Below are positions 1-64,000 of a stretch of DNA of 64,000 nt, piece after piece. Both the position numbers and the translations under genes were made by a program. The notes below the pieces were generated by a model that searched no databases, was not told where the DNA came from, and worked only from the letters and a program-made list of their open reading frames with translations. Every line of letters starts with the position of its first letter. Position 1 is the first letter of the stretch. This DNA is from an uncultured bacterium (GTDB taxonomy: Bacteria; Babelota; Babeliae; Babelales; Vermiphilaceae), in the NCBI GenBank assembly GCA_963702025.1, contig OY969699.1, positions 416,001 through 480,000 of the forward strand, given 5' to 3'.

Positions 1-250
1 TCAAGAGCAGCAGATGCTAGCATTGTTACTTGCCGATGAACTTTATGCAGTTGGATTGTGCGCTGAAGTATTGCTGGAAGGCGGGTCAATCAAAAGTATG
101 ATGAACCGAGCAAATAAACTCGGCGCTGCCTATGCACTACTTCTTGGTTCTGATGAACAACAAAAAAATCAAGTAACGGTAAAGAATATGATTACTGGAG
201 CGCAAGAAACTATTTCTCAAGCTGATTTGGTTGGGTATTTGCAGAAATAG
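1..250 (+). CDS. hisS: Histidyl-tRNA synthetase, C-terminal anticodon-binding domain (5' truncated by window)
   Basis: GSIKSMMNRANKLGAAYALLLGSDE...VTVKNMITGAQE matches the class IIa anticodon-binding domain of HisRS. Confidence 0.85.
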   Translation, partial: QEQQMLALLLADELYAVGLCAEVLLEGGSIKSMMNRANKLGAAYALLLGSDEQQKNQVTVKNMITGAQETISQADLVGYLQK

Positions 251-256
251 TTTTCC

Positions 257-931
257 TTAATCAATAATTTCTTTGCCGGTTTCAGAGTTTTTAAGATGGT
301 AATTTTCTACTTTTCCAGTGAAATCAGGGCGATAGTAAATCATTAAAGGCTGTTCAAAATAGGCAAGGTTATTACCGGCTCCTGCTATTTTATCATCACC
401 ATTTCCCTGTGCTACCCATATAAGATCATTAACCTTACCATTAAATCGAGGCCGTTCTCCTGAACCTTTAATCTCGGGGTGTTTTTTAAATAAATTATAG
501 AGTATATCTAATGCTCTTTGGGTACTTTCTGTCCCTAAATCACTATAAAAGACAACTCGAGGAAGATGTTTTTCTCGTAAATGTTCGTCAGTATTAACTG
601 CTACCTTAAAAATATGAATTAGTCTTTTTAATTCGGGATCATCTTTAAAGGCATCAAGGATCAAAACGATCAATCTGCTTAAATCAGTCCCCGCCGCCGG
701 CATGAGATGGATTTTATACCGATTCGTTATGGACTTGAGACCAATTTTTTTATCTTCAGCATTCCACGATGATATTTCGCGCAGGGCATTTTGAACGTTA
801 TCTTGTAGGTCCAGATACTTTATATTAATACTGCGGGTGGGGCTGGTTGCAGAAAATACACATAACCCGAAGAATAATATGGCACAGGCAAAGAAAGTTG
901 CGCCCCGTAAGCTCTTCCCAATAGTTGCCAT
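257..931 (-). CDS. Hypothetical protein with OspF/HopA1-like lyase-type motifs; possibly the frameshifted 3' half of 820..1812
   Basis: YKIHL...FKV...R...VVFY...PRFN motif order; overlaps the upstream ORF by 112 nt. Confidence 0.5.
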   Translation of the reverse strand: MATIGKSLRGATFFACAILFFGLCVFSATSPTRSINIKYLDLQDNVQNALREISSWNAEDKKIGLKSITNRYKIHLMPAAGTDLSRLIVLILDAFKDDPELKRLIHIFKVAVNTDEHLREKHLPRVVFYSDLGTESTQRALDILYNLFKKHPEIKGSGERPRFNGKVNDLIWVAQGNGDDKIAGAGNNLAYFEQPLMIYYRPDFTGKVENYHLKNSETGKEIID

Positions 932-1812
932 GCGTTGGAACGTTGTTTCTGGATTGTTTTTGCTGCCTCAAGCGCTTGTATAAAGAACGCTTCAGAGTAT
1001 ACCCAGTTAGATATTCCCTCTTTTATTGCTTTTGCCTGATACTCCCTTGGAATTAGATTGAATACTCCCGGGAAACGATTGACTAACGCTTGCTCCTCGG
1101 GTGTTAATTGTTCAGATATTACTTGGGGTGCTTTTGGGACCGGTAATGGCCGCGGTTGTGGTTTAATTTGGGGCGCTCCTGGCTTTGCCTTTGCCGGCTG
1201 TTGTTCAAACTGTTTTTCATTTAAGGCTGTATTTACTGCCCACCGCCAGAGCTGATATGCTTGCTTTTGATCTTGTATCATCGTAGAGCCCCGTGTAGCC
1301 AATGGATTTGATTCAAACTCGAAATTCCGCCATTTTATCGATTCAACGTTATCTCCACTACGCAAGCCAAGAATATCCCATGCTGTTGAAGAATCGCTAA
1401 GGGGATTTAAGATGAAAAATTCATTTGGATTTCTTTTGGAGTACGCATTCATAAGACTGTTTTGAATATAATTGTAGGCTCCTTTACTTACCTTTGGCCG
1501 CCCGCCATTTTTTTGTTGTTCAAGTAACTTTTTCCGTTTATTTTCAAGTTCATCTTCGATTTCAGTACGGTGTCTGATCATTGATAAATATTTTTCCTCA
1601 TTAATATAGCCTTTTTTATACTGTTCGATTACATCCTTCATATTTTCTTTATTGGTAGCAATCATAGATTCAACAGTGCTTATTTGTTGAGCCAGTGATT
1701 CTTCTTGTCCCCTTGCTTGCGGGAGTTGTTCCATCCCTTTGCTTATGTAGATGATACCCAGAAGGGTAACTAGAGAGATTTTTAATGTATTTTTCATAGG
1801 ATTTTTCCCCAA
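820..1812 (-). CDS. Secreted hypothetical protein (signal peptide, SKG-ME), coiled coil and Pro-rich linker
   Basis: MKNTLKISLVTLLGIIYISKG-MEQ; Q/E/K-rich helix; PAKAKPGAPQIKPQPRPLPVP linker. Confidence 0.65.
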   Translation of the reverse strand: MGKNPMKNTLKISLVTLLGIIYISKGMEQLPQARGQEESLAQQISTVESMIATNKENMKDVIEQYKKGYINEEKYLSMIRHRTEIEDELENKRKKLLEQQKNGGRPKVSKGAYNYIQNSLMNAYSKRNPNEFFILNPLSDSSTAWDILGLRSGDNVESIKWRNFEFESNPLATRGSTMIQDQKQAYQLWRWAVNTALNEKQFEQQPAKAKPGAPQIKPQPRPLPVPKAPQVISEQLTPEEQALVNRFPGVFNLIPREYQAKAIKEGISNWVYSEAFFIQALEAAKTIQKQRSNAWQLLGRAYGAQLSLPVPYYSSGYVYFLQPAPPAVLI

Positions 1813-1981
1813 ATTTTTGCCTATTTTTACTAAATATAGTTCTAATTGTAATTATAATAATATGGATTACTAAAAATCTATGATTTTAAAGAAATTATTA
1901 CTTTCGATGAATGACAAGGCTTTTTTTGAGCTGAAATAAGAAAATCGGGCCTAGAATAGCCCTTTGATGCCAAAGATGTTT

Positions 1982-2671
1982 TTATAAGCCAAATAGCCGG
2001 ACCAAGTAATTTCTGAACATATAAAAGAAAATTACCGTAAATAGAATGCCATCAAAGCGATCTAAAAAGCCGCCATGGCCGGGTAAAAGTGTTCCTGAAT
2101 CTTTAATCCCTGCTCTGCGCTTGAGCCAGGATTCAAAAAGATCCCCGATTAGTGAAAGAATACAAACCATTAATGAAAATAATGCAATAAACCACCGCGG
2201 TTTTGATTTGCCCAGTTCCCAAAGTACGAGTACTAATCCGATGCAAGCAAATATCCAACCACCTACAATCCCTTCCCATGTTTTGCCCGGACTGATTTTT
2301 GGAGCAAGTTTGTGAAATCCTATTGTTGTTCCCACAAAATATGAACCGGTGTCAAAACTAAATACAATAATAAATAAGATAAAAAGCAGCGGATGATAGA
2401 GCGGATTCTGGTTCATGGCGATCAAAAAAGTGAATGGTAGGATCGGATAAAATGGCATTATCAGCCAGTAAGAAAGCTTTTTGATACTAAAAAAATTTTT
2501 CCATTCAAAAATAATGATGAGTAGTAAAATAAAACCGAGCACCATGGAAAAATAGATTGGTGGTAGATAGGCAAATAAAGTCCAAAAAAGTATGCCTAAA
2601 ACAAGGCCGGTTGCTAGCCGTTTTGCAAATTGTGATAGGCCATGCTTGGTAAAAATAGTTACCATGTGCAA
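1982..2671 (-). CDS. cdsA: Phosphatidate cytidylyltransferase
   Basis: SPGKTWEG, GDLFESWLKRRAGIKDSG, LPGHGGFLDRFD signature. Confidence 0.95.
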   Translation of the reverse strand: MHMVTIFTKHGLSQFAKRLATGLVLGILFWTLFAYLPPIYFSMVLGFILLLIIIFEWKNFFSIKKLSYWLIMPFYPILPFTFLIAMNQNPLYHPLLFILFIIVFSFDTGSYFVGTTIGFHKLAPKISPGKTWEGIVGGWIFACIGLVLVLWELGKSKPRWFIALFSLMVCILSLIGDLFESWLKRRAGIKDSGTLLPGHGGFLDRFDGILFTVIFFYMFRNYLVRLFGL

Positions 2672-3030
2672 TCACCTTCATTAAAAGCATTGGCAATATA
2701 GACCAACTCTAACTGCGCACCTTCTCCATGCACCAGCGCCACGTCAAAACGGTAGGAGCATTCGGCTGTTGTGCGGTGGGCAATATAATGCTTTGCAACG
2801 CTTATTATTTTGCGCTGTTTGTTTGGCGTTATCACATCACCCAAATCAAAATAATTTTCTTGGCGCATCTTTACTTCTACAAATACCAATAATGAGGGCT
2901 TGCTTGCAATAAGATCAATTTCTCCATCTTTTTTGCGGTAATTACGCTCGACTATTTTAAATCCATCGGCAATAAGTTTTTGCGCTACCTTATCTTCTGC
3001 TTCTTTACCCAGTTGTGAACGAAAATGCAT
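2659..3030 (-). CDS. yraN: YraN family (UPF0102) nuclease-like protein
   Basis: GKEAE, RNYR, GEIDLIA, FVEVK, RFDV motifs. Confidence 0.93.
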   Translation of the reverse strand: MHFRSQLGKEAEDKVAQKLIADGFKIVERNYRKKDGEIDLIASKPSLLVFVEVKMRQENYFDLGDVITPNKQRKIISVAKHYIAHRTTAECSYRFDVALVHGEGAQLELVYIANAFNEGDCTW

Positions 3031-3049
3031 GATCTATCTTTCTAAATTC

Positions 3050-4102
3050 TTATGCTCTAGTCCGAGATGGCGTTTCCAACTTTTGCGCTTCTTTTACCTG
3101 TTCCTTGATTGTATTATGTCTTTCTTTGTCTTCTACGCTCGGTACAGCAAATTTTGCATTGTTTTGCGCAAGAGGAATTTCCTCTATAAATTTATTCGCA
3201 TCAGCCACAATAGTTCCCGGTTTTGATGGCAGAGCAACAGGCGCTAATACTTTTTGTTCCAACGAAGCCAGTTGTGTTTTGACAGTTGGCAGATCAGGAA
3301 CCAATCGCTTGGTGATTGCATGATCGGGAAATTTTTCACCCAAGGTTAATTGTGCGCGCAATGCTGCTTCAGAATTATTTTGTGCCTGCGCCAAAGAAAA
3401 GCTAATTTCAAGAACTTGTGGTTGAGCTGAAGGCAGATCGGGAAGATGCTCTTTTGTTATTAAATCAAGCCGTTTTTGAGCAGCTTTAAAGTTGTTGCCT
3501 TTGAGGTAAAAATTAAAGATATTAGTGTCGCTTTCTAATAATTTTTCTCTGCATTGGGTGGCAAGCAGGGTTACCTGATCAACATATTCTGATTTTGGAT
3601 GGTTAGCATAAAATTGTTGGCAAAGCTTAAGGGTCTCTTCTGTTTTAGTTTGATCCCTATCAGAAGTCAACGTAAGTTTCCAACCGCATTCAATAGCCTT
3701 ATAATGGGCATAAGCGCAACGAGTTGCTCCCGGATAGAGCAGGATAAACTCATTGTAAGCTTTCTCAGCTTTGGTCCATTCTTGCAATTGATAATAAATA
3801 TCCGCCATTTCTAAGAGGATATCTTTGACCATCTCAGGATCGGTACAATTAAGGCGCATGGCATCCAGATATTTTACTGCAGTTGCCAGATCATTTTGTT
3901 TTAATGCTTTTTCTTTGCCTTCTTTGAGTTCAGCAAACGGTTTATCTGCCAGAGGATTTTTTCGAGGAGTCCCTTTTTTACCTTTGCTGCTCAAGTCGGG
4001 GGCCTGTTTTTGGGGAAACATTGAAGAAGAAAAGGCGCATAGGTCAGGAGCGCTAGTAATCATGAGGCCTAGAATGACTATAAAAAGATGGGGGCGGATC
4101 AT
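3050..4102 (-). CDS. bamD: Outer membrane protein assembly factor BamD-like TPR protein
   Basis: TPR helices, FILLYPG, YAHY, DRDQTKT, FYLK..N.KAA..R; start taken at MIRPHLF. Confidence 0.8.
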   Translation of the reverse strand: MIRPHLFIVILGLMITSAPDLCAFSSSMFPQKQAPDLSSKGKKGTPRKNPLADKPFAELKEGKEKALKQNDLATAVKYLDAMRLNCTDPEMVKDILLEMADIYYQLQEWTKAEKAYNEFILLYPGATRCAYAHYKAIECGWKLTLTSDRDQTKTEETLKLCQQFYANHPKSEYVDQVTLLATQCREKLLESDTNIFNFYLKGNNFKAAQKRLDLITKEHLPDLPSAQPQVLEISFSLAQAQNNSEAALRAQLTLGEKFPDHAITKRLVPDLPTVKTQLASLEQKVLAPVALPSKPGTIVADANKFIEEIPLAQNNAKFAVPSVEDKERHNTIKEQVKEAQKLETPSRTRA

Positions 4103-4187
4103 AAAGATTCCTTGGCAAGTTGCGGAGAAAAAACGTAGGATTATAGTATTACTATACAAGAAAATGAATAAAAATTAAGGGTGCTCG

Positions 4188-5900
4188 ATGATCACGATAA
4201 GTGTTGTTGATATTCTTCTTGAAAAAAAGATTATTACCAGTGCTCAGGCGCTTGAATGTCAGGCGCTGGCAGAACAGACGGGGCAATCGGTAGAACAGTG
4301 CCTCATTGAAAAAAAATATGCAACAGATGAGGATCTTGCCAAAGCGATTGCTACGCGAGCCGGGCTGCCTTACATTGAAAAGATCACCGATGCAATGGCA
4401 GATTTGGCAACCCTTGCCAAGGTGCCGCTCAAATTTTTGCGTGACAACGTGGTTATCCCCGTTCTGGTGGATAATCGCCTCACCATTCTCACTGCTAAAC
4501 CGAGCAACTTCCAACCCCTTGATGAGGTTAATATGCTTCTGGGAGGCAATGCAAGCTATGCAGTGGCCACCGAAAAAGTGATCATTGATGCGATCAACCG
4601 TTACTATCCGCTGGAAGGTAGCAAGCAGATGATTGCCGCCTTTGAAAAGGAGGAAGAGCTGGGGCCCGAAGAGGTTGATTTTGGTGCAATCGAAGAAAAA
4701 GATATCATGTCGATGGCTTCAGAGGCGCCCATTATCAAGCTGGTTAATAATATTTTATTTCAAGCGGCAAAGCGTGGCGCATCTGATATTCACATTGAAC
4801 CCTTTGAAAAAGAGTTAGAGGTCCGTTATCGTATTGATGGCGTATTGTATCCGGTTATGACACCACCCAAGCGAATTCAGGGGGCTCTGGTGTCTCGTAT
4901 TAAAATTATGGCAAATCTTAATATTGCTGAAAAACGAATTCCGCAAGATGGCAGAATCGATATTAAGGTAGCCGGTAAAGCAATCGATATTCGTGTCTCG
5001 GTGTTGCCGGTGGTTTTTGGCGAACGGATAGTGATGCGCTTGCTTGATAAGAGTCGCAGCTTTGGCGCACTCAAAGATCTTGGCTTTAGCGAGCGGGATT
5101 ATAAATTAATGGAACAAGATATTCATAAACCAAACGGTATTATTTATATCACCGGTCCAACCGGCTCGGGTAAAACCAGTACATTGTATTGCATCTTGGG
5201 TGAATTGAATAAACCGGATGTGAATATTATCACCGTTGAAGATCCGGTTGAATATCAAATGCCGGGTATTGGTCAAGTTGCGGTGAAAGAGAAAATTGGA
5301 CTCACCTTCGCTGCGGCGCTTCGCTCTATTTTGCGACAAGATCCGGATATTATCATGATCGGTGAAACGCGTGACTTTGAGACGGCTCAAATTGCGGTGC
5401 AAGCAGCGTTGACGGGTCACTTGGTATTTAGTACGTTGCACACAAACAATGCGCCTGCCAGTATCACCCGTTTGCTCGATATGGGCATTGAGCCATTTTT
5501 AATTGCGTCATCGGTAATATTGATCATGGCGCAACGATTGGTGCGCAAATTGTGCCCAAATTGTAAAAAGAAATATATGCCGGCAGAAGATCTTTTAGAA
5601 AGCATAGGGCTCACGCAAAAGACGGCTCAAGGAATCACTTTTTATCAGGCAGTTGGCTGTGATGAGTGTAATCAAACAGGCTATAAGGGCCGCTTGGCAG
5701 TTTTTGAATTGATGAGTATGACGGCCGGGATCGCAAAATTAACTATGGAACGCGCTGATACTTCACTCTTGCGTAAGCAAGCAATAGCTGATGGCATGAT
5801 CTTGCTTATTGATGATGGCATCCGCAAGATTAAAGAAGGATTGACCACTATAGAAGAAGTAATTGCGGTGGCAACGATGGAACAAGAAGTGGTGGAATAA
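4188..5900 (+). CDS. gspE: Type II secretion / type IV pilus assembly ATPase GspE/PilB
   Basis: ASDIHIEP, RIPQDGR, GPTGSGKTS Walker A, EDPVE, LRQDPD, GHLVFSTLHTN, tetracysteine motif. Confidence 0.95.
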   Translation: MITISVVDILLEKKIITSAQALECQALAEQTGQSVEQCLIEKKYATDEDLAKAIATRAGLPYIEKITDAMADLATLAKVPLKFLRDNVVIPVLVDNRLTILTAKPSNFQPLDEVNMLLGGNASYAVATEKVIIDAINRYYPLEGSKQMIAAFEKEEELGPEEVDFGAIEEKDIMSMASEAPIIKLVNNILFQAAKRGASDIHIEPFEKELEVRYRIDGVLYPVMTPPKRIQGALVSRIKIMANLNIAEKRIPQDGRIDIKVAGKAIDIRVSVLPVVFGERIVMRLLDKSRSFGALKDLGFSERDYKLMEQDIHKPNGIIYITGPTGSGKTSTLYCILGELNKPDVNIITVEDPVEYQMPGIGQVAVKEKIGLTFAAALRSILRQDPDIIMIGETRDFETAQIAVQAALTGHLVFSTLHTNNAPASITRLLDMGIEPFLIASSVILIMAQRLVRKLCPNCKKKYMPAEDLLESIGLTQKTAQGITFYQAVGCDECNQTGYKGRLAVFELMSMTAGIAKLTMERADTSLLRKQAIADGMILLIDDGIRKIKEGLTTIEEVIAVATMEQEVVE

Positions 5901-5943
5901 GCTTAATTTAAGGTGAACTCGATCTAAGAAATTTTACCTATGT

Positions 5944-6071
5944 CCGCTCGTGGTGAGTGATTGCGAAGCAATCATATCGAACCATGCGGACAAAACACAA
6001 TTGATTTTATTACACAAAAGGCCGCATAGATTCGATACGCCTCATTTCATTCGGCTACTCACTACGAGCGG
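5944..6071. repeat. Inverted pair of palindromic REP-like elements (family A)
   Basis: CCGCTCGTGGTGAGT-hairpin-TCGAACCATGCGG at 5944-5989 and an inverted copy at 6022-6071; flanked by AAGAAATTT(T)ACCTA direct repeats at 5926-5940 and 6076-6089. Confidence 0.85.
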
Positions 6072-6128
6072 CCTGAAGAAATTTACCTAAACTAAAGCTT
6101 TTCTATCAATTCTCAGGTCGAACTCGCA

Positions 6129-6362
6129 TTAGTTTAATTTTTCAGGAAGACTGCGCGGTTGATTTTTCTTATAAGAAATGGGAAGGCTATGAATCTTGCG
6201 CATATGAACTTTTAACTCACCGGCAGTTCTAAATTTCTGCAGACATTCTTGGCGTCTTATATTTTTCACCCTGCAGATAACGTCTTCTGCATCATACATG
6301 CACCATGAAATTAATGGTAATAAGAATAAATTGATGAAATAAAAATGTTGAAAGAATTTCAT
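6129..6362 (-). CDS. Small secreted protein with one atypical C2H2 zinc finger
   Basis: Hydrophobic N-terminus; C-x9-C..F.....L..HMRKIH. Confidence 0.55.
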   Translation of the reverse strand: MKFFQHFYFINLFLLPLISWCMYDAEDVICRVKNIRRQECLQKFRTAGELKVHMRKIHSLPISYKKNQPRSLPEKLN

Positions 6363-7837
6363 GGCAACTCCTCAAATTGATATTTTTTAATTCTTTCTTG
6401 AAGATAATTTTTTATTTTGAGGGTTCCAAGAATTTCTTTTACTCTGCTCGCTTTGGGTATTTTTTCTTTGCGACCATAATGATGCTCAGCAATTAAGAGC
6501 GCAATTAATTGTTGTAAAGTGGTATGTTTGGCAAATCCTTGCCCATGCAAGAGCAACTGCCCTCGTGGCAAAAGTAAATAATTATAATCGTTACAAAAAA
6601 TTAATGGGTTCTTAATCTCATTTTTCTCATTTGCAATGGGCAGCGTCGCAAATATATTCATGGTTTTAAGATCATAAATTTTTAATATGTCAGGCTGATC
6701 ACTATCGGTTGCGTTATAAATATACAAATAGTGTGAATTGGGGCAAAAACATAAATGGGTAGATTCAGTTATTATTTCGGGTGGTATTTCCGTTTTTTCT
6801 TCTGTTTCTACATTAAAAATAACGGTTGATGTATTACTGTTGCTTGCCAAGAATTTACCATCATTGCTCACGCAACTTACCGGTGGCATAGATAATGTTT
6901 TAAAGTTGCCTAATTTACTGGTGATATACATTTGTATTGGTGTAATGAGATTAAAATAAAGTATATAATTGAATGCGGGACTGATTGCAAAAGGTCTAAG
7001 AAAGTTATGTCGCAAATGGGCAGTTTGTTTTTGTCCGGTAGCAGCATTAAATATTTCAGCAATTTGCTTTTCAATAATAACAGGAAAAGAATCTTTTCCG
7101 ACGACAACGCGGTGTCCATTTTTGCTATAGCAGCCATAATAAAATCTGTTGTCGGCATACGCTATTAAATCATGGCTATCTAATGTGAATGCGCAGATGC
7201 CCGAATTAAGATTAGTTCTAAATTGTGCCCAAACGGTGTTATTATTTGGCGCAATGCTGAATATTCGCAATTCTTTGGCATGAGGATATAGTGTTTTAAT
7301 TTTTTCATTCACGATGGTGCAATCGCTTACCAGTGCATTGGTACGGGCATCATATATTTTCTGTTCATGATGACATAAAGTTTTATCAGCATTTATGGTC
7401 GGTTTCATTAAATATGGTTCATTGTGTTGTTTCTCAATCGGATCAGGGATCAATAGAAAATTTTCATGAAAATTTTTCATTGGAAAATGTTGATCAGAGG
7501 TATAGTTGGGCTGATAAGCGAGGCATAGATTGGCTGAGGATGGTAAATTTTGGTTGGGTTCTTTTAAGATAACTATTTTTTGCGGTGTTTGATTCTCTAA
7601 GATTTGTTCTATTCGATCATGAGCACGTTTGCGTAATTGGTGATGAATAGTAGAAGCAATATCATGATTTACGATATCAGATTGTAAGAATTTTAATGCC
7701 GACTCATAATTTTCTTGCGGATCACATAATTTTGAGACCACATTAGCAGCAAGCTCGGCGCATGAAGGGATGCGAGAGTTCATTCCATGAATATTTTGGA
7801 ATATGCATATGGCACTGATAATTATTACTATGGTCAT
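6359..7837 (-). CDS. Secreted beta-propeller (WD40-like) protein, distant paralog of the 45616-50089 family
   Basis: Signal peptide + GMN; blade-like segments (CVSNDGKFLAS, CFCPNSHYL, LKIYDL); C-terminal TLQQLIALL motif. Confidence 0.65.
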   Translation of the reverse strand: MTIVIIISAICIFQNIHGMNSRIPSCAELAANVVSKLCDPQENYESALKFLQSDIVNHDIASTIHHQLRKRAHDRIEQILENQTPQKIVILKEPNQNLPSSANLCLAYQPNYTSDQHFPMKNFHENFLLIPDPIEKQHNEPYLMKPTINADKTLCHHEQKIYDARTNALVSDCTIVNEKIKTLYPHAKELRIFSIAPNNNTVWAQFRTNLNSGICAFTLDSHDLIAYADNRFYYGCYSKNGHRVVVGKDSFPVIIEKQIAEIFNAATGQKQTAHLRHNFLRPFAISPAFNYILYFNLITPIQMYITSKLGNFKTLSMPPVSCVSNDGKFLASNSNTSTVIFNVETEEKTEIPPEIITESTHLCFCPNSHYLYIYNATDSDQPDILKIYDLKTMNIFATLPIANEKNEIKNPLIFCNDYNYLLLPRGQLLLHGQGFAKHTTLQQLIALLIAEHHYGRKEKIPKASRVKEILGTLKIKNYLQERIKKYQFEELP

Positions 7838-8337
7838 ATAAGATTCTTGCTTTCTTTTATTAATTCTTTAAAACAATCATCCATTTGCGCTAAATCCGCA
7901 TCATTTATTTCTAATGAACTAATATCATCAAAATTGTTGGCTGGCAATGGAAGGGTTGGCGCGTTATTATTTTGTTCAGGAATAGTGTCATTTTTATGCA
8001 TGTTATAAAGATGCCGCAATAAACATTTTGCGGTTTTTAAATTGTTATTAGGGCATCCATAAGAGCATTTATAGAGAAGCGATTTTTTATTTTTTTGGGA
8101 TTTTTTTTTCTTAATGGGTGAAGATGTTTTTTTAGCATTTTCGTTATGGTTTGCTAAATGCTTAATCATTATTTTTTCTGTTTTGAAAAATTTTTCACAT
8201 TTTAAACATTTAAAATTTGTATTAAATACAGAAAATTTTTTAAGACAAACATTTGAGATTTTAGATTCCATTGCATGGCTATATGATGAGAGAGTGAGGC
8301 CGATTAAAAGACCACAGAAAATTTCTTTATTATTCAT
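7834..8337 (-). CDS. Secreted C2H2 zinc-finger protein (2 fingers)
   Basis: Start at MNNKEIF behind a GAGGG SD; SHA-ME; FKCLKCEKFF..E..MIKHLANH; KKKKSQKNKK basic patch. Confidence 0.8.
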   Translation of the reverse strand: MNNKEIFCGLLIGLTLSSYSHAMESKISNVCLKKFSVFNTNFKCLKCEKFFKTEKIMIKHLANHNENAKKTSSPIKKKKSQKNKKSLLYKCSYGCPNNNLKTAKCLLRHLYNMHKNDTIPEQNNNAPTLPLPANNFDDISSLEINDADLAQMDDCFKELIKESKNLI

Positions 8338-9019
8338 GATTGTTTCCCTCTGTTTGTCTTGGAGAAAAAGGATTATTTTCAAATGGTTCTCTATTATTTT
8401 GACTTTCCCAAGCAGAAATAGTTTGAGCGACTTCATTGTCAGCAAGATTATGGCTAGAAAGATCCTGTGGTGGGATAAGAGTATTCGAGGTGATAGCGTT
8501 ATTGCAATTTTGTTCATTGTTTGTTGCTAAAATGGCGGTAGTTTTTTTTCTTGTTATCTTGCATATATGTTTGTTTAGAAAATGATTATCCAGTCTCAAT
8601 TTAGACATATATACTTGATTGCATTGCTGACATCGGTGAATTATTTTAAATTTTGTCATATCTTCTTGTTCTTCGCTGATTCTCCCCAATGAATGATTCT
8701 CGGATAAATGGGATTGCAATGATTGAAAGTCTCTAGTCTTAAAATTGCAATTGGAAGAAGTGCATTCATATGATCCCAGTACAAATGGCCTATCCTCTTC
8801 TTTGTATTCTAGTTCTGCGTTGATCCCATGCTTTTTTAAATGTTTGTTCAGCAAGGGGATAGAGTTATAAACACAGTTGCATAGTGGGCAAAGAAAATGT
8901 TGAGTGAACATTATTTTTTGTTTTTTGTTTGCTGTTTGGTTGTTTGGCATTTCCATTGAATTGGCAGTAATGGCTATTGCTGCAAGAAAAAATCCAGCTA
9001 CTATTTTTTTATGGTTCAT
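8330..9019 (-). CDS. Secreted C2H2 zinc-finger protein (3 fingers)
   Basis: ANS-MEMP; CPLC..HLKKH, CTSSNC..HLSENH, CQQC..HFLNKH. Confidence 0.85.
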   Translation of the reverse strand: MNHKKIVAGFFLAAIAITANSMEMPNNQTANKKQKIMFTQHFLCPLCNCVYNSIPLLNKHLKKHGINAELEYKEEDRPFVLGSYECTSSNCNFKTRDFQSLQSHLSENHSLGRISEEQEDMTKFKIIHRCQQCNQVYMSKLRLDNHFLNKHICKITRKKTTAILATNNEQNCNNAITSNTLIPPQDLSSHNLADNEVAQTISAWESQNNREPFENNPFSPRQTEGNNHE

Positions 9020-9033
9020 TATCTTTACTCCAT

Positions 9034-10206
9034 TTATGGTAATTTCTGTATCAATTGGGCATATGTTTTAGCACCACATGCACGTGCTTTATCAATAGCT
9101 TCTTGAATCATAGGATCATTTTGAAATTGCTCAAAAGTTGCCAAAAGCATATCCAATCCAGTCATTTTTGTTTTATTTTGGAGAGTGAATATCCAATTGA
9201 TATCAGCGCCGGCATTAATTATTCTATTAATAGTCTCAATGCTACAATATATTATAAACATGCTGAGAAATGGTTTACAAATTGTTGAATTAAGCGGGAA
9301 CATGCACTGCACCAGTGCGCTATGATCAAGTAATAACCCTATAATAGCATCTATATCCATAGGAGATTTTTCGGGCGAATCTGCGATTTTATTTGTATAT
9401 GCAATAAACGCCAACGTTGCGGCTTGTTGTGGTTTAAGAGAATGCTTCAAGAGAAAATTAATCAATTCGTAGTCATCATTTTCTATAACTTTCTCCCACA
9501 TTATTTCAATACTTATGTTCTTGCCTTGATTTAAATATGATTTTATTCTTTTCAGGACATTTATCGAATCGCACACGGGGTATCGTTTGCTGTCTTGGGT
9601 AAATATTTCAATTAGGTGATCACACAAAGATTCTTTTTGTCTCTTGCTCAGAGAGTCATTCTTGAAAATTATAACGTAAATCAATGCTTGAATTGCTCTA
9701 TCGGATAATCCTGCCGTTTTCTTGGTCAGAAGTTCATCGATTTTCTCTTTAATTGCATCAAATGTTGTTGACGATTTCAAATGAGACTCTAAAGCGGCTA
9801 TCAATAGGCTTGAGGATCCCTTTATTTCATCAAATTGTAAGATTGATTCAATATTTTTTTGGCAAAATTCCTCAATAAGCTTTTGCACCGTTATTTGTGC
9901 ATCCGAAGCGAGAGCTGTTTTTTTTCTAATTATATGAAGCAGCTCAAGTTTAGCAGCAAATGAAAGGTTATGATTATCAGCGATCAGGCAAGCGGCAGGA
10001 AGATAGCTACAGTCGTCTAAAGCTTTAATATTCTCTAAAATAGTAATTTTATCTGTTTTTTCGAAAAAGGGTGCTATTTGATCTTGCAATTGAGCAATTT
10101 GCGCTTCTTTTTGCTCAATTCGCTCTTGTTCTTGTGTTTTCATGCCGAAAGTATAAGCAGGAATAAGGCATAAAAAAACCATGCTCAAGCGATTAAAAGT
10201 ATTCAT
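9034..10206 (-). CDS. Secreted helical protein with degenerate C-terminal ankyrin repeats
   Basis: TFG-MK after signal peptide; IINAGADIN, TGLD, ARACGAKT. Confidence 0.6.
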   Translation of the reverse strand: MNTFNRLSMVFLCLIPAYTFGMKTQEQERIEQKEAQIAQLQDQIAPFFEKTDKITILENIKALDDCSYLPAACLIADNHNLSFAAKLELLHIIRKKTALASDAQITVQKLIEEFCQKNIESILQFDEIKGSSSLLIAALESHLKSSTTFDAIKEKIDELLTKKTAGLSDRAIQALIYVIIFKNDSLSKRQKESLCDHLIEIFTQDSKRYPVCDSINVLKRIKSYLNQGKNISIEIMWEKVIENDDYELINFLLKHSLKPQQAATLAFIAYTNKIADSPEKSPMDIDAIIGLLLDHSALVQCMFPLNSTICKPFLSMFIIYCSIETINRIINAGADINWIFTLQNKTKMTGLDMLLATFEQFQNDPMIQEAIDKARACGAKTYAQLIQKLP

Positions 10207-10271
10207 AAAACCTCCATTTCTAGGTATTTAGTAGGATTATCTATTCTAGAATAACACTCTTTACAATAATG

Positions 10272-10890
10272 TCAAATAGGCATTTTGGCCAATCTCTTCT
10301 TGGGATGATGCCGAGAGATGTGTGACCTGAGTCCTGAAGGCTGCTTGCATTTAGTAGGGCAATAATTGCACGTGAGTTGAGGGGGGAAATGAATCAACTC
10401 ATGCTCCTTGCAGGCCCACTTAGTTTTGAAGTTTTTTTGGCATATTGAGCATTCAAATGGACCTTGTTCTGAGTGGGTGATTAGATGCTCATTAAGTCGT
10501 GATTTGCATGAAAAGGTACGGTTTGGACAATCGAGGCATGAATGAACTATAGCATAAGCTTTTTGTTTAGGGTTCATGCGTTCTTGGTCGCGATGAGCTT
10601 CGTGGACCGCTTCTGTGTGTCTCCGAACCTGTTCAGGTGTGCAAAACCTTTTTTGTGCAAAAAGCGCACTGATGTTCAAGCTTCAGTGCTTGGAGAGGCG
10701 ACAATTTTTCACTCCTTACTTCTAATATCGCCAATGGAAGAATTGAAGCGGGCGGCGTTATTTCAAACTCATGATTATCTAATTTGTTGTTCAGTTGATC
10801 AGTTAAGTCCATGCTCACTAAGAATGATGGGATAGTAATAATTAACATTGTTACCATAAATCTCATATTTCTCCTTGCAAGATATTTCAT
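10272..10890 (-). pseudogene. Secreted 4-finger C2H2 protein split by a +1 frameshift in a 6-nt homopolymer (10649-10654)
   Basis: Removing one base joins HQCAFCTK to RFCTPEQVRRHTEAVH and restores finger 1; three further fingers follow. Confidence 0.8.
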
Positions 10891-10950
10891 TGAATAAGTA
10901 CTCTTATACCATATGGTAACAAATTAATACTGGTAAATAATGAGAATATT

Positions 10951-11481
10951 ATGAAAAAATTTTGTTTAATGGGAGTTTTTATGACGCAAATCTCTTTTGC
11001 TGCGACCCAAAAATTTACTGTTTCAGCGTTAGATTTTAAAAATAACGGTGCTATTCCGCGCGAGTTTACCGGTGACGGCAGTGATAAACAGCCGGTAATT
11101 GTTTGGAATAACGTTCCTAAAAATACGCAATCATTTGCGATTATTTGCCAAGATCCAGATGCTCCGGGCGGCACATGGGTTCATTGGGTGGTATACAATA
11201 TTCCCGCCAATAAACGAAGCAGTGATTATATACAGCATGGCGTTGAAAAAATGGCAGACGGCACCGCACAAGGGCTCAATAGTTGGCCCACTGTTGGCTA
11301 CAAAGGACCGTTGCCACCCGAAGGGCATGGGCCGCATCATTATCATTTTATTGTTTATGCTCTTGATACAATGTTGCCCTTGCAACCGCGCGCAACAAGA
11401 GATGCGGTGGAAAAAGCAATGCGCGGGCATATTTTGGCGCAGGCAGAAATAGTTGGCGTATATGAACGAAAAAAGAAATAA
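10951..11481 (+). CDS. YbhB/YbcL family Raf kinase inhibitor-like (PEBP) protein
   Basis: DPDAPGGTWVHWVVYNIP, GYKGPLPP, HHYHFIVYALD. Confidence 0.95.
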   Translation: MKKFCLMGVFMTQISFAATQKFTVSALDFKNNGAIPREFTGDGSDKQPVIVWNNVPKNTQSFAIICQDPDAPGGTWVHWVVYNIPANKRSSDYIQHGVEKMADGTAQGLNSWPTVGYKGPLPPEGHGPHHYHFIVYALDTMLPLQPRATRDAVEKAMRGHILAQAEIVGVYERKKK

Positions 11482-11965
11482 CGGCTTTTCACTCATCGAA
11501 TTGATGGTGGTGATTGCACTCATTGCTCTCATCGCCGGCATAAGCATATCATCAAGCCATTATCTGCATAAAACGCTGGTGCGCACAGAGCTTGATCTTT
11601 TATATACTACGTGCTTTTATTTGCGCAATGCAGCAATAGCGGCCAATAAAGAAATATCATTAGTGTTTGATGAAGCAGAACATAGTTATCTGTTTGAAGA
11701 TGAGGTGCACCGATTGCCTACTGCGGTGCGATTTGGTTTTTTACCCGAAGCCAAAGGGCCACCTTCATCGGCAAATACTCATTTGCAGTCGGCAATCACC
11801 TTTACGAACAAAAAAATAACTTTTTATCCGGACGGAATTATTAGTTCCGGCACGGTCTATCTTGTTGATGCGAACCGATCCAGCCTGTATGCGTTGAGTA
11901 ATGGAATTGCACAATTTTCATTATTACGCAAATATCGCTATGATGGCGTGTGGCAATTGATTTGA
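11462..11965 (+). CDS. Type II secretion pseudopilin / minor pilin (GspH/FimT-like)
   Basis: Prepilin motif GFSLIELMVVIALIA; ITFYPDG..SSGTVYL. Confidence 0.85.
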   Translation: MNEKRNNGFSLIELMVVIALIALIAGISISSSHYLHKTLVRTELDLLYTTCFYLRNAAIAANKEISLVFDEAEHSYLFEDEVHRLPTAVRFGFLPEAKGPPSSANTHLQSAITFTNKKITFYPDGIISSGTVYLVDANRSSLYALSNGIAQFSLLRKYRYDGVWQLI

Positions 11966-12573
11966 GAGTTATTTCTATTCATAGCTTTTTGTAATATTGC
12001 AACAGCGATATTACTTTGTTGCGCTATAACGAGCGCCGTTTCTTGGGAATCATTTTTTAAGAACGGGTCTGCATTATGTGCCAACAATAATTCAAGAAGT
12101 TCAATAGAGCGACGCGCAGCAAGCATGAGCGGGGTCCTGCCCGATGTTGTTGCGCAATTAACATTTGCGCCTCTTTTTAAAAGAAGCTCTGCTAGAGCAA
12201 CATCTTTTTCTATCACTGCCTTATGCAGTACAGTAAGTTCAAGATTGTTATCTTTGCTATTAGGGTCGGCCCCTGCATCAAGCAGAATTTGAGCAATTTC
12301 ATAGCCGACTTTTTTTCGTGTTTCTTTATCGGGAAATTTTTTGCAAATATCTTCGGTGTCATACATCTGCGGAACAATTAGCAACATTTGCATGCCCATC
12401 CATCGTGCATTAACTTCTTCTTTCGAGTTTTGCAATATCTTTGAAACAGCCTCTTTGTCAAAACCAGCTATCGCATCGCCAAGCTCTTTACCCTTATCCA
12501 TACTAATAGCTTGAAAAATAGTGTTTAAGCAGATGAGGACAAGCATTGTTTTGGATAGATAAAAATTCATCAT
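11938..12573 (-). CDS. Secreted ankyrin-repeat protein
   Basis: AIS-MD; LLDAGADPN, TVLHKA, GRTPLMLA, ETAL. Confidence 0.9.
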   Translation of the reverse strand: MMNFYLSKTMLVLICLNTIFQAISMDKGKELGDAIAGFDKEAVSKILQNSKEEVNARWMGMQMLLIVPQMYDTEDICKKFPDKETRKKVGYEIAQILLDAGADPNSKDNNLELTVLHKAVIEKDVALAELLLKRGANVNCATTSGRTPLMLAARRSIELLELLLAHNADPFLKNDSQETALVIAQQSNIAVAILQKAMNRNNSQINCHTPS

Positions 12574-12845
12574 TTTTTCCTTCTAAGGTTCATAATTCCT
12601 GAATTAAGGATAGTTATAAAGGAAATAGGCCCAAAAGCCAAATTCTTTGTGATTTTAGCCTCGATTTTTGGTTAAAAAAGGAGCTTTTTTCCCTGTAAAA
12701 AAATTCATTTTGAAAACTATTGATTTATTAAAATAGCTTTTGTTACTATTAGTATGAATACCAAGGGGTATGTATTACCTATGCCTCATGGTTAAATTGT
12801 GTTGTATTATAGGTAATTTTTATTTCCAAAAAAGGAGAATTTGTC

Positions 12846-13043
12846 ATGGCAAAAGCTCATAATAAAAAAGGTTTAGAAGCAGCTAAACGAAAAGCAAAAT
12901 CTGCATTGAAAGCATTAAAAAAAGACATTCTGAAGCAAAGAAGCAAGGCAAAAAAAGATATTAAAGCTTTGCATGCTAAACATCATAAACATGTGAAAAA
13001 GCTTGTTGAAAAAAATAAGAATTTATTTTCTTCATGGTTTTAA
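12846..13043 (+). CDS. Small Lys/Ala/His-rich basic protein
   Basis: AAGGAG SD; 65 aa, very lysine-rich; followed by a hairpin. Confidence 0.7.
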   Translation: MAKAHNKKGLEAAKRKAKSALKALKKDILKQRSKAKKDIKALHAKHHKHVKKLVEKNKNLFSSWF

Positions 13044-13085
13044 TCTTTTTTAGATAAAACAGAGCTTGAGTAAAAACAGTTCTAT

Positions 13086-13114
13086 GGGATAGTGTTTATA
13101 AAAGGCACTATCCC
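13086..13114 (+). terminator. Stem-loop downstream of the small basic protein gene
   Basis: GGGATAGTG...CACTATCCC perfect 9-bp stem. Confidence 0.55.
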
Positions 13115-13192
13115 TCCTATTTACATAATCTTTTCTAATAGAAACTATTCAATAACTATTCAATAGAATCCTCTAAAAACACCAAGTGTTAA

Positions 13193-13220
13193 TTGACAAT
13201 TTGGTTATTTAAACTAAAAT
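13193..13220 (+). promoter_or_regulatory. Sigma70-like promoter of the 13263-16800 operon
   Basis: TTGACA-16 nt-TAAAAT. Confidence 0.5.
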
Positions 13221-13262
13221 TATATTAATAATAGTATATTTTAGATTAAATGGAGTTTTTAT

Positions 13263-14111
13263 ATGAATAGATTATCACTTCTTCTTATCCCTGCAATGAT
13301 AACCACTTGCATGCAAGCCATGGAGATTCCTGAGCAAAGTACAGCTGAAAAACAAAAGATAAATCCCGTTTTACAAGCACTAATCACCAATGATTGCGCA
13401 GCGCTCCAAGCGATGGGAACCATTCTTTTGCAAGATAATGAGATTAAAGAATGGGCGCGCCATTATTATGATTCTGATTATAGTTTAGAGAAAAATGCAT
13501 TTGTAGATACTCTTTTGGCCCAGAAAGACATTTTATTTGAGTGCCCGAGCTTAGTGGATTTGGCATCGCAAAAAGTTGCTCAACTTCAAAAATTTAATAA
13601 TTTAGACATTTCTTGTTTGCCCCAAGATTTGAAAGAAAGATTACCTCTTCCCTATGCAAACTTTAATCTATTAAAAAATAAATGTACTGATTTAACGAAG
13701 CCCGAAGCATTTTTTATTGAAGGAGAAACGGAACTGTGTGATTCGCGCCGTGCAGATGAAATTAAAATGCTTAAAAGGATGATCGATAATTACATAGTAA
13801 AACACATCTTAATTACCGATAAAATAGCCGCTATTTTTGATGAAGTTTGCAATCAACATCGCCAAAAATTCGGCCAATTTGCGATGACCTATCACTTTCT
13901 TAGCATGCTTGTGCCAACTAATACTTTAGGTCCCATCAAGTATAGTTATATTGATTATTGCCATAGTATTGCTCGTGGTCAACTTCCTCGGGAATATTTC
14001 ACTTTAAATACAGATATTATGAAAAAATTGCTTCCCAAAAAAATTGTGCCGGCACCAGTTGCAACGGCGGTATCAAAACAACAAAATTCTGGATCGTGTT
14101 CAATATTATAG
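13263..14111 (+). CDS. Secreted protein with BC/SOCS-box-like motif and C-terminal CaaX (CSIL); paralog 1
   Basis: MQA-ME; CPSLVDLASQKV...ISCLPQDLKERL; ends SGSCSIL. Confidence 0.7.
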   Translation: MNRLSLLLIPAMITTCMQAMEIPEQSTAEKQKINPVLQALITNDCAALQAMGTILLQDNEIKEWARHYYDSDYSLEKNAFVDTLLAQKDILFECPSLVDLASQKVAQLQKFNNLDISCLPQDLKERLPLPYANFNLLKNKCTDLTKPEAFFIEGETELCDSRRADEIKMLKRMIDNYIVKHILITDKIAAIFDEVCNQHRQKFGQFAMTYHFLSMLVPTNTLGPIKYSYIDYCHSIARGQLPREYFTLNTDIMKKLLPKKIVPAPVATAVSKQQNSGSCSIL

Positions 14112-14138
14112 ATCGTTACCGGATCTTAGGGTTATTTT

Positions 14139-14981
14139 ATGAAACAATTTTTATGCAGTATCACTTTTTCATGCATTTTTGCTATGGCAAGTTGTGCCAT
14201 GGAAAGCGTAGACCAAAAAGAAATTAAAGAAGAAAAAAAGACAAATCCTGTTTTGCAAGCACTCATTACCAATGATTGCAAGGCGCTCAAGGCAATGAAC
14301 GCAATCATTTTGCAAGATAATGAAATAGAAGAGTGGGCATACCATTATTATAGTTCTGACTATAGTGACGAAAAAAATAAGTTGGTAGACACTGTTTTGT
14401 GTAAGGTGCCGATTATATTTGAAGTGCCATCACTGCTGGAAATTGCAGTGCAAGAAGTATCGCGCCAATTTTGGTTTAATAAGCTTGCCATCAATCATCT
14501 ACCGCAAGAACTTCAATCAAGAGTGATCGGCTGCATTCCCTTATTATCTTATAAGCTTTTAAAAAATCACTGTGCCGATTTAACTGCCGCTGAAAGCTCT
14601 TTTATTGAGGGGACAACGGATGAGTGTTACTCTCATCGATTGGATAAGATTCAATTATTAAAAGCATGCGTAGACAAATATCTTACGGAGCGATCAATGG
14701 TGGTTGAAAAATGTAATACTATTTTTGAGAAGATTCAAAATATGATAGTTGATCAGAAAATAAGAAATACGCAAGAAAGCGTTCAGGGAATTCCCGGTTT
14801 TATTGCCCCCGATTGGGGTGACGTTAAGAAAAGGCTTGTTCATGCGGAGCAATATATGGCTGATTTTCTTCACCCAGGAAGATCGGTAGGTTTTCCCAAA
14901 GGCGAATTGTATTTACGCATTCTTTTTAAGATTATATTACCCAATGAAATCTCAAAACTCGTAATCAAAAGTAAAAAATAA
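14139..14981 (+). CDS. Secreted protein with BC/SOCS-box-like motif; paralog 2
   Basis: SCA-ME; NPVLQALITNDC shared with paralog 1; VPSLLEIAVQEV...INHLPQELQSRV. Confidence 0.7.
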   Translation: MKQFLCSITFSCIFAMASCAMESVDQKEIKEEKKTNPVLQALITNDCKALKAMNAIILQDNEIEEWAYHYYSSDYSDEKNKLVDTVLCKVPIIFEVPSLLEIAVQEVSRQFWFNKLAINHLPQELQSRVIGCIPLLSYKLLKNHCADLTAAESSFIEGTTDECYSHRLDKIQLLKACVDKYLTERSMVVEKCNTIFEKIQNMIVDQKIRNTQESVQGIPGFIAPDWGDVKKRLVHAEQYMADFLHPGRSVGFPKGELYLRILFKIILPNEISKLVIKSKK

Positions 14982-14998
14982 AATAAATGGAAGTTCAA

Positions 14999-15832
14999 AT
15001 GAATAAATTAAAATGTGTATTGCTTCTATTCAGTGCATCTTCTGCAAGTTACGCAATGAATGCTGACCGTGAAGAAGGGGCGAGCAAGAATGCAATTGAA
15101 CTATCAGCAAAAATAAGTTTGCTTGAAATAAAAGATAATGGCAAAGAAAAAAAAGAAGAAGAAAATCTCATTGTTCAGATGTTAATTAACAATGATGTTC
15201 CTGGATTGCGAAGATTAAAAGGAATAGCACTCACTCAAGATTCTCTTAAAAAATGGGCAACCCATTATTATAAATGCCCAACATCGCCTTTAAAATCTGC
15301 AGCAGTTGATTGGGTTCTTTTGGAAAGTAATCTTTATTTAACGGTTCCGACATTAAAGGCATTTACGCTTCAAAAAGCTGCTGAACTTGTGCTTACCAAA
15401 AATCTAAAAATAGATAGTTTACCGCAAGATATCAAAGATATATTTTGGTCCACGGCGCCGACCTTTTCTTTTTTGAAAAATCAGATTACGGGCTTAAATT
15501 CGCATGAAATTTTTTTATTATGTAATGATATTGCAAACGATACCATCAAAGCAGATGCGCTTGAAAAAGTGAAACGTATTTCCGCGTTGAGGGCTAATTA
15601 TATACGAGATCGTGTTGACTTAATTGTCCAGATTAGTGAGCTTTTTTACAAGACATGCGATGAGAGTTACCCTGTAGGACTTTCATGTCATGAAACAACG
15701 AGCCAAACGATTTTCAAAAATTTGGGATATGATCCTGCGCCGAACGTTATGAACTGTTTTGGTTATGACGCCGAAAAGAGGATTACGAATAGAATATACA
15801 ATAGATTATTCCCACAAACCAATCCAAAATAA
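14999..15832 (+). CDS. Secreted protein with BC/SOCS-box-like motif; paralog 3
   Basis: SYA-MN; WATHYY; VPTLKAFTLQKA...IDSLPQDIKDIF. Confidence 0.7.
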   Translation: MNKLKCVLLLFSASSASYAMNADREEGASKNAIELSAKISLLEIKDNGKEKKEEENLIVQMLINNDVPGLRRLKGIALTQDSLKKWATHYYKCPTSPLKSAAVDWVLLESNLYLTVPTLKAFTLQKAAELVLTKNLKIDSLPQDIKDIFWSTAPTFSFLKNQITGLNSHEIFLLCNDIANDTIKADALEKVKRISALRANYIRDRVDLIVQISELFYKTCDESYPVGLSCHETTSQTIFKNLGYDPAPNVMNCFGYDAEKRITNRIYNRLFPQTNPK

Positions 15833-15844
15833 ATGGAGTTTATT

Positions 15845-16693
15845 ATGAATATGATTTTACACTATTTTTCATTATGCTTGATTCTCAGCTTGTGGCAGGT
15901 TGCCGCAATGGAACTGCCTCCTGCTGGCGAGTTAAAATCAAAAGCATCGATAATTGCAAAAAAATCGGTGTATGAACAAAAGAACACAATGTATAATGAC
16001 ATTGTGGATCTTATTAATAATAATGAAGATTTAAATGCGCTGATCTATTGCAGAAATGGGAGAACCGCTCTTGGGCATGCTGCTTTTAATAATAAATTAG
16101 AGGAAGCAGCATTATTGCTAGATCATGGTGCAGATCCTAATGCTGCCCCAACCAATGAAACTCCCCTTATTTTGGCAGTAGAAGGTGGTCATCCTGCAAT
16201 GGTTAAATTGCTGACGAGCCGTGGGGCAAATCCTAATATTGGTCCCCGCTTTCCGTTGCACACTATTTGTTACTGCGTAAAAGATGTGCTTGACGCAGAG
16301 AAAATAGCAGCACGGCTTGAGATGGCGCACTGGCTTTTAGAAAATAACGCTGATCCTGAATTAAAAGATGCCAAAGGAAATACGCCAATTTTTTATCTTT
16401 TAGAGCCCACTGATTTTACTGCCTGTTATGCTCATTGTCCGGCAGGATGTGCTGTTCATCCGGATTCAGCACGTCAGCGAGAAATCATTTTTAATCAGCG
16501 TAAAGAATTGATAGGTGAGTTTATCCATTTAATCAAATTGGAAACAAAAAATAATCAGGGCAAAACAATAGTTGAATTTGCAACATCACCATCGGCGTAC
16601 CCATTTTTAGGTGCGCACGCTAGTCAAGATGCGATGCGCAAAGAATTGGGTGAATTTATAGAATCATTTTTTGTAACTAAGAAATTAATATGA
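15845..16693 (+). CDS. Secreted ankyrin-repeat protein
   Basis: VAA-ME; GRTALGHA, LLLDHGADPN, ETPLILA, GNTPI. Confidence 0.9.
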   Translation: MNMILHYFSLCLILSLWQVAAMELPPAGELKSKASIIAKKSVYEQKNTMYNDIVDLINNNEDLNALIYCRNGRTALGHAAFNNKLEEAALLLDHGADPNAAPTNETPLILAVEGGHPAMVKLLTSRGANPNIGPRFPLHTICYCVKDVLDAEKIAARLEMAHWLLENNADPELKDAKGNTPIFYLLEPTDFTACYAHCPAGCAVHPDSARQREIIFNQRKELIGEFIHLIKLETKNNQGKTIVEFATSPSAYPFLGAHASQDAMRKELGEFIESFFVTKKLI

Positions 16694-16800
16694 AAATACT
16701 ACCATTACTTTTGCTTTTCGTGATTATTGCCCCATGTAGTAATGCTATGGAAATGCAGGCAAAGAAAGTAAAAACAAAAGACTTTAAGATCTTACTTTGA
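16690..16800 (+). pseudogene. Signal-peptide-only remnant or micropeptide (36 aa)
   Basis: MKILPLLLLFVIIAPCSNA-MEMQAKKVKTKDFKILL*, ATGA-coupled to the upstream gene; below the ORF-track size cutoff. Confidence 0.55.
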
Positions 16801-16842
16801 CGCTTTACTTGTTTTTTACGTACGTTTGCGCTAAAAATCAAT

Positions 16843-16886
16843 CATGGTTCGATACGCTGCGCTTCGCAATCACTCACCATGAACGG
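16843..16886 (-). repeat. Palindromic REP-like element (family A)
   Basis: CATGGTTCGATAC-hairpin-ACTCACCATGAACGG. Confidence 0.85.
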
Positions 16887-16945
16887 GGGTTTGCTATTAG
16901 CTGCAATGTTATCATCGAACCATGATAAACTAGAGAGTAGCACGT

Positions 16946-17671
16946 ATGAAGCAGTATGTTTTTCTTGTCTTTGTTTTTTTTAGCGCGTCAGCGCAAAATC
17001 AGATTTTTAATAATCCGGATCTGGGTAAAACACATTTTATTGTTGGGTTGCCGCCACACGAAAATAGCGTGCAAGAAGAAGTGCCAATCACGGCTAGTAC
17101 CGATTTGCATGCGCGCTTAATTTGCAAAGATGGTAGTTGCATGCATGCCTTTTTTTCTCCCGATGATGATCTTGAAGAATTATTAATTCAGCTTATTAAT
17201 GCGGAGAAAATGAGTATTCAGTTGGCAGTATTTTCATTCACCGATGGCGCGATTGCCCAAGCGCTTATTAATGCCCATCGTCGTGGCATAAAAATTGTGG
17301 TGATAACTGATATTTCCGGCGCGCGTGATAAATTCTCAAAAATCGATTTACTCAAAAAAAATGGCATAACCGTTCTGGTCTACGATCCCCGCAATCAAAC
17401 AGTGCTCAACAATATTATGCATCACAAGTTTGTGCTTTTTGAAAAAAACGTCGGGAGCAAATCATTGGTGTGGACCGGTTCCTATAATTTTACCAAATCG
17501 GCAACACGTAACAATCAAGAGAATATTGTGCTCCTGGACAGCAAGCCGTTGATTGATAAATACGCAAAACAATTCTCATTATTGCAAGAACGTACGAGAA
17601 AATTGCCGGTGAAATTTGCGCAAAGAAAAGATACGCTATCGAATTGCTTCATTACTACAATTCCTTCCTAG
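16946..17671 (+). CDS. Phospholipase D-like nuclease/lipase (Nuc/MitoPLD-type, single HKD)
   Basis: FFSP, MHHKFVLFE, WTGSYNFT..A...NQEN; signal peptide. Confidence 0.88.
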   Translation: MKQYVFLVFVFFSASAQNQIFNNPDLGKTHFIVGLPPHENSVQEEVPITASTDLHARLICKDGSCMHAFFSPDDDLEELLIQLINAEKMSIQLAVFSFTDGAIAQALINAHRRGIKIVVITDISGARDKFSKIDLLKKNGITVLVYDPRNQTVLNNIMHHKFVLFEKNVGSKSLVWTGSYNFTKSATRNNQENIVLLDSKPLIDKYAKQFSLLQERTRKLPVKFAQRKDTLSNCFITTIPS

Positions 17672-17724
17672 CTCGAGCATCATGCTATTCGCCTTTAGAA
17701 AAAAAAGCAAGTAGTTTTTATTTG

Positions 17725-18717
17725 TTATTGTTCAAGAATTTCTAAAAGCCTTTTAAAATCGTCAGGAATTTCTTGCGAAAAAGTATACGGTACATTCTGA
17801 AAGGTAAATGAGAGGGATGATGCATGCAATGCATGGCGGTCAATGAGTTTTGACGATGCGCCATACATAAAATCACCAACAAGTGGATGACCGATCGCGC
17901 TCAAATGAACACGAATCTGATGGGTGCGTCCGGTTAGAGGATTAATTTGCACTAATGCATGATTGTCAAAGTAACGCAGCACGGTGTAATGAGAAAGCGC
18001 GTGGCGAGTTGATGGTTGATTGCGCTGGCGATAATGAGTTGTTAACGCCTTTTCATCAGGAATATGAGCCATCATTTTTTTTCGATTAACCGGATGACGG
18101 CCAATCGAAAAATCGATACTACCGGTAGCTGGCGGATGGCCTTCAACTATGGCCAGATAAGTTTTTGCAATAGTGCGCTGTTTGAACATGGCGCCAAAGG
18201 TCATGTGAGCAAAATTGGTGCGAGGGATTATTAAAAGCCCCGATGTTTCTCTATCAAGACGATGCACAATTCCCGGGCGTTCAATACTGCCCACATCAAC
18301 CAGCTCGTGATGGTTGGTCAAGAGCCAATCAACAACAGTTGGTTCGGTAGTTATTGTTTCGGTTTGATGAACAAGCAATTTGGCAGGTTTGGCAATAATA
18401 AAAAAATGTTCGTGCGCATAGAGTATCTTAATGCCTAAATCAGAGTTCACTGGGTTAAAAAGAGGCCGACTTGCTTCAAGTGGAAATGAGATGATAATAG
18501 TATCAGCTGTTTTTACCTGGGCGCTCGATTTTGCCGGTTGGGCATTAATAGTAATAGCTTTTTGTTCCAGCAGGCCTTGAAAAAAACTGCGAGAATATTC
18601 AGGGAGCGCCACTGATAAAAATTTATCAATACGCTGACCTGCTTGCGATTCTTCAACCACCAACGATACTGTTGATGAAACTGGTTTGTTAGTGCTAATC
18701 TGAGATCTCATCTCCAT
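17725..18717 (-). CDS. rluD: RluA/RluD family pseudouridine synthase with S4 domain
   Basis: RIDKFL, RPGIVHRLDRETSG, TGRTHQIRVH, GHPLVGD. Confidence 0.92.
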   Translation of the reverse strand: MEMRSQISTNKPVSSTVSLVVEESQAGQRIDKFLSVALPEYSRSFFQGLLEQKAITINAQPAKSSAQVKTADTIIISFPLEASRPLFNPVNSDLGIKILYAHEHFFIIAKPAKLLVHQTETITTEPTVVDWLLTNHHELVDVGSIERPGIVHRLDRETSGLLIIPRTNFAHMTFGAMFKQRTIAKTYLAIVEGHPPATGSIDFSIGRHPVNRKKMMAHIPDEKALTTHYRQRNQPSTRHALSHYTVLRYFDNHALVQINPLTGRTHQIRVHLSAIGHPLVGDFMYGASSKLIDRHALHASSLSFTFQNVPYTFSQEIPDDFKRLLEILEQ

Positions 18718-18880
18718 TTGTGCCCCATTAGGATTAAAATAGTAAAAAACTCCTTATTTTTAAAGATAAGGTATTGATACAGAATGTCAATCAAAAAAAC
18801 CCTAATAGACAAGCTTTTTTTAATGGTTTAGTATGAGAAAAGCAGAGAGCAAAGATATGCTCAAAAATTTACTTAAGTAA

Positions 18881-18996
18881 ATCCGTTTGCCTCGATCCTT
18901 CGATACGCACCTTCGGTGCTACTCAGGATGTGTAAAAAACCACACATGGTGAGTGCGAGCTAAGCGAGCGTATCGAACCATGACCCGAACGAACGG
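18881..18996. repeat. Composite family A palindromic element flanked by AAGTAA direct repeats
   Basis: CCGTT...GAACGG ends; internal CTTCGATAC..CTCAGG and CATGGTGAG..TCGAACCATG units; AAGTAA at 18875-18880 and 18997-19002. Confidence 0.8.
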
Positions 18997-19007
18997 AAGT
19001 AAGGAGA

Positions 19008-20372
19008 ATGTTCATGAATAGTCAACGCTTATTGCATGAAATTCAGGATCATATGGAGGCGGTTATTACCCAGAATTCAGATTTGGGTAAGGGCCTCTGG
19101 GAACAATTTTTGCAGCTACATCCTGCTGATATAGCTGATTTTTTTTCCGATATTGATCCGGATTATTTCCAGTTGCTTTTCTTGAAACTCCCCAAAAAGC
19201 TTCAACTTGAGGTGTTTCAGGAGTTTTCAGATATTATCAAGGTGCACAGCCTTGCCTTTATGAATGAGCAGGAACGTGTTGATGCGTTGAACACCCTCCC
19301 CATAGACCAATTAACCGATTTATTTGATCTTTTTTCTGACGAAGAGCTCAAGGTCTATTTAGAACTACTCAATAAAATGGCACGTGAAAAGGTGCTTTCG
19401 TTGTTAAAATTTGACCCGGAATCAGCCGGGGGCATCATGGACACGGAAGTTTTGGTGCTTATCCAGGATTTTACCGTAGAAAAAAGCATCCAAGTATTAC
19501 AACGATTGCAGCCCAATAGAGAGATTTATCAACAGATTTATATCACCGATCGCGATCATCATTTGCTAGGGCATATTCGGCTGGAAGATTTGGTATTGCA
19601 AAATCCCCAAGCGCGCATTCAATCCTTTATGCGGACAAATGAATATGTGGCGCGCCCGGATGAAGATAGAGAGCCGATTGCAAAAAAAATGGTGCACTAT
19701 GGCTTGATGACCGTGCCGGTTGTGGATGAAAATAATATATTTTTAGGAATCATTACCAATGAAACATTGGTTGATGTGTTGGTTGAAGAGGCCTCTGAAG
19801 ACGTGCAAAAAATGTCTGCTTTGGCGCCAATGAAATATCCTTATTTTGAGACGTCATTTCTTCGCCTCTTATTTGAACGTGGCTATATTCTTATTGCACT
19901 ACTCTTGGCCCAATCATTTTCTACCACTATTATGAAATCCTATCAAACAACATTGGAATATGGGGTTTTGCTTTATTTTACCACTATGTTGATTTCCACC
20001 GGCGGCAACACGAGCAGCCAAACATCGGCAATTGTGATTCAAGGGTTAATTACCGGCGAACTGCATGCCATGAATGTGTTTAAATTTTTGCGGCGCGAAC
20101 TACTGATGTCGGTAATTTTAGGCCTTATTTTGGGCATCGTTGCTTTTTTTAGATCATATATTGCTGCTGCATCACTTATTGAAAGTGTTGCCATTAGCGC
20201 CTCATTAACAATTATCGTGATAGTTTCCACCATGCTTGGCAGCCTTATACCTCTCATGTTAAAAAGGCTGGGTATCGATCCGGCATTCTCCGCCGGTCCA
20301 TTTTTGGCAACTTTAATGGATATTTTAGGAATTCTTATCTTTTGTTTTGTGGCACGTTGGATCTTGTTTTAA
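19008..20372 (+). CDS. mgtE: Magnesium transporter MgtE
   Basis: LHPADIA, SAGGIM, CBS pair, GGNTSSQ, IDPA..AGPF.AT..D. Confidence 0.95.
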   Translation: MFMNSQRLLHEIQDHMEAVITQNSDLGKGLWEQFLQLHPADIADFFSDIDPDYFQLLFLKLPKKLQLEVFQEFSDIIKVHSLAFMNEQERVDALNTLPIDQLTDLFDLFSDEELKVYLELLNKMAREKVLSLLKFDPESAGGIMDTEVLVLIQDFTVEKSIQVLQRLQPNREIYQQIYITDRDHHLLGHIRLEDLVLQNPQARIQSFMRTNEYVARPDEDREPIAKKMVHYGLMTVPVVDENNIFLGIITNETLVDVLVEEASEDVQKMSALAPMKYPYFETSFLRLLFERGYILIALLLAQSFSTTIMKSYQTTLEYGVLLYFTTMLISTGGNTSSQTSAIVIQGLITGELHAMNVFKFLRRELLMSVILGLILGIVAFFRSYIAAASLIESVAISASLTIIVIVSTMLGSLIPLMLKRLGIDPAFSAGPFLATLMDILGILIFCFVARWILF

Positions 20373-20381
20373 CTAAGTTGA

Positions 20382-20918
20382 CTAAATATTGTTTTCTTCA
20401 AAGTTAGAAACATCAAAAAAATACAAATGGTTGGCTTTGCAGATTTCATCTGAAGGTGGTTCTTGTATTTTTTCTCTTGAATTTTTATTAAAAACGCCAA
20501 TGAGCTTAATAGATCTATCAAGGAATTTTGCATGTTTTTTAGTACGTTGAATAACCAGATATTCGCTCATGGTATAATATCCGGTTTCTCTCTTATCTTT
20601 ATCGAGAATAGGATTTACCCAGTGGCCTCCTGCTTCGTGCATATTCGTTAATTGCCCGGCGCCGATGCTTAATTCTGAGAATCCTGCTTTTAACTCCGCT
20701 TTTATTTGAGCAACACAGGTAGGCTTAGTTTCTTTCATAAACTCTTCGCTGGACATACTTTGCATTGGCAATATGTGGAGTGCTGCAAAGAGTAGTGCCG
20801 TTGCAGTAATTATTTTTATTCTACTTCGCAAGAAAACCTTGGATGGTTTTTTGCTTCGAAGAATTGCAGCACGATACAACGACTCAAAAGCCGTTGCGCG
20901 CTTCATTTGTCTGTTCAT
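20382..20918 (-). CDS. Secreted hypothetical protein with a family B repeat in frame near its N-terminus
   Basis: Hydrophobic segment IITATALLFAALHILPMQS-MS preceded by 29 codons matching the repeat at 26787-26890. Confidence 0.6.
   Translation of the reverse strand: MNRQMKRATAFESLYRAAILRSKKPSKVFLRSRIKIITATALLFAALHILPMQSMSSEEFMKETKPTCVAQIKAELKAGFSELSIGAGQLTNMHEAGGHWVNPILDKDKRETGYYTMSEYLVIQRTKKHAKFLDRSIKLIGVFNKNSREKIQEPPSDEICKANHLYFFDVSNFEENNI
20816..20908. repeat. Palindromic repeat family B, copy 1
   Basis: TTATTCTACTTCGCAAGAAAAC..GGTTTTTTGCTTCGAAGAATT...AGCCGTTGC..GCTTCATTT; similar to 26787-26890. Confidence 0.75.
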
Positions 20919-21164
20919 AAAGGTTTCTTGGCCTCGCGAACTTTCTGTGGTTTTTTCTTAGTTAACAGATCTTTTTTCTCAAGTTGCGCCTCAAATTGCT
21001 CTACCGTTTGCACATTACTTTTGAAATCTTTGGGTAAAGATCCCAAATTTCAGCTCCATAATCTGCAGCTTTCAAATGAAATTCTTTTAAAAAAGGCGCT
21101 GCGTCCGCCGAAGCTGATAAGCGAAGGCCGGATAGCCAAATTTTTTAAAAGAATTTAAAAAATT

Positions 21165-21239
21165 TGGCGTCCCCACAGGGAATCGAACCCGGATTTCCGC
21201 CGTGAAAGGGCGATGTCCTAACCGTTAGACGATGGGGAC
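21165..21239 (-). tRNA. tRNA-Glu (TTC)
   Basis: Cloverleaf GTCCCCA..CT-TTC-AC..GGTTCGATT..TGGGGAC-GCCA; one T-stem mismatch. Confidence 0.95.
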
Positions 21240-21290
21240 GTGTAATTTGAAAGAGAAATTTCTAAGTATCAAACCATCCTTTAAAGGACT

Positions 21291-21372
21291 GGCTCTACTT
21301 CGCTGCTGACGCAGCTACGAAGAGCGGTCCGCGCCAGGCCCTTCGACTTCACTTCGCTCAGGATAAACTCCG
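21291..21372. repeat. Palindromic repeat remnants in the tRNA spacer
   Basis: CTTCGCTGCTGACGCAGCTACGAAG hairpin and CCCTTCGAC..GCTCAGG unit related to family A. Confidence 0.5.
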
Positions 21373-21422
21373 CTCTTACAAACGTGTTTATACTTCGGAG
21401 CCTAACCTGCGTAGGCGAAGAC

Positions 21423-21498
21423 TGGTGAGCCGCGTTGGAATCGAACCAACGACCCACAGCTTAAAAGGCTGTTGCTCTACCGACTGAGCTAGCGGCTC
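21423..21498 (-). tRNA. tRNA-Lys (TTT)
   Basis: GAGCCGC-TAGCTCAGTCGGTAGAGC..CT-TTT-AA..GGTTCGATTCC..GCGGCTC-ACCA. Confidence 0.97.
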
Positions 21499-21539
21499 AA
21501 ACACACCAATTCAAACAAAAATTGAAAAGACATTAATAA

Positions 21540-21568
21540 ATAGTAGAGATTGAGGGTATTTTTGTCAA
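21540..21568 (-). promoter_or_regulatory. Sigma70 promoter of the tRNA-Lys/Glu operon
   Basis: TTGACA-17 nt-TACTAT on the minus strand. Confidence 0.7.
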
Positions 21569-21660
21569 GCAAAAGCAAATTGTAACGAAAAAGAATTATT
21601 ATCTAGAGCTTTTTTCTTATCTTTCTGATTATATCCGATCTTTCATCTATTGCACGGAAT

Positions 21661-21770
21661 CCGTTCATGGTGACCCTTCATTACGCACCTAAAGCTTCGA
21701 GTAATTAAGCCTGCAGGGATTAAATTACCCTTCGATAAGCCGCTGTGTGAGCGGCACTCAGGGCGAGCGG
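21661..21770. repeat. Degenerate composite family A palindromic element
   Basis: CCGTTCATGGTGA...CCCTTCGATAAGCCGC..GCGGCACTCAGGGCGAGCGG. Confidence 0.7.
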
Positions 21771-22001
21771 GCGAAGGGTAACTTTTTTTTGCTTTGAAGA
21801 ATAAAATCTTTTCTTTTTGAATAATAAAAGATGGCTCTTGATCGATGCTCCATGCCTGTAGAATTGCATATTTGAATTAAATATAAATGTAATAATCCGT
21901 GCGTTTGACAAGGGAATATTTTAATATAATCTTAAAGTTAAGCTTTCTTTTAAATTAAGTTCTAAAATAAATGTTTTTATAGCTATTTTAAGGTATCACA
22001 C

Positions 22002-23165
22002 ATGAAAAAACTTTTATTAATACTCGTTAGTTCTGCTTCAGCATTAAACATGAATGCTGAGCCAATATCAGAATTTGTTACATGGGCCAAAGATCCTTTC
22101 ACCAACATTATGGTTAATGAAGGCGTGAGCGCTTTAGGCAAAGATGCAAAGGCTTTGGCTGCCGCATCATGGAAACTTGCACAAGATGGCTACAAAATGT
22201 TGCCCAGTAAAGAAGTCCTCTTGAAATCAGTAAAAGATGGTGGAAACAAATCTTATGCTGCGGCCAGAAGTTTTATTACCAGTAACCCGAGGGCTACAAT
22301 TTTTACTGCAGTAGGCGCCGCATTCGCTGCTCCGCTTATAGCCGGTTTGATCGCATCTTTTTATGATGAAAAAAAACGCACTGCGGAAGAAAACGAATTG
22401 AGATCCTTGCAGGTTATTATCTATGGTATCAAAGATTATTTGAATAAATTTCCCGATGAAAGCACTAATCCATTAGATCCTGAAATTACACGCTTTAATA
22501 ATGAAATCATGTTACGTGCATTTTATGACACCTTAAAATATGCAAGTGAAGAATTAAATAACTGTTCACAATGCTTTGTAAATTTAAATCTTAAAAGTCA
22601 AATTGATAATGTAATAAAAATTATCAATAATGATATGACCGTAATAGGATTGGAAAACAAAGAGTTTGAAAAGGCTTTTATTGATTTAAAAGCGGCCATG
22701 AAAGTTCTTAATGATTGGGTATCCACCTCATCGCGTGGTTATGTTAGCTGGTTCTCTTCTTTTATAAAGCATGTTAACAACGTTGAGCATTATTTAAATG
22801 CCCTTCGTTCACCGGTTCAAGGTGAGAAGGTTCCATCAGTTGAGTCCATTCAAGAAGACGTTCGCAAAAGAGAAGCTTATGAGACTCTCGACTGGATTAA
22901 TAGAGTTCAGTTTGTGTCTATTCATCCAGAGCTGATTGAGGCATTTAATCACTTAAAGCAAATAGTATGCGAAGACATTACAAACGTAACGGTCAATAAT
23001 GCGGAATTAAAAAGATTGCTATACGGTTTAGAGCAAAGCGCATTCACGCGTTTACAAAAAATTGATAAATCAATTGCGGTCTCTGTTGCTTTTGGAGCTA
23101 TTCCAACAATAAGCTTTCCGCTTATTGCGTTTGCAAAGATTGTAGAAGGATTCGATCATCAATAG
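22002..23165 (+). CDS. Secreted/membrane hypothetical protein
   Basis: Signal peptide, internal hydrophobic segment (IFTAVGAAFAAPLIAGLIASF) and a C-terminal hydrophobic segment. Confidence 0.7.
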   Translation: MKKLLLILVSSASALNMNAEPISEFVTWAKDPFTNIMVNEGVSALGKDAKALAAASWKLAQDGYKMLPSKEVLLKSVKDGGNKSYAAARSFITSNPRATIFTAVGAAFAAPLIAGLIASFYDEKKRTAEENELRSLQVIIYGIKDYLNKFPDESTNPLDPEITRFNNEIMLRAFYDTLKYASEELNNCSQCFVNLNLKSQIDNVIKIINNDMTVIGLENKEFEKAFIDLKAAMKVLNDWVSTSSRGYVSWFSSFIKHVNNVEHYLNALRSPVQGEKVPSVESIQEDVRKREAYETLDWINRVQFVSIHPELIEAFNHLKQIVCEDITNVTVNNAELKRLLYGLEQSAFTRLQKIDKSIAVSVAFGAIPTISFPLIAFAKIVEGFDHQ

Positions 23166-23223
23166 TCGGCTCACACAAGGTTAAAAAATGTTGTTTATTA
23201 TTAATCATTCATGGAGGATTCCT

Positions 23224-23604
23224 ATGAATACTTTCAAATCTATGTTATCAGTAGCAGTGTTATTGTCAGGTATGTCAGCAGCTGCTTTTCCAGGTCAAGC
23301 ATTCATTCAAGCTATTAGAGCAAGAATACCATCTATGCCATCTATGCCTTCCAAAAAAGATGCTTCTGAATTTTTAGCACTTGCTAGTGCTACAGCTGGA
23401 AATACGTTGAACAATGCATATCAATGTGCTCAACCGTATTTGACCAAGAAAACTGCTGCTATTTCAGCAGGCGTTATAGCTACTACCGCTGCCACCGCGG
23501 TTGCCTACAAAAAAGGTTACTTTGGTAAAGCAGCTAACGTTGTTGCAAATGCTGCAAAAGCTGCAAAAAATGCAGCAGCTGCAAAATTTGCGAGCAAAAA
23601 GTAA
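23224..23604 (+). CDS. Ala-rich secreted/membrane protein, paralog of 23686
   Basis: GGAGG SD; signal peptide; hydrophobic stretch followed by AYKKGYFGKAAN. Confidence 0.75.
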   Translation: MNTFKSMLSVAVLLSGMSAAAFPGQAFIQAIRARIPSMPSMPSKKDASEFLALASATAGNTLNNAYQCAQPYLTKKTAAISAGVIATTAATAVAYKKGYFGKAANVVANAAKAAKNAAAAKFASKK

Positions 23605-23685
23605 TCAGATTTCTCTCTGATCTTTGAGGGGGTGTGCAACACGCCCCCGCTTAATTCTAATCCGTCTTTATATATGGAAAATTAC

Positions 23686-24063
23686 ATGAAATTAAAAAAA
23701 ATTATTTTATCAGCAGCATCTGTAGCATTATTGCAATCGATGTCTGTTGTGGCTGGAATACCAACTAAAGATTTCAACTTCTTAGAAGATTCGGCTCATT
23801 TAGAAAAATGTTTAGAGTTTGCACCGCAGGCGTTTTTTGATGTCCAGAAAAGTATTACGAGCACTATGAAAAATTTTGCGACCAATACTCTTACTAAACG
23901 TAATGTTATTGGTGCAGCAGTAGTTGCAACCGTTGTAGGTTCCGCTGTTGTTGCCTATAAAAAAGGTTACTTTGGTAAAGCAGCTAACTTTGTTGTAAAT
24001 ACCGCAAAATTAGCAAAAAAAGCATTAACCGGCCCAATAGTTGATCCAAATTCAGGTAAGTAA
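23686..24063 (+). CDS. Secreted/membrane protein, paralog of 23224
   Basis: Signal peptide; VIGAAVVATVVGSAVV-AYKKGYFGKAAN; near-identical 39-nt DNA block shared with 23224. Confidence 0.75.
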   Translation: MKLKKIILSAASVALLQSMSVVAGIPTKDFNFLEDSAHLEKCLEFAPQAFFDVQKSITSTMKNFATNTLTKRNVIGAAVVATVVGSAVVAYKKGYFGKAANFVVNTAKLAKKALTGPIVDPNSGK

Positions 24064-24084
24064 TCGGTTTTCTCTGTAATCTTT

Positions 24085-24113
24085 AAAAGGGTGCTTTATC
24101 GCACCCTTTTTTT
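24085..24113 (+). terminator. Rho-independent terminator
   Basis: AAAAGGGTGC-TTTATC-GCACCCTTTTTTT. Confidence 0.85.
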
Positions 24114-24230
24114 GTGCCAAATTTTTTATCAAACCCTGCATGAGTTTCTTTTCAAAAATTAAGCGAGAGCTATACTGGTGTCTTGAATTCATCATACTTT
24201 CTCATCATTTAACGCAAGAAAGAATCTACC

Positions 24231-25247
24231 ATGAAACAAATGCATCGCCTTATCATAACAACAGCTCTATTCTTTTGTTCACTTGCACATGCTTTACAGG
24301 AAAGCACGTATCACTATAAAGAAGAACTGGAAAATTTTAAAAAGTCACCGCAGTATGAGCTTATTTTTAATGAAGATACTCATCCGATAGTAAGGGGTCT
24401 CAATCGTGATATTGAAAATTATAAAGAATTGACAAATTGGCAACGAATTACGCGATTTGGATTGTTAACATTTGCGGTAGTTGTTACTGCTGATGCCATG
24501 CCAAAACTCTATGCATGCATTGATGGCGTGTGTAATAAAAGTAGAATTGCAATGCCTACCGTCTTTGTAACGGTAGACAAAGGATTTTTTAATGCGGCGG
24601 CAATAAAATTATTAAAAAGCACCGGAGCCATTGTAATTGGCCAAAAGATGATATACAAGACAAATGATCGTCAATTAGAGGCGATTATAGCCCATGAGAT
24701 AGGCCACATTAAACATGATCACATAAATAAAACACTTGAGTTGCTTTTGCCAACTGCCGTTATTATTCAAGCGTTAAAATATTGCATTCTCAATAGATTT
24801 AGGGTGTTTCCAGAAAGTAATAAATTGTTCTATTGGGCAGTCGATATTTCTCTAACATGGCGTTTAGCAGCCATCATAACCAACCTGATGCTTAATAAGA
24901 AATTTGAAAAAGAAGCCGATGAATTTGCCTATGGAGATATGGGCAAAGGGGAGGGACTCATTGAGTTTTTTGATCTGTTGCAAGAAAAAGAATTGCAGAC
25001 AGATGCAGATTTTATTGCCACGTATGTCAAATTGCAAGAGAATGAATCAGAGATTGAGCCGGCAGATTATGCCGGTTTGAAGTTTAGTTTTTATGTAGCA
25101 AGGGGCATCCGTTATTTGGAAAACGCGTATAGATGGTTTTATTATAATACTCGGTATGGGGCGCATCCCAGCCCGCAAGCGCGTAGTGCAACGATTCAAA
25201 AATATCTTGAAGAACAAGTTGCGGATGAAGAAATTGATACTGAGTAA
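24231..25247 (+). CDS. M48 family zinc metalloprotease (HtpX/Ste24-like)
   Basis: FNAAA, LEAIIAHEIGH, EKEADEFA, HPSP..R. Confidence 0.88.
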   Translation: MKQMHRLIITTALFFCSLAHALQESTYHYKEELENFKKSPQYELIFNEDTHPIVRGLNRDIENYKELTNWQRITRFGLLTFAVVVTADAMPKLYACIDGVCNKSRIAMPTVFVTVDKGFFNAAAIKLLKSTGAIVIGQKMIYKTNDRQLEAIIAHEIGHIKHDHINKTLELLLPTAVIIQALKYCILNRFRVFPESNKLFYWAVDISLTWRLAAIITNLMLNKKFEKEADEFAYGDMGKGEGLIEFFDLLQEKELQTDADFIATYVKLQENESEIEPADYAGLKFSFYVARGIRYLENAYRWFYYNTRYGAHPSPQARSATIQKYLEEQVADEEIDTE

Positions 25248-25291
25248 TAAATAGGGCTAAAGATAAGATGCCTTTTAATTAGAAAGCTTTG

Positions 25292-25319
25292 TTGAATTTT
25301 ACATACATCCATGTAAAAT
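25292..25319 (+). promoter_or_regulatory. hicAB promoter with a palindromic operator
   Basis: ATTTTACAT-6-ATGTAAAAT perfect inverted repeat overlapping TTGAAT-16-TAAAAT. Confidence 0.65.
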
Positions 25320-25358
25320 ATACATAAATATATAAATTTTCATTGCTCAGGAAAATAT

Positions 25359-25550
25359 ATGAAAAGAAGAGATTTGGAGCGTGCGCTTACCAAGTTAGGT
25401 TGGTATCTAAAGAGAAATGGTGCAAAGCATGATTTGTGGACTAATGGCCAAGAAGAAGAGACAATACCGCGGCACAATGAGATTAATGAGTTGCTTGCAA
25501 AAAAGATTTTAAGGACAGCTCAAAAAGCTTCAAAAAGGGAAATAAAATGA
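25359..25550 (+). CDS. hicA: HicA family toxin (type II TA)
   Basis: MKRRDL..L...GW...R.G.KHD.W......IPRH.EI...LA.KI. Confidence 0.93.
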   Translation: MKRRDLERALTKLGWYLKRNGAKHDLWTNGQEEETIPRHNEINELLAKKILRTAQKASKREIK

Positions 25551-25960
25551 AAATTGTCGGAAAAGTTTGGAAAAGCGAAGATAGAAAATTTTGGCTTGCG
25601 GAGATCCCAGCTTTAGATCTTATGACGCAAGCAAAAAGCAAAAAAGCAATACCTGAAATGATTAAAGATGCGGTAGAACTATTGATGGATGATTCTTCTT
25701 TTTCTGTAAAAGTAACAGCGTTTGATGATTTTGTCTTTCTTGATGCAAATGATACAAAAAAATTAATTGCATTAATTCTTAAAAGACAAAGGCAGAAAAA
25801 TCATTTGAATTTAGAAGAAGTTGCGACACATTTAAGAGCGCGATCAATCAATGAATATGCACAATATGAACAGGGTCGACATTTGCCCAGTTTTGATAAG
25901 TTTGAACAATTATTAAAGGCAATAGATCCGAATCTAAGTTTGTTTATGTCATTGAAGTAG
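25547..25960 (+). CDS. hicB: HicB family antitoxin with C-terminal XRE HTH
   Basis: WLAEIPALDLMTQA....A..MIKDA; C-terminal HTH (YAQYEQGRHLPS); ATGA overlap with hicA. Confidence 0.88.
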   Translation: MKIVGKVWKSEDRKFWLAEIPALDLMTQAKSKKAIPEMIKDAVELLMDDSSFSVKVTAFDDFVFLDANDTKKLIALILKRQRQKNHLNLEEVATHLRARSINEYAQYEQGRHLPSFDKFEQLLKAIDPNLSLFMSLK

Positions 25961-25977
25961 GTTTTAAAGGTGAGTTT

Positions 25978-26517
25978 ATGTATATCAATAAAATTGGTAT
26001 TAAATCTTTGTTTAGGTGGTTTTCAAAAAAAAATATTAAAATAGAACAAAACAATCGAGATGGATCAGCAAATGCAACTCAATCAGGTTTTGCCAATAAA
26101 CAAACGGTTACTGTTGTAAAGAGTAGTAGTCAAAAACAAAGGGATGATAATGAAAAGGCTCTTGAAAAATTTAGAGCTTTCAAAAAAATATTAAATGTAT
26201 GGTTTCAAGAGAGAAAAAGTGAAAAGAAATATGCCGAATCAGTCTCAAAAGTATTTGATGCTTTGGATGATTTAATATTTGCTTTGAATTTTTTAGAAGA
26301 AAGCCATAAAGTTGCTGAATGGTTGCCTACTTTGAAAGAATTGCATTCTATTTTAAAGCCGGAGTCTAAATTTTTTTCTGTAGGAAATAGGATGAGCGAG
26401 TTCTTTTCTCAACTCGATACAGAGTGGTATGATCGCAATAATTCGGAATTTGAGATTTTAGAGAATTTAGAAAAAGCTCTTGTTGAACTCTGTAAAGAAG
26501 GCCGCAAAAAAGATTAA
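25978..26517 (+). CDS. Hypothetical protein
   Basis: 179-aa ORF with SD, downstream of hicB. Confidence 0.6.
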   Translation: MYINKIGIKSLFRWFSKKNIKIEQNNRDGSANATQSGFANKQTVTVVKSSSQKQRDDNEKALEKFRAFKKILNVWFQERKSEKKYAESVSKVFDALDDLIFALNFLEESHKVAEWLPTLKELHSILKPESKFFSVGNRMSEFFSQLDTEWYDRNNSEFEILENLEKALVELCKEGRKKD

Positions 26518-26539
26518 AATTTTGAAAGATCGATGTTCT

Positions 26540-26700
26540 TTAATAGTAACTCATAATTAAAAATCCATTTGTCCAAAAGCCAAAGCCATGGACGTTGAGG
26601 ATATCCGGCGATCCTGCACCTTTGTTGATAAAGCCTAATTTTTCATATAATTGGAATGCTTTTTTATTGCATTGCAAAGGTTGCGCGGTGCATTGTTCCT
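26540..26700 (-). pseudogene. C-terminal remnant of a GNAT acetyltransferase
   Basis: NKKAFQLYEKLGF is GNAT motif B; no intact N-terminal part. Confidence 0.5.
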
Positions 26701-26786
26701 TTCCCCGTTCGTGCTGATTTATGCAAGCCTTAAGATTTAATATCTGGTGACTCAACTACAAAAATTGTAACATCTTTTTTTCTTGT

Positions 26787-26890
26787 TTATTCTACTTTCG
26801 CAAGAAAACTCCAGGGTTTTTTGGCTTCGAAGAATTTCGCATAATGCAGCGGCTTTTAAATTTTTAAGCCATTGCATTGCTGCTTCATTT
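26787..26890. repeat. Palindromic repeat family B, copy 2
   Basis: TTATTCTACTTTCGCAAGAAAAC..GGTTTTTTGGCTTCGAAGAATT...AGCCATTGC..GCTTCATTT. Confidence 0.75.
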
Positions 26891-26925
26891 TTGTATCTTA
26901 TTTAAAAAAGTCTCAAAGGAAAGTT

Positions 26926-27774
26926 ATGCGAAATACCATTTTTTTACTGCTATTAATTGCCTGCACAAGTAAACCGATAACCAAAGATGCTTTATTGCCC
27001 GTTATCAAACAGCCGCATCCCTTTTCCTATGATCTGGGTGTTAGCCTAATTCCGGCTAAGAAAGCAGATGCGCCGGTAATGATCTGTTGCCATGGTTATG
27101 GCTATAATAATCGTGTGGCGGCAGACGTTGGCACCGTTCCGGCAGTGTGTGAGCATCTGATCGGCTTTAATTTCCCTGATTATGGCTGCACCAAACGGCC
27201 CGGCTTTGATATTAAAAAAAGCACGTTCGGCACCATTGATGAAATTGTGCCGTTATTATATCTGATTAAACAATGCGTAGTTGATGCGAACCTTGATGCC
27301 ATTAATCTCTATGGATTCTCCGCGGGTGGTGGCGCGATTATCAATGCATTGGTTGTTTTAAAAAGCTCGAACTATGATGAGCAGCTTAAAAAAGTTGGCA
27401 TTATTCCTGAACACAAAATAAAGATGCTCGATGCGATGCAAAAAGGGCTGATTATTCTGGATTGTCCTCTCAAATCAATGGATGAAATTTTTGCCATGCG
27501 TCAGACACCGGAGCTTGAATTTTTATCGGAGCGGTATGCAAAAAATAATATGCGGCCCATCGATGCAATTAGCCGCCTCAAAGGCTTACGGCTCACCATT
27601 CTTTTGCATTTTCAAAACCCGGATGAAATGATCGGCAACCGTGATGATGCCCTTTATGCCGAGCGGTTAAAATCTGCCAATGGTGGCAGTACCCAGGTGG
27701 TAATTGCCAACGAAGGCGGACATAACACGCATCATGCCTCATTGTGGAATGCGTATAAAAATATAAAAAAGTAA
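26926..27774 (+). CDS. Exported alpha/beta-hydrolase fold protein
   Basis: CHGYG oxyanion motif, GFSAGG nucleophile elbow, D, GGH; N-terminal LLLLIAC. Confidence 0.75.
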   Translation: MRNTIFLLLLIACTSKPITKDALLPVIKQPHPFSYDLGVSLIPAKKADAPVMICCHGYGYNNRVAADVGTVPAVCEHLIGFNFPDYGCTKRPGFDIKKSTFGTIDEIVPLLYLIKQCVVDANLDAINLYGFSAGGGAIINALVVLKSSNYDEQLKKVGIIPEHKIKMLDAMQKGLIILDCPLKSMDEIFAMRQTPELEFLSERYAKNNMRPIDAISRLKGLRLTILLHFQNPDEMIGNRDDALYAERLKSANGGSTQVVIANEGGHNTHHASLWNAYKNIKK

Positions 27775-27779
27775 TGGAT

Positions 27780-27822
27780 CCGTTCATGGTGAGTGATTTC
27801 GAAGAAATCGTATCGAACCATG
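27780..27822 (+). repeat. Palindromic REP-like element (family A)
   Basis: CCGTTCATGGTGAGTGATTTCGAAGAAATCGTATCGAACCATG between convergent genes. Confidence 0.88.
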
Positions 27823-27826
27823 CTCC

Positions 27827-28180
27827 TTATTCTTTTACCTTAACTGCTGGTTCAGCGTTGGCGTTCGGTTTAACTATACAGCGGCCAACATTATCAAGAT
27901 CCCATTGCTTGCAGTAGCAAAAATTGCCATGTTTATCATCGTTTACATAAACGGGACTATCATCCGCTTCTTTGTCTCGTGGGCCACATTTATGGGAACA
28001 CCAGCATTTGCAGTTATTTTTCATATCTTGGCAGGTCTGTTTGGTCGGGCAAATAACACTATTTGCATCTTTATATGGCGCATAATGGCTGCGCAATAAA
28101 GAACTAGCAATTCTATAGACTGCAAAAAGTGCTGAGCCGGCAAGCAAAACAGCAATAATTATTTGTCTTCTTAATATCAT
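27827..28180 (-). CDS. Small membrane-anchored cysteine-rich protein
   Basis: N-terminal TM; CKCWCSHKCGPR...FCYCKQWD...C. Confidence 0.7.
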   Translation of the reverse strand: MILRRQIIIAVLLAGSALFAVYRIASSLLRSHYAPYKDANSVICPTKQTCQDMKNNCKCWCSHKCGPRDKEADDSPVYVNDDKHGNFCYCKQWDLDNVGRCIVKPNANAEPAVKVKE

Positions 28181-28354
28181 AAAAATCTCCCTAATAAATA
28201 TATTCTAATATTAATTTATAAATATGCTGGTTCAATAATCAAGTATTTGTTGTATTACGAGAGAAAAAAAGCTATTAACGCCGTAACTTGAACTTTATTA
28301 TCGCGATTGGTTAGTATCAGCATAATAATTACTTAAAAACGCAAGGGGTTTTCC

Positions 28355-28549
28355 ATGACAATACCAATAAAAAGAGAAGATAAGTTTCATATAGGTGAAA
28401 TTTGCCCGGTATCGGGCGTATACCGTATAAAAGGCTGCGAATGCAAAACTGAGGAACAACGTGAAATTCCGCTTGCTAAAGGGCACCGATTTCCTCCATG
28501 CCGCAGTTGCACAAAACCAATAGTATGGGAATTTGTACGCCACGCATAA
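28355..28549 (+). CDS. YjzC-like small protein
   Basis: GEICPVSGVY...REIPLAKGHRFPPC..C....W. Confidence 0.75.
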   Translation: MTIPIKREDKFHIGEICPVSGVYRIKGCECKTEEQREIPLAKGHRFPPCRSCTKPIVWEFVRHA

Positions 28550-28563
28550 AAAAAGGAGTTTCT

Positions 28564-28716
28564 ATGCCGTATAAAGTTGGTAAAAAGACCAAAACAAAAG
28601 GTTGGCCCATTTTAGAACATAAAAATGGCAAATGGATTGTTATTGCGCACTCAAAGAAAAGAGAATTGGCCCAGGCAAGTATTCGGGCCCGCTATATGGG
28701 TGAGCATAAAAAATAA
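28564..28716 (+). CDS. Small basic hypothetical protein
   Basis: AAGGAG SD; MPYKVGK...W..IAHS...A.ASIRARY. Confidence 0.65.
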   Translation: MPYKVGKKTKTKGWPILEHKNGKWIVIAHSKKRELAQASIRARYMGEHKK

Positions 28717-28813
28717 GCGATCGAATTTTGCTTTTTAAGTATTTTTTTTCTTTGGTATTGTTATACTACCTAGCGATTAAAAAGTGAAAATTGTTTAGTA
28801 AATAAGGAAGAAA

Positions 28814-29257
28814 ATGAATAAAATAATCATTTCTAGTTCATTAGTGTTTGGTCTTTTGATCGCACAACCTTTAACCGCCCAAGGCAAAAGATGCCAAGAG
28901 CGGCCAAGCCACGAAAAATCTTCAACGGCAATGCATTATGTGGCACATTTAATCACTGAAGGATTAGTATATATCCCTATTGCGGCTGCCTTTTATGCGG
29001 GCCTTGCCGGCGGCTTTCTCTCGGTTGCCGTGGATCCATCCCCAGCGGCCGCAGGAATTGGTGGGCTAGCGGTCGCCAGTGGTTTAGTGGCCGGTGGTTA
29101 TATTTATTACAAAGTGCCGGAGTGGACCGATGCCTATATTTTAGAATATGATACACCGCGCACCACCGGGCAAAATCTTATCTCACTCATCAGCAGGCTC
29201 CTTTTGCACTGGCCGGCTGGTACCGTTGTTGGGGAATTTCTTGCACATGTTGATTAA
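28814..29257 (+). CDS. Hypothetical membrane protein
   Basis: Signal peptide plus Gly/Ala-rich hydrophobic hairpin. Confidence 0.65.
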   Translation: MNKIIISSSLVFGLLIAQPLTAQGKRCQERPSHEKSSTAMHYVAHLITEGLVYIPIAAAFYAGLAGGFLSVAVDPSPAAAGIGGLAVASGLVAGGYIYYKVPEWTDAYILEYDTPRTTGQNLISLISRLLLHWPAGTVVGEFLAHVD

Positions 29258-29280
29258 CTTATAAATAATAGAAAGACGCC

Positions 29281-29754
29281 ATGCGTAAAATATTTATTTT
29301 CTTACTGCTGCTTATAAGCAATAATATATTGCATTCAATGAAGCTCTCTGATATTCACAAAAAGAATTGTATAGGGCAAATTCCGTTACACGGAACTGCT
29401 TTGTGCGTTCCGTGGGTGGTTTCAGATCTTAAGACTTTTGACGAAAAAAGAGCGATTTTTGCCGCAACGTTCATTCACTGGGGCAGTAGTGTTTATGCGG
29501 CTGATGATCAGGGCAGAACGCCTTTTTTTTATGCTGAGCTTAATAAATCAGTTTTGCCAACCGTTTATAAAGTGATGCTGGCGGGTAAAATAAAAGAAGA
29601 TATGGAAAATAGTTTGCCTAAACCGGATCGTAATGGTGCATATAATTTGTTTGAAGTGCTTGCTGCTGCCAAAACAAGAGACCCTAGAGAATTTATTGAA
29701 TGGCAAAAAGCTTTAGAGATTATTAATGAGCATCGATTAAAGGATAATAAATGA
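29281..29754 (+). CDS. Secreted protein with a single ankyrin-like repeat
   Basis: LHS-MK; IPLH...DDQGRTPFFYA. Confidence 0.6.
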   Translation: MRKIFIFLLLLISNNILHSMKLSDIHKKNCIGQIPLHGTALCVPWVVSDLKTFDEKRAIFAATFIHWGSSVYAADDQGRTPFFYAELNKSVLPTVYKVMLAGKIKEDMENSLPKPDRNGAYNLFEVLAAAKTRDPREFIEWQKALEIINEHRLKDNK

Positions 29755-29893
29755 CCCTGCCGGTGAAAGCACTGTTACTAACTTGATGCAATAGCACCAG
29801 AATTGGAACTTCTGAAGGGCAAACCTAAATCATTACTTTAGGATAGAAAATATTTGCCTGCTACTGAGCAAAATCTTTTTTACAAAGATATTA

Positions 29894-31036
29894 CTATTCA
29901 TCTAAATACTTTTTACCCTTTAATTTTTCCGGAAGCAAAGATTCTTGAGTATATTTCTCATATCCCTTACCATACCCAAGCTCCTTCATGAGCGTGGTTG
30001 GTGCGTTTCTTATGGTTAGAGGAATTGGTAAATTGCCATATTGTTTTACATCGTCAACTGCTTCAAAATAGGCATAATATGATGCCTTACTTTTGGGCGC
30101 CTGCGCCAAATAACAGACTCCATGAGCAAGATTGATGGCGCATTCGGGGTAACCAATAATTTCTACCGCTCTAAATACCGCATTGGCGATGCTGAGTGCT
30201 TGTGGATCTTTAAGGCCAATATCTTCAGAAGCAAAAATTACCATTCGGCGCGCAATAAATTTGGGATCCTCGCCAGCTTCCACCATGCGTGCCAAATAAT
30301 AGAGTGCCGCGTCGGGTTGTGAGGCCCGCATTGATTTGATAAATGCTGAAATAGTATTATAGTGCTCCTCTGCCTTTTTATCGTAGCGTAAGTGGGTATT
30401 TTGCAGGGCATTTTGTAAATTTTCTACCGTGATTGTATGATAGAGTTTTTTGGTGGTTTCCAAGAGTGAGAGTGCCTGGCGCGCATCGCCATTTGCCATT
30501 CTAATCAGCCACTCTTTTGAAGATGAGTCAACCGCAAGTTGAGTGCGATCAATAATAAGGCCCATTTCTTCTTCATTCAATTCTTTGAGCGTAAATATTC
30601 GGCACCGCGAAAGAAGTGGGGAAATAACCTCAAAGCTCGGATTTTCTGTGGTGGCGCCAATCAAAATTAAAACTCCCGATTCTACGTAGGGAAGCAAAAA
30701 ATCCTGTTGTGCTTTGGTAAAACGATGAATTTCATCAAGAAATAGCACTGTTGGTTTTGCACTGATGCTTAGATTTTGGGTATTGGGGATAATTTTTCTA
30801 ATATCATCCTTGCTGGCACTTACTGCCGAAAGTTCGTGATAATCAGCATCGATGGCATGAACATAAATTCTTGCCAGTGTGGTTTTGCCAACGCCCGGCG
30901 GTCCCCAGAGAATAAAGCTAAACAGGTGTTTTTTCTCAAGTGCAATACGTAATGGCTTTCCCGGGCCTACCAAATGAATTTGGCCAACAAATTCATCAAT
31001 GGTTTTTGGTCTGAGTTCTGAGGCGAGTGGTTGCAT
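29894..31036 (-). CDS. rarA: Replication-associated recombination protein A (MgsA/RarA)
   Basis: [43 protein letters not shown]. Confidence 0.96.
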
Positions 31037-31110
31037 AGAAGTGCCCTCCAAGATAGTAGTTTATATGTTTAGTATATCATAAAAACGTTATTTATGAGGG
31101 CTTTTTTAAC

Positions 31111-32379
31111 TTATACCAACAAAAAATAAATAAGCAGTAAATTTACTATTACGATTGTACCACCGGTCAGATAAGCAGTTACTTTAAGCACCAATGAATT
31201 GGCAAATCTCCCCATAATTCTCCTATCGCTCGTGAATTGAATGAGGGGGAACACGGCAAAAGGAAGCTGCAGGCTCAGCACGATCTGGCTCATAATCATC
31301 ATGGTAGCCAGGCAACATTCACCAAAATAAACTATTCCCAGCAATGCAGGAATAACGGTGATGCAGCGGCCGATTAGCCGGCGAGCCCAGGCAGGTAAGG
31401 AAATGGTGGTAAATCCCTCCAAAATAATCTGACCGGCAAGAGTGCCGGTGAGGGTTGAATTTTGCCCGGAAATTAAGAGGGCAAGGGCAAAAACAAAGCT
31501 GGCAACATGAGTACTTAAAAGAGGAGTTAATAAATAATAGGCATCTTGAATTTCAGAGACATTATGCAAACCTCGCTCAAAAAACACCGCAGCGGCAACA
31601 ACTAAAATTGCCGCATTCACAAAAAAGGCAAAGGTGAGTGAAACGCATGAATCAAGGCCGGAAAAAAAGATTGTTTCTTTTTTTATCGTATCCGGTGCAT
31701 CAGGATTTTTTTTAAGAAGCGCCGAATGCAGATACAGATTATGGGGCATCACGGTGGCTCCTAAAATCCCAATAGCAAGAAAGAGCATGTCTGGATTTAT
31801 AATAATTTGGGCGGATGGAATTAATCCCTTGAGCAACGAGCTCCAAGATGGGTTTGAAATAGAAGTAATAATACCAAAACAGACGATAATTGCGCCGATT
31901 AATATGGCAACCAAAATTTCAACCGCTTTGATATGATTATTGGCAAAAAGCAAGAGGAGCAGCACATCGGCGACCGTAATGCAAACTCCCCATGTCAAGG
32001 GAATGCCAAACAAAAGGTAGAGCCCGATCGCTGAACCAATCACTTCAGCCAGGTCGGTTGCAATTACCGCAAGTTCGGCTAAAATCCATAATCCAAGGGC
32101 AACTTTTGGATGATAATGATCGCGGCAAAATCGGGCAAGATCTTTGCCGGTTACAATACCCAGTTTTAATGCGCAAAATTGAAGCAGCATTGCCATAAAA
32201 TTTGAGATCAGGATCACGCTTAATAAGGTGTACCCATAGCGAGCGCCACCAGCAAGATCGGTTGCCCAGTTACCCGGATCCATATAGCCAACGGCAATAA
32301 GATAACCGGGACCAGTAGCGGCCAAGAATCGTTTAAAAAAAGGTTTTAGATGAAAAAAAAAGGGGATAATCATAAGCAA
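31111..32379 (-). CDS. mntH: Nramp family divalent metal transporter MntH
   Basis: GYMDPGNWAT, GATVMPHNLYLHS, TGTLAGQ, SQIVLSLQLPF. Confidence 0.96.
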   Translation of the reverse strand: MLMIIPFFFHLKPFFKRFLAATGPGYLIAVGYMDPGNWATDLAGGARYGYTLLSVILISNFMAMLLQFCALKLGIVTGKDLARFCRDHYHPKVALGLWILAELAVIATDLAEVIGSAIGLYLLFGIPLTWGVCITVADVLLLLLFANNHIKAVEILVAILIGAIIVCFGIITSISNPSWSSLLKGLIPSAQIIINPDMLFLAIGILGATVMPHNLYLHSALLKKNPDAPDTIKKETIFFSGLDSCVSLTFAFFVNAAILVVAAAVFFERGLHNVSEIQDAYYLLTPLLSTHVASFVFALALLISGQNSTLTGTLAGQIILEGFTTISLPAWARRLIGRCITVIPALLGIVYFGECCLATMMIMSQIVLSLQLPFAVFPLIQFTSDRRIMGRFANSLVLKVTAYLTGGTIVIVNLLLIYFLLV

Positions 32380-32442
32380 AGTATAGCCCTTTTAAGGCAT
32401 TAACTCTATTCTGAACATTGAAAAAAAAGTAAAGGGAATCTT

Positions 32443-33195
32443 ATGGAAAATAATTTTTTATTTTTAAGAAATTCGTTTTTATATGCGATTAATGCTTTTC
32501 TTTCGCATCCCGGTTTTTTTATTGTGGTGATGCTTGCTTTTGTTGGTACTATTCTGGCTGCTGCAATAGGTTTTTTTGCGGTCGCCCTTATTCCGGTTTG
32601 GCTACTCCAATCAACGTTTTTATCCGCTTTAATAGCAATTTTTTATGGCCTTTTTTTAATAGTGTTTATTGCAAAATTATATTTTGGCCTTTGGAAGCTC
32701 TTTCTTTCTTTTTATGACAATGGCAGTAAACCAGTTCCTCTTTCAACCATTTTTAGTGTAAACAATAAAAGGCAGCTTGGGCGTCTTTTTGGATTTTTAG
32801 TTCTTTCTTCTTTGTTTTTTGCCATGATGGATATTTTGTTCTCGAGCCTTTTTACCGGAAAAGATTTATCATTATTAGTTTTGATTATTGGTATTCCATG
32901 CACATATTACGCGGTTCGATTTATCTTTGGTATACTTTCTATTCTTGATAAGAATATATCGGTTATTAAAGGATTTAAACGAAGTTGCGCGCTCACCAAA
33001 GATAACTTTTTCGCGGTATTTTTGATTGTTGTTGCCTCATGGTTTATGCATCGGCTTGCTTCGCTGTTAAGTAAAAGTTTTGCCGGAACTAATAATCTGG
33101 TAATTGGTATAGTTTTTACGCTCATCGCGCTTATGATTATACCGATTACTCATCTGATGTTTGTATATGCTTATCGTGTGCTGGGGGAAAAATAA
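32443..33195 (+). CDS. Polytopic membrane protein
   Basis: About 6 TM segments; KRS..LTK.N motif. Confidence 0.7.
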   Translation: MENNFLFLRNSFLYAINAFLSHPGFFIVVMLAFVGTILAAAIGFFAVALIPVWLLQSTFLSALIAIFYGLFLIVFIAKLYFGLWKLFLSFYDNGSKPVPLSTIFSVNNKRQLGRLFGFLVLSSLFFAMMDILFSSLFTGKDLSLLVLIIGIPCTYYAVRFIFGILSILDKNISVIKGFKRSCALTKDNFFAVFLIVVASWFMHRLASLLSKSFAGTNNLVIGIVFTLIALMIIPITHLMFVYAYRVLGEK

Positions 33196-33735
33196 TTATT
33201 CCTTTATATTTTTTGCAAGCAGCGAAAGCATCACCAAAGACCAGCCGCTGAAAACAAGGTCAATCCCCACAAAAAGTCCGATAATATACAAGCTTGAATA
33301 GGGCCATTGATACAAAATAAGAATACCCAGTGCAAGGGTAACGATACCGCTGGTTAATACCCAAATCCAGTGCGTAAATTTTTTGGTTAAAGACATAACA
33401 ATACGCACAATGCCTTGAACTATAAACAAGAATGATAAAAATAGTGTTAGTGATGCAGCGCCAATGAGTGGGTTATACAAAATGAGACCACCGGCAACAA
33501 ATGAAAATAATCCTGTAAGTAATTGGAGTAAAAATCCACTCCAGTTGCGAGCCCAAAAAGCATAGCCGACTTGTATAAATCCGGCGAGTATCAAAAGCCA
33601 ACCCACCAGGAATACGGAAATAAAGGTTGTAGTAACCACTGAGTAGATTGCAAATATTCCTAGCGCAATAAGCCCAATGCCGAGCCCAAAAGAAAGACCG
33701 GCCGATTCTTTAATAGTACGAACTTCTGAATTCAT
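33196..33735 (-). CDS. HdeD family (DUF308) membrane protein
   Basis: Repeated G.L.I..GI motifs; WP.SSL..IGLFVGIDL.F.GW. Confidence 0.88.
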   Translation of the reverse strand: MNSEVRTIKESAGLSFGLGIGLIALGIFAIYSVVTTTFISVFLVGWLLILAGFIQVGYAFWARNWSGFLLQLLTGLFSFVAGGLILYNPLIGAASLTLFLSFLFIVQGIVRIVMSLTKKFTHWIWVLTSGIVTLALGILILYQWPYSSLYIIGLFVGIDLVFSGWSLVMLSLLAKNIKE

Positions 33736-33853
33736 GGTTTCTCCTTTTTATGAATATCCAGTACAAAATTCTAAAAAATTATAAAAGCCATTGTAAAGAA
33801 TTTTGATTCCTGAGTATAACCTTTGTGATGATAGTTATAAAAGAGGGATGTTT

Positions 33854-34513
33854 ATGAAAAAATTAGTAACGATTTTGTTCTTACTAGCCAACATTGCACC
33901 AGGAATGGAAAAACCGCTTGAGACGAGCAGTAAGAAAAATTCTCCTCGTAAAGAGAGTTCACCAGTTAACAATAGCCCATCAAATTCGCGTATTGGCAGA
34001 GAAAAAGGAGGAACGTTCAAACGCAAATCATTGGATATAAGCCATCTTAAAGAAGAACTTAATAAAATTGGTGGTCCGAGTTTAGAAGATAAACTTAAAA
34101 ATGCACAGCAATTAACACCACGCAGCAAAGAAAAAATATTTCAAGAAATTTTCTCTTTGCCAGACCACCCTGAATTTATACCTTATAAAGCCCGTGTTTG
34201 TGAGTTAAAATATAATGAAATGTTAGAGTTGGCAAAAGGCACATTAAGAAATATTAGTACATACCTTTCTATGAAGAATCTGAATTTTCAGCAAGAGGCA
34301 CGTGCGAGCATTTCAGTTTTTCCGAAGTATTATTATAATGCCAGACAAAACTTGATTAAGAAAATATCATACCAAAATTCCACCCTGACTGAATATGAAG
34401 GCGAGCTGGAAGCAGATAAGGATCTACTACCATTATTGTTCGAATATTTTACAAAATTTCATTGTCTTTTGGCGCCGATAAATAAGCAACCACCTTCGGG
34501 AAAAAGTACCTGA
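33854..34513 (+). CDS. Secreted hypothetical protein with Ser/Pro/basic disordered N-terminus
   Basis: APG-MEK; SPRK, SSP, SPS, KRKS, TPRSK motifs. Confidence 0.7.
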   Translation: MKKLVTILFLLANIAPGMEKPLETSSKKNSPRKESSPVNNSPSNSRIGREKGGTFKRKSLDISHLKEELNKIGGPSLEDKLKNAQQLTPRSKEKIFQEIFSLPDHPEFIPYKARVCELKYNEMLELAKGTLRNISTYLSMKNLNFQQEARASISVFPKYYYNARQNLIKKISYQNSTLTEYEGELEADKDLLPLLFEYFTKFHCLLAPINKQPPSGKST

Positions 34514-34601
34514 ACTAAAAATGCATTTTCCTTATTGACGCATATCATATGCCTGTGTTTAAATAGGATGATTTTCAGTATCAAATTATTAAAGAGAAAA
34601 T

Positions 34602-35258
34602 ATGAAAATAAAATTAGTACTGCTTCTCGTTTTATTGAGTGTTCTTAATTTACCAGCTATGGAAAAGAGTTCTGTGTCTAGAGTCCTTGATCCGGAAGGG
34701 TTCTATTTTGATGGTCTTGTAAATGGTCTGTCCGATCATCATAGAATAAGTAGGTTAACGCTTGCCCGCGAAGCACATTTAGAATTTCAAAAGAATTTTC
34801 CTTACTGTAAATGGGTATACGATTCATACGCCAAAGATGATGACTTCTCGGTAGTCGCAATAGCTAACCCAAAAAGTGAGGATAAGAACAGAGTATGGTT
34901 GCAAATGTTGCCTGTCACCGATGAGGGACAATGGCCTAAAATAAAAGTTGCTTGCCTTCGCTTAGATAATCTCTTTAAAGCGCAACCTGAAGCATATATA
35001 ATGCTTGCCTATACAATTGAAGAGAATGGTAAAAAATTATTTCAATCAAGAATTGCACCCGCACGAGATTCATATTTTGCCAATTCATCCGTTGTTTCTA
35101 GCCATGAATCGAATGAGCACAAGGATAAAAAAATAATGGCATTGTTAAAATTTTTTTTAGAAGAAAAAGAGCCTACAGTGGGACAGATTAAACTGGATAC
35201 CCAAATATTGCCCGTTATTCAAAATGAATTAGGTCCAAAAGTTACGTTAGATATGTGA
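34602..35258 (+). CDS. Secreted hypothetical protein
   Basis: MKIKLVLLLVLLSVLNLPA-MEK. Confidence 0.7.
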   Translation: MKIKLVLLLVLLSVLNLPAMEKSSVSRVLDPEGFYFDGLVNGLSDHHRISRLTLAREAHLEFQKNFPYCKWVYDSYAKDDDFSVVAIANPKSEDKNRVWLQMLPVTDEGQWPKIKVACLRLDNLFKAQPEAYIMLAYTIEENGKKLFQSRIAPARDSYFANSSVVSSHESNEHKDKKIMALLKFFLEEKEPTVGQIKLDTQILPVIQNELGPKVTLDM

Positions 35259-35317
35259 GGTGCAGGAAAATATCTTCCAGAACTTGATTTTAGAAGAATG
35301 TAACTTTTGATTAGGAC

Positions 35318-37162
35318 TTACCGTTTAAACTTCTTTTCAATTTCATAAAGTGGCAATGCCCATCCGGTTGGCCGGCCATGTGGGCACGTGAAACGATTTG
35401 GGGTGTCTTCCAGATCATTGAGTAATTTTTGCATTTGTCCGGTAGTGAGTACATCGCCGGCCTTTACCGCGGCTTTACATGCCATCTGCGCGTGCAATTT
35501 TTCATGTATCTTTTTAGCAAACTCCGCAGAATCCAATTTTTGAAAATCGGTAATCCAGCCAATCGCTTGGCGTATGAGCTCTTCCAGTTGAATCTCTTTT
35601 AAATGTACCGGAACTGCTTGTATTGCCAGTTGATTATGTCCAATCGGCTCTATGAGAATATTATTATCGGCGAACAAATATAAATGGGGTTCAATAATTG
35701 CCAATTCTTGCCCACTTAATTGAATAACTTGAGGGAAAAGTAGTTGGACCGATGTAGATTCTTTAAATCGGTGGGCAAATTCTTCATAAAGAATGCGCTC
35801 ATGCGCAGCGTGCTGATCAACCAGAAAAAGACTCTCTTCTCGTTCTATCAAGATATAGGTCTTATTAAATTGGCCAATGATAGTGTATTCGCTTGATGGA
35901 GATGTTTGAATGTATGTTTGTTCAACTGTATTCACATCTTTTGTGATTTGAGGATCCTCTTGCCCAGCATTAAAAAGTGTCTGACGCGGGCCATCGTTCA
36001 AAATAATTTGTTGCGGCGTGATCGGTGAATAATTGGTCACATTTAAATTTTCGATTGCCTTGAGTGCTTGAGTTTGCTCTGGACTAAAGTTGTTTTTTCT
36101 TTCGGGCCACGTTGCAAAATTAGAAGAACGTATCGAGGGGTTAAAACTTACTTTTTTATTCAATTGCGCAGAAAGATGTGTTTCAAGAGCTTCTTTTACC
36201 ATTGCCTGCACCGCCGTTTCAATAATTCGTGGTTGCAAAAATTGTATCTCTTCTTTGCGCGGATGAATATTAACATCAATTAATGCCGGATCAATGGTAA
36301 TGTTGATCGCGGCAAGAGGAAATTTATCCGGCTGCAATACATTGAGATATCCTTTTAGAAGAGCTTTGCCCAAAAGATGATTTTTTACCCATCGTTTATT
36401 AACAAAGAAAAAAATGGCTGATCGATCATAACGGCTATAGGTATGATTGCTAACTACTCCCTCAAGAGAAAATGTTTCACTTTTTTTTTCAACTGATATC
36501 AATTGGGATGCTATGTTGTGATCCCATAATTGCGCGATGCGCGATGCGGCATGCGTGGTTGCTGGACAATTAAAGAGCAGATTCTCTTGAGAATAGAGTT
36601 TGAAGCTCACCGCTGTGTAGTGCAAACCAAATGATTGAAAGAGAGTGACAATATGGCGCCATTCTGTTTCAGTGCTTTTTAAAAATTTTTTGCGCGCGGG
36701 AATATTAAAAAAAAGATCCTGGATAGTAATATCGGTGCCGGTATTGCCAGTCGCCGATTCTTGTTGAGTGATAATTGCCTGATCAAGGGTCACTTTGGTG
36801 GCATGAAGACTTTCAGCTTGTTTAGTGGTTAATATTACCTTGCTTACCGCACTAATGCTCGAGAGCGCTTCGCCGCGAAATCCAAAAGTGTCCAAAGTTG
36901 CCAGATCTTCAACGCGGCTTAATTTGCTCGTTGCATGGTGCGTAAAGCAGGTGATAGCATCTTCTTGATCCATGCCGCATCCGTTATCAATAACGCGGAT
37001 CAATGATTTGCCCGCGTCTTCAATAAAGATGGTAATGTGTGTGGCCCCCGCATCAAGCGCATTTTCAACAAGTTCTTTTACCACATTTGCCGGCCGTTCG
37101 ACAACTTCTCCCGCCGCGATTTTTTGTGCTTCTTGCGCTGATAGTTGTTTGATGCGTCCCAC
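35318..37162 (-). CDS. mutL: DNA mismatch repair endonuclease MutL
   Basis: IAAGEVVERP, GFRGEAL, DQHAAHER, ACK, CPHGRP. Confidence 0.97.
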   Translation of the reverse strand: MGRIKQLSAQEAQKIAAGEVVERPANVVKELVENALDAGATHITIFIEDAGKSLIRVIDNGCGMDQEDAITCFTHHATSKLSRVEDLATLDTFGFRGEALSSISAVSKVILTTKQAESLHATKVTLDQAIITQQESATGNTGTDITIQDLFFNIPARKKFLKSTETEWRHIVTLFQSFGLHYTAVSFKLYSQENLLFNCPATTHAASRIAQLWDHNIASQLISVEKKSETFSLEGVVSNHTYSRYDRSAIFFFVNKRWVKNHLLGKALLKGYLNVLQPDKFPLAAINITIDPALIDVNIHPRKEEIQFLQPRIIETAVQAMVKEALETHLSAQLNKKVSFNPSIRSSNFATWPERKNNFSPEQTQALKAIENLNVTNYSPITPQQIILNDGPRQTLFNAGQEDPQITKDVNTVEQTYIQTSPSSEYTIIGQFNKTYILIEREESLFLVDQHAAHERILYEEFAHRFKESTSVQLLFPQVIQLSGQELAIIEPHLYLFADNNILIEPIGHNQLAIQAVPVHLKEIQLEELIRQAIGWITDFQKLDSAEFAKKIHEKLHAQMACKAAVKAGDVLTTGQMQKLLNDLEDTPNRFTCPHGRPTGWALPLYEIEKKFKR

Positions 37163-37261
37163 GATGCTCTTTCTGAAGTTTAAGAAAATAGTTATTTCTC
37201 TAGTTTAAATTTTTCCTTAGCTTTCTCAATCAGTTTTTTAAATATGTGCCTATTCTTTTTT

Positions 37262-38332
37262 TTAACTATCTTTTTTTTCAATTAATTTTTTGATTTTTAC
37301 CGTAAACTCTTTTTGCTCTTTGCGTAACGAGCTTTGTGTCTCTTTCAGTTTTTTTGCTAAAAATTCTTGCCATTTTAATTCTTTTGGGGTTTCTGAGTTC
37401 TGGGAAGTTAGAATTTTTTGCGTGTCAGGATCAATGCGTAATGATTCTCTTTTTCTGCGTGATTCTTGTGTATGTATTGTTTCAAGCCGTTTATAAAGTT
37501 GATCGGAAAAAATGGTTTGAGTTAAAATGGGGAAATACGTGCTCTCAAAAAATATAATATCTTTTAGAGCATAGGTAATATAAGGATAAGCCTTATAGCA
37601 TTTGTTTTGATAGGTTGAAATAAAAATATCAAGCGCTTGCTTATAGGTATCATGTGCTTCAAAAAGGCGCTCTTTTTCAGATTCTGCCAATGGCGAATCT
37701 TGTATAGATGCGGCGCGGGCAGATAATGCCACGCCATTATGGAGATCCATGCAAGAATATTCATCCATTGAATTACGTCTGACGCGTTCTGGGCTCTCAT
37801 CATTATCTTTAATTTCTAAAAAAGATTTATCTACCAGAAGTAACATGGAATCATACAGCCTATTAAAGTGGGATAGCACTCGGGGCGGATTGCTTACGGT
37901 GTCCAGAGCCTGTAAATGTAAGCTTTCTTCGGGTGATAAATGATCTTTTTTAAGAAATTCAAAAATAATTCTATGCAGGGGATGAATTGGCGCATTGGGA
38001 TTTATTTTTTGAATTTGAAACTCATTTCCTAAAAGCAATACCTGCATCTTTTTAATATGAACCATAATTTCCGGATCTTCTTTATTTTTTTCATAGGCGC
38101 TTAAAAAACATTTGAGCGCTTTAACATAACGAAGCTGAACCATATTTTTGGCAAGCAATTGTTTGCTTGTGCTATAGAAAATGTCTAGTTCAATTGCCTC
38201 TTGTTCAAGCTGGGTGCATTCGGAGTATTTTTTTTCTCGGGTGAAAGTCCTTTTTGCCGGTGACGGCGGGGGCAATTCCATAGTTAATGCGGCAGAAAAA
38301 TAGATAATCCATAAAATGGCCATTTTTTTCAT
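37262..38332 (-). CDS. Secreted helical hypothetical protein
   Basis: ALT-MELPPPSPAKR; basic patches RRKR. Confidence 0.7.
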   Translation of the reverse strand: MKKMAILWIIYFSAALTMELPPPSPAKRTFTREKKYSECTQLEQEAIELDIFYSTSKQLLAKNMVQLRYVKALKCFLSAYEKNKEDPEIMVHIKKMQVLLLGNEFQIQKINPNAPIHPLHRIIFEFLKKDHLSPEESLHLQALDTVSNPPRVLSHFNRLYDSMLLLVDKSFLEIKDNDESPERVRRNSMDEYSCMDLHNGVALSARAASIQDSPLAESEKERLFEAHDTYKQALDIFISTYQNKCYKAYPYITYALKDIIFFESTYFPILTQTIFSDQLYKRLETIHTQESRRKRESLRIDPDTQKILTSQNSETPKELKWQEFLAKKLKETQSSLRKEQKEFTVKIKKLIEKKDS

Positions 38333-38368
38333 ATGACATCCCTCCCTACTACTTGAAAATATTTCCGT

Positions 38369-38881
38369 TTAGGAATAGCTCTGTTTCTTTAATATTGCCA
38401 CCATTCTATTTTTTTCAGCGCATTCAAGCGCCGTTATAGCAACGCCCTTACAGGGTTCATAGGCGCATAAACTTTGCGAAAAAGATACCAATTGCTTGCT
38501 GGTTGCTGCGCCAATTTTAATTTCAATGCCCTTTTTGTTATATGAAAGAGATTCAATGGTTGTGCCATTTTTAGCAAGTTTATTGAGCTGTTTTAAAAGA
38601 TCCGCGGGATTTGATTGATTGCCGAGCATATGGTTATAGAGATTTTGATGTGCCGTTTTTTGTTCACGGGCTTGATGCATTACCGTATCAAAATTTTTTA
38701 ATTCATTGCTCAGCATGCTTTGTTGATCGCGGAGCATTGTAAGATGCGTATAGTTAACCCATGATATGCCAGCAAAAATTGTGGCGATTAAACACAAGGT
38801 GAATGCCGTTAGTAATAACCACTGATTAACGCGCATTCTTTTTTTTTCGGTAGCATTTTTTACAAAATAAAACGGTTGCAT
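38369..38881 (-). CDS. PilN/GspL-like inner-membrane platform protein
   Basis: Single TM, coiled coil, ferredoxin-like C-terminus (IESLSY...IEIK); downstream of a PilM-like gene. Confidence 0.55.
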   Translation of the reverse strand: MQPFYFVKNATEKKRMRVNQWLLLTAFTLCLIATIFAGISWVNYTHLTMLRDQQSMLSNELKNFDTVMHQAREQKTAHQNLYNHMLGNQSNPADLLKQLNKLAKNGTTIESLSYNKKGIEIKIGAATSKQLVSFSQSLCAYEPCKGVAITALECAEKNRMVAILKKQSYS

Positions 38882-38886
38882 TTACG

Positions 38887-39570
38887 TTACTCTCTTTCTT
38901 GATAATAAAGGCCGGCAAAGGTTAACAGGGTCTTTTTTTCTTGAATAGTATCAATGGATATCGATTGCGGGATTGTCATCAACCGACCAATCGTTTGATC
39001 GCTGATTACCGTTTCGAGATGATATTCGCTACGAGTTAGGTCTACGCCTAATTGTGATTGCCTGAATGCGGCGCCATACATTTGCCGATAGGCCTGTATG
39101 AGGGCCATATAATCGCTGGAAATACCCATCAACTGAGCGCCCACTTTTTGGGCAATCATATAATAGTGAGCGATCGCATGCCGGGTAATGCCGGCAAGAT
39201 AAAAAAGATGTTGCCCGTTATCCATGCTTAATAAATAACGGTATTCCCAAATTAATTTTTTTAAATTAGATGATGCAACATCTGCAATGCGTGGACTCAT
39301 GGTGGTAAAGCTCTGCAATTGCTCATAAATGAGTGGTGATTTGAGACTGATAATCAAGGGTGTATTTTGTGCCGTGTTTTTTTTAATAAAGTTTTTTATA
39401 AATGGCGCAATGTTTAAAAATGAATAGGTTTCAAGTGAATGGCGTTCAAACGCTTTTAATTTTGGGGTCTTACTATGCTCAGGAGAAAAACAACCGATCG
39501 CCAAATCATGATTGGATAGAGAAAGAGTTATATATTCTTGATTACGTTTTGTTAATGGCCACATTGTCAA
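38887..39570 (-). CDS. Divergent PilM/GspL-cytoplasmic-like protein
   Basis: Actin-like secondary-structure pattern ending FAGL; adjacent to PilN-like gene. Confidence 0.4.
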   Translation of the reverse strand: MTMWPLTKRNQEYITLSLSNHDLAIGCFSPEHSKTPKLKAFERHSLETYSFLNIAPFIKNFIKKNTAQNTPLIISLKSPLIYEQLQSFTTMSPRIADVASSNLKKLIWEYRYLLSMDNGQHLFYLAGITRHAIAHYYMIAQKVGAQLMGISSDYMALIQAYRQMYGAAFRQSQLGVDLTRSEYHLETVISDQTIGRLMTIPQSISIDTIQEKKTLLTFAGLYYQERE

Positions 39571-40456
39571 CTCTCCCGGTTGCCACGCGATCTTTATTTT
39601 CTAGATCCTTCTTAATTGTTACTTCATTATACTGCCGCAAAGCAAGATAATCGGCAACAGCCTTTCCTTGACTACTATCAATTTCAAGAACCAGTTGCGG
39701 AATATGGCTTTTTTTCATCAGTTCATTGGGTTTGATATACAACGGCGCTTGATCAATAATGCGTTTGATAAGAGCCAGCCCGTTATCCGGCGCGATAAGT
39801 GCATTTTTATCTTCCCAGTTTCTCACCGAATTTTCGAGCGTTTGCCACTGACTTTCGGGGATATAGGGCGGATTGCCTACAATGAGATCAAATTTGAACT
39901 CTTTAGGAATTTGATCAAAACAATCAGAACGCAAAAATTGGACGTTGGCAATATGATTATGGCTTTTATTTTCATTAGCCAATGCGAATGCGGCATCGGA
40001 AATATCAGTGCCATACACTTTTGCTTTTGGTAATGCGTCAGCCAGCGCGAGTGCGATGCAACCAGAACCGGTACAAAGATCTAAGATCCATAGTGGTTCA
40101 TTGCGTATGTGGTGTAATTGATCAATAAGATTCGCGCACCATTCTTCTGTTTCCGGTCGCGGAATAAGCACGGGTGCTTTGGTGATAATATCTAAGCCAC
40201 AAAAGGGAGTTGAGCCAAGCAAATAACTGAGCGGCATATCCTGCTTGATGAGTTTAGTAAGTGCATCATCCAGCTTCTTTTGCTCTTCATCTGACCATCT
40301 AATATCGTTTTGGCTAATAAGATCCAATTCTTGCTTCTGGGTAATATATTCTAAAAGCCACCAGGCATATTGGGTGCAGAGTGTTGCGTCAGCGAATTTT
40401 TTTTGCAGTTTTTCTTCAATTGATGCTACAAGTTTTGTTATTTGAATGTTTTTCAT
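39542..40456 (-). CDS. prmC: Release factor glutamine methyltransferase
   Basis: PLSYLLG, VLIPRPETE, LDLCTGSGCIA, NPPYI. Confidence 0.95.
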   Translation of the reverse strand: MKNIQITKLVASIEEKLQKKFADATLCTQYAWWLLEYITQKQELDLISQNDIRWSDEEQKKLDDALTKLIKQDMPLSYLLGSTPFCGLDIITKAPVLIPRPETEEWCANLIDQLHHIRNEPLWILDLCTGSGCIALALADALPKAKVYGTDISDAAFALANENKSHNHIANVQFLRSDCFDQIPKEFKFDLIVGNPPYIPESQWQTLENSVRNWEDKNALIAPDNGLALIKRIIDQAPLYIKPNELMKKSHIPQLVLEIDSSQGKAVADYLALRQYNEVTIKKDLENKDRVATGRVDNVAINKT

Positions 40457-40471
40457 TATAAACCTAAATTT

Positions 40472-41119
40472 CTACAATGTGTTACACCACCATTTTCGAG
40501 GTGGTTGGTCTAATTCTTGGCTTGTTTTTCCTTTGCCCATAATGAATGGCGACGGGTTGCTATTAAACTCATCCATGGCGGCTAAATAGGCAACTCGTTC
40601 AGCAGTCTTAAATTCTAACCATCGCACATATTCTTTTTTATGATTTACCAGCGGTATTGCAAATGTTTTGGGATTTATATTGCCCAGAACACAAAGCACT
40701 TTTAAATAGGTGCCGGCAGCCTGCACTATTTTTCGATCCGCGGCCGAGGATTTGATGCAATTAACAACATTGAGGATGGATTTATAGTACTCATGCTCCG
40801 GTTGAATGGCGATCAATTGTGCAAAGTTTTTGTTTCGGTAGAGGCGCAGAACGTAGGTCCATGGGTCTTTTATGCTTTCACCAGCACCATGATCCCGATA
40901 ACTCTGGATGAGTGCAAATGCTGTTTCATAATCTTCTTTGCCTGATTTTTTGTGTTCGATAATATCTTTGCGAACAGCATGGGGGCTTTGCTTCAATAGT
41001 TCTATAAGCAACTCATCTAATGTTTGCGGTGTGTATTTCACCACTGGTTTTTCAGTTGGTAGTTCCATGGCATGGAATCTCAAAAAAGTGCATAACAAAA
41101 ATATGCTTAATTTTTTCAT
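40472..41119 (-). CDS. Secreted hypothetical protein with C-terminal CaaX-like motif (CNTL)
   Basis: FHA-MEL; ends RKWWCNTL. Confidence 0.7.
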   Translation of the reverse strand: MKKLSIFLLCTFLRFHAMELPTEKPVVKYTPQTLDELLIELLKQSPHAVRKDIIEHKKSGKEDYETAFALIQSYRDHGAGESIKDPWTYVLRLYRNKNFAQLIAIQPEHEYYKSILNVVNCIKSSAADRKIVQAAGTYLKVLCVLGNINPKTFAIPLVNHKKEYVRWLEFKTAERVAYLAAMDEFNSNPSPFIMGKGKTSQELDQPPRKWWCNTL

Positions 41120-41120
41120 A

Positions 41121-41822
41121 CTATTCTCCAGACAGTGCTAACTTTAATAGGAAAATAGTATCAGCTAGTAAACTGGCTTTAACCCAAACTTTTTGTTTCT
41201 CATTTAAAAGTTCACCAATTCCTGAAAGGATGCTCCGATTATTCATATTTTCTAACTCTTTGATTACTAATCGCAGAAATTCTTTATATGTCATATTGGT
41301 TCTTTCTTGAATAATTTTCTTATTGATTGGCCAGTTATTGCGCAAGAAAAACCAAACGTCAAAAATATCACGATTTGCCTTGCCGATTCTTTCATGCATG
41401 GCGACCATTTTATGAGCTGCCATATCTTCTTGTACCATAACTTTCATAGGTATCCCAAGATATTGTTTTAATTCGTATCGGGATCCAAAATTGCGTTTAT
41501 TGATTTCTACTTTTATATTTTGTGCTCCGGTAGTCTTATTCGCATAAGAGAGAAGGAAAAAAAGACTGTATCGTTTTTTTTGTGCTTCCTTAACTTTTCC
41601 ATAATGTTCTAAAATTTCTTTGATGCGATTAAAAATATAATCTTCTTTATTTAAATCTAAAAGATCAAAATCTAAATCAACAGATAAACGTGTTAAACCA
41701 TATAAGAGAAACACTGCTGTTCCCCCCTTAAAACCAAGAAATGGACCTATGGTTGGATCAGTAAAAATATCTTTGAGTATTTGAATTAGAATATTAGTAT
41801 GTTGTCTTGTATCGATCGTCAT
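41121..41822 (-). CDS. abiEii: AbiEii family nucleotidyltransferase toxin (type IV TA)
   Basis: FKGGTA...YGL.R.S.DLDF, IKVEI, K..A...R...RD.FD. Confidence 0.92.
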   Translation of the reverse strand: MTIDTRQHTNILIQILKDIFTDPTIGPFLGFKGGTAVFLLYGLTRLSVDLDFDLLDLNKEDYIFNRIKEILEHYGKVKEAQKKRYSLFFLLSYANKTTGAQNIKVEINKRNFGSRYELKQYLGIPMKVMVQEDMAAHKMVAMHERIGKANRDIFDVWFFLRNNWPINKKIIQERTNMTYKEFLRLVIKELENMNNRSILSGIGELLNEKQKVWVKASLLADTIFLLKLALSGE

Positions 41823-41835
41823 AACTCCCCCAATT

Positions 41836-42417
41836 TTATAATTGTTTTTTTCTTGATTTTTCTAATTGCTTAACTACTTTTTCCATTCGTTTATTTTTAT
41901 AGATTTTTAGAATTTCATAAATCTTATTCCAATTAAGCCCGGAAAGATTATCAAAGTGGTAATTTTTATTTAAATAGAGAGTATCTAAAAAAGCGCGTTC
42001 AGGACAAGCAATGCTGTATTGTTCTTTTATTTCAATTCCCATTGCATTCATCAGAGTTTCATTTTTAATTTTTCTGAATGTATAAGTTTTTCCATCGCAA
42101 ACAATATTTTTTGACTGATATGACGCAACAAAAATTTGTGTGTAGTATTGAAAAATAATTCCTGCGGATGCGAGTACCGTTTCAAAACTAATGTAGGATG
42201 GGCTCATTATTTTTGTAGCCAATTCAAGTGGGTCATAATTTTTATCTTTAGCATATAATCCGCGACGAATTCTATAAAGATCGCCTTTTTTTACATAGTA
42301 ATTAACGCGAGATTTAATATTTTTCGTCTCAATTGCAGGCCAAAGCAAGGAAAGTTCTTTAAATGAATAAACAGTTTTATCCGATCGTAATAGATCTTTT
42401 AAAAAGCTTTGAGCCAT
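41836..42417 (-). CDS. abiEi: AbiEi family antitoxin
   Basis: L.RIRRGLY, PSYIS.ETVL...G.I.Q, A.PERAFLD.LY. Confidence 0.9.
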   Translation of the reverse strand: MAQSFLKDLLRSDKTVYSFKELSLLWPAIETKNIKSRVNYYVKKGDLYRIRRGLYAKDKNYDPLELATKIMSPSYISFETVLASAGIIFQYYTQIFVASYQSKNIVCDGKTYTFRKIKNETLMNAMGIEIKEQYSIACPERAFLDTLYLNKNYHFDNLSGLNWNKIYEILKIYKNKRMEKVVKQLEKSRKKQL

Positions 42418-42427
42418 TGGTTTCTCC

Positions 42428-42474
42428 TAATATGATCCAAAGGTTGGAATTATTCTTACCTTTAGATCATATTA
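42428..42474 (-). promoter_or_regulatory. Putative AbiEi autoregulatory operator (17-bp inverted repeat)
   Basis: TAATATGATCCAAAGGT-13 nt-ACCTTTAGATCATATTA, one mismatch, directly upstream of the SD. Confidence 0.75.
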
Positions 42475-42522
42475 TACAACCAAGCCTCATTTTTCAAGAA
42501 TTTTAGTAAATGCTGATTTTTT

Positions 42523-43116
42523 CTAAGGAATCATTTTTATGCCAGAGATTAAGAAACAACGTAAATATTCTCGAGAAGGAATATTCTTTGCAAGAATCAC
42601 TAATGCTTTTTCATAATCAACAATAGCAGCCTTTTTTTCAAGCATTGCTTTAAACAATTGATAAAAATCCTGTTCTTCTGCGGGAGTATATGAACACTGA
42701 AGATAAGCAAGAAGATAATCCATCGGCATTTGCCCCGATCCATTGAAGTAGTTTGCATTGATATTTTCTTCTTTTAATAATCGCATAAGAAGAGGATAGT
42801 GTAAGCTGTCACCCTGCATGGCAAAATGAAGGGCGGAGCCACCTCCGGTGGTAACATTGATGGCGACATTTTGTTTGAGAGCTTCTTCTAGATCCGGAAG
42901 ATTATGAGAGAATGCTGCGTATAAAAACTTTTCTTGAAGAGGAGTCAATTTTTGATCGGCAATGAGCGGATCAAATAAATACTTTTTTTCCAGCGCAATT
43001 TCTTCTCCAGATTTATGCGCTGCAGCTAAATTTCCAACGGTAATAGTCGGTTGATTTTCCATAGCATGGTGATACCCGCTCCAAACAAGCAATAATATCA
43101 CCACATATTTCTTCAT
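42523..43116 (-). CDS. Secreted ankyrin-repeat protein
   Basis: Start MKKYVV; HHA-MEN; AIN...GGSALHFA, N.SGQMPMD. Confidence 0.75.
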   Translation of the reverse strand: MKKYVVILLLVWSGYHHAMENQPTITVGNLAAAHKSGEEIALEKKYLFDPLIADQKLTPLQEKFLYAAFSHNLPDLEEALKQNVAINVTTGGGSALHFAMQGDSLHYPLLMRLLKEENINANYFNGSGQMPMDYLLAYLQCSYTPAEEQDFYQLFKAMLEKKAAIVDYEKALVILAKNIPSREYLRCFLISGIKMIP

Positions 43117-43120
43117 GTTA

Positions 43121-44437
43121 TTACTTAATGTTAGGAAGTTGCCGAACTGATAAACTGCGTTCAGGATTAGAATTATACCAAATATATTTTCCATTGCTGC
43201 TAAAGAATTTGTTGCGCTCGAATGGATCTGAGGATGGTGATGGCGGTGCCTCGAAATCACCGGTAGCCACTATATCGCCGTTGGTATTATCAATTACTAA
43301 TTTTTTGGTAGAAGTATCGACGATGATATGGCGCGGTGAAGCATAGAAAAGATTTATGAGCGGAGAGTCTAAGTTGAGCGTGATGGTCCCCTTGTTTTTT
43401 GGATCTAGATTTCTTGATTGAAAAATAAGATCTTCTCCATTTGCGGTAATTGAATGAGAAAAATCGAGTGAAATAAATCCTTTTGTGATCGAATTGTTTT
43501 TCCAGGTGGAATCAGTTGAGCCAGCACTAACATTATAAACAGCGCCTTGATCTTTTTGATTGATGAGTAATTTGGTAGCAAGAGCATTAAATGCACACTG
43601 AGTAAGCGGAGAATCTGGCGCAGCAAGTTGGATCATATGCAATGTTTTAAATGCGCGGTCCAATAGTGCAATTTTTTTATCTGTTTGCTGTATCATGATA
43701 ATGCTGCCATCGGGTGAAAATGCCTGCAAATATCCGCAGATTATTTTAACCTTTTGGTCGGATAATAACTTGCCGAACTTTTTAATCGGGTAGAATTGTG
43801 ATGCATCATCAGAACGGGAAACGATATATTCGCTTTGCGGATCTTGAAGAGAAATATTTTTGTAAGAGCCCAATTTGTGCTTTTTACCCGATGAAATCTC
43901 AATGACCGTAACTGAATCATCATTAATTTTTTCTAAAAGATATTTGCCATCATACGTAAAATTTTCTCCACCCACCAGACGATCGCCGAGATTAACTACT
44001 TCCTTGCCCTGCGTATCCCAAACCGTTTTATTATAATGGAGTTCTTGCCCTAATGCTCTTTCTGCATAAAATTGGGTCCCTTGACGATTCCATGTCACGT
44101 TCCAACCGGAATAGGGCAGAGTCCAAAGATAGTGTTCTTTATCAATTTTATAGAGATGAAGTTTGTCATGCTTATCCCTAATTGCGATATGTATACCATC
44201 TGGAGCAATGTAGGGCTGCATTTGACAATCTTGCACGTTAAACTGTGCAAACCCATCTTGCATATTTGGATCGGCTTTTGCCTTGTCTTGTTTAGGGCTA
44301 AAGGCTTCCTTTATGGTATCTATTTCCTCAAGCGCATCAGCCACTCCGGCGATTAGTGTACCTTCTACGATTTTTTCCATGCTAGTAATAGGGAGATAAG
44401 ATATAAGCAATGCCAGAGAAAGAATGATTCTTTTCAT
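43121..44437 (-). CDS. Secreted beta-propeller (WD40-like) protein
   Basis: ITS-MEK; repeated PDG/FTYDGKYL/FSPDGS/FSSNGKYI blades. Confidence 0.8.
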   Translation of the reverse strand: MKRIILSLALLISYLPITSMEKIVEGTLIAGVADALEEIDTIKEAFSPKQDKAKADPNMQDGFAQFNVQDCQMQPYIAPDGIHIAIRDKHDKLHLYKIDKEHYLWTLPYSGWNVTWNRQGTQFYAERALGQELHYNKTVWDTQGKEVVNLGDRLVGGENFTYDGKYLLEKINDDSVTVIEISSGKKHKLGSYKNISLQDPQSEYIVSRSDDASQFYPIKKFGKLLSDQKVKIICGYLQAFSPDGSIIMIQQTDKKIALLDRAFKTLHMIQLAAPDSPLTQCAFNALATKLLINQKDQGAVYNVSAGSTDSTWKNNSITKGFISLDFSHSITANGEDLIFQSRNLDPKNKGTITLNLDSPLINLFYASPRHIIVDTSTKKLVIDNTNGDIVATGDFEAPPSPSSDPFERNKFFSSNGKYIWYNSNPERSLSVRQLPNIK

Positions 44438-44518
44438 TGGAATCCTTTTTTTTAATAACCATTAAATTTGTCTTAAGTCTTATAAAAATTATACGGGCAA
44501 GTCAAAGAAATGGTAACT

Positions 44519-45406
44519 TTAGTCGCCCAAAAGACTCGTAACATATTCAGTTGCATCAAATGCTTTAAACTGTTCCGGCTGTTCGCCATAAGAAATATAG
44601 GCGATAGGTATTTTGAGTTCATTGCAGATGGCAAAGACAATGCCTCCCTTACCCGTGCCGTCCATTTTAGTTAAAATGACTCCATCAATGGGAGTGCTTT
44701 CATGGAACAATCGCGCTTGATCAAAGGAGTTTTGCCCGAGCATTGAGTCGATAGTCAACAAGGTGGTGATTTTTTGGTGGGGCAGTTGTGCGGTGATAAC
44801 CCGCTTAATTTTTTCCAGCTCTTTCATTAAATTTATTTTTGTTTGCAAGCGGCCTGCCGTATCAATAATCAGCACATCATAGGTGCCCTGTTTGAACTTT
44901 TGAATGCCGGTAAAAATAACCGAGGCAGGATCTTGGCCCTCGGCACCCACCACAATATCAGCGCCTAATTTTTGGGCCCATTGCGCCAGTTGCTCGGTGG
45001 CAGCGGCCCTGAATGTGTCGGCAGCAACAAAAAGTACCCGTTTGTTTTCTTGCTTATATTGGTATGCCAATTTTGCCGCGGCAGTGGTTTTTCCGCTGCC
45101 ATTAATGCCAACTAACATGAACAAAGTACTCTTTGGCTCATACGGTTCGGCTTGCACTATCTTTTGTAATTCTGCTTGCAACAAAGATTGTAAATCAGCC
45201 CCTTCTTTGAGGCTACCATGCTTCCAGGCATCAGTGACGGTTGTCATGATTGCACGGGTTGTTTTTATGCCCGTATCGGCGCTGAGAAGAATTGTTTCTA
45301 GTTCTTTGAGTGCCTGCTCATCAATGGGGCGGGCAAAAAGCGCTTTGATTGGTGAAGAAACGGTGTTGTATATTTTGGTGAATGTTTTTTTAAAGAAACC
45401 GAACAT
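44519..45406 (-). CDS. ftsY: Signal recognition particle receptor FtsY (NG domain only)
   Basis: GINGSGKTT, DTFRAAA, DTAGR, TKMDGTGKGG. Confidence 0.96.
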   Translation of the reverse strand: MFGFFKKTFTKIYNTVSSPIKALFARPIDEQALKELETILLSADTGIKTTRAIMTTVTDAWKHGSLKEGADLQSLLQAELQKIVQAEPYEPKSTLFMLVGINGSGKTTAAAKLAYQYKQENKRVLFVAADTFRAAATEQLAQWAQKLGADIVVGAEGQDPASVIFTGIQKFKQGTYDVLIIDTAGRLQTKINLMKELEKIKRVITAQLPHQKITTLLTIDSMLGQNSFDQARLFHESTPIDGVILTKMDGTGKGGIVFAICNELKIPIAYISYGEQPEQFKAFDATEYVTSLLGD

Positions 45407-45434
45407 CTCTGTAGCCTATGGTATCGCATTTTCC

Positions 45435-45520
45435 CCGTTCGCTTAGAGCGAAGCGTTAGCCGAGTCGAGAAGTTTTTTTATACCTCTCAAATCGAGCTTC
45501 GCTCACCTTCGAGAAGGATG
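45435..45520. repeat. Degenerate family A palindromic element upstream of ftsY
   Basis: CCGTTCGCTTAGAGCGAAGCGTTAGCCGAGTCGAGAAG...CGAGCTTCGCTC. Confidence 0.6.
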
Positions 45521-45615
45521 AAGATGATTTATATGTTTTTAAAGTTAGTAATTCATAGATTAGATCAAGTCTTGATCAATAGCTAGTGCAAGTAATGTTT
45601 TCTTAATTTATCCAT

Positions 45616-47026
45616 TTATGAAATTAAACAAGTTTCTTTTTGTGGCGGTTTTGGTGAGAATCGTTCTTGCAGAATCTCCTGAATGCGGGTATTTTGCGAA
45701 GCTTTGAGTACTTTGAGTAAATCTTTATTCAATGGTTCATTATTGGTTTGTTGCTTTTGCAATGTAATAAGAGCCAGCAGTTCATCAGGATTACTATGAT
45801 TATGTAATGCTTTATGGGTAACATGTTTATAAATATAAATTTCAAATGAATAAGTGCCAGGAGAAACAAAATAAAGTGCTTTATGAGTAGTAATGCCTCT
45901 AAAATACTTTTTATGGTTTTGGGCTAGATGTTCAAGTGCATCTCTTGAACATGAAAGTTTATTATTCGTACGCAGATAAAAATAAGTCTCGCCATCAGAG
46001 CATAGTGCTTGGGAATAATTTAAAATTTTATAGGTATTGGTATTGGTATCAATGACCATTGATTTACTTACTGGTTTTTGTCCTACTCGTTGATGGCTTA
46101 AATCAACATGAATCAGGCGGGGGTTTTCATTTCCTTCATCTAAATAAAGGGCGGGTGTTATTGAATTTACAAAGCTATTGTAATATGAAGTATTATAATG
46201 CAATGGCCCTGATCGTATAATGATTTCATCGTATGGCGGCGTGCAAAGAGCCCTTACCGGTGAGTTTTTTTGGTCGTAATATTTATTAAAATCAGCTGAA
46301 CTTGCAGGAATAGTAATAATTTTTTTAGGAATTTCTATAGCAAATTCACAATCGGCATTAGTGATAGTTTTGCTTAAAAATAAATGATGTATCGGTAACT
46401 CTGCTTAAATGCCCCAGATGATAATGGCCCCCTTCATGAAGCTTTATATATTCTTTTGTTTCTAAATCCAAGAGAAATACTTTTTGGGTAACCTGATGTA
46501 AAGGAGAGCGCACTAAAACATACCGCTTGCAAGGAAGTTCTTCGCAGAATAAAATATCACGAGCATCATTTTCCGGTTCATCTACCAGAGTTAGTCGGTC
46601 CGTTTCTAAATCTAAAAAGCGAATTTTGCGCTCGAAATAACTCATCATAACCAGATAATTTTTAAAGAGCTCAAGCTGAGGCATTATATCCAGGTTACTA
46701 CATACTTTTTTGGCTTCAGAGTTATTTATTTCTTCAAGTAATGGTGCTTCATTGTTAAAAATAAAATGATGGAAATGTGCTTGAATATCTTCCGGAAGAG
46801 CTTTTATTTTTTTAATAAGAGCAACCAGATCGGTAGCCCTGGTTTCTTTTGAGGTAAATTGGGCGATAATATTTTTGATTGCGATATCCATTAAGCTCGC
46901 TATGGTTGCCGGTTTATCTTTATCTTCTTGAGTAAGCTGAATTACTTTTGGCTCTGGCATCTCCATTGCCGTTGCCGCAAGTGGGCATAAGCAGGCGAGT
47001 AAAATGAGTGTTCTTAATAATTTCAT
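45616..47026 (-). pseudogene. Secreted BC-box-like/propeller-like protein with CaaX (CLIS), frameshifted at an A5 run (46376-46380)
   Basis: Removing one base gives an open frame SFILSKTITNADCEF... into the 45616..46203 ORF; both halves align with paralogs 47043 and 48371. Confidence 0.8.
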
Positions 47027-47042
47027 AATTCCTCCATTTTGG

Positions 47043-48353
47043 TTATGTGATCACGCACCTTTGTTTTTTATCGGTCTCTTCATTTTCATTAATCTCTTTT
47101 TGAATGGTGACGGACCCCTTGGCGGTCATAACCACTTCAGGCTCCTTTGAGAAGCATTCTTTAACAATTTCTTGAATACGCTCATTTTTTGAGTTTTTGA
47201 GTGTTTTAAAGAGATGTCGATTTAATACTTCATTATTGTTTTTTTGTTTTTGCAAGATAATAAGCGCAAGAAGTTCTTGGAGATTACTATTTTTTGTCAG
47301 TGCTTTATGGGTAATATATTTATATACATCTCCTTTTTTATCGATCATAAATAGATAGGTATCATCTATGAGTAAAGCAGGGTTAGCTTTCTCGGGAATT
47401 TTAATCTCTAGATCAAATGGCATAGATATACATTTGATTTCTTGAGAATTTAATTGCGGAATAGATAAGCAGCTAAGCTTTTTTTTGATAAAATAAAAAC
47501 CATGCGCTGCATCTGAAGTTATTACTGGTTGTTGCTTAATGATTGTATATGTTTGTGTCTGAGTATCAATAACTATCAAAAAATCAAATAAATCGGATTC
47601 TAGGTTTGGAATAACTATATTGGTGGTATTAAGACCAATTAGTATTTGTTGAGTAAGTTGATATTTTCTAGTGCAAGTAACTTGTATTAAATGTGGGTTA
47701 GGTTTATCTGCATCTAAATAGCGTACCGAGCATGAAAATTGTTGCGGGTCAATAGCGTCGTATGAAGTATCAAAAATAATTTCGGGTTCATTTACTTTTT
47801 TGACTGTGACACGAATAGCGCCATCTACTATACCCACTTCAATTTTTGTATTTTTATTAACTTCTGTTGGTGTTTCAAGCTTAACAGAATCAGGAAGCGT
47901 GATGGTGAGATTTTCAACGTTCCCGGTATCTCTATTTAATGCTTGCAAGATTATATTTCCATTTGATGCAGCAATTAAATTTTCTATGTGATAATTTCCA
48001 TTACTCAGTCTTGCGATATATTGAGGATCAAAATTATTAATCTCTTCAAGTATTAATGTTTCATGTTTAAATAAATAGACATACAAATAATCGACCAGAT
48101 CTTGCGGAATTTTGTTAATTTTTTCATAGAGCGCAATAAGCTCTTTTGTTGTGCATTGTTTTTCTTTAAATTTTTTAAATAAATTGTTGCACACAATATC
48201 TATTAATGGAGAAACTTTAGGAGTTTCTATCGTATTAGATGATTGCATAAGTGGTATATAGATTGGTTTATCATTGTTCGCCGGTATCTCCATTGCGGTT
48301 GCCGCAACCGGGCATAGGCCGGCGAGTAAAGTTACTATTCTTAATAATTTCAT
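47043..48353 (-). CDS. Secreted paralog with BC-box-like motif, shared C-terminal domain and CaaX (CVIT)
   Basis: ATA-MEIP; VSPLIDIVCNNL..IPQDL; THKAL...ELLALI..QK; ends RCVIT. Confidence 0.78.
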   Translation of the reverse strand: MKLLRIVTLLAGLCPVAATAMEIPANNDKPIYIPLMQSSNTIETPKVSPLIDIVCNNLFKKFKEKQCTTKELIALYEKINKIPQDLVDYLYVYLFKHETLILEEINNFDPQYIARLSNGNYHIENLIAASNGNIILQALNRDTGNVENLTITLPDSVKLETPTEVNKNTKIEVGIVDGAIRVTVKKVNEPEIIFDTSYDAIDPQQFSCSVRYLDADKPNPHLIQVTCTRKYQLTQQILIGLNTTNIVIPNLESDLFDFLIVIDTQTQTYTIIKQQPVITSDAAHGFYFIKKKLSCLSIPQLNSQEIKCISMPFDLEIKIPEKANPALLIDDTYLFMIDKKGDVYKYITHKALTKNSNLQELLALIILQKQKNNNEVLNRHLFKTLKNSKNERIQEIVKECFSKEPEVVMTAKGSVTIQKEINENEETDKKQRCVIT

Positions 48354-48370
48354 AAATTCCTCCACTGTTT

Positions 48371-50089
48371 TCATGATATCGGACAACCGAAAAGACTTTG
48401 CGATTCTTCGTTAATTTCTTCTATTTCTTCTTCATTTTCTACGTTCTGATTATGAACGAGTAATGATGCAACTGATTCCTGTGGTTGCAGCGGCGCGTAG
48501 CGTTCTTTTAGTATTTCTTTTATGCGATAATTTTTAGAGCAATTGAGTATGTTCCAAACATACGGATCAAGTTTTTTATGATTAATGTGCTCTTTTTGAG
48601 CGATAATCAATGCGAGTAGCTCTTCGATAGTAGAATCTTTTAACAGTGTTTTATGCGTAGCATACTTATAGAGGCATGTACCATCTATAAAAAATACATT
48701 TTCTCCATTGGGTGAGAGCCCCATCGGTTTTTGTGCAAATGTACTAAATGATCCGATATGTGATGTTATTGTTTGAGATTGCTTGTCCTGGGTTGTGCCA
48801 TGAAGATAATCATGGCATGCCAACTTTTTGCCATAGCGAGTAAATCCTAACAATGTGTCAGCCGTGATACAGATTTCATCGCAGTTGTTGACTGGTATGA
48901 AGGCGCAGGTGTCTTGATGAATAAATGCATTAGTGGAAATGGCAATCCAGTTTTGTATGTTTTTTAAAGACATAAAGTGTTTTGTTTTGAGCTGTGCACG
49001 TTTGATAGAAGAAGGATCAATATATACAGTTTTTGTTATGTTACCTTTTTTAAATGAAAAGGAAACAGATTTATCAGTATTTTCTTTAAAAGACGTTTTA
49101 TGTAAAAAATTGTTATTTTTATGAAGGCTTTCAGCAAGTCGAGTTAAACTTTCTTGTATGGAAGTATTCCGATCTATAGTAGTAATCGTTTTGGTGAGTT
49201 TTTCCTGATCCACAAAATACATATCCATTTCTTCTGCGTCCGGCTTATTAGCGTAGAAATTATTATCAAGTGCTATAGTAGTTACTTGGACGGTAGTATT
49301 AGGAAGTATTGTTTTGATGCACAAAGAGTGGCCATCTTTGGTAAAATATGCCTCTTGATAGGGTTCTTCTTGTTGCCAGAATAGACACTTTCTTTTAGTT
49401 TCCAGATCAATGATGTATAAGGAAGCTTTTACTGCTTCCGTCTGAGAATTTTTTTTACAAAAAAGAGCAATGTATCGCTTATTTGGTAACAAAATAGCCT
49501 CACAGGGGTAACCGGTAGTAGTTTTTCCTTCGGTTATGCTGTTATCTGCATAGTTTATGATGGCAAACTTACCCAAACCGCCATATATAGTGGCAGTATT
49601 GAAGAAGATTGATATATGGCTATCATCCAAAACATAAATCGCAGAATACTGATGCGTATGAGTTACAAGTTTATCGGTTAACAACAGTGGTTGTGAATCA
49701 TTTATCGATTCTAAAAGTTCAGCATGATATTTGAGCAGATATGCACACAAAGAATCTTTTATATCATGGGGCAAAAGCTTAATGTTATTGAGTAATGCAA
49801 TAAGTTTTTTGTTGCTCGCTGCATCAGATTTGAATTGATCAAGTAATTGTTGGCATGCTATTTCTTTTAAACTGCGCATTCCCGGTTCAAATGGTTTGGC
49901 ATGAATAACATCAGCCGGATCTTTTGGTATTGGCTCGGGCATTTCCATTGCGGTTGCCGCAAGTGGGCATAAGCAGGCGAGTAATGCTAATATGAGTCCC
50001 GTTCGCTTGCCAGCCTTCGTTAATGGTATCTCTCGACTCGCTTGCGCTCGCTCGAGATGAACGGCTGATAATATTCTTAATAATTTCAT
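48371..50089 (-). CDS. Secreted paralog with BC-box-like motif, propeller-like core and CaaX-like end (CPIS); palindromic element inserted in signal peptide
   Basis: MRSLKEIACQQL..LPHDIK; THKTL...ELLALI..QK; ends GCPIS. Confidence 0.78.
   Translation of the reverse strand: MKLLRILSAVHLERAQASREIPLTKAGKRTGLILALLACLCPLAATAMEMPEPIPKDPADVIHAKPFEPGMRSLKEIACQQLLDQFKSDAASNKKLIALLNNIKLLPHDIKDSLCAYLLKYHAELLESINDSQPLLLTDKLVTHTHQYSAIYVLDDSHISIFFNTATIYGGLGKFAIINYADNSITEGKTTTGYPCEAILLPNKRYIALFCKKNSQTEAVKASLYIIDLETKRKCLFWQQEEPYQEAYFTKDGHSLCIKTILPNTTVQVTTIALDNNFYANKPDAEEMDMYFVDQEKLTKTITTIDRNTSIQESLTRLAESLHKNNNFLHKTSFKENTDKSVSFSFKKGNITKTVYIDPSSIKRAQLKTKHFMSLKNIQNWIAISTNAFIHQDTCAFIPVNNCDEICITADTLLGFTRYGKKLACHDYLHGTTQDKQSQTITSHIGSFSTFAQKPMGLSPNGENVFFIDGTCLYKYATHKTLLKDSTIEELLALIIAQKEHINHKKLDPYVWNILNCSKNYRIKEILKERYAPLQPQESVASLLVHNQNVENEEEIEEINEESQSLFGCPIS
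49994..50068. mobile_element. 75-bp family A palindromic element inserted in frame, with TAATAT direct repeats
   Basis: CCGTTC...GAACGG inverted ends; TAATAT at 49988-49993 and 50069-50074; net 81 nt = 27 codons absent from paralogs. Confidence 0.85.
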
Positions 50090-50107
50090 AATTTCCTCCA
50101 TTATCTT

Positions 50108-50611
50108 TTAACTATTTTTCTTGATTTCGCGAAGCGGGATGCTCAGATGTACTGCGTGAAGCTTTTTGCCGCCGATGCGATAAGTATTTTCTTTTGTTGA
50201 AATCGGCAGATTAGGATCAAATTTTTGAATGAACCGTTTGTAGGATTCAAGTAAGTCATGCTGCGAGATGCCATCATCGGTTGGCACAACTTCCCATTCA
50301 ACAAGATTACCTTCGTGAGTTTTTATATCTTCTAAGCATTTCTTGAATAATAAAAAACCGGTCCCTTTTTTGCGATATTGTTTTTGAACATAAAATGAAT
50401 CGATTGTCCAGTTTGTGGGTAACATACAATTTTGACTATAGCAAATACTGCCTACTTCAGCATGAGCAGCGCGCGCAGAAATAACATAATTATCCCATAG
50501 TTTATCATAGACTGGGCTTGATATGATCACCGGATCGGTTTGAGCCGCTTTTTCCATTGCCAATGTTTGGAGTGCAAGAGTGCCGACAATGAAAAATAAT
50601 AAATGTTTCAT
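50108..50611 (-). CDS. Secreted GNAT family acetyltransferase
   Basis: TLA-MEK; IDSFYVQKQYRKKGTG acetyl-CoA motif A. Confidence 0.8.
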   Translation of the reverse strand: MKHLLFFIVGTLALQTLAMEKAAQTDPVIISSPVYDKLWDNYVISARAAHAEVGSICYSQNCMLPTNWTIDSFYVQKQYRKKGTGFLLFKKCLEDIKTHEGNLVEWEVVPTDDGISQHDLLESYKRFIQKFDPNLPISTKENTYRIGGKKLHAVHLSIPLREIKKNS

Positions 50612-51807
50612 TATTCTGCTCCCTTATTATTTTTAGACCTTTTTGCTATCTCTTGATCTTCAAGAGCAGGATTATCTTTTCGTTTAGCGCTATTATCCGT
50701 TGGAGTGTTTATTTTATCGTCACAACATGTTGCCATATGTTCTTCGAGTGCTTCCTTTGTTTGATGTACTTTACTGCAATTGCGGCATTGTAAGTGTATC
50801 AATTTATGCTCATACAGGGTTCTCTGAGTGGAGAGAACCTTGCCGCATTCATCACAAGTTCTTTCAGATTGAGATGGATTTTTGTCAGGGTTATGTTTGT
50901 TTAATGTGTGGTTATTTAAGATCCACTTGTCGGTAAATCTAAGTATACACTCCTCACATTTATACGGTTTAGCCTCCTGGACTGGCAGGTCATATTTTTC
51001 ATAATGTTCACCACGAATATGCGATATTAAATATGTGTTTGAAAACTGTAGATGACACCATTTGCATATTTTAGTATTTTTTGCGTCATCTTTAATTTGT
51101 TGCAGCTTATTTTCAACCATCTCTGGCTTTTGGGTTCTTCCCGAATTGTTATTTTCCTCAGACGCTATTTTGAGTTTATTGGAATTATAAAAAAGTGTTT
51201 CATCGCTATCTAAGTCATCTGAATCGATTCTTTCCTCAGATGCTCTGGGTTGGGCTAATTTTAAATTTTGTGGTGTTTTTTTCCGAGAGACTTCAGCATT
51301 TTCAAGCGAATTAATATAGAGCGTGGTGTTATTATCATCGGATGTTGATTCATCGTTACCGTGTGCCCTTTTCATATGCCGCGTTAGACCGTATCGTCTT
51401 GCAAAAGTTTTGGTACAATGCTCACATGGTAACTTTTCGGTATGATTTTTTTTGTGTTGATTAAGTTCCCATTGGGTACAAAATCGCAAAGTGCATTCAT
51501 CGCAGGCAAAAGCGAGTGCCTCTTCTTGCGTAAGTCCAATTTCTTCATAATGCTTCTTTAAAACATGGTTTTTTAAATAGTCATTCTTGCTAACTTCTGT
51601 TCCGCACCATTTGCATATATTGGTACCTTTGGTGTCTTCTTCAATCTTTTTTAATGCTTCATTGTGAGCCTTGATTTGGGTTGTCCTTGTGCATGCTGCA
51701 ACAAGTGCGGCAATCGTTTCTGGTCGTTTTTCCATTGCTCCAAGTGGGAAAAAGCCAAATAAACTAAAACAACTGATTAACAAAGTTTGGTCAATAGTTG
51801 AATTCAT
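50611..51807 (-). CDS. Secreted multi-C2H2 zinc-finger protein (about 7 fingers)
   Basis: LGA-MEK; CKWC, CDEC, CEHC, CKWC, CEEC, CDEC, CRNC fingers; HTEKLP linker; C-terminal KRK...KRSK. Confidence 0.9.
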   Translation of the reverse strand: MNSTIDQTLLISCFSLFGFFPLGAMEKRPETIAALVAACTRTTQIKAHNEALKKIEEDTKGTNICKWCGTEVSKNDYLKNHVLKKHYEEIGLTQEEALAFACDECTLRFCTQWELNQHKKNHTEKLPCEHCTKTFARRYGLTRHMKRAHGNDESTSDDNNTTLYINSLENAEVSRKKTPQNLKLAQPRASEERIDSDDLDSDETLFYNSNKLKIASEENNNSGRTQKPEMVENKLQQIKDDAKNTKICKWCHLQFSNTYLISHIRGEHYEKYDLPVQEAKPYKCEECILRFTDKWILNNHTLNKHNPDKNPSQSERTCDECGKVLSTQRTLYEHKLIHLQCRNCSKVHQTKEALEEHMATCCDDKINTPTDNSAKRKDNPALEDQEIAKRSKNNKGAE

Positions 51808-51847
51808 ATAATTCTCCATTTTTTTACTTATTACTTTTTACTTCTAC

Positions 51848-52882
51848 TTAATTGTGCAATGGTATAGTTGCTGCAGTGCCAACACCAACTAATGCTGAAA
51901 CATTTGCAGAATGCTTGCGGTTATGAGCGATAAGGGCCGCTAAACCGCCCAATGCCAATGAGCCTCTTTCTATCCATGCTGATTCATTCTGTGCTTGCAG
52001 TTGATTTATCAAGCCGTTGATTGTGTTTCGATCTGAAATTTGTTGGTTGGCTAGATTTCTCATTGAAAGTTCATGATTATTTAATGCTTGTCTTGTACTG
52101 CTTTTATAAGCTAACAATCCGTTTGCTGCTTCTTGCATTTCTTGCTTGGTTGCAAATTTTTTCTCTGTCGCATTTATTTGATTAAGAAGCTCTTGTTCCC
52201 GTTGGGCCGCCAATTGAGCGTGGCATTGCAATTCATTAAACCGTTGTGCCAGTTGTTCATACGATTCTTTGAACATGGTAACGTTTTCTTGCGGGGCTTC
52301 GGTTTTAGCAGCCGTTGGCTTTGAGCTAAATACCCAACTTAAAAAACCGCCCTTATTATCTGCGGGAGCTTCCGTTTTACGTTGATTACAAAGAAGGCAT
52401 GATTGCAAGGTTTTATTGTTTGCAAAACATTTTTCATGAACCGCATGATTGCATTTATAAATATGTGGTTTGGTGCCATCATCAACCGGTTGTGCACAGA
52501 CAATGCATAACTCTTTTGCCACATTAATCGCACTATGCGGTTTAGGTTGTGGGGCACTTTGATTGCCGGCTTCAAGATCTGGTTCAGTGGATTCTTGTTG
52601 ATCCGGATAGTGGACCGTTTGATAAATAATGGTAGGAAATTCTTCCGGGTTTTCTTTACCCGTTTCAATGTCCTTGTTTTCGCGAAGAATGGCTTTGCAG
52701 TCTCGGCATCTATTTGCTCTGAAAGATAAAAGTGAAAAGGTTAAAGAATTTGAGTTAGGCTTTTCTTGCCCACAGGTGCCGCATATATTTTGGGAAGGCA
52801 TTTCCATGGCTGCTACTTGAGCAGGGATTGCAAGAGCGCCTACAATACCAATTGAAGAAAGAAATAAAACGCGTGATAACAT
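51848..52882 (-). CDS. Secreted RING-H2 finger protein with coiled coil and C-terminal hydrophobic segment
   Basis: VAA-MEMP; CIVC-x14-CNHAVHEKC-x9-CLLC. Confidence 0.8.
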   Translation of the reverse strand: MLSRVLFLSSIGIVGALAIPAQVAAMEMPSQNICGTCGQEKPNSNSLTFSLLSFRANRCRDCKAILRENKDIETGKENPEEFPTIIYQTVHYPDQQESTEPDLEAGNQSAPQPKPHSAINVAKELCIVCAQPVDDGTKPHIYKCNHAVHEKCFANNKTLQSCLLCNQRKTEAPADNKGGFLSWVFSSKPTAAKTEAPQENVTMFKESYEQLAQRFNELQCHAQLAAQREQELLNQINATEKKFATKQEMQEAANGLLAYKSSTRQALNNHELSMRNLANQQISDRNTINGLINQLQAQNESAWIERGSLALGGLAALIAHNRKHSANVSALVGVGTAATIPLHN

Positions 52883-52947
52883 AATAAACTCCATTATCTA
52901 AGGGGGGTATAAAAATATCTATTAGTACTAATTCTACCTAAAAATAG

Positions 52948-53538
52948 CTATTTGTCAATAAAGGATTGCAGGCGTTGGGCAAATAGTTTTAACCTGCGGT
53001 AATCATTGCCAACCAGTAGTGAATAAGACTGTAAAAGCTCGCAAATGGCCTCATTTTTAAGTGTTTTTAGGGTATTTTGTTGTTTTAACAGGGCCAAAAG
53101 CAGTTCATCGATGGGTAAAGGGCCTGAAAAGCCAAAAAGAAGGGGAAGATAGCTGTTTTTTGCAAAAAAGAGTCTTGCCATCTCATCGTCGGCAATGCGC
53201 AAAAATGAATGGATTTTGGGGGGTTCAGGAGGGGTGATATAATAGATCCTTCCTTTATCTTGATATCCCATGCACAGGCAGGAAAAGCTGGTTTTTAAGA
53301 ATTCAAAAATCTGAGGCTGCTCAGCCCGCAATTCTTCATGGGTTTTTTGATAGGCAAAGGGATAGCGGGTGGGATCCATAGAGCCGGTTTGAATCTGGTA
53401 TACCAGGCCAAAAAGAGGACGATTGCCATTTTGGGCGATCACTAACGAGCCAAACTGTGGCATGATGTCCCATTGCCAGCATTGGCCCAGGAATGTTTGG
53501 AGGGAACTTTCTATGATTTCCGCGCAAGGTTTGGTCAT
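52948..53538 (-). CDS. HAS-barrel domain protein
   Basis: AEIIESS, P.FGSLV, GLVY.I.TGS.DP.R, EQPQIF, PP.PPKIH. Confidence 0.7.
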   Translation of the reverse strand: MTKPCAEIIESSLQTFLGQCWQWDIMPQFGSLVIAQNGNRPLFGLVYQIQTGSMDPTRYPFAYQKTHEELRAEQPQIFEFLKTSFSCLCMGYQDKGRIYYITPPEPPKIHSFLRIADDEMARLFFAKNSYLPLLFGFSGPLPIDELLLALLKQQNTLKTLKNEAICELLQSYSLLVGNDYRRLKLFAQRLQSFIDK

Positions 53539-53552
53539 GATTTATGTCTTTT

Positions 53553-54545
53553 CTAAATGTTCTTAATTTTTTCTATAACTTTATTTGCTAACGTCACACA
53601 AAAATTCTTTGTTGTTAATTTTCGGCCGGTTATTTCTTCCAGTACCTGAATATTTATGCCTTTTGCTTTTTCCAAAGCTTTTCGGGCTTCTTTATCAGAA
53701 ATGGTATGCTTTCTTTGCTGTTCAGGTAATACGGAAAATAATTCTGGCGGAAGCAATGAAAAATAGGTTGATTTATCTTTTTGTAATGCTTCAGCTATTT
53801 TTCGTGGCTGGCCAGTGACCGTTGTATGTTTAAGCAAAAGAATCATAGCAGTAATTTGATTACACCTTATAGCGATATCAAGTGGTGTTTCCTTTTTATT
53901 GTCTTTAGAGCCCAAGTAAACAGCCGGATTGGCTAACAAGCTGGGAACTAGTTCAGAGCATTTGCCGCCTGCGCACAGATGCAATGGTGTTAAATTATTG
54001 AAAGAGCTCGGGATGCTCACGCTAATTTTGGGATGTGCAAGAAGCAGCTTTGCGATTACAACATTTTCTTGCATAATTGCTTCAAACAACGGCGTTTCGC
54101 GGTTCACCTGAATGTCCTCATATGAGAGTAACAAACCCACCATTTCAGAATTGTTTGTTTTGGTTGCTAAAAATAACGGACTATAGTATCCAGCATGCTC
54201 AGCATTTATATTTGCACCACTGCTCACCAGAGTTTTAACTTTCTCTTTTTTATTATGTTGAATAGCATTCAATAATTGCATATCTAAACGGCGTTGATCG
54301 GCTTCTTTTTTCCGCTCTTCGCGGCTTGATTGGCGGCTCGAAGAAGAGGAAGTGTTTTCACTTTCATTACTTTTAGATGAACTGCCTGAGTCTTTAGATG
54401 AATCATCTGAAGATTCGGATGAATTTGAGTTATCGAATAACATTGGATTATAAGCCATTGCATTCAAGTAAGTTGTATTTGTTGCGAGTAACACTATTAA
54501 GAAAAATATATTTATAGGCCTGAGAGTTGATAAGAAATATGACAT
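53553..54545 (-). CDS. Secreted ankyrin-repeat protein with Ser-rich N-terminus and C-terminal F-box-like motif
   Basis: LNA-MA; poly-Ser; SPLFLA, ETPLFEA, TPLHLC, ETPLDIA; STYFSLLPPEL. Confidence 0.88.
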   Translation of the reverse strand: MSYFLSTLRPINIFFLIVLLATNTTYLNAMAYNPMLFDNSNSSESSDDSSKDSGSSSKSNESENTSSSSSRQSSREERKKEADQRRLDMQLLNAIQHNKKEKVKTLVSSGANINAEHAGYYSPLFLATKTNNSEMVGLLLSYEDIQVNRETPLFEAIMQENVVIAKLLLAHPKISVSIPSSFNNLTPLHLCAGGKCSELVPSLLANPAVYLGSKDNKKETPLDIAIRCNQITAMILLLKHTTVTGQPRKIAEALQKDKSTYFSLLPPELFSVLPEQQRKHTISDKEARKALEKAKGINIQVLEEITGRKLTTKNFCVTLANKVIEKIKNI

Positions 54546-54625
54546 GCTATTTTCCTTAGCAAGTGAGAATTTATTTTTTTTTATAGTCTATCATAATTGA
54601 TCAAGTTTTCTTTTTAGTTACATAA

Positions 54626-55087
54626 TCATTGTAGGCACGTAATAAGACTCTTTATCTTTACAGCATTCATATATCGGTTATAAAGCAGCTGCTTATGATC
54701 CATTGATTCCTTACTGCCCTTTTTAAGCAGTTGGTAGGCAGCCCAAAATAAGAATACCGTAGCCGCCTCATATGCCCTCCTTGGCTCAAGCCCGTCAATA
54801 AATCGAATTCCTAAAGTTGTAAGCGCTGTTGTAAGACATAGTGCGCCTCCGAGAAAAGCTAGAGGAAAAAATGGCTTCAATTTATTAAGTTCAATTTCTC
54901 CCCTTCGATAATTGACCATTTCACTGGCCATAATCAAATAAGCAGGGTCTGAAATCTTGCATCCATTTTCTTCAATTAAAGTCTGCAGCGTCACAAGATC
55001 ACTATCGAATATTGCAGTCTCAACCAAATCCCCATATACACTCTGAATAACCATCATTACAACAACTATTAAACTTATTTTTCTCAT
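54626..55087 (-). CDS. Secreted protein with hydrophobic hairpin; paralog of the N-terminus of 58834
   Basis: DLVETAIFDSDL / DLIEKAILESNL; SEMVNYRR / SEVLLRRR; YMNAVKI / YENALKI. Confidence 0.7.
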   Translation of the reverse strand: MRKISLIVVVMMVIQSVYGDLVETAIFDSDLVTLQTLIEENGCKISDPAYLIMASEMVNYRRGEIELNKLKPFFPLAFLGGALCLTTALTTLGIRFIDGLEPRRAYEAATVFLFWAAYQLLKKGSKESMDHKQLLYNRYMNAVKIKSLITCLQ

Positions 55088-55135
55088 AATTAATCCTTGT
55101 AACCATCAGCATTATTTTCAATACAATCGTATATA

Positions 55136-56481
55136 TCAATGGTTCGGACATTTTTAACATCTGACAACTCCGGTTTCTATTACACTTTTTATCCCAGGGT
55201 GGAATTTAATCAAACTCAGGTCCAACCCTAAGATTGAAAAAATTAGATTTACCAGCATTTCATTATAGTTTCTCCTTTTGTGGCTTTGCATAGAAAATGG
55301 CGCTCTTTCATTGGTACCAGCCCCCGCTTCCGTCTCTTGAATTTTGGTCAAAAGAAGAGCGGTCGCTGAGGCATTTAAGTGGGCATGTATTTTTTCTTTA
55401 CTGCGGACTTGGAAGCCCAACAAATTGTTTTCCATCACGAAAGATGAACTCAATCTGAAAGCGTGAGCTATAGGTAACATGGATCTCCTGAGCGCTCAAA
55501 GTCAAATCGGTAGAGAACATGAGTACCAGGCCTTGCTTATTTTTACGCGTACGCACTAGACAAGCAACCTTAACCGTACACTTGAGATTTACACTATAAA
55601 AAGTTCCTTCATATAAATCATCTCCATCCTCAGTTGCGCATACAAAAGAGTAACTTTTCAAATCTTTCACATCAACTTTATCTCCATATTTTTTTGGCCG
55701 ACCTCTTCCTCCTTTTTTCTCAAAATTGAGGAACCGCAAATTAGCATCGCAACGCAACTTGCTTACTACGTGATAGCCGCATTTGCGAGCCATAGTGACA
55801 AACTTTTTGTTGGCAAAGTACGCATCAACAATGAGTAGCTTAATACTCAGAGGCAAGCCATGCAATTTCATCTTATTGAGCTGCTGTTCTGCGCAGTCAA
55901 CATAAAAATCCATTCGATTTGCTTCAGAAGCTCCAATCAACTTTTTGATTTCATCTTTTGGTGGTGTTTGGATCACCACGAGGGGATAAGCCGTATTTTT
56001 CTTAATATCGATAAGCGCGAATCCATTTCCTTCAAGACCCCTTTCAGACTTGCCGCTGGAGCCATTCCAAAATGATTCCAGGCCATAGGTTTTCTTGCCA
56101 GACTTTTTTATAAAAAACGGATCATAAGCTATTCCATAATGCCCATTTTCATCGATAATTTTGTTCACTGTCAAGCAATTGAATTGCAAGTAATCAAATG
56201 GCTTTTCAAAATTCCGAGAGAACGTTTTTTCGTCATAAGATGCATATCGCGCCATGTTACGAAAATTCATTCTTCCCCCCATCGATAATATCGTGCCAAG
56301 CATGCTTTCGATAAATTTTTTCTGAGGCTTATAAATTCCTGTCATTTTTTCTAAAATTTCCTGTATAATTTTCATTGCCGCATTTCAATCTTTTTTTAGA
56401 GGAAGTTTGATTGACTCCACTAATTATGGGTATGCGGTTTAAATTTTCAAGTTACTTTCAAAAAACTGTCCGAACTATTGA
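55136..56481 (-). mobile_element. Insertion sequence (IS701/ISH3/IS4-like DDE) with TIRs and a 5-bp TSD
   Basis: TCAATGGTTCGGACATTTTT vs TCAATAGTTCGGACAGTTTT; ATATA at 55131-55135 and 56482-56486. Confidence 0.85.
55154..56375 (-). pseudogene. Frameshifted DDE transposase
   Basis: IAYD..FI.KSGK, IVDAYF, GRGRPKKYG, Y..RFQIEF.FRD.KQ..GL; continues QVRSKEKIHAHLNAS in another frame near 55410. Confidence 0.88.
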
Positions 56482-56681
56482 ATATAAAAGAGCTAGAATT
56501 AAATGCTTGGAAATACGGACAAAAAACAACTAATGGAAAAAATTGGAAAGTATTTAAAAGTAATGAAATAATAGGCGCCAACTCTGGTAAAGAAACATGT
56601 TTTATGAGAGTTGAATGTAGTGCCAACACTATACATGGTCATCCAATTTTAGAAAGTCAATATTTGGAGCTCATTAAATGA
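56482..56681 (+). pseudogene. Orphan polymorphic-toxin C-terminal fragment
   Basis: IGANSGKETCFMRVE....IHGHPI nuclease-tip-like ending; no genuine start; ATGA overlap with an immunity-like gene. Confidence 0.55.
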
Positions 56682-57046
56682 AATCTAATAAAAAATTTAT
56701 TAAAAATCTAAAGATTCTAGATGGAATAATAATTTACGAAGATTTTGATATATCAGAGATGATTCCTTTTGAAAGCCAAAAGTATTCATTTAAAGAAGAC
56801 ATGCTTCAAATAAAATTTAACGATCGCTTCATTTTAGATGTAGGTTGGCAGCCGGAATTTGAAAAAAATGGATATTTTATCATCCGCGTTATTCTTGATA
56901 ATGATTGGCTTAATCCATTATTAGAAGCAAAAGCCCGTACGCTCAACGACTTGAAAAAAATAATAGAAAAGAGCGTTATCTTTGTAAAACAAGAAAAAGA
57001 AAAAAATTTACCTTATCGCAATATTGAATTTGAAAAATATGAATGA
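56678..57046 (+). CDS. Putative toxin immunity protein (CdiI-like)
   Basis: Acidic 122 aa; EDMLQI....LDVGW.PEF...G.F.I.VI...DW..P. Confidence 0.65.
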   Translation: MKSNKKFIKNLKILDGIIIYEDFDISEMIPFESQKYSFKEDMLQIKFNDRFILDVGWQPEFEKNGYFIIRVILDNDWLNPLLEAKARTLNDLKKIIEKSVIFVKQEKEKNLPYRNIEFEKYE

Positions 57047-57312
57047 ATTGTAGGCAGGATATTTATTACTTGAGACATTGTTTAGACGGAGTCAAGGCGA
57101 AAAATACTTTGAAATCAATCTTTTATAAGAATGAAAATATAATCGAACTTGCATTAGATGGATGGTCAAATGGACAATTTATTGATGCAAGCACTAAAGT
57201 TTATGATTGCGGTCGATTTATAGGCATTGACTTAATAGATAATCCTACAACGAAAATTAAAATTGTACTTAATGAAACTATGGACTCTTTTAGAACAGTA
57301 TTTCCGTGTTAG
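57043..57312 (+). CDS. Orphan toxin C-terminal fragment (RNase-tip-like)
   Basis: RH...KSIF...YDCGRFIG.D..DNPTTKIKIV....RTVFP. Confidence 0.55.
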   Translation: MNCRQDIYYLRHCLDGVKAKNTLKSIFYKNENIIELALDGWSNGQFIDASTKVYDCGRFIGIDLIDNPTTKIKIVLNETMDSFRTVFPC

Positions 57313-57320
57313 GAATTTTA

Positions 57321-57625
57321 ATGGGAACAAATGTATCTGCAATGTCTTACAGCCCTAAAAAATGTATCGAAATTGCTCTATTTAGTGATGAGGAAATAAA
57401 AAGACTTAGAGAAATAGAAAACCAAAACGTGAAATTGGTTTCCTTAATCGATCCTTAGGATAATACTTTTTTTAATAAAAAACAGATAAAAATGCTTTAT
57501 GGTCAACTTGATTTAATTATCACTGAAGGATGCAGCGATAGCTGTTAAGAACTCTTGATAGCTTAAAGAATGCTATTGATAAAATGCCAGATGAGTATAG
57601 CTACCTTGTTTTTTTAGGAGATTAA
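57321..57625 (+). pseudogene. Disrupted immunity-like paralog (internal stop plus frameshift)
   Basis: MGTNVS...LIDP*DNTFFNKKQI...YSYLVFLGD*, same motif as the three following ORFs. Confidence 0.7.
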
Positions 57626-57993
57626 TGGGAATGTCTTTTTGTATTATTAAAAGAATTGATGAGTTTGGAGAAATAGAGAAAATTTTTGAAAACATTGATT
57701 CTGGTTTTATTAAAAAAGTTAATGTATTTGCAGAGCGATTAAAGTTACTTCTACTTTCTTCGATAGATGGCGAGGACTGTAATATTTATAACATTATGCA
57801 ATTACAAGAAATAAAAAATGAATTGGCAGTTTTGCAAGCAAATATAAATATAGACAATTCCGGAATTCAAGTACTTCTGAAAGTTGTCGAAGAAACTATT
57901 GCAGAGGGCGATTACACGTATTTGAAAATATGTTCTATTGACAAAGATGATGAAATTATTGCGCCATTCCAACAATTTTTTAAGATCAAATAA
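57625..57993 (+). CDS. Putative immunity protein, paralog family
   Basis: LSSIDGEDCNIYNIMQL..IKNEL...YTYLKI. Confidence 0.65.
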   Translation: MGMSFCIIKRIDEFGEIEKIFENIDSGFIKKVNVFAERLKLLLLSSIDGEDCNIYNIMQLQEIKNELAVLQANINIDNSGIQVLLKVVEETIAEGDYTYLKICSIDKDDEIIAPFQQFFKIK

Positions 57994-58129
57994 ATCGTAA
58001 AAGTAATGACTTTTAAAGATACTATACGTTGTTAGAGAATGCATAGAATCAGGTAACTTCAAAACTATTATCGTCTTTGACTGAAGATGGAAAACGCATA
58101 GCCACTATGTTTCTAGTATAAGGATTAAA

Positions 58130-58465
58130 ATGTCGATTTATATATATATCTGTACTAAAAATAGTGTTTTTTTTGACTATGATAATCTACCATTAAATCT
58201 CGATCAGAAATATTTTGGCGCAATCGATACTTTTGATTCGAATTTTTATCTCAATATTAATCAACAGGATGTATATTTAATAAAATTTATTAATCATTCT
58301 AATAATGTTGTATTTAACAAAAAGCAAATGATTCGACTGCAAGGGGAAATAAATTCCCTTAAAAAAGGGACATTGGTAAAAGAATCAATTCTTATATTGC
58401 TTGAAACAGCAATCTCTTATGGGCTCCAGCAAGATGATGTCTATTTAAAATGCGAGATTGACTAA
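58130..58465 (+). CDS. Putative immunity protein, paralog family
   Basis: IKFINHSNNVVFNKKQM..LQGEI...VYLKCEID. Confidence 0.65.
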   Translation: MSIYIYICTKNSVFFDYDNLPLNLDQKYFGAIDTFDSNFYLNINQQDVYLIKFINHSNNVVFNKKQMIRLQGEINSLKKGTLVKESILILLETAISYGLQQDDVYLKCEID

Positions 58466-58777
58466 ATGATTAATCTAAAAATTATTGATGAATACAATGA
58501 GCTAATTCAAGATTATGGGCAACTAAACGTTCAGGATGTATTACGAGCTATAGATTATGCTGAAAAAAATAGCTTAATAAATATGAGTTGCGTTGATGTT
58601 TTTCAAGATACTTATTTCAATGCTAGCCAATTAAAAGACGTAAAACGAGAAATAGATATTTTGCAAAAAGTATCTCAAGATAATCTTAAAAACTTAATCG
58701 ATGTGCTTAAGCAAGCTATTGAGTTGATTTTAAAAGAAGGCGTTTTCAATTATCTCAAATTTGAAATTCGAGATTAA
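58466..58777 (+). CDS. Putative immunity protein, paralog family
   Basis: MSCVDVFQDTYFNASQL..VKREI...NYLKFEIRD. Confidence 0.65.
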   Translation: MINLKIIDEYNELIQDYGQLNVQDVLRAIDYAEKNSLINMSCVDVFQDTYFNASQLKDVKREIDILQKVSQDNLKNLIDVLKQAIELILKEGVFNYLKFEIRD

Positions 58778-58833
58778 GAAAATTCATGTAAATAATAAAC
58801 AAAAAATTCTAACAATAAAAACTATAGGAAAAC

Positions 58834-60090
58834 ATGAAAAAACTACTTTTTACATTATCTATAATCACCTTCAACGCATTTGCGGATGATCTTATTGAAA
58901 AAGCTATTTTAGAAAGTAACCTGGATGTTCTCACCGCTGAAATTGAAAACAGAAAAAAAATGAATGCGCCTTTAACGCCAAATGAACAGTTAAAATATTC
59001 GGATCTGGGCAGCGAGGTGCTTCTTCGCCGAAGAGATCAGCTGGAACTGCCATTAGAAAGAAATACTGCTATGAAATCTGACAATCAAGAAATCTTCCCT
59101 TGGGCAGGCTTACAATTTCTTGTTGGTTTTATTGGATCAATTTGCATCCCATCGGCATTGTTTATCAAATTAATTGAACCCGATAAAAATTATTCTTTCA
59201 GAGAAAAAAGTGCTTTAATTGCCGGCGCGGTGTTAGCAGAAATTCCGTGCATTTGGCTAATGGGAAGATATGTTAAAGAAGTGGAAGAAAAGAAAAAAAT
59301 CCGTGAAGCCAAATATGAAAATGCGCTTAAAATTTGGCAAATATTGTTTGATAATCTTACTATTTCTGAAGAAATATCCTTAATCCCGCCTGTAGGTCAA
59401 GATGAAAAAAAATTTAAACGGCAGGCATTTTTCTGGGTAAGTTTAAGAGATTTAGACGGAATATCACAAAGTCTGCGCAATCCTGAATTCATAGATTTTT
59501 TACAGTGTCATGCGGATCCGATTGCAAATGAAATTATAATTGAGATGCGTGAATGGGAAAATCAAAAAAAAGAAGTGGTCCCTTTAACAACACAAGATAA
59601 AAAATTCGTTGATAGGGCCCTAAAGTATTTTTTCTCAAAAATGAATTCTACTGAAAAATACACTCGCTGCATCGGCACACAATTACAACAAGAGGTCCAT
59701 CTTCATATCGTGGGGCAGCTCGATCGGTGGGCAAATCTTGCGGAGAGATCTAAACAGTCTAACCATAATTTCTTAAAGCTAGCGGTCGAGGCAAGCCTCA
59801 TTATGTTTGAGGAATGTTGCATTGCGAATGCTGAAGAATATAGCGAATTGATAAAAAGTATGTGTTTCTTTAATGATGCTTTGCTTGAACTTATGATAAG
59901 CGTTGCTGAAAAAAATCACAATGCTATTCGGGCAGGATTTAAAAAACTGGGAGAAGAAGGCATAAAAGTACTTGAGCTACTAAAAAAAGAAAATAGCATT
60001 CTATTTCCAGAAGATTCATTTTTTTCCTTGCATACTGAAGCTCGCATAAAAAATATTGGCTACGAATATAAATTTTATAGCACAATGTAA
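58834..60090 (+). CDS. Secreted protein with hydrophobic hairpin and helical C-terminal extension
   Basis: Signal peptide AFA-DD; two hydrophobic segments; N-terminus similar to 54626..55087. Confidence 0.72.
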   Translation: MKKLLFTLSIITFNAFADDLIEKAILESNLDVLTAEIENRKKMNAPLTPNEQLKYSDLGSEVLLRRRDQLELPLERNTAMKSDNQEIFPWAGLQFLVGFIGSICIPSALFIKLIEPDKNYSFREKSALIAGAVLAEIPCIWLMGRYVKEVEEKKKIREAKYENALKIWQILFDNLTISEEISLIPPVGQDEKKFKRQAFFWVSLRDLDGISQSLRNPEFIDFLQCHADPIANEIIIEMREWENQKKEVVPLTTQDKKFVDRALKYFFSKMNSTEKYTRCIGTQLQQEVHLHIVGQLDRWANLAERSKQSNHNFLKLAVEASLIMFEECCIANAEEYSELIKSMCFFNDALLELMISVAEKNHNAIRAGFKKLGEEGIKVLELLKKENSILFPEDSFFSLHTEARIKNIGYEYKFYSTM

Positions 60091-60101
60091 CATAAAGCTT
60101 G

Positions 60102-60239
60102 CTTAGAGCGTAATCAAAAAGAGGTTTGCACCGCGATGCTTCGATCCAGCCTTCGCAAAAATGCTTCGATGAGCTCAGCACGAACGGGAATTCCCGATTA
60201 TATTGAGCGAGCATTAGCGAGTCGAAGGACACGAATGGT
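60102..60239. repeat. Composite degenerate family A palindromic element between convergent genes
   Basis: GCTTCGATGAGCTCAGCACGAACGG and TGAGCGAGCATTAGCGAGTCGAAGG units. Confidence 0.7.
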
Positions 60240-60249
60240 TTCTGGCGAA

Positions 60250-60879
60250 TTATCCACGTTTTTTGAGTTCATTGATAATAAGTTGCTTTTTAGCCTCACC
60301 AAATTCCTGGGCAATAGCAATTGCCTGTTGATCGCTAATTCTATATTTTTCTTTTACGTATAATTCCAGCTCATTCATTAGATCTTTTGGCAACAATGAT
60401 AGGTAACAAGTTTTTTCGGCGGATACTTGCTTGGCCCCAGACCATTCAAAAGAACTCTTTTTTTTATGATTCAGCAACAGAGATACGCTCGCGGATCCTT
60501 GTGCTGAGCACATTTGCAGTGCTGAATGCAGAGGACAAATAGTATTGGTCCCGGTTGCCATAACATCTATGGTAGGGCAATCAAGCAATAGTTTTATCAT
60601 GTCGGTTTTAAATAAATAAATGGCATGTTTTAACACGGTGCCGCCTACCGCGTCAAATGCATTGGGATTTGCACCTTTATTGAGCAATTGAGCGGCGGTT
60701 TGAATATCGCTGGCGCTTACTGCTTTTGCCAGATTCTGGCAAAGCTGCTCTTTGGCCCATATCTGTTGCAAAGCATCTTGATAACAATCGGTAAAATCCT
60801 GATTGCTCATTGCGGACGAGTGGGTTGCAACGAGTAAGTTGAGCGCAAAAAATGTGAAAACCCATAATCCATTTCTCAT
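60250..60879 (-). CDS. Secreted ankyrin-repeat protein with C-terminal F-box-like motif
   Basis: SSA-MS; LLNKGANPN, GTVLKHA, CPLHSA; CYLSLLPKDLMNEL. Confidence 0.85.
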   Translation of the reverse strand: MRNGLWVFTFFALNLLVATHSSAMSNQDFTDCYQDALQQIWAKEQLCQNLAKAVSASDIQTAAQLLNKGANPNAFDAVGGTVLKHAIYLFKTDMIKLLLDCPTIDVMATGTNTICPLHSALQMCSAQGSASVSLLLNHKKKSSFEWSGAKQVSAEKTCYLSLLPKDLMNELELYVKEKYRISDQQAIAIAQEFGEAKKQLIINELKKRG

Positions 60880-61736
60880 TCGATTTCCATAGTTTTTCTT
60901 TTTTTAATGGTGACACTTTTTTTAATCGCTTCACGCGCTAATGCTCGTTTTCTTAATTCATTCCGTATTATTGTTCTTACTTCGCGACTGCTGACTTGCT
61001 GCGCTATTTTCCGGGCTTGTTCATCAGTGATGCTATATGCACGCTGATATAGCCCACACGCACCAACCACCATATCATGTGGCATGAGTGAAAAGTAGGT
61101 GCTTGGGTCATGATTTAATTTTTTTAATAATTCAATTTTTTGCGTATCGGGGACCGTATGATTAAACAACAAAGTGAGTATTTCGCCATTTTCCTCTGCT
61201 AATGCTACCTTGAGTGGTGTTTCATTATCGTTAGCAGGAGTATGTATGTCGGTATGCGGGTGGCCAAGCAACAGTTTTATAACCTCACGCTTGTTATGCC
61301 GTGTAGCAAAAAATAGTGGGGTCCATCCAAAATCAGTTTTTTTATTAACATCAATATCAGCCCGCGTAAGTAACAATTTTATTATTCCAATATGGCCGCC
61401 CCAGATTGCTTTATGGAGTGGTGTTTGACCAAACTCATTTTGTACATTTACGTTTATATCGTGTGAAAGAAATAATTGTATTACCTCTTCATTATCATTA
61501 TCGGCAGCAACCAGCAATGCCCGATTGCGTCCGTTGCGCAGTAGGTTTGTTATTTCAGAAGATTTTTTTTCATTCTCTTCTTTTTGTTGTTTTTCAAGTA
61601 AATGCGCAACTTTATCCGTATCGCCTACCTTGGCAGCATGAATTAATTGTTTATTAAGTTCATCAATGGTCATCTCCATGCCGGCGGCGTTGCGCATAAG
61701 GGCGAGTGCGAGGATGATAATTATTTTAATTTTCAT
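60876..61736 (-). CDS. Secreted ankyrin-repeat protein with C-terminal F-box-like motif
   Basis: AAG-MEM; GQTPLHKA, GWTPLFFA, ETPLKVA; STYFSLMPHDM. Confidence 0.9.
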   Translation of the reverse strand: MKIKIIIILALALMRNAAGMEMTIDELNKQLIHAAKVGDTDKVAHLLEKQQKEENEKKSSEITNLLRNGRNRALLVAADNDNEEVIQLFLSHDINVNVQNEFGQTPLHKAIWGGHIGIIKLLLTRADIDVNKKTDFGWTPLFFATRHNKREVIKLLLGHPHTDIHTPANDNETPLKVALAEENGEILTLLFNHTVPDTQKIELLKKLNHDPSTYFSLMPHDMVVGACGLYQRAYSITDEQARKIAQQVSSREVRTIIRNELRKRALAREAIKKSVTIKKRKTMEIE

Positions 61737-61763
61737 GTTTTTTCTCCATTATTTTTGCTCTTA

Positions 61764-62516
61764 TTATTTTAAGGTTGTTCGTTTATCCAATGCTTCTTGA
61801 ATATTCATTTTTCGCCACCAATCATTTGGATCTTTTGAATTCATGTATTTTTGAATATCTTCTTGGCTAAAGGTATATGCGGTTTTATACTGCGACAGCA
61901 TTTTAATTAAATCTTTTGGCAATAATGAAAAATAAGTTCCTGAGCGTTCATCACTGAGGGTTGATAATCCATTAATCACTTCCGGTGATAGGGCTAGCGA
62001 TTTATGACTGAGCATTAACTCTATAACGCCGGGGTAGCCATACTGGATAGCAACAGCCAAAGCCGTCTTTTTATCGTTATCCAGAGCGTGTCTGTGTATA
62101 TTTCTGTGATTAAGTAGCAAATTTACAATCTCCAGATCGCATCGGCTAGATGCACAATGAAGTGCTGTCCATCCCTTGTGCAAAGATGATGGTATTATTG
62201 CGTTTACATTAATAGTCTCTTGCTCAAGGAGAAGTTTTACTATGGCAGGGTTCTTATTCATGAGAGCATAATGAAGCGGTTTCATGCCTTCTTCATCCTG
62301 CGTATTAACATCAGCGCCTGCATTAAGAAGAGCTGCAACTTCTGATGCACTTCTATTCATTTTGATACAAGAAAGCAACAGACCATTGTTCCATTGTTGC
62401 TCATTTGCTTGCGCGACCGGATTATTGCTGGCAACTTGGTTTTTTTCCATTGTAGGCGCATTAAGGAAGGTGCTCAGTATAATAATACATGCCGAAACTA
62501 TTTTATTTTTCATCAT
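61764..62516 (-). CDS. Secreted ankyrin-repeat protein with C-terminal F-box-like motif
   Basis: APT-MEK; GADVN, GMKPLHYA, GWTALHCA; GTYFSLLPKDLIKML. Confidence 0.9.
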   Translation of the reverse strand: MMKNKIVSACIIILSTFLNAPTMEKNQVASNNPVAQANEQQWNNGLLLSCIKMNRSASEVAALLNAGADVNTQDEEGMKPLHYALMNKNPAIVKLLLEQETINVNAIIPSSLHKGWTALHCASSRCDLEIVNLLLNHRNIHRHALDNDKKTALAVAIQYGYPGVIELMLSHKSLALSPEVINGLSTLSDERSGTYFSLLPKDLIKMLSQYKTAYTFSQEDIQKYMNSKDPNDWWRKMNIQEALDKRTTLK

Positions 62517-63096
62517 GTGCTCCATTTTTTTTTCGTTTTTCTAATGATGCATTTACAATGATAGTTTTTTGAGGATCATGTAGCCCATTCGTTGTCAATT
62601 TTTCAATCTCTTGGGTGCTAATACTGTATTCAGAGCAGGTAGGGATCAGTGAAATCAAATCGGCAGGCAGTAAGTTAAAATAGGTGCTTTTATCTTTAAA
62701 GAGAGTTTCAACAATCACCGTGTCAAGAAGCGGGCCATTTTTTGTGTGATTCAGTAATAAATTTAATATTTGCGTATTCTTGCTTAAAGATGCAGAAAAC
62801 AACGGATCAGAACCGTATCGGAATTTTAACATCACGTTAATTTTTGGCTGGCTCAAGAGGAGGGTGACCATTGGTATATCTTGATTGGTAACGGCAACTG
62901 ATAAGACGGTATTTTGACCATCTCGCGCATTAACATCGGCCCCTTGCTTGAGAAGTTGTTCAGCCTGCTCTACATTTTTTGTTTTTACTGCAGTAACAAA
63001 TTGCGTATCAAGTTCTTGCGGAACTTGCATGGCATAGGTTGTTGCAATCAACGAGCTGATTGCGCAGAATGTGATTATTGTTTTTATATTTTTCAT
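62503..63096 (-). CDS. Secreted ankyrin-repeat protein with C-terminal F-box-like motif
   Basis: TYA-MQ; LLKQGADVN, TVLSVA; STYFNLLPADLISLI. Confidence 0.88.
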   Translation of the reverse strand: MKNIKTIITFCAISSLIATTYAMQVPQELDTQFVTAVKTKNVEQAEQLLKQGADVNARDGQNTVLSVAVTNQDIPMVTLLLSQPKINVMLKFRYGSDPLFSASLSKNTQILNLLLNHTKNGPLLDTVIVETLFKDKSTYFNLLPADLISLIPTCSEYSISTQEIEKLTTNGLHDPQKTIIVNASLEKRKKNGAHDEK

Positions 63097-63106
63097 CGTT
63101 TATCCA

Positions 63107-64000
63107 TTATGAAATTGAACAATTGTTTTGATTTTCATCGTAATCTTCCGGAACTGCTATCATAGTTTTGCCATGCATAATCAATTTCTTTTTCTTTTCT
63201 TGCTCAGCAATGGGCAATTCTTGCTTTTTTCTTTTTTGTAATGCAGCATTAAACAATGCTTTTATTTCGGGGTCCATGTTTTTTTGAGTTGTCATAATTT
63301 CTTGTATCTGCTCATTGCTAATACTGTATCCGAGATCGATCATATAGAGCGACAATAAAGAAATTAAATCTCCTGGAAGCACTGAAAGATAATTTGTTGA
63401 ATCGGAGTGTGAAATTTGAAGTGCCAGCATTTCTTTTCCTTTTTCTCCTTGCATATATTTTTTGAGCAGTGAAATGAGATCTGCCGGAAGCAATGAAAAA
63501 TAACTATCCTTTTTATTATTAGTTTGCAAATCTTTAATCAATTCTTGCTTTAGAATTGCTACCGGGCTTTGGTGATTAAGAAGTAATTCTATGATTTGTT
63601 TGAATTTAAAGTAACTAGCAATTTCTAATGGGGTAAGTCGATCACTACCACCTTGCAGATTTATTAAGATTTCAGGATGGGAAAGTAATAATTGCACCAT
63701 GTCGATATTATTAGAATTCACGGCAACGTGCAAAGCGTTCGATGTGCCTATCGCTGCATTTGGATGAATCTCTTTAATTTCAAGTAAAGCTCTTGCGGCC
63801 CAAGTGTTGTTTTTATTTACTGCATAAACAAGAGGAGTTTGAAATGATAATCGATTAAAACAAGAGTTTATGCGCGGGTTATTAGTAAAAATTTTTTTTA
63901 TTTCTTTAGTGTTTCCTTCATTCAGTGCCTGCAGAAATTGCTCTGCTTCTTGATCAGGATTTTCTGGTTTTTCCATAGCAAATAAGCACGAGGTCAGAAA
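63107..64000 (-). CDS. Secreted ankyrin-repeat protein with two F-box-like motifs and CaaX (CSIS); 5' end outside window
   Basis: Frame open to the window edge (FLTSCLFA-MEKP); QTPLVYA, NALHVA, TPLEIA; YFSLLPADL and YLSVLPGDL; KKKK; ends NCSIS. Confidence 0.88.
   Translation of the reverse strand, partial: FLTSCLFAMEKPENPDQEAEQFLQALNEGNTKEIKKIFTNNPRINSCFNRLSFQTPLVYAVNKNNTWAARALLEIKEIHPNAAIGTSNALHVAVNSNNIDMVQLLLSHPEILINLQGGSDRLTPLEIASYFKFKQIIELLLNHQSPVAILKQELIKDLQTNNKKDSYFSLLPADLISLLKKYMQGEKGKEMLALQISHSDSTNYLSVLPGDLISLLSLYMIDLGYSISNEQIQEIMTTQKNMDPEIKALFNAALQKRKKQELPIAEQEKKKKLIMHGKTMIAVPEDYDENQNNCSIS

Follow-up and report, generated by a model that had tools for sequence, protein, structure and literature searches.

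How does a bacterial gene for an exported protein come to hold 27 extra codons within its signal peptide, and do these codons matter to the gene? The question is raised by a locus in a stretch of 64,000 nucleotides (the window; positions are counted from its first letter) from a genome of 1.6 Mb with 39% G+C (G000). For this locus, the initial annotation described a palindromic element inserted in frame into the leader of an effector gene.

Filled and empty alleles of the host gene

The best named full-length match to a genus marker is L151, which is labelled Ca. Dependentiae; we infer that the lineage is probably Babeliae (Dependentiae, TM6) and that the bacterium is probably a parasite of protists. 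In a cultured member of the Dependentiae/Babeliae lineage, 44% of the proteins carry signal peptides, according to the available text of that study (PMC6561590). In G000, a heuristic search identified 233 leaders of the AME type with a median length of 19 residues and a 95th percentile of 25. The host gene (Table 1) encodes a member of an AME-leader family with 18 members, and its product is a predicted exported protein with a probable degenerate beta-propeller. The protein forms a single-member cluster.

Table 1. Features of the host locus in window coordinates
Feature	Position	Strand	Basis
Host gene, 572 aa from the likely start	48371..50089	-	ORF; P0001 in protein-collection search
Shine-Dalgarno GGAGG, 5 nt 5' of the ATG at 50089	50095..50099	-	sequence
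6-bp direct repeat, first copy, host codons 6-7	50069..50074	.	sequence
75-bp mosaic insert; with one repeat copy, 27 extra codons	49994..50068	.	absent in orthologue and paralogues
Module A: CCGTTC foot, 5-bp arm, GA bulge, inner hairpin, TCGA, complementary arm	50028..50064	-	
One arm of module B (repeat type beside clade-2 GIY-YIG genes)	50010..50024	+	
Second foot (49999-50005) with 5-base outer flank	49994..50009	+	common to G000 159987 and 1175462
6-bp direct repeat, second copy, Ile-Leu at the start of the h-region	49988..49993	.	sequence
Intact h- and c-regions, Sec-type leader, Ala-Thr-Ala then Met-Glu	49949..49993	-	
S-L-K-x-x-A/C-x-x-x-L motif and L-P-x-x-hydrophobic motif	49748..49873	-	family alignment
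Paralogue, leader empty	47043..48353	-	ORF, alignment
Paralogue, leader empty, N-terminal half only	46358..47026	-	ORF, alignment

A protein search returned a single orthologue (P0002), whose syntenic DNA is the metagenome contig L054, with approximately 87% nucleotide identity in the neighbouring blocks. On the plus strand, TAATAT is present at 49988-49993 and again at 50069-50074, i.e. at a spacing of 81 nt with 75 nt in between, and L054 and both paralogues have exactly 81 nt less at this site. Thus, the 27 extra codons, which had been noted from the paralogues, hold up: the gene sequence is as described, the 81 nt have no counterpart in the paralogues or in L054, and alignment with the syntenic orthologue yields the empty allele. 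The Shine-Dalgarno sequence (GGAGG throughout the alignment), the start codon and the first five codons are conserved in the orthologue and both paralogues, and the host protein is alone among the 13 aligned family members in having a repeat-like extension. Because the orthologue and the paralogues are empty and the other aligned members have no extension, the insertion is real and lineage-specific.

The empty allele is represented by few sequences. A full-protein orthologue search in 20 relatives gave one distant match only, and neither the first metagenome scan nor the scan of genome contigs gave an orthologue. L054 and L055 are identical, and near-identical contigs in X1 and X2 stop short of the insert site. 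The X6 contig, which skips a net 81 nt, was set aside as an independent empty allele: its block boundaries are the same as those of L054 and it is probably from the same organism. The filled junction is spanned by no independent contig, as would be the case if the 81 nt were an artefact of assembly; alternatively, they could be non-coding if the true start were downstream. We consider both highly improbable, because the genome has no identical twin of the 75-mer from which a mis-join could arise, the insert contains no in-frame ATG, GTG or TTG, and the Shine-Dalgarno sequence and MKLLR are conserved upstream of it in four homologues. The ATG at 50089 is the likely start, giving a leader of 47 residues.

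The mature protein has no family match in Pfam or NCBIfam. The structure model has a mean pLDDT of 49.6 and weak propeller matches (query TM-score 0.09-0.17) and, because the model is poor, we claim nothing beyond "propeller-like". The motif pair downstream of the leader, in which L74 is invariant among the 13 aligned members, is one that we take to resemble a BC box plus a cullin box; it is conserved across the AME-leader propeller family, whose members are possible mimics of host E3-ligase adaptors. Atlas leads for the host protein are SOCS-box clusters at 0.81-0.82, under the reliable range, and PF07525 has no match in the protein at E values up to 10. Ankyrin, RING and C2H2 proteins are encoded near the host gene; at window 50611-52894 (minus strand), AME-leader proteins carry C2H2 zinc fingers and a RING finger, i.e. 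eukaryote-like domains. The protein is a candidate effector, a label that is plausible.

The region differs between the two genomes in other respects. G000 and L054 share a module-A element (the repeat type described below), located at window 45407-45480 close upstream of ftsY; the L054 copy is decayed. As this element (window 45435) is the only other one in reach, L054 offers no second empty site. A third paralogue at window 45616-47026 (minus strand) is split into two pieces of 222 and 195 aa. L054 lacks the middle paralogue, and in it the counterpart of this N-terminus is joined to an ankyrin-like domain. The split, the fusion and the loss suggest that leader-plus-box modules undergo shuffling. 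Separately, approximately 1.1 kb at window ~41230-42320, comprising parts of two genes that by reading resemble an AbiEi/AbiEii-type pair, is deleted in L054.

The insert, its repeat family and the flanking repeats

The initial annotation took the insert to be a 75-bp palindromic element with CCGTTC/GAACGG ends. The length is correct for the DNA between the two TAATAT copies; the span from CCGTTC to GAACGG, however, is 66 bp (49999-50064), with 5 and 4 additional bases outside. The 5-base outer end is part of the element because it is found again in two other copies. Nor is the insert one palindrome. Rather, each end is the 6-bp foot of a separate module, the two modules facing in opposite directions, and the whole is a mosaic of one bulged hairpin (module A), half of module B and a second CCGTTC foot. 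Folding is weak: relative to shuffles, the 87 nt comprising the element have a z-score of -1.25 as RNA and 0.06 as DNA, and the element or the hairpin alone has -1.0 to -1.4 as RNA. Three longer composites share the head of the insert. Given that there is no identical 75-mer, the insert may have been put together or shortened at its present site. An Rfam search returned nothing credible for five loci, and the inserted peptide (a 29-aa stretch) has no match at E 0.01 in NCBIfam, which includes models of the Rickettsia palindromic elements (RPE).

Module A is a dispersed repeat. A strict pattern finds 107 copies in the genome vs 2 in the control, with ten types of co-varying stem pairs among them, and module A of the insert is a compensatory stem variant of this family with its closest kin at G000 385262 and 1042949. 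The repeat is present in 8 of 8 genomes of the genus and in 29 of 61 genomes of the order, across which the copy number ranges from 0 to 107. Among 122 clusters, 102 are intergenic, 13 are inside ORFs of at least 150 aa and seven overlap an ORF end, a distribution that fits expectation if most coding hits are purged. The genome also contains, in several copies, long structured repeats of high G+C content that have no relation to module A (G000:C1:480311-480740, 482083-482548, 1216133-1216549 and 1224779-1224927).

Copies are nonetheless found in frame in conserved genes. In a search of coding sequences across the genome, inserts were identified in uvrC (+71 aa; orthologues empty in 5/5), argS (+31 aa; empty in 4/4 usable orthologues), mnmE (two sites, the first with +39-40 aa and empty in all three orthologues that cover it) and tkt (confirmed by orthologues), and orthologue comparison adds holB-like and pgeF genes. 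A grpE-like gene, named by reading, has an in-frame insert as well; no empty orthologue of it was seen. At the mnmE loop and the tkt linker, relatives carry different inserts at the same places. The copies are read in differing frames and on differing strands. The proposal of RPE-like in-frame insertion in another lineage is thus borne out by the empty orthologue, the 107 copies, the in-frame copies in housekeeping genes and the bias towards leaders described below. The coding tally leaves out matches in secF and in an rpsC-like gene, which were false positives of a relaxed pattern, as well as elements that lie 5' of the true start or that fall in a frame on the wrong strand. In uvrC (G000:C1:384641-386122, minus strand), the 71-residue insert is nested and its final hairpin arm overlaps conserved host codons, as if the target gave the arm.

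Did the 6-bp direct repeat arise by duplication of the target? With the insertion length taken as fixed, a junction identity of at least 6 nt has a chance probability of 0.002-0.004. At the empty site of the orthologue, three of the six duplicated bases match, though the upstream alignment is identical at 94 of 96 positions; the paralogues match at 5/6 and 3/6. A duplication of fixed length across the family was tested twice and is unsupported: flank matches of at least 6 nt occur at 25 of the 122 clusters vs 11.6% of control pairs, and at 26 in-frame sites such matches are present at in-frame periods in 5/26 vs 4/52 off-frame (Wilcoxon p 0.18). Most repeat sites are without a flanking duplication. 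Elsewhere, repeats at in-frame periods bound the inserts of a BatC-like leader (6 bp) and of the G006 prepilin leader (11 bp). At G000:C1:490180-490830, a GIY-YIG cassette is bracketed by two ~50-bp copies of the upstream gene's 3' end (typA/bipA-like, by reading), which suggests a long duplication at insertion. The repeats are likely to reflect either a variable duplication or a microhomology used for priming.

Leaders as targets and the predicted effect on export

Leaders account for seven of the approximately 30 in-frame sites in G000 and G006 (three leader and eight internal sites in G000; four leader and ~15 mature-region sites in G006), in a tally made by hand that required an orthologue and in which several internal G006 sites have uncertain length differences. 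The underlying two-way comparison covered 165 clusters in G000 and 129 in G006, with three further G006 leaders added. With leaders taken as 1.8-3.1% of the coding residues, the bias has a P of 7.5e-7 to 3e-5; P is 0.026 if 10% of residues are permissive. Leaders are over-represented in this tally. The same leaders are hit repeatedly. A GspI-like prepilin leader (G000:C1:228350-228985, minus strand; L067, L068, L073 and L069) is empty in G001, G002 and G004 and holds four different inserts in G000, G005, G006 and G007, i.e. in 4/7 genomes with the leader in view, and a second pseudopilin leader is filled in G001. Of seven genomes, five have an empty BatC-like signal peptide, and the other two, G000 and G007, have inserts there that differ from each other. 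In all leader cases, the insert precedes the h-region or the prepilin cleavage motif.

Some further loci were considered. The leader of a BatD-like gene (by reading) in G006 (L135:6210-6478) has more than 90 repeat-encoded residues ahead of the h-region. A leader-like case at G000 1126926 was removed from the tally, as it has no orthologue in seven genomes of the genus; the orphan ORF there (G000:C1:1126233-1127039, minus strand) has an N-terminus of nested repeat modules followed by a hydrophobic stretch. A scan with the prepilin alignment gave no new leader insertion; among its 80 loci, mostly generic prepilin matches, L151 was examined and is empty.

It had been suggested that the insert is tolerated because the leader is cleaved off. 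Part of this stands, in that leaders are over-represented. Cleavage is, however, not needed for tolerance, because in-frame copies sit in mnmE, uvrC, argS and tkt, and ~23 of the ~30 sites are in mature regions. Sparing of the working core is the better account, because leader inserts fall between the start and the h-region or cleavage motif. The host gene follows this pattern. Sec signals are ordered into a positive n-region, an h-region and a c-region with small residues at -1/-3 (PMC9360617, in the available text). By inspection, which is also how the cleavage site was placed, the lengthened leader has seven Lys/Arg, two acidic residues, a hydrophobic peak and Ala-x-Ala. The insert ends in Lys-Arg-Thr-Gly-Leu directly N-terminal to the h-region and, as the h-region is whole and has Lys-Arg ahead of it, the n-h-c order is kept. 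The peak 9-residue hydropathy of the leader is 3.29 vs 2.87 in the orthologue. Stops are present in four of the insert's six frames (approximate for the rotated frames), and the frame in use is open.

The initial annotation also raised possible tuning of translation or export by the mRNA hairpin. In this reading, the insert would have been co-opted, acting on translation initiation or export by its hairpin or by extending the n-region. The insert lies 22-96 nt past the start and can reach a fold energy of -21.7 kcal/mol, the leader grows from 20 residues in the orthologue to 47, far over the 95th percentile of AME-type leaders, and leaders are targeted beyond their share of coding DNA. All the same, we regard such tuning as quite improbable. 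The fold is within the range of shuffles, the hairpin begins 26 nt past the ATG, and the predicted accessibility of the Shine-Dalgarno sequence and the ATG is not reduced (0.76/0.64 in the filled vs 0.67/0.52 in the empty orthologous allele). Moreover, the insert is present in one genome only, and equivalent leaders in relatives hold different inserts of other lengths, a pattern better explained by tolerance than by a conserved device. Regardless of function, such inserts extend the leader, here to 47 residues and in one G006 gene beyond 100, and can thereby mask signal peptides and shift start calls.

As a second alternative, the insert might do mild damage to expression or export; drift in an intracellular bacterium of small population size would account for its persistence, and the gene family would be decaying. 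The insert adds the two acidic residues and parts MKLLR from the h-region, a neighbouring paralogue is in two pieces, long indels separate the host protein from its orthologue, the structure model is of low confidence, and an RPE in the guanylate kinase of Rickettsia is described as neutral or slightly detrimental in the available text of PMC2229807. Against this, the 572-codon frame is open and the h- and c-regions are intact. The dN/dS of the host gene vs its orthologue is 0.36 over 465 codons and 0.26 in the C-terminal 113 codons, compared with 0.32 for the adjacent acetyltransferase and 0.06 for ftsY; these values for the host gene are the mean over both branches and mostly older than the insertion, so they speak for constraint on the gene and not specifically for constraint after the insertion. 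We consider mild damage unlikely.

GIY-YIG nucleases, a proposed mechanism and known systems

What could have moved the repeat? The genome has eight GIY-YIG matches, including uvrC, and five relatives have 25. In a tree of 17 small GIY-YIG proteins from the motif search, with broken or unmatched copies left out, the proteins split into clade 1 (n=10) and clade 2 (n=7). An inward-pointing A foot is present upstream of 10/10 clade-1 genes and on both sides of 9/10, and no B seed is present; clade-2 genes have A feet in 0/7 and B seeds in 7/7. Two full cassettes have 422-429 bp, and deleted cassettes of 127-191 bp are found at several places. The feet-outward arrangement of the insert is that of the nuclease cassette, with a match of 6-7 bp only. 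In G000, a clade-1 gene is located at 1201845-1202132 and clade-2 genes at 1019370, 1567658 and 1568458, and many copies of module B are at the ends of tRNA genes.

The only solved relatives of the clade-1 proteins are UPF0213 proteins. Clade-1 proteins are 32-33% identical to the single NTS-linked nuclease recovered (80 viral loci), which falls on the same side of the deepest split as clade 1, on a long branch. SsnA cleaves single-stranded DNA at a position that precedes an oriented hairpin by a few bases (PMC11893778, in the available text), and the 4-5 extra bases outside each foot of the insert fit this cut position. The pairing of repeats and nucleases is one of gene neighbourhood, from which we infer a nicking role for the clade-1 protein. 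We tentatively propose, as a possible though doubtful generalization, that small UPF0213-like GIY-YIG nucleases serve as mobilisers that need no transposase: each clade would read its own single-stranded hairpin, nick 4-5 bases outside the foot and copy mosaics with variable duplications, and in this lineage would repeatedly rebuild the n-regions of export signals. If true, the filled/empty pair described here is the footprint of a GIY-YIG mobiliser reaction.

For the mobilisation step alone, the family might instead spread free of a dedicated nuclease, through template switching at hairpins or through repair there that is primed by microhomology, with the 6-bp repeat as the priming microhomology. 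The flanking repeats range from none to 6, 11 and ~50 bp, the 3' arm of the uvrC hairpin coincides with host codons, the elements are nested mosaics, and two of the repeat bases also precede the related copy at G000 159987. These observations are matched by others that are less easily accommodated: each repeat type is strictly paired with its own GIY-YIG clade, feet inward on both sides, and the conserved unpaired foot, the bulges and the freely co-varying stems suggest recognition by a protein. We therefore hold a nuclease-free route to be rather unlikely.

Taken together, we favor a model that we regard as probable, in which the insert is a neutral, RPE-like passenger: a mosaic that was copied in, was kept as it spared frame and signal core and brought no stop, and is lost with the leader. 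The model builds on the direct observation of the filled/empty pair, the repeat family, the in-frame copies in enzyme genes and leaders, and the pairing with GIY-YIG genes. In this model, a small non-autonomous mosaic of two hairpin-repeat types would have entered a gene for an exported protein once, between its codons 5 and 8, at some time after this lineage and the L054 relative diverged. The clade-1 GIY-YIG protein would nick single-stranded DNA beside the feet and thereby drive copying, and the 6-bp repeat would have arisen at insertion. The insertion would then have passed three filters: the added length of 75 + 6 is divisible by three, no stop interrupts the frame in use, and the position in the n-region leaves the Shine-Dalgarno sequence, start, h-region and cleavage site untouched, with Lys-Arg placed immediately ahead of the h-region. 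The 47-residue leader would still be exported and cleaved. The 27 added residues are most likely removed with it and functionless in themselves, and most likely the insertion as such serves no function either.

RPE are stem-loops of 105-146 bp with terminal inverted repeats of ~12 bp that are present in frame in Rickettsia genes (Ogata et al. 2000, via the available text of PMC2229807 and PMC10969869). The repeat described here resembles them in being a dispersed palindromic repeat that is in frame in conserved genes of an intracellular bacterium and apparently neutral. It differs in the size of the insert (75 bp, with a terminal match of 6 bp), in that the copies have no conserved peptide, in phylum, and in that cleaved leaders are targeted recurrently. 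With Ssn/SRM, for which mobility of the NTS-ssnA-NTS unit is a hypothesis (Chenal et al. 2025, PMC11893778), the system shares a ~95-aa single-domain GIY-YIG gene between inverted oriented hairpins, an unpaired 5' foot and many dispersed copies. However, the foot here is CCGTTC/CCGCTC, the stem is bulged and the SRM consensus does not apply (two matches in the 1.6-Mb genome, neither a module-A copy), and in-frame coding copies are not covered in the available text of PMC11893778.

The CGTC/GTAG REPs are closer in distribution. As described in the available text of Di Nocera et al. 2013 (PMC3733652), they occur as singles, dimers and clusters, are mainly intergenic and target the same gene in different species, as here; some are in frame and add 20-30 residues, often in genes for repair proteins or tRNA synthetases; and that study found no dedicated mobiliser for CGTC repeats. 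By contrast with their CGTC/TGTC/CCTC tag, stem of 8-9 bp and loop of 4-5 nt, the repeat here has no CGTC/GTAG tag, a CCG(T/C)TC foot, a 5-bp outer stem, bulges and a variable inner hairpin. The same text suspects most N-terminal REP cases to be misannotated starts. Because the start and the Shine-Dalgarno sequence are conserved upstream of the insert, this is ruled out for the host gene, which makes the case unusually clean. The YPAL/RU-2 elements of Yersinia (PMC2229807, in the available text) are similar in being GC-rich, with internal inverted repeats, variable duplications (3-26 bp for YPAL) and a signal-peptide fusion; unlike the repeat here, they are of 168 bp and of a single type and supply the hydrophobic part of the signal, whereas the host h-region is retained here. 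As in MITEs, terminal inverted repeats are held in common with an autonomous element, i.e. the nuclease cassette, at a match of 6-7 bp only. A literature search, with subscription journals largely outside it, gave no account of the module-A repeat in Dependentiae/Babeliae or of in-frame repeat inserts concentrated in cleaved leaders; related motifs or N-terminal cases may be tabulated in the supplementary data of PMC11893778 and PMC3733652.

The insert is most likely an RPE-like passenger, and in-frame palindromic inserts as a kind are already known. The genus offers filled and empty alleles, two repeat types with their own nuclease clades, deleted cassettes and recurrently targeted leaders, and with this material the mobility hypothesis is directly testable. 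If the role proposed for the GIY-YIG nucleases is true, it would explain the movement of RPE- and CGTC-type repeats in a testable way.

Follow-up and report, generated by a model that had tools for sequence, protein, structure and literature searches.

A window of 64,000 nucleotides from the genome of an uncultured Babelota (Dependentiae) bacterium holds three adjacent minus-strand genes, encoding a RING-H2 protein (P0003), a C2H2 zinc-finger protein (P0002) and a GNAT acetyltransferase (P0001). We think that they probably encode host effectors that are co-transcribed but act independently, that belong to a variable island and that leave the cell via Sec and then a T2SS. The initial annotation had read the trio as proteins acting in the host, one reading DNA, one writing acetyl groups and one writing ubiquitin, perhaps jointly on chromatin. 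The exported, host-directed look of the proteins survived our analysis (T2SS parts, a conserved NLS-like tail and a predicted promoter), but the notion of a conserved reader/writer module did not.

A tightly coupled trio with predicted signal peptides

The three ORFs lie where they had been annotated, all on the minus strand: P0003 first (51848..52894, likely start 52882), then P0002 (50611..51819, likely start 51807) and P0001 (50108..50611). Their tight coupling was confirmed, as a TAATG at 50611 overlaps the C2H2 stop with the GNAT start and 40 bp lie between the end of the RING gene and 51807, where the C2H2 gene likely starts. The RING gene is preceded by a strong predicted sigma-70 promoter (TTGACA-16-TAGAAT, 11/12 consensus; 52931..52958, minus strand), whose sequence is identical at the corresponding locus of a sister lineage (L039, 87% DNA identity). 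Among 34 promoter-like sites in 44400-54700 it ranks first, though a total of 34 is no excess over shuffled sequence (32.7 +/- 5.6). Three further genes with a Met-Glu tag (576, 447 and 222 aa; 46358..50101, minus strand) continue the run downstream of the GNAT, so that the trio opens a run of six; in the sister lineage the downstream three differ. NCBIfam holds no family for any of the trio proteins.

A signal peptide followed by Met-Glu was called in all three proteins by a heuristic based on hydrophobicity and small residues; the initial annotation had called all three ME-tagged. Signal peptidase would release a Met-Glu N-terminus. Across the genome the tag is found in 191 of 1867 ORFs (about 200 genes), compared with 3-43 for 16 control dipeptides. 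Tight coupling of tagged genes is also common, with 26 of 47 adjacent same-strand pairs lying at most 45 bp apart and stop-start overlaps occurring in other such pairs too (4/47), and we therefore rejected the tag as a special property of the trio. The "ME" that begins the ORFs starting MEFIM and MENYM was likewise discarded as a real tag, since the underlying ATGGAG apparently is a Shine-Dalgarno sequence and the database gene calls begin four residues later (398 and 344 aa).

The RING-H2 protein

The annotated RING-H2 domain is present at aa 130-169 of P0003 (52388..52507, minus strand), with eight zinc ligands in C3H2C3 spacing (C-x2-C-x14-C-x-H-x2-H-x2-C-x9-C-x2-C), all kept in the L039 orthologue. 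The Pfam model zf-RING_2 gives 23 bits, and 21.9 bits for the orthologue, below its cut-off of 27.3; among PDB entries RNF13 matches best (E 3e-4). At the positions C6+4, C7+1 and linchpin, which we take to be contacts to E2~Ub, the usual Trp, Pro and Arg are replaced by Asn, Leu and Asn (Asn, Leu and Ser in the orthologue); the three other RINGs of this genome have W/W/I, P and R at these sites. Some active RING E3s deviate at such residues. The linchpin Arg of RING E3s is mentioned in PMC8586995.

Two features of P0003 had been overlooked. One is a C-x2-C-x21-C-x2-C motif at aa 38-66 (52697..52783, minus strand), a likely zinc ribbon with a weak, below-cut-off DZR match (E 0.005), whose four Cys are all conserved in the orthologue from L039. 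The other is a hydrophobic, hairpin-like segment near the C-terminus (aa 311-345; 51860..51964, minus strand), a possible membrane anchor that follows the helical region. The annotated coiled coil has been assessed by eye alone. The 13-residue Kyte-Doolittle maximum of this tail is 1.92, and 2.16 in the orthologue, compared with 0.3-0.9 in the three other RINGs; no 19-residue window of P0003 exceeds 1.2, and the tail is thus not a classical transmembrane helix. No NLS-like motif was seen by eye.

The replaced E2-contact residues and the hydrophobic tail make a ubiquitin writer on chromatin doubtful. Instead, the tail would hold P0003 on a membrane, where the protein would be either an E3 that is weak or needs a partner, or a scaffold without catalytic activity. 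Its homologues amount to a single cluster (79%) in 5.8 billion proteins; a comparison with 150 relatives gave two weak matches, and the ESM Atlas gave no usable match. The congener G007 and genome G004 encode RING proteins with the same layout of signal, RING and hydrophobic tail, which are candidates only for orthology.

The C2H2 protein

The "about 7 fingers" of the earlier description are exactly seven C2H2 motifs, the last of which ends in Cys. They are arranged in two clusters around an acidic spacer, and Pfam zf-C2H2 (PF00096) recognizes the protein with 65 bits against a cut-off of 25.2 (E 4.5e-18). The duplicated module was also recovered, aa 56-125 being 46% identical to aa 239-307 over 70 aa (E 7e-22). 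Fingers 1-3 (51361..51615, minus strand) are absent from the sister orthologue, indicating a lineage-specific duplication or loss; a joint at 51111-51728 in run X5 falls at this region. Fingers 4-7 (50722..51066, minus strand) form a conserved core, with 70% identity and a dN/dS of 0.27 relative to L039.

A motif search found the annotated bipartite NLS-like tail, KRK-x11-KRSK (50632..50685, minus strand), which the orthologue keeps as KRK-x10-KKAK. The bipartite pattern arises in 24 of 5000 shuffles of P0002; of the genome's 272 other tagged proteins, 3 contain it. By means of this motif P0002 would enter the nucleus of a protist and disturb transcription there.

The linkers between the fingers measure 15, 5, 98, 15, 12 and 2 aa; only one, TEKLP, is near-canonical, and none is the canonical HTGEKP. 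Because of these non-canonical linkers P0002 is more probably not a sequence reader of the Kruppel type, and its contacts would more probably be to protein, RNA or DNA of low specificity. A candidate arrangement, presumably tCWCH2-like, has the CKWC finger packing on the next finger through two Trp. Searches against 60 relatives gave finger-level matches only, in seven of them. An AF2 model built from a two-row alignment was unusable (pLDDT 37), and a complex prediction for fingers 4-7 with the GNAT scored 0.01 against a mark of 0.32, from which no inference was drawn.

The GNAT protein

P0001 was annotated as a GNAT with a signal peptide, and this holds: Acetyltransf_1 scores 23 bits (cut-off 20.7) and the predicted fold agrees. 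The AF2 model (pLDDT 89) describes a compact GNAT lacking helices alpha1 and alpha2, and matches RimI with Z 12.9 (rmsd 3.4 over 126 aa), NatA with Z 12.4 and AcrVA5 with Z 11.3 at 24% identity. Z values are tied among GNATs of many types. No Gcn5/PCAF/Hat1-type HAT is among the structural matches listed, which does not amount to exclusion. The P-loop R80-K-K-G-T-G85 fits Q/R-x-x-G-x-G/A, and Tyr124, whose position suggests a catalytic role as general acid, is found in 99% of 117 family rows. With this P-loop and near-invariant Tyr the enzyme looks active. It would transfer the acetyl group of host acetyl-CoA to an amine, and the absence of the alpha1/alpha2 lid in the model suggests that the substrate is probably on protein.

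Of the top 150 matches, 116 are clusters of 140-200 aa that belong to the compact family. None of 23 GNAT-profile matches longer than 200 aa contains a C2H2 or RING motif. Basic NLS-like motifs are found in 16 of 116 GNAT relatives and not in P0001. It had been argued that a GNAT with a signal peptide must work in the host. This argument is weakened by a membrane-anchored RimI-like GNAT in 122 of 151 genomes of the phylum.

A variable slot between rnhB and ftsY

The trio belongs to an island that fills a variable slot between rnhB and ftsY, where 15 of 27 ORFs carry an ME or MQ tag. Upstream the slot is anchored by a conserved HAS-barrel gene (52948..53538, minus strand; PF09378, E 2e-5), found in 77 of 80 family genomes, and downstream by ftsY (44519..45406, minus strand; SRP54, E 6e-71). 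Of 41 loci outside the genus, 11 have the HAS gene directly next to ftsY. The sister lineage retains the trio in order while its downstream neighbours have changed. Relative to this lineage dN/dS is 0.25 for the RING gene, 0.36 for the C2H2 gene and 0.32 for the GNAT gene, compared with 0.04-0.06 for HAS and ftsY, from which we conclude that the trio is under purifying but relaxed selection.

Beyond the sister lineage the arrangement is lost. All three genes occur together in none of 48 other relatives' loci, a part of the 76 relatives with the HAS anchor, surveyed with a pattern-based RING search that missed the RING of G007 and may have missed others. The gene order thus does not mark a conserved three-gene system. 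Among seven congeners the slot contains GNAT arrays of 4-6 copies in three and single GNATs in three; G006 has three C2H2 genes and no GNAT, and G007 a different RING. As in G006, the slot of G014 contains C2H2 genes, and each of the four proteins encoded there has NLS-like motifs. The GNAT family is the older resident (6/7 congeners), which the RING and C2H2 genes joined in this lineage.

Elsewhere the three gene types keep apart. Around the 20 top C2H2 loci of the phylum, neither the GNAT profile nor the RING pattern matched any ORF, and at the other five C2H2 loci of this genome the nearest GNAT lies 21-112 kb away and the nearest RING 25-946 kb. Against independent action, random placement yielded a contiguous trio in only 28 of 20000 shuffles of all ORFs and 138 of 20000 shuffles of tagged ORFs, for a triple chosen post hoc. 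The intact trio of the sister lineage, the recurrence of C2H2 genes at the slot and the NLS-like motifs of some GNAT relatives point the same way.

Finger proteins across the phylum

The genome encodes parts of a T2SS, namely two secretins, two GspF/PilC genes and a GspE over cut-off. C2H2 fingers (PF00096) were found in 78 of 251 Babelota genomes, often as signal-peptide proteins with Kruppel-type arrays, and tandem arrays reach about eight Kruppel-type genes. Among 53 finger proteins of the phylum, 31 have at least two canonical linkers and 23 have NLS-like motifs outside the fingers, compared with 23 of 159 other tagged proteins; the shuffle mean is 5.0 and the maximum 12, the paralogues not being independent. 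An enrichment of monopartite NLS motifs in the finger proteins of this genome alone was rejected (1/9, two of the nine being RBR proteins). Judged by their sequences, the phylum's finger arrays are candidate nucleomodulins of an apparently undescribed class. We found no paper on C2H2 or zinc-finger effectors of Babelota or Dependentiae, although supplements and subscription journals could list such proteins.

A wider proposal, which we hold tentatively and at somewhat less than even chances, is that Babelota export whole C2H2 repertoires with NLS motifs via Sec and the T2SS, to act as transcription-factor mimics in protist nuclei. P0002 would be a divergent member whose gene shares a transcript with that of a lid-less protein acetyltransferase; the Met-Glu end would serve as a signal for export or N-acetylation, like the PEXEL mature end.

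Alternative readings

The trio could instead be a lineage-specific pair or trio that works off chromatin, with the GNAT or the RING in the part of a metaeffector or helper by which the finger protein, or another exported protein, is modified, protected or timed. The C2H2 stop overlapping the GNAT start, the retention of the trio while its neighbours turn over, and the presence of AcrVA5 and the N-terminal acetyltransferases RimI and NatA among the closest GNAT folds would suit such a partnership. However, similar overlaps join other tagged pairs, and in six congeners the GNAT orthologues occupy slots without a finger gene; we consider the idea unlikely.

We also consider it improbable that the proteins cross the inner membrane only and that their place of action is the periplasm, the surface or the lumen of a vacuole, where they would acetylate, for instance, envelope molecules or exported ones, their eukaryote-like domains being incidental. 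A Sec signal by itself delivers to the periplasm only, T2SS cargo has no known way across the vacuole membrane, and the widespread anchored RimI-like GNAT suggests that the bacterium itself acetylates outside its cytoplasm. Against this, Cys/His fingers and NLS-like motifs would be sensible only in the reducing cytosol or nucleus of a eukaryote, and such motifs are concentrated in the phylum's finger proteins relative to other tagged proteins.

Joint action on host chromatin is very unlikely, for although the coupling behind one predicted promoter, the order kept in the sister lineage, the low shuffle probability and the conserved NLS-like tail speak for it, the trio is confined to two lineages among the loci surveyed, GNAT arrays occur without finger genes and finger genes without GNATs, P0003 combines a hydrophobic tail with replaced E2 contacts and no NLS-like motif, P0002 has no canonical linker, and, although this excludes nothing, the GNAT matches listed include no HAT.

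Independently acting, exported effectors therefore remain our preferred reading, in which the trio itself is a local arrangement and the class that it exposed matters more. TAL effectors are known bacterial mimics of transcription factors; if the wider proposal is true, Kruppel-type C2H2 arrays would mean that a eukaryotic nucleus can be reprogrammed by a second, independent route, here via Sec and the T2SS in parasites of protists. Some Babelota grow in amoebae or flagellates, which makes the idea testable. The family of exported, compact GNATs and the mature end in Met-Glu would, in addition, be handles on how these bacteria sort exported proteins by the hundreds.

Comparison with known systems

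At the level of single domains, P0003 shares the C3H2C3 spacing of RNF13 and RNF38, but in place of their Trp, of their Pro and of the basic residue that follows their last Cys it has other residues. P0001 has the GNAT core, P-loop and conserved Tyr of RimI, NatA/Naa10 and AcrVA5 (PMC4964394), and AcrVA5 is similarly compact (95 aa), whereas P0001 has a signal peptide and is 10-24% identical to these proteins, with Z values tied across GNAT types. The N-termini of mature Plasmodium PEXEL proteins, which carry export specificity after cleavage, offer an analogy only for the Met-Glu tag; they belong to a eukaryotic parasite with different machinery and no evidence of homology (PMC10653839).

Nucleomodulins such as TAL effectors and the U-box E3 NleG5-1 are exported proteins acting, as predicted for P0002, in the host nucleus, some with an NLS and some as E3s. 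In the accessible portion of the review the examples are mostly type III effectors, whereas P0002 has a predicted Sec signal; the review contains neither "C2H2" nor "GNAT" (PMC7819608). Putative zinc-finger proteins of the endosymbiont Cardinium resemble P0002 in being eukaryote-like and proposed regulators of host transcription, but are two short proteins (86 and 203 aa) from two strains, with no signal peptide, NLS or phylum-wide arrays described in the portion of the article available (PMC12560110).

Within the phylum, genomics of Chromulinavorax destructans and TM6 describes signal peptides in 44% of CDS, Sec, a T2SS with two gspD, and ankyrin, WD40, F-box, LRR and TPR proteins; the main texts, as far as available, name no zinc-finger effectors ("zinc" occurring once, for a transporter, in one and not at all in the other; PMC6561590, PMC4776705). 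For Babela massiliensis the available text mentions no C2H2 protein ("finger" appearing once, for a RING), no acetyltransferase and no Met-Glu end (PMC4378268). What it does describe is a T2SS with no other secretion system beside it, effectors with signal peptides and islands for interaction with the host; Babela and the trio thus have in common eukaryote-like proteins with signal peptides in islands, a potential RING E3 and a T2SS route (PMC4378268).

Results

The minus-strand genes for a RING-H2 protein (P0003, 51848-52894), a C2H2 zinc-finger protein (P0002, 50611-51819) and a GNAT (P0001, 50108-50611) are best read as an evolutionarily young cassette within a variable island, likely co-transcribed and encoding exported effectors that act independently, an interpretation we consider probable. 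The three ORFs, RING-H2 pattern, seven fingers, KRK-x11-KRSK tail and GNAT were all located where the initial annotation had placed them, as was the duplicated finger module (46% identity over 70 aa). The shared Met-Glu (ME) start after a signal peptide is real in all three proteins but not special to them, being found genome-wide: the 1.596 Mb single-contig genome has 191/1867 ME-tagged ORFs, versus 3-43 for control dipeptides. Among 1549 ORFs, 429 had a signal followed by Met, with Glu next in 202 (7.8-fold above background) and Gln (MQ) in 39. ME genes cluster, forming 56 adjacent pairs where shuffles gave a mean of 26 and a maximum of 43; of the 47 same-strand pairs, 26 are separated by ≤45 bp. 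The trio opens an unbroken run of six ME genes, and in the stretch from ftsY (44519-45406) to rnhB, ME or MQ tags mark 15 of 27 ORFs.

Conservation of the trio is narrow: the RING-C2H2-GNAT order is kept in the sister lineage (L038, equal to L039; 87% DNA identity; also on a contig of sequencing run X5), but the whole trio occurs at none of the 48 other loci, surveyed around the HAS-barrel anchor gene (52948-53538) in 48/76 relatives (7 congeners and 41 loci outside the genus). This anchor is present in 77/80 family genomes and directly adjoins ftsY in 11 of the 41. Identity to the sister lineage is 79% for RING, about 60% for C2H2 and 92% for GNAT; the downstream genes differ. The dN/dS values (0.25, 0.36 and 0.32, respectively) compare with 0.04-0.06 for housekeeping flanks, and dS is uneven (GNAT 0.11, RING 0.47, C2H2 0.83), which hints at separate histories. 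Co-transcription is predicted; a promoter-like site (11/12 consensus) just 5' of the RING gene is the best within 10 kb and identical at the sister locus, with the total number of such sites in that 10 kb at chance level.

Members of the P0001-type GNAT family are found next to the anchor in 6/7 congeners, in arrays of 4-6 copies in three, and at 0/41 loci outside the genus; the family profile matched 6 of 251 phylum genomes at E<=1e-12, a restriction partly by construction. Finger genes occupy the slot in G006 (a congener, without GNAT) and G014 (another genus); G007 and G009 have RING genes there. The other five finger loci of this genome are distant from both GNAT and RING genes, and the 20 top C2H2 loci of the phylum have no GNAT or RING neighbours. 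Against independence, the named triple is contiguous in just 0.14-0.7% of shuffles, the sister lineage retains it, finger genes recur at the slot, and slot RINGs were found by pattern, with incomplete detection. A local metaeffector pair within the trio is considered unlikely.

Several further features were seen. An ~86-bp hairpin-type insert (49986-50073) sits within the signal-peptide coding region of a 576-aa ME gene, keeping the reading frame, and is absent from runs X5 and X7 and from L039. At 45616-47026, a 222-aa ME gene and the following 195-aa ORF look like a single gene interrupted by a stop codon and a change of frame; run X1 has a one-base gap nearby, so either a pseudogene or an assembly error is indicated. 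A transposase-like ORF (by eye) with several short low-GC ORFs (55398-58777) is absent from L039, and run X5 has an 8-base junction difference at 55412. In G014, all four HAS-ftsY slot genes (L045:4270-8869) carry NLS-like motifs, one encoding a 10-finger protein. In congeners, signal-peptide proteins of ~230-270 aa lie 5' of the HAS gene (L027:4351-5750, 6265-7071; L029:12139-12855; L030:5401-6829), one with a weak kinase match (Kinase-PolyVal, E 0.006).

The AF2 model of P0001 (pLDDT 89) has a GNAT core that lacks the alpha1/alpha2 lid, as no helices come ahead of strand 4. Its fold matches were tied between RimI, NATs, small-molecule GNATs and AcrVA5, with no HAT among those listed. The P-loop agrees with the consensus and 99% of 117 aligned rows share Tyr124, suggesting that P0001 is likely an active enzyme. 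Among its best 150 matches, the 116 relatives of 140-200 aa include 110 with a hydrophobic N-terminus and 16 with an NLS-like motif; finger or RING motifs occur in 0/23 longer ones. Putatively exported GNATs are common in this genome: by eye, ~11/14 GNAT-like proteins start with a signal peptide or are anchored at the N-terminus.

Outside the window, after truA (C1:492584-493141 of the genome contig, equal to L100:12584-13141), lies the single-copy gene of a RimI-like GNAT with an N-terminal anchor; it was found in 122/151 phylum genomes, its presence following the families. Signal plus ME occurred in 20/664 ORFs of 10 genomes with this gene (6/10 having any) versus 0/523 in 10 genomes without it (0/10), in small samples of 38-80 kb per genome from non-independent kin, uncorrected for phylogeny. 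As a lead only, it is a candidate extracytoplasmic N-terminal acetylase acting on exported proteins. N-terminal ME, MQ, MD and MN form the NatB consensus. This Babelota (Dependentiae) genome encodes two secretins, two GspF/PilC proteins and one GspE above the NCBIfam cut-off; published reports describe Babelota as a protist-parasite phylum with T2SS components (PMC4776705, PMC4378268, PMC6561590), and another describes export decided by mature N-termini in Plasmodium (PMC10653839). That the trio instead has a role in the periplasm or vacuole seems doubtful.

P0003 keeps all eight RING ligands, scores below the Pfam cut-off and has RNF13 as its best match among solved structures. Three RING positions usually touch E2~ubiquitin. 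There P0003 has Asn, Leu and Asn; in three further RINGs encoded by the genome the residues are Trp/Trp/Ile, Pro and Arg (for the linchpin Arg, see PMC8586995). It also bears four additional Cys in a motif near the N-terminus, and its C-terminal segment is moderately hydrophobic, with similar tails in RING proteins of G004 and G007. From these features, P0003 would be a membrane-tethered weak E3 or scaffold rather than a chromatin ligase. The original proposal that the three proteins act jointly on host chromatin is very unlikely. RING domains occur in 152/251 phylum genomes versus 0/14 controls. Elsewhere (C1:73511-76745), two adjacent ME-tagged proteins, 37% identical, resemble ankyrin plus RING-between-RING E3s by eye.

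With a single near-canonical linker, P0002 is at most a putative DNA reader. Its bipartite motif appeared in 24/5000 shuffles and is kept in the sister orthologue, which has fingers 4-7 only; judged from sequence, a chance origin is unlikely. A second cluster (7834-10679) holds three C2H2 genes with basic patches, two with signal plus ME.

Discussion

The putatively exported C2H2 class carries most of the interest of these findings. PF00096 matched in 78/251 phylum genomes (56 above cut-off) versus 1/14 controls. At 20 loci picked by strongest matches, a choice biased to canonical fingers, the N-terminus was hydrophobic in 46/50 complete multi-finger ORFs, by a loose criterion that is also satisfied by many other ORFs, and 32/50 carried a signal plus Met tag. 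With three G006 proteins added, two or more HTGEKP-type linkers were present in 31/53 finger proteins, and NLS-like motifs outside the fingers in 23/53 versus 23/159 other tagged proteins (shuffle mean 5.0), a count drawn from 10/19 loci and inflated by paralogues; monopartite NLS enrichment was not found in this genome alone. Tandem multi-C2H2 arrays of up to ~eight signal-peptide genes, many of which encode HTGEKP linkers and NLS-like motifs, stand among housekeeping genes at L040 (G206:C1:230000-246000), L041, L043, L045-L048, L051 and L054.

Our searches found no literature on Dependentiae with C2H2 proteins or with a signal peptide plus zinc finger, and the main-text passages surveyed from Babelota papers describe no C2H2 effectors. 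In the literature found, the nearest counterparts to this class are two Cardinium proteins (PMC12560110) and, more generally, the nucleomodulins (PMC7819608).
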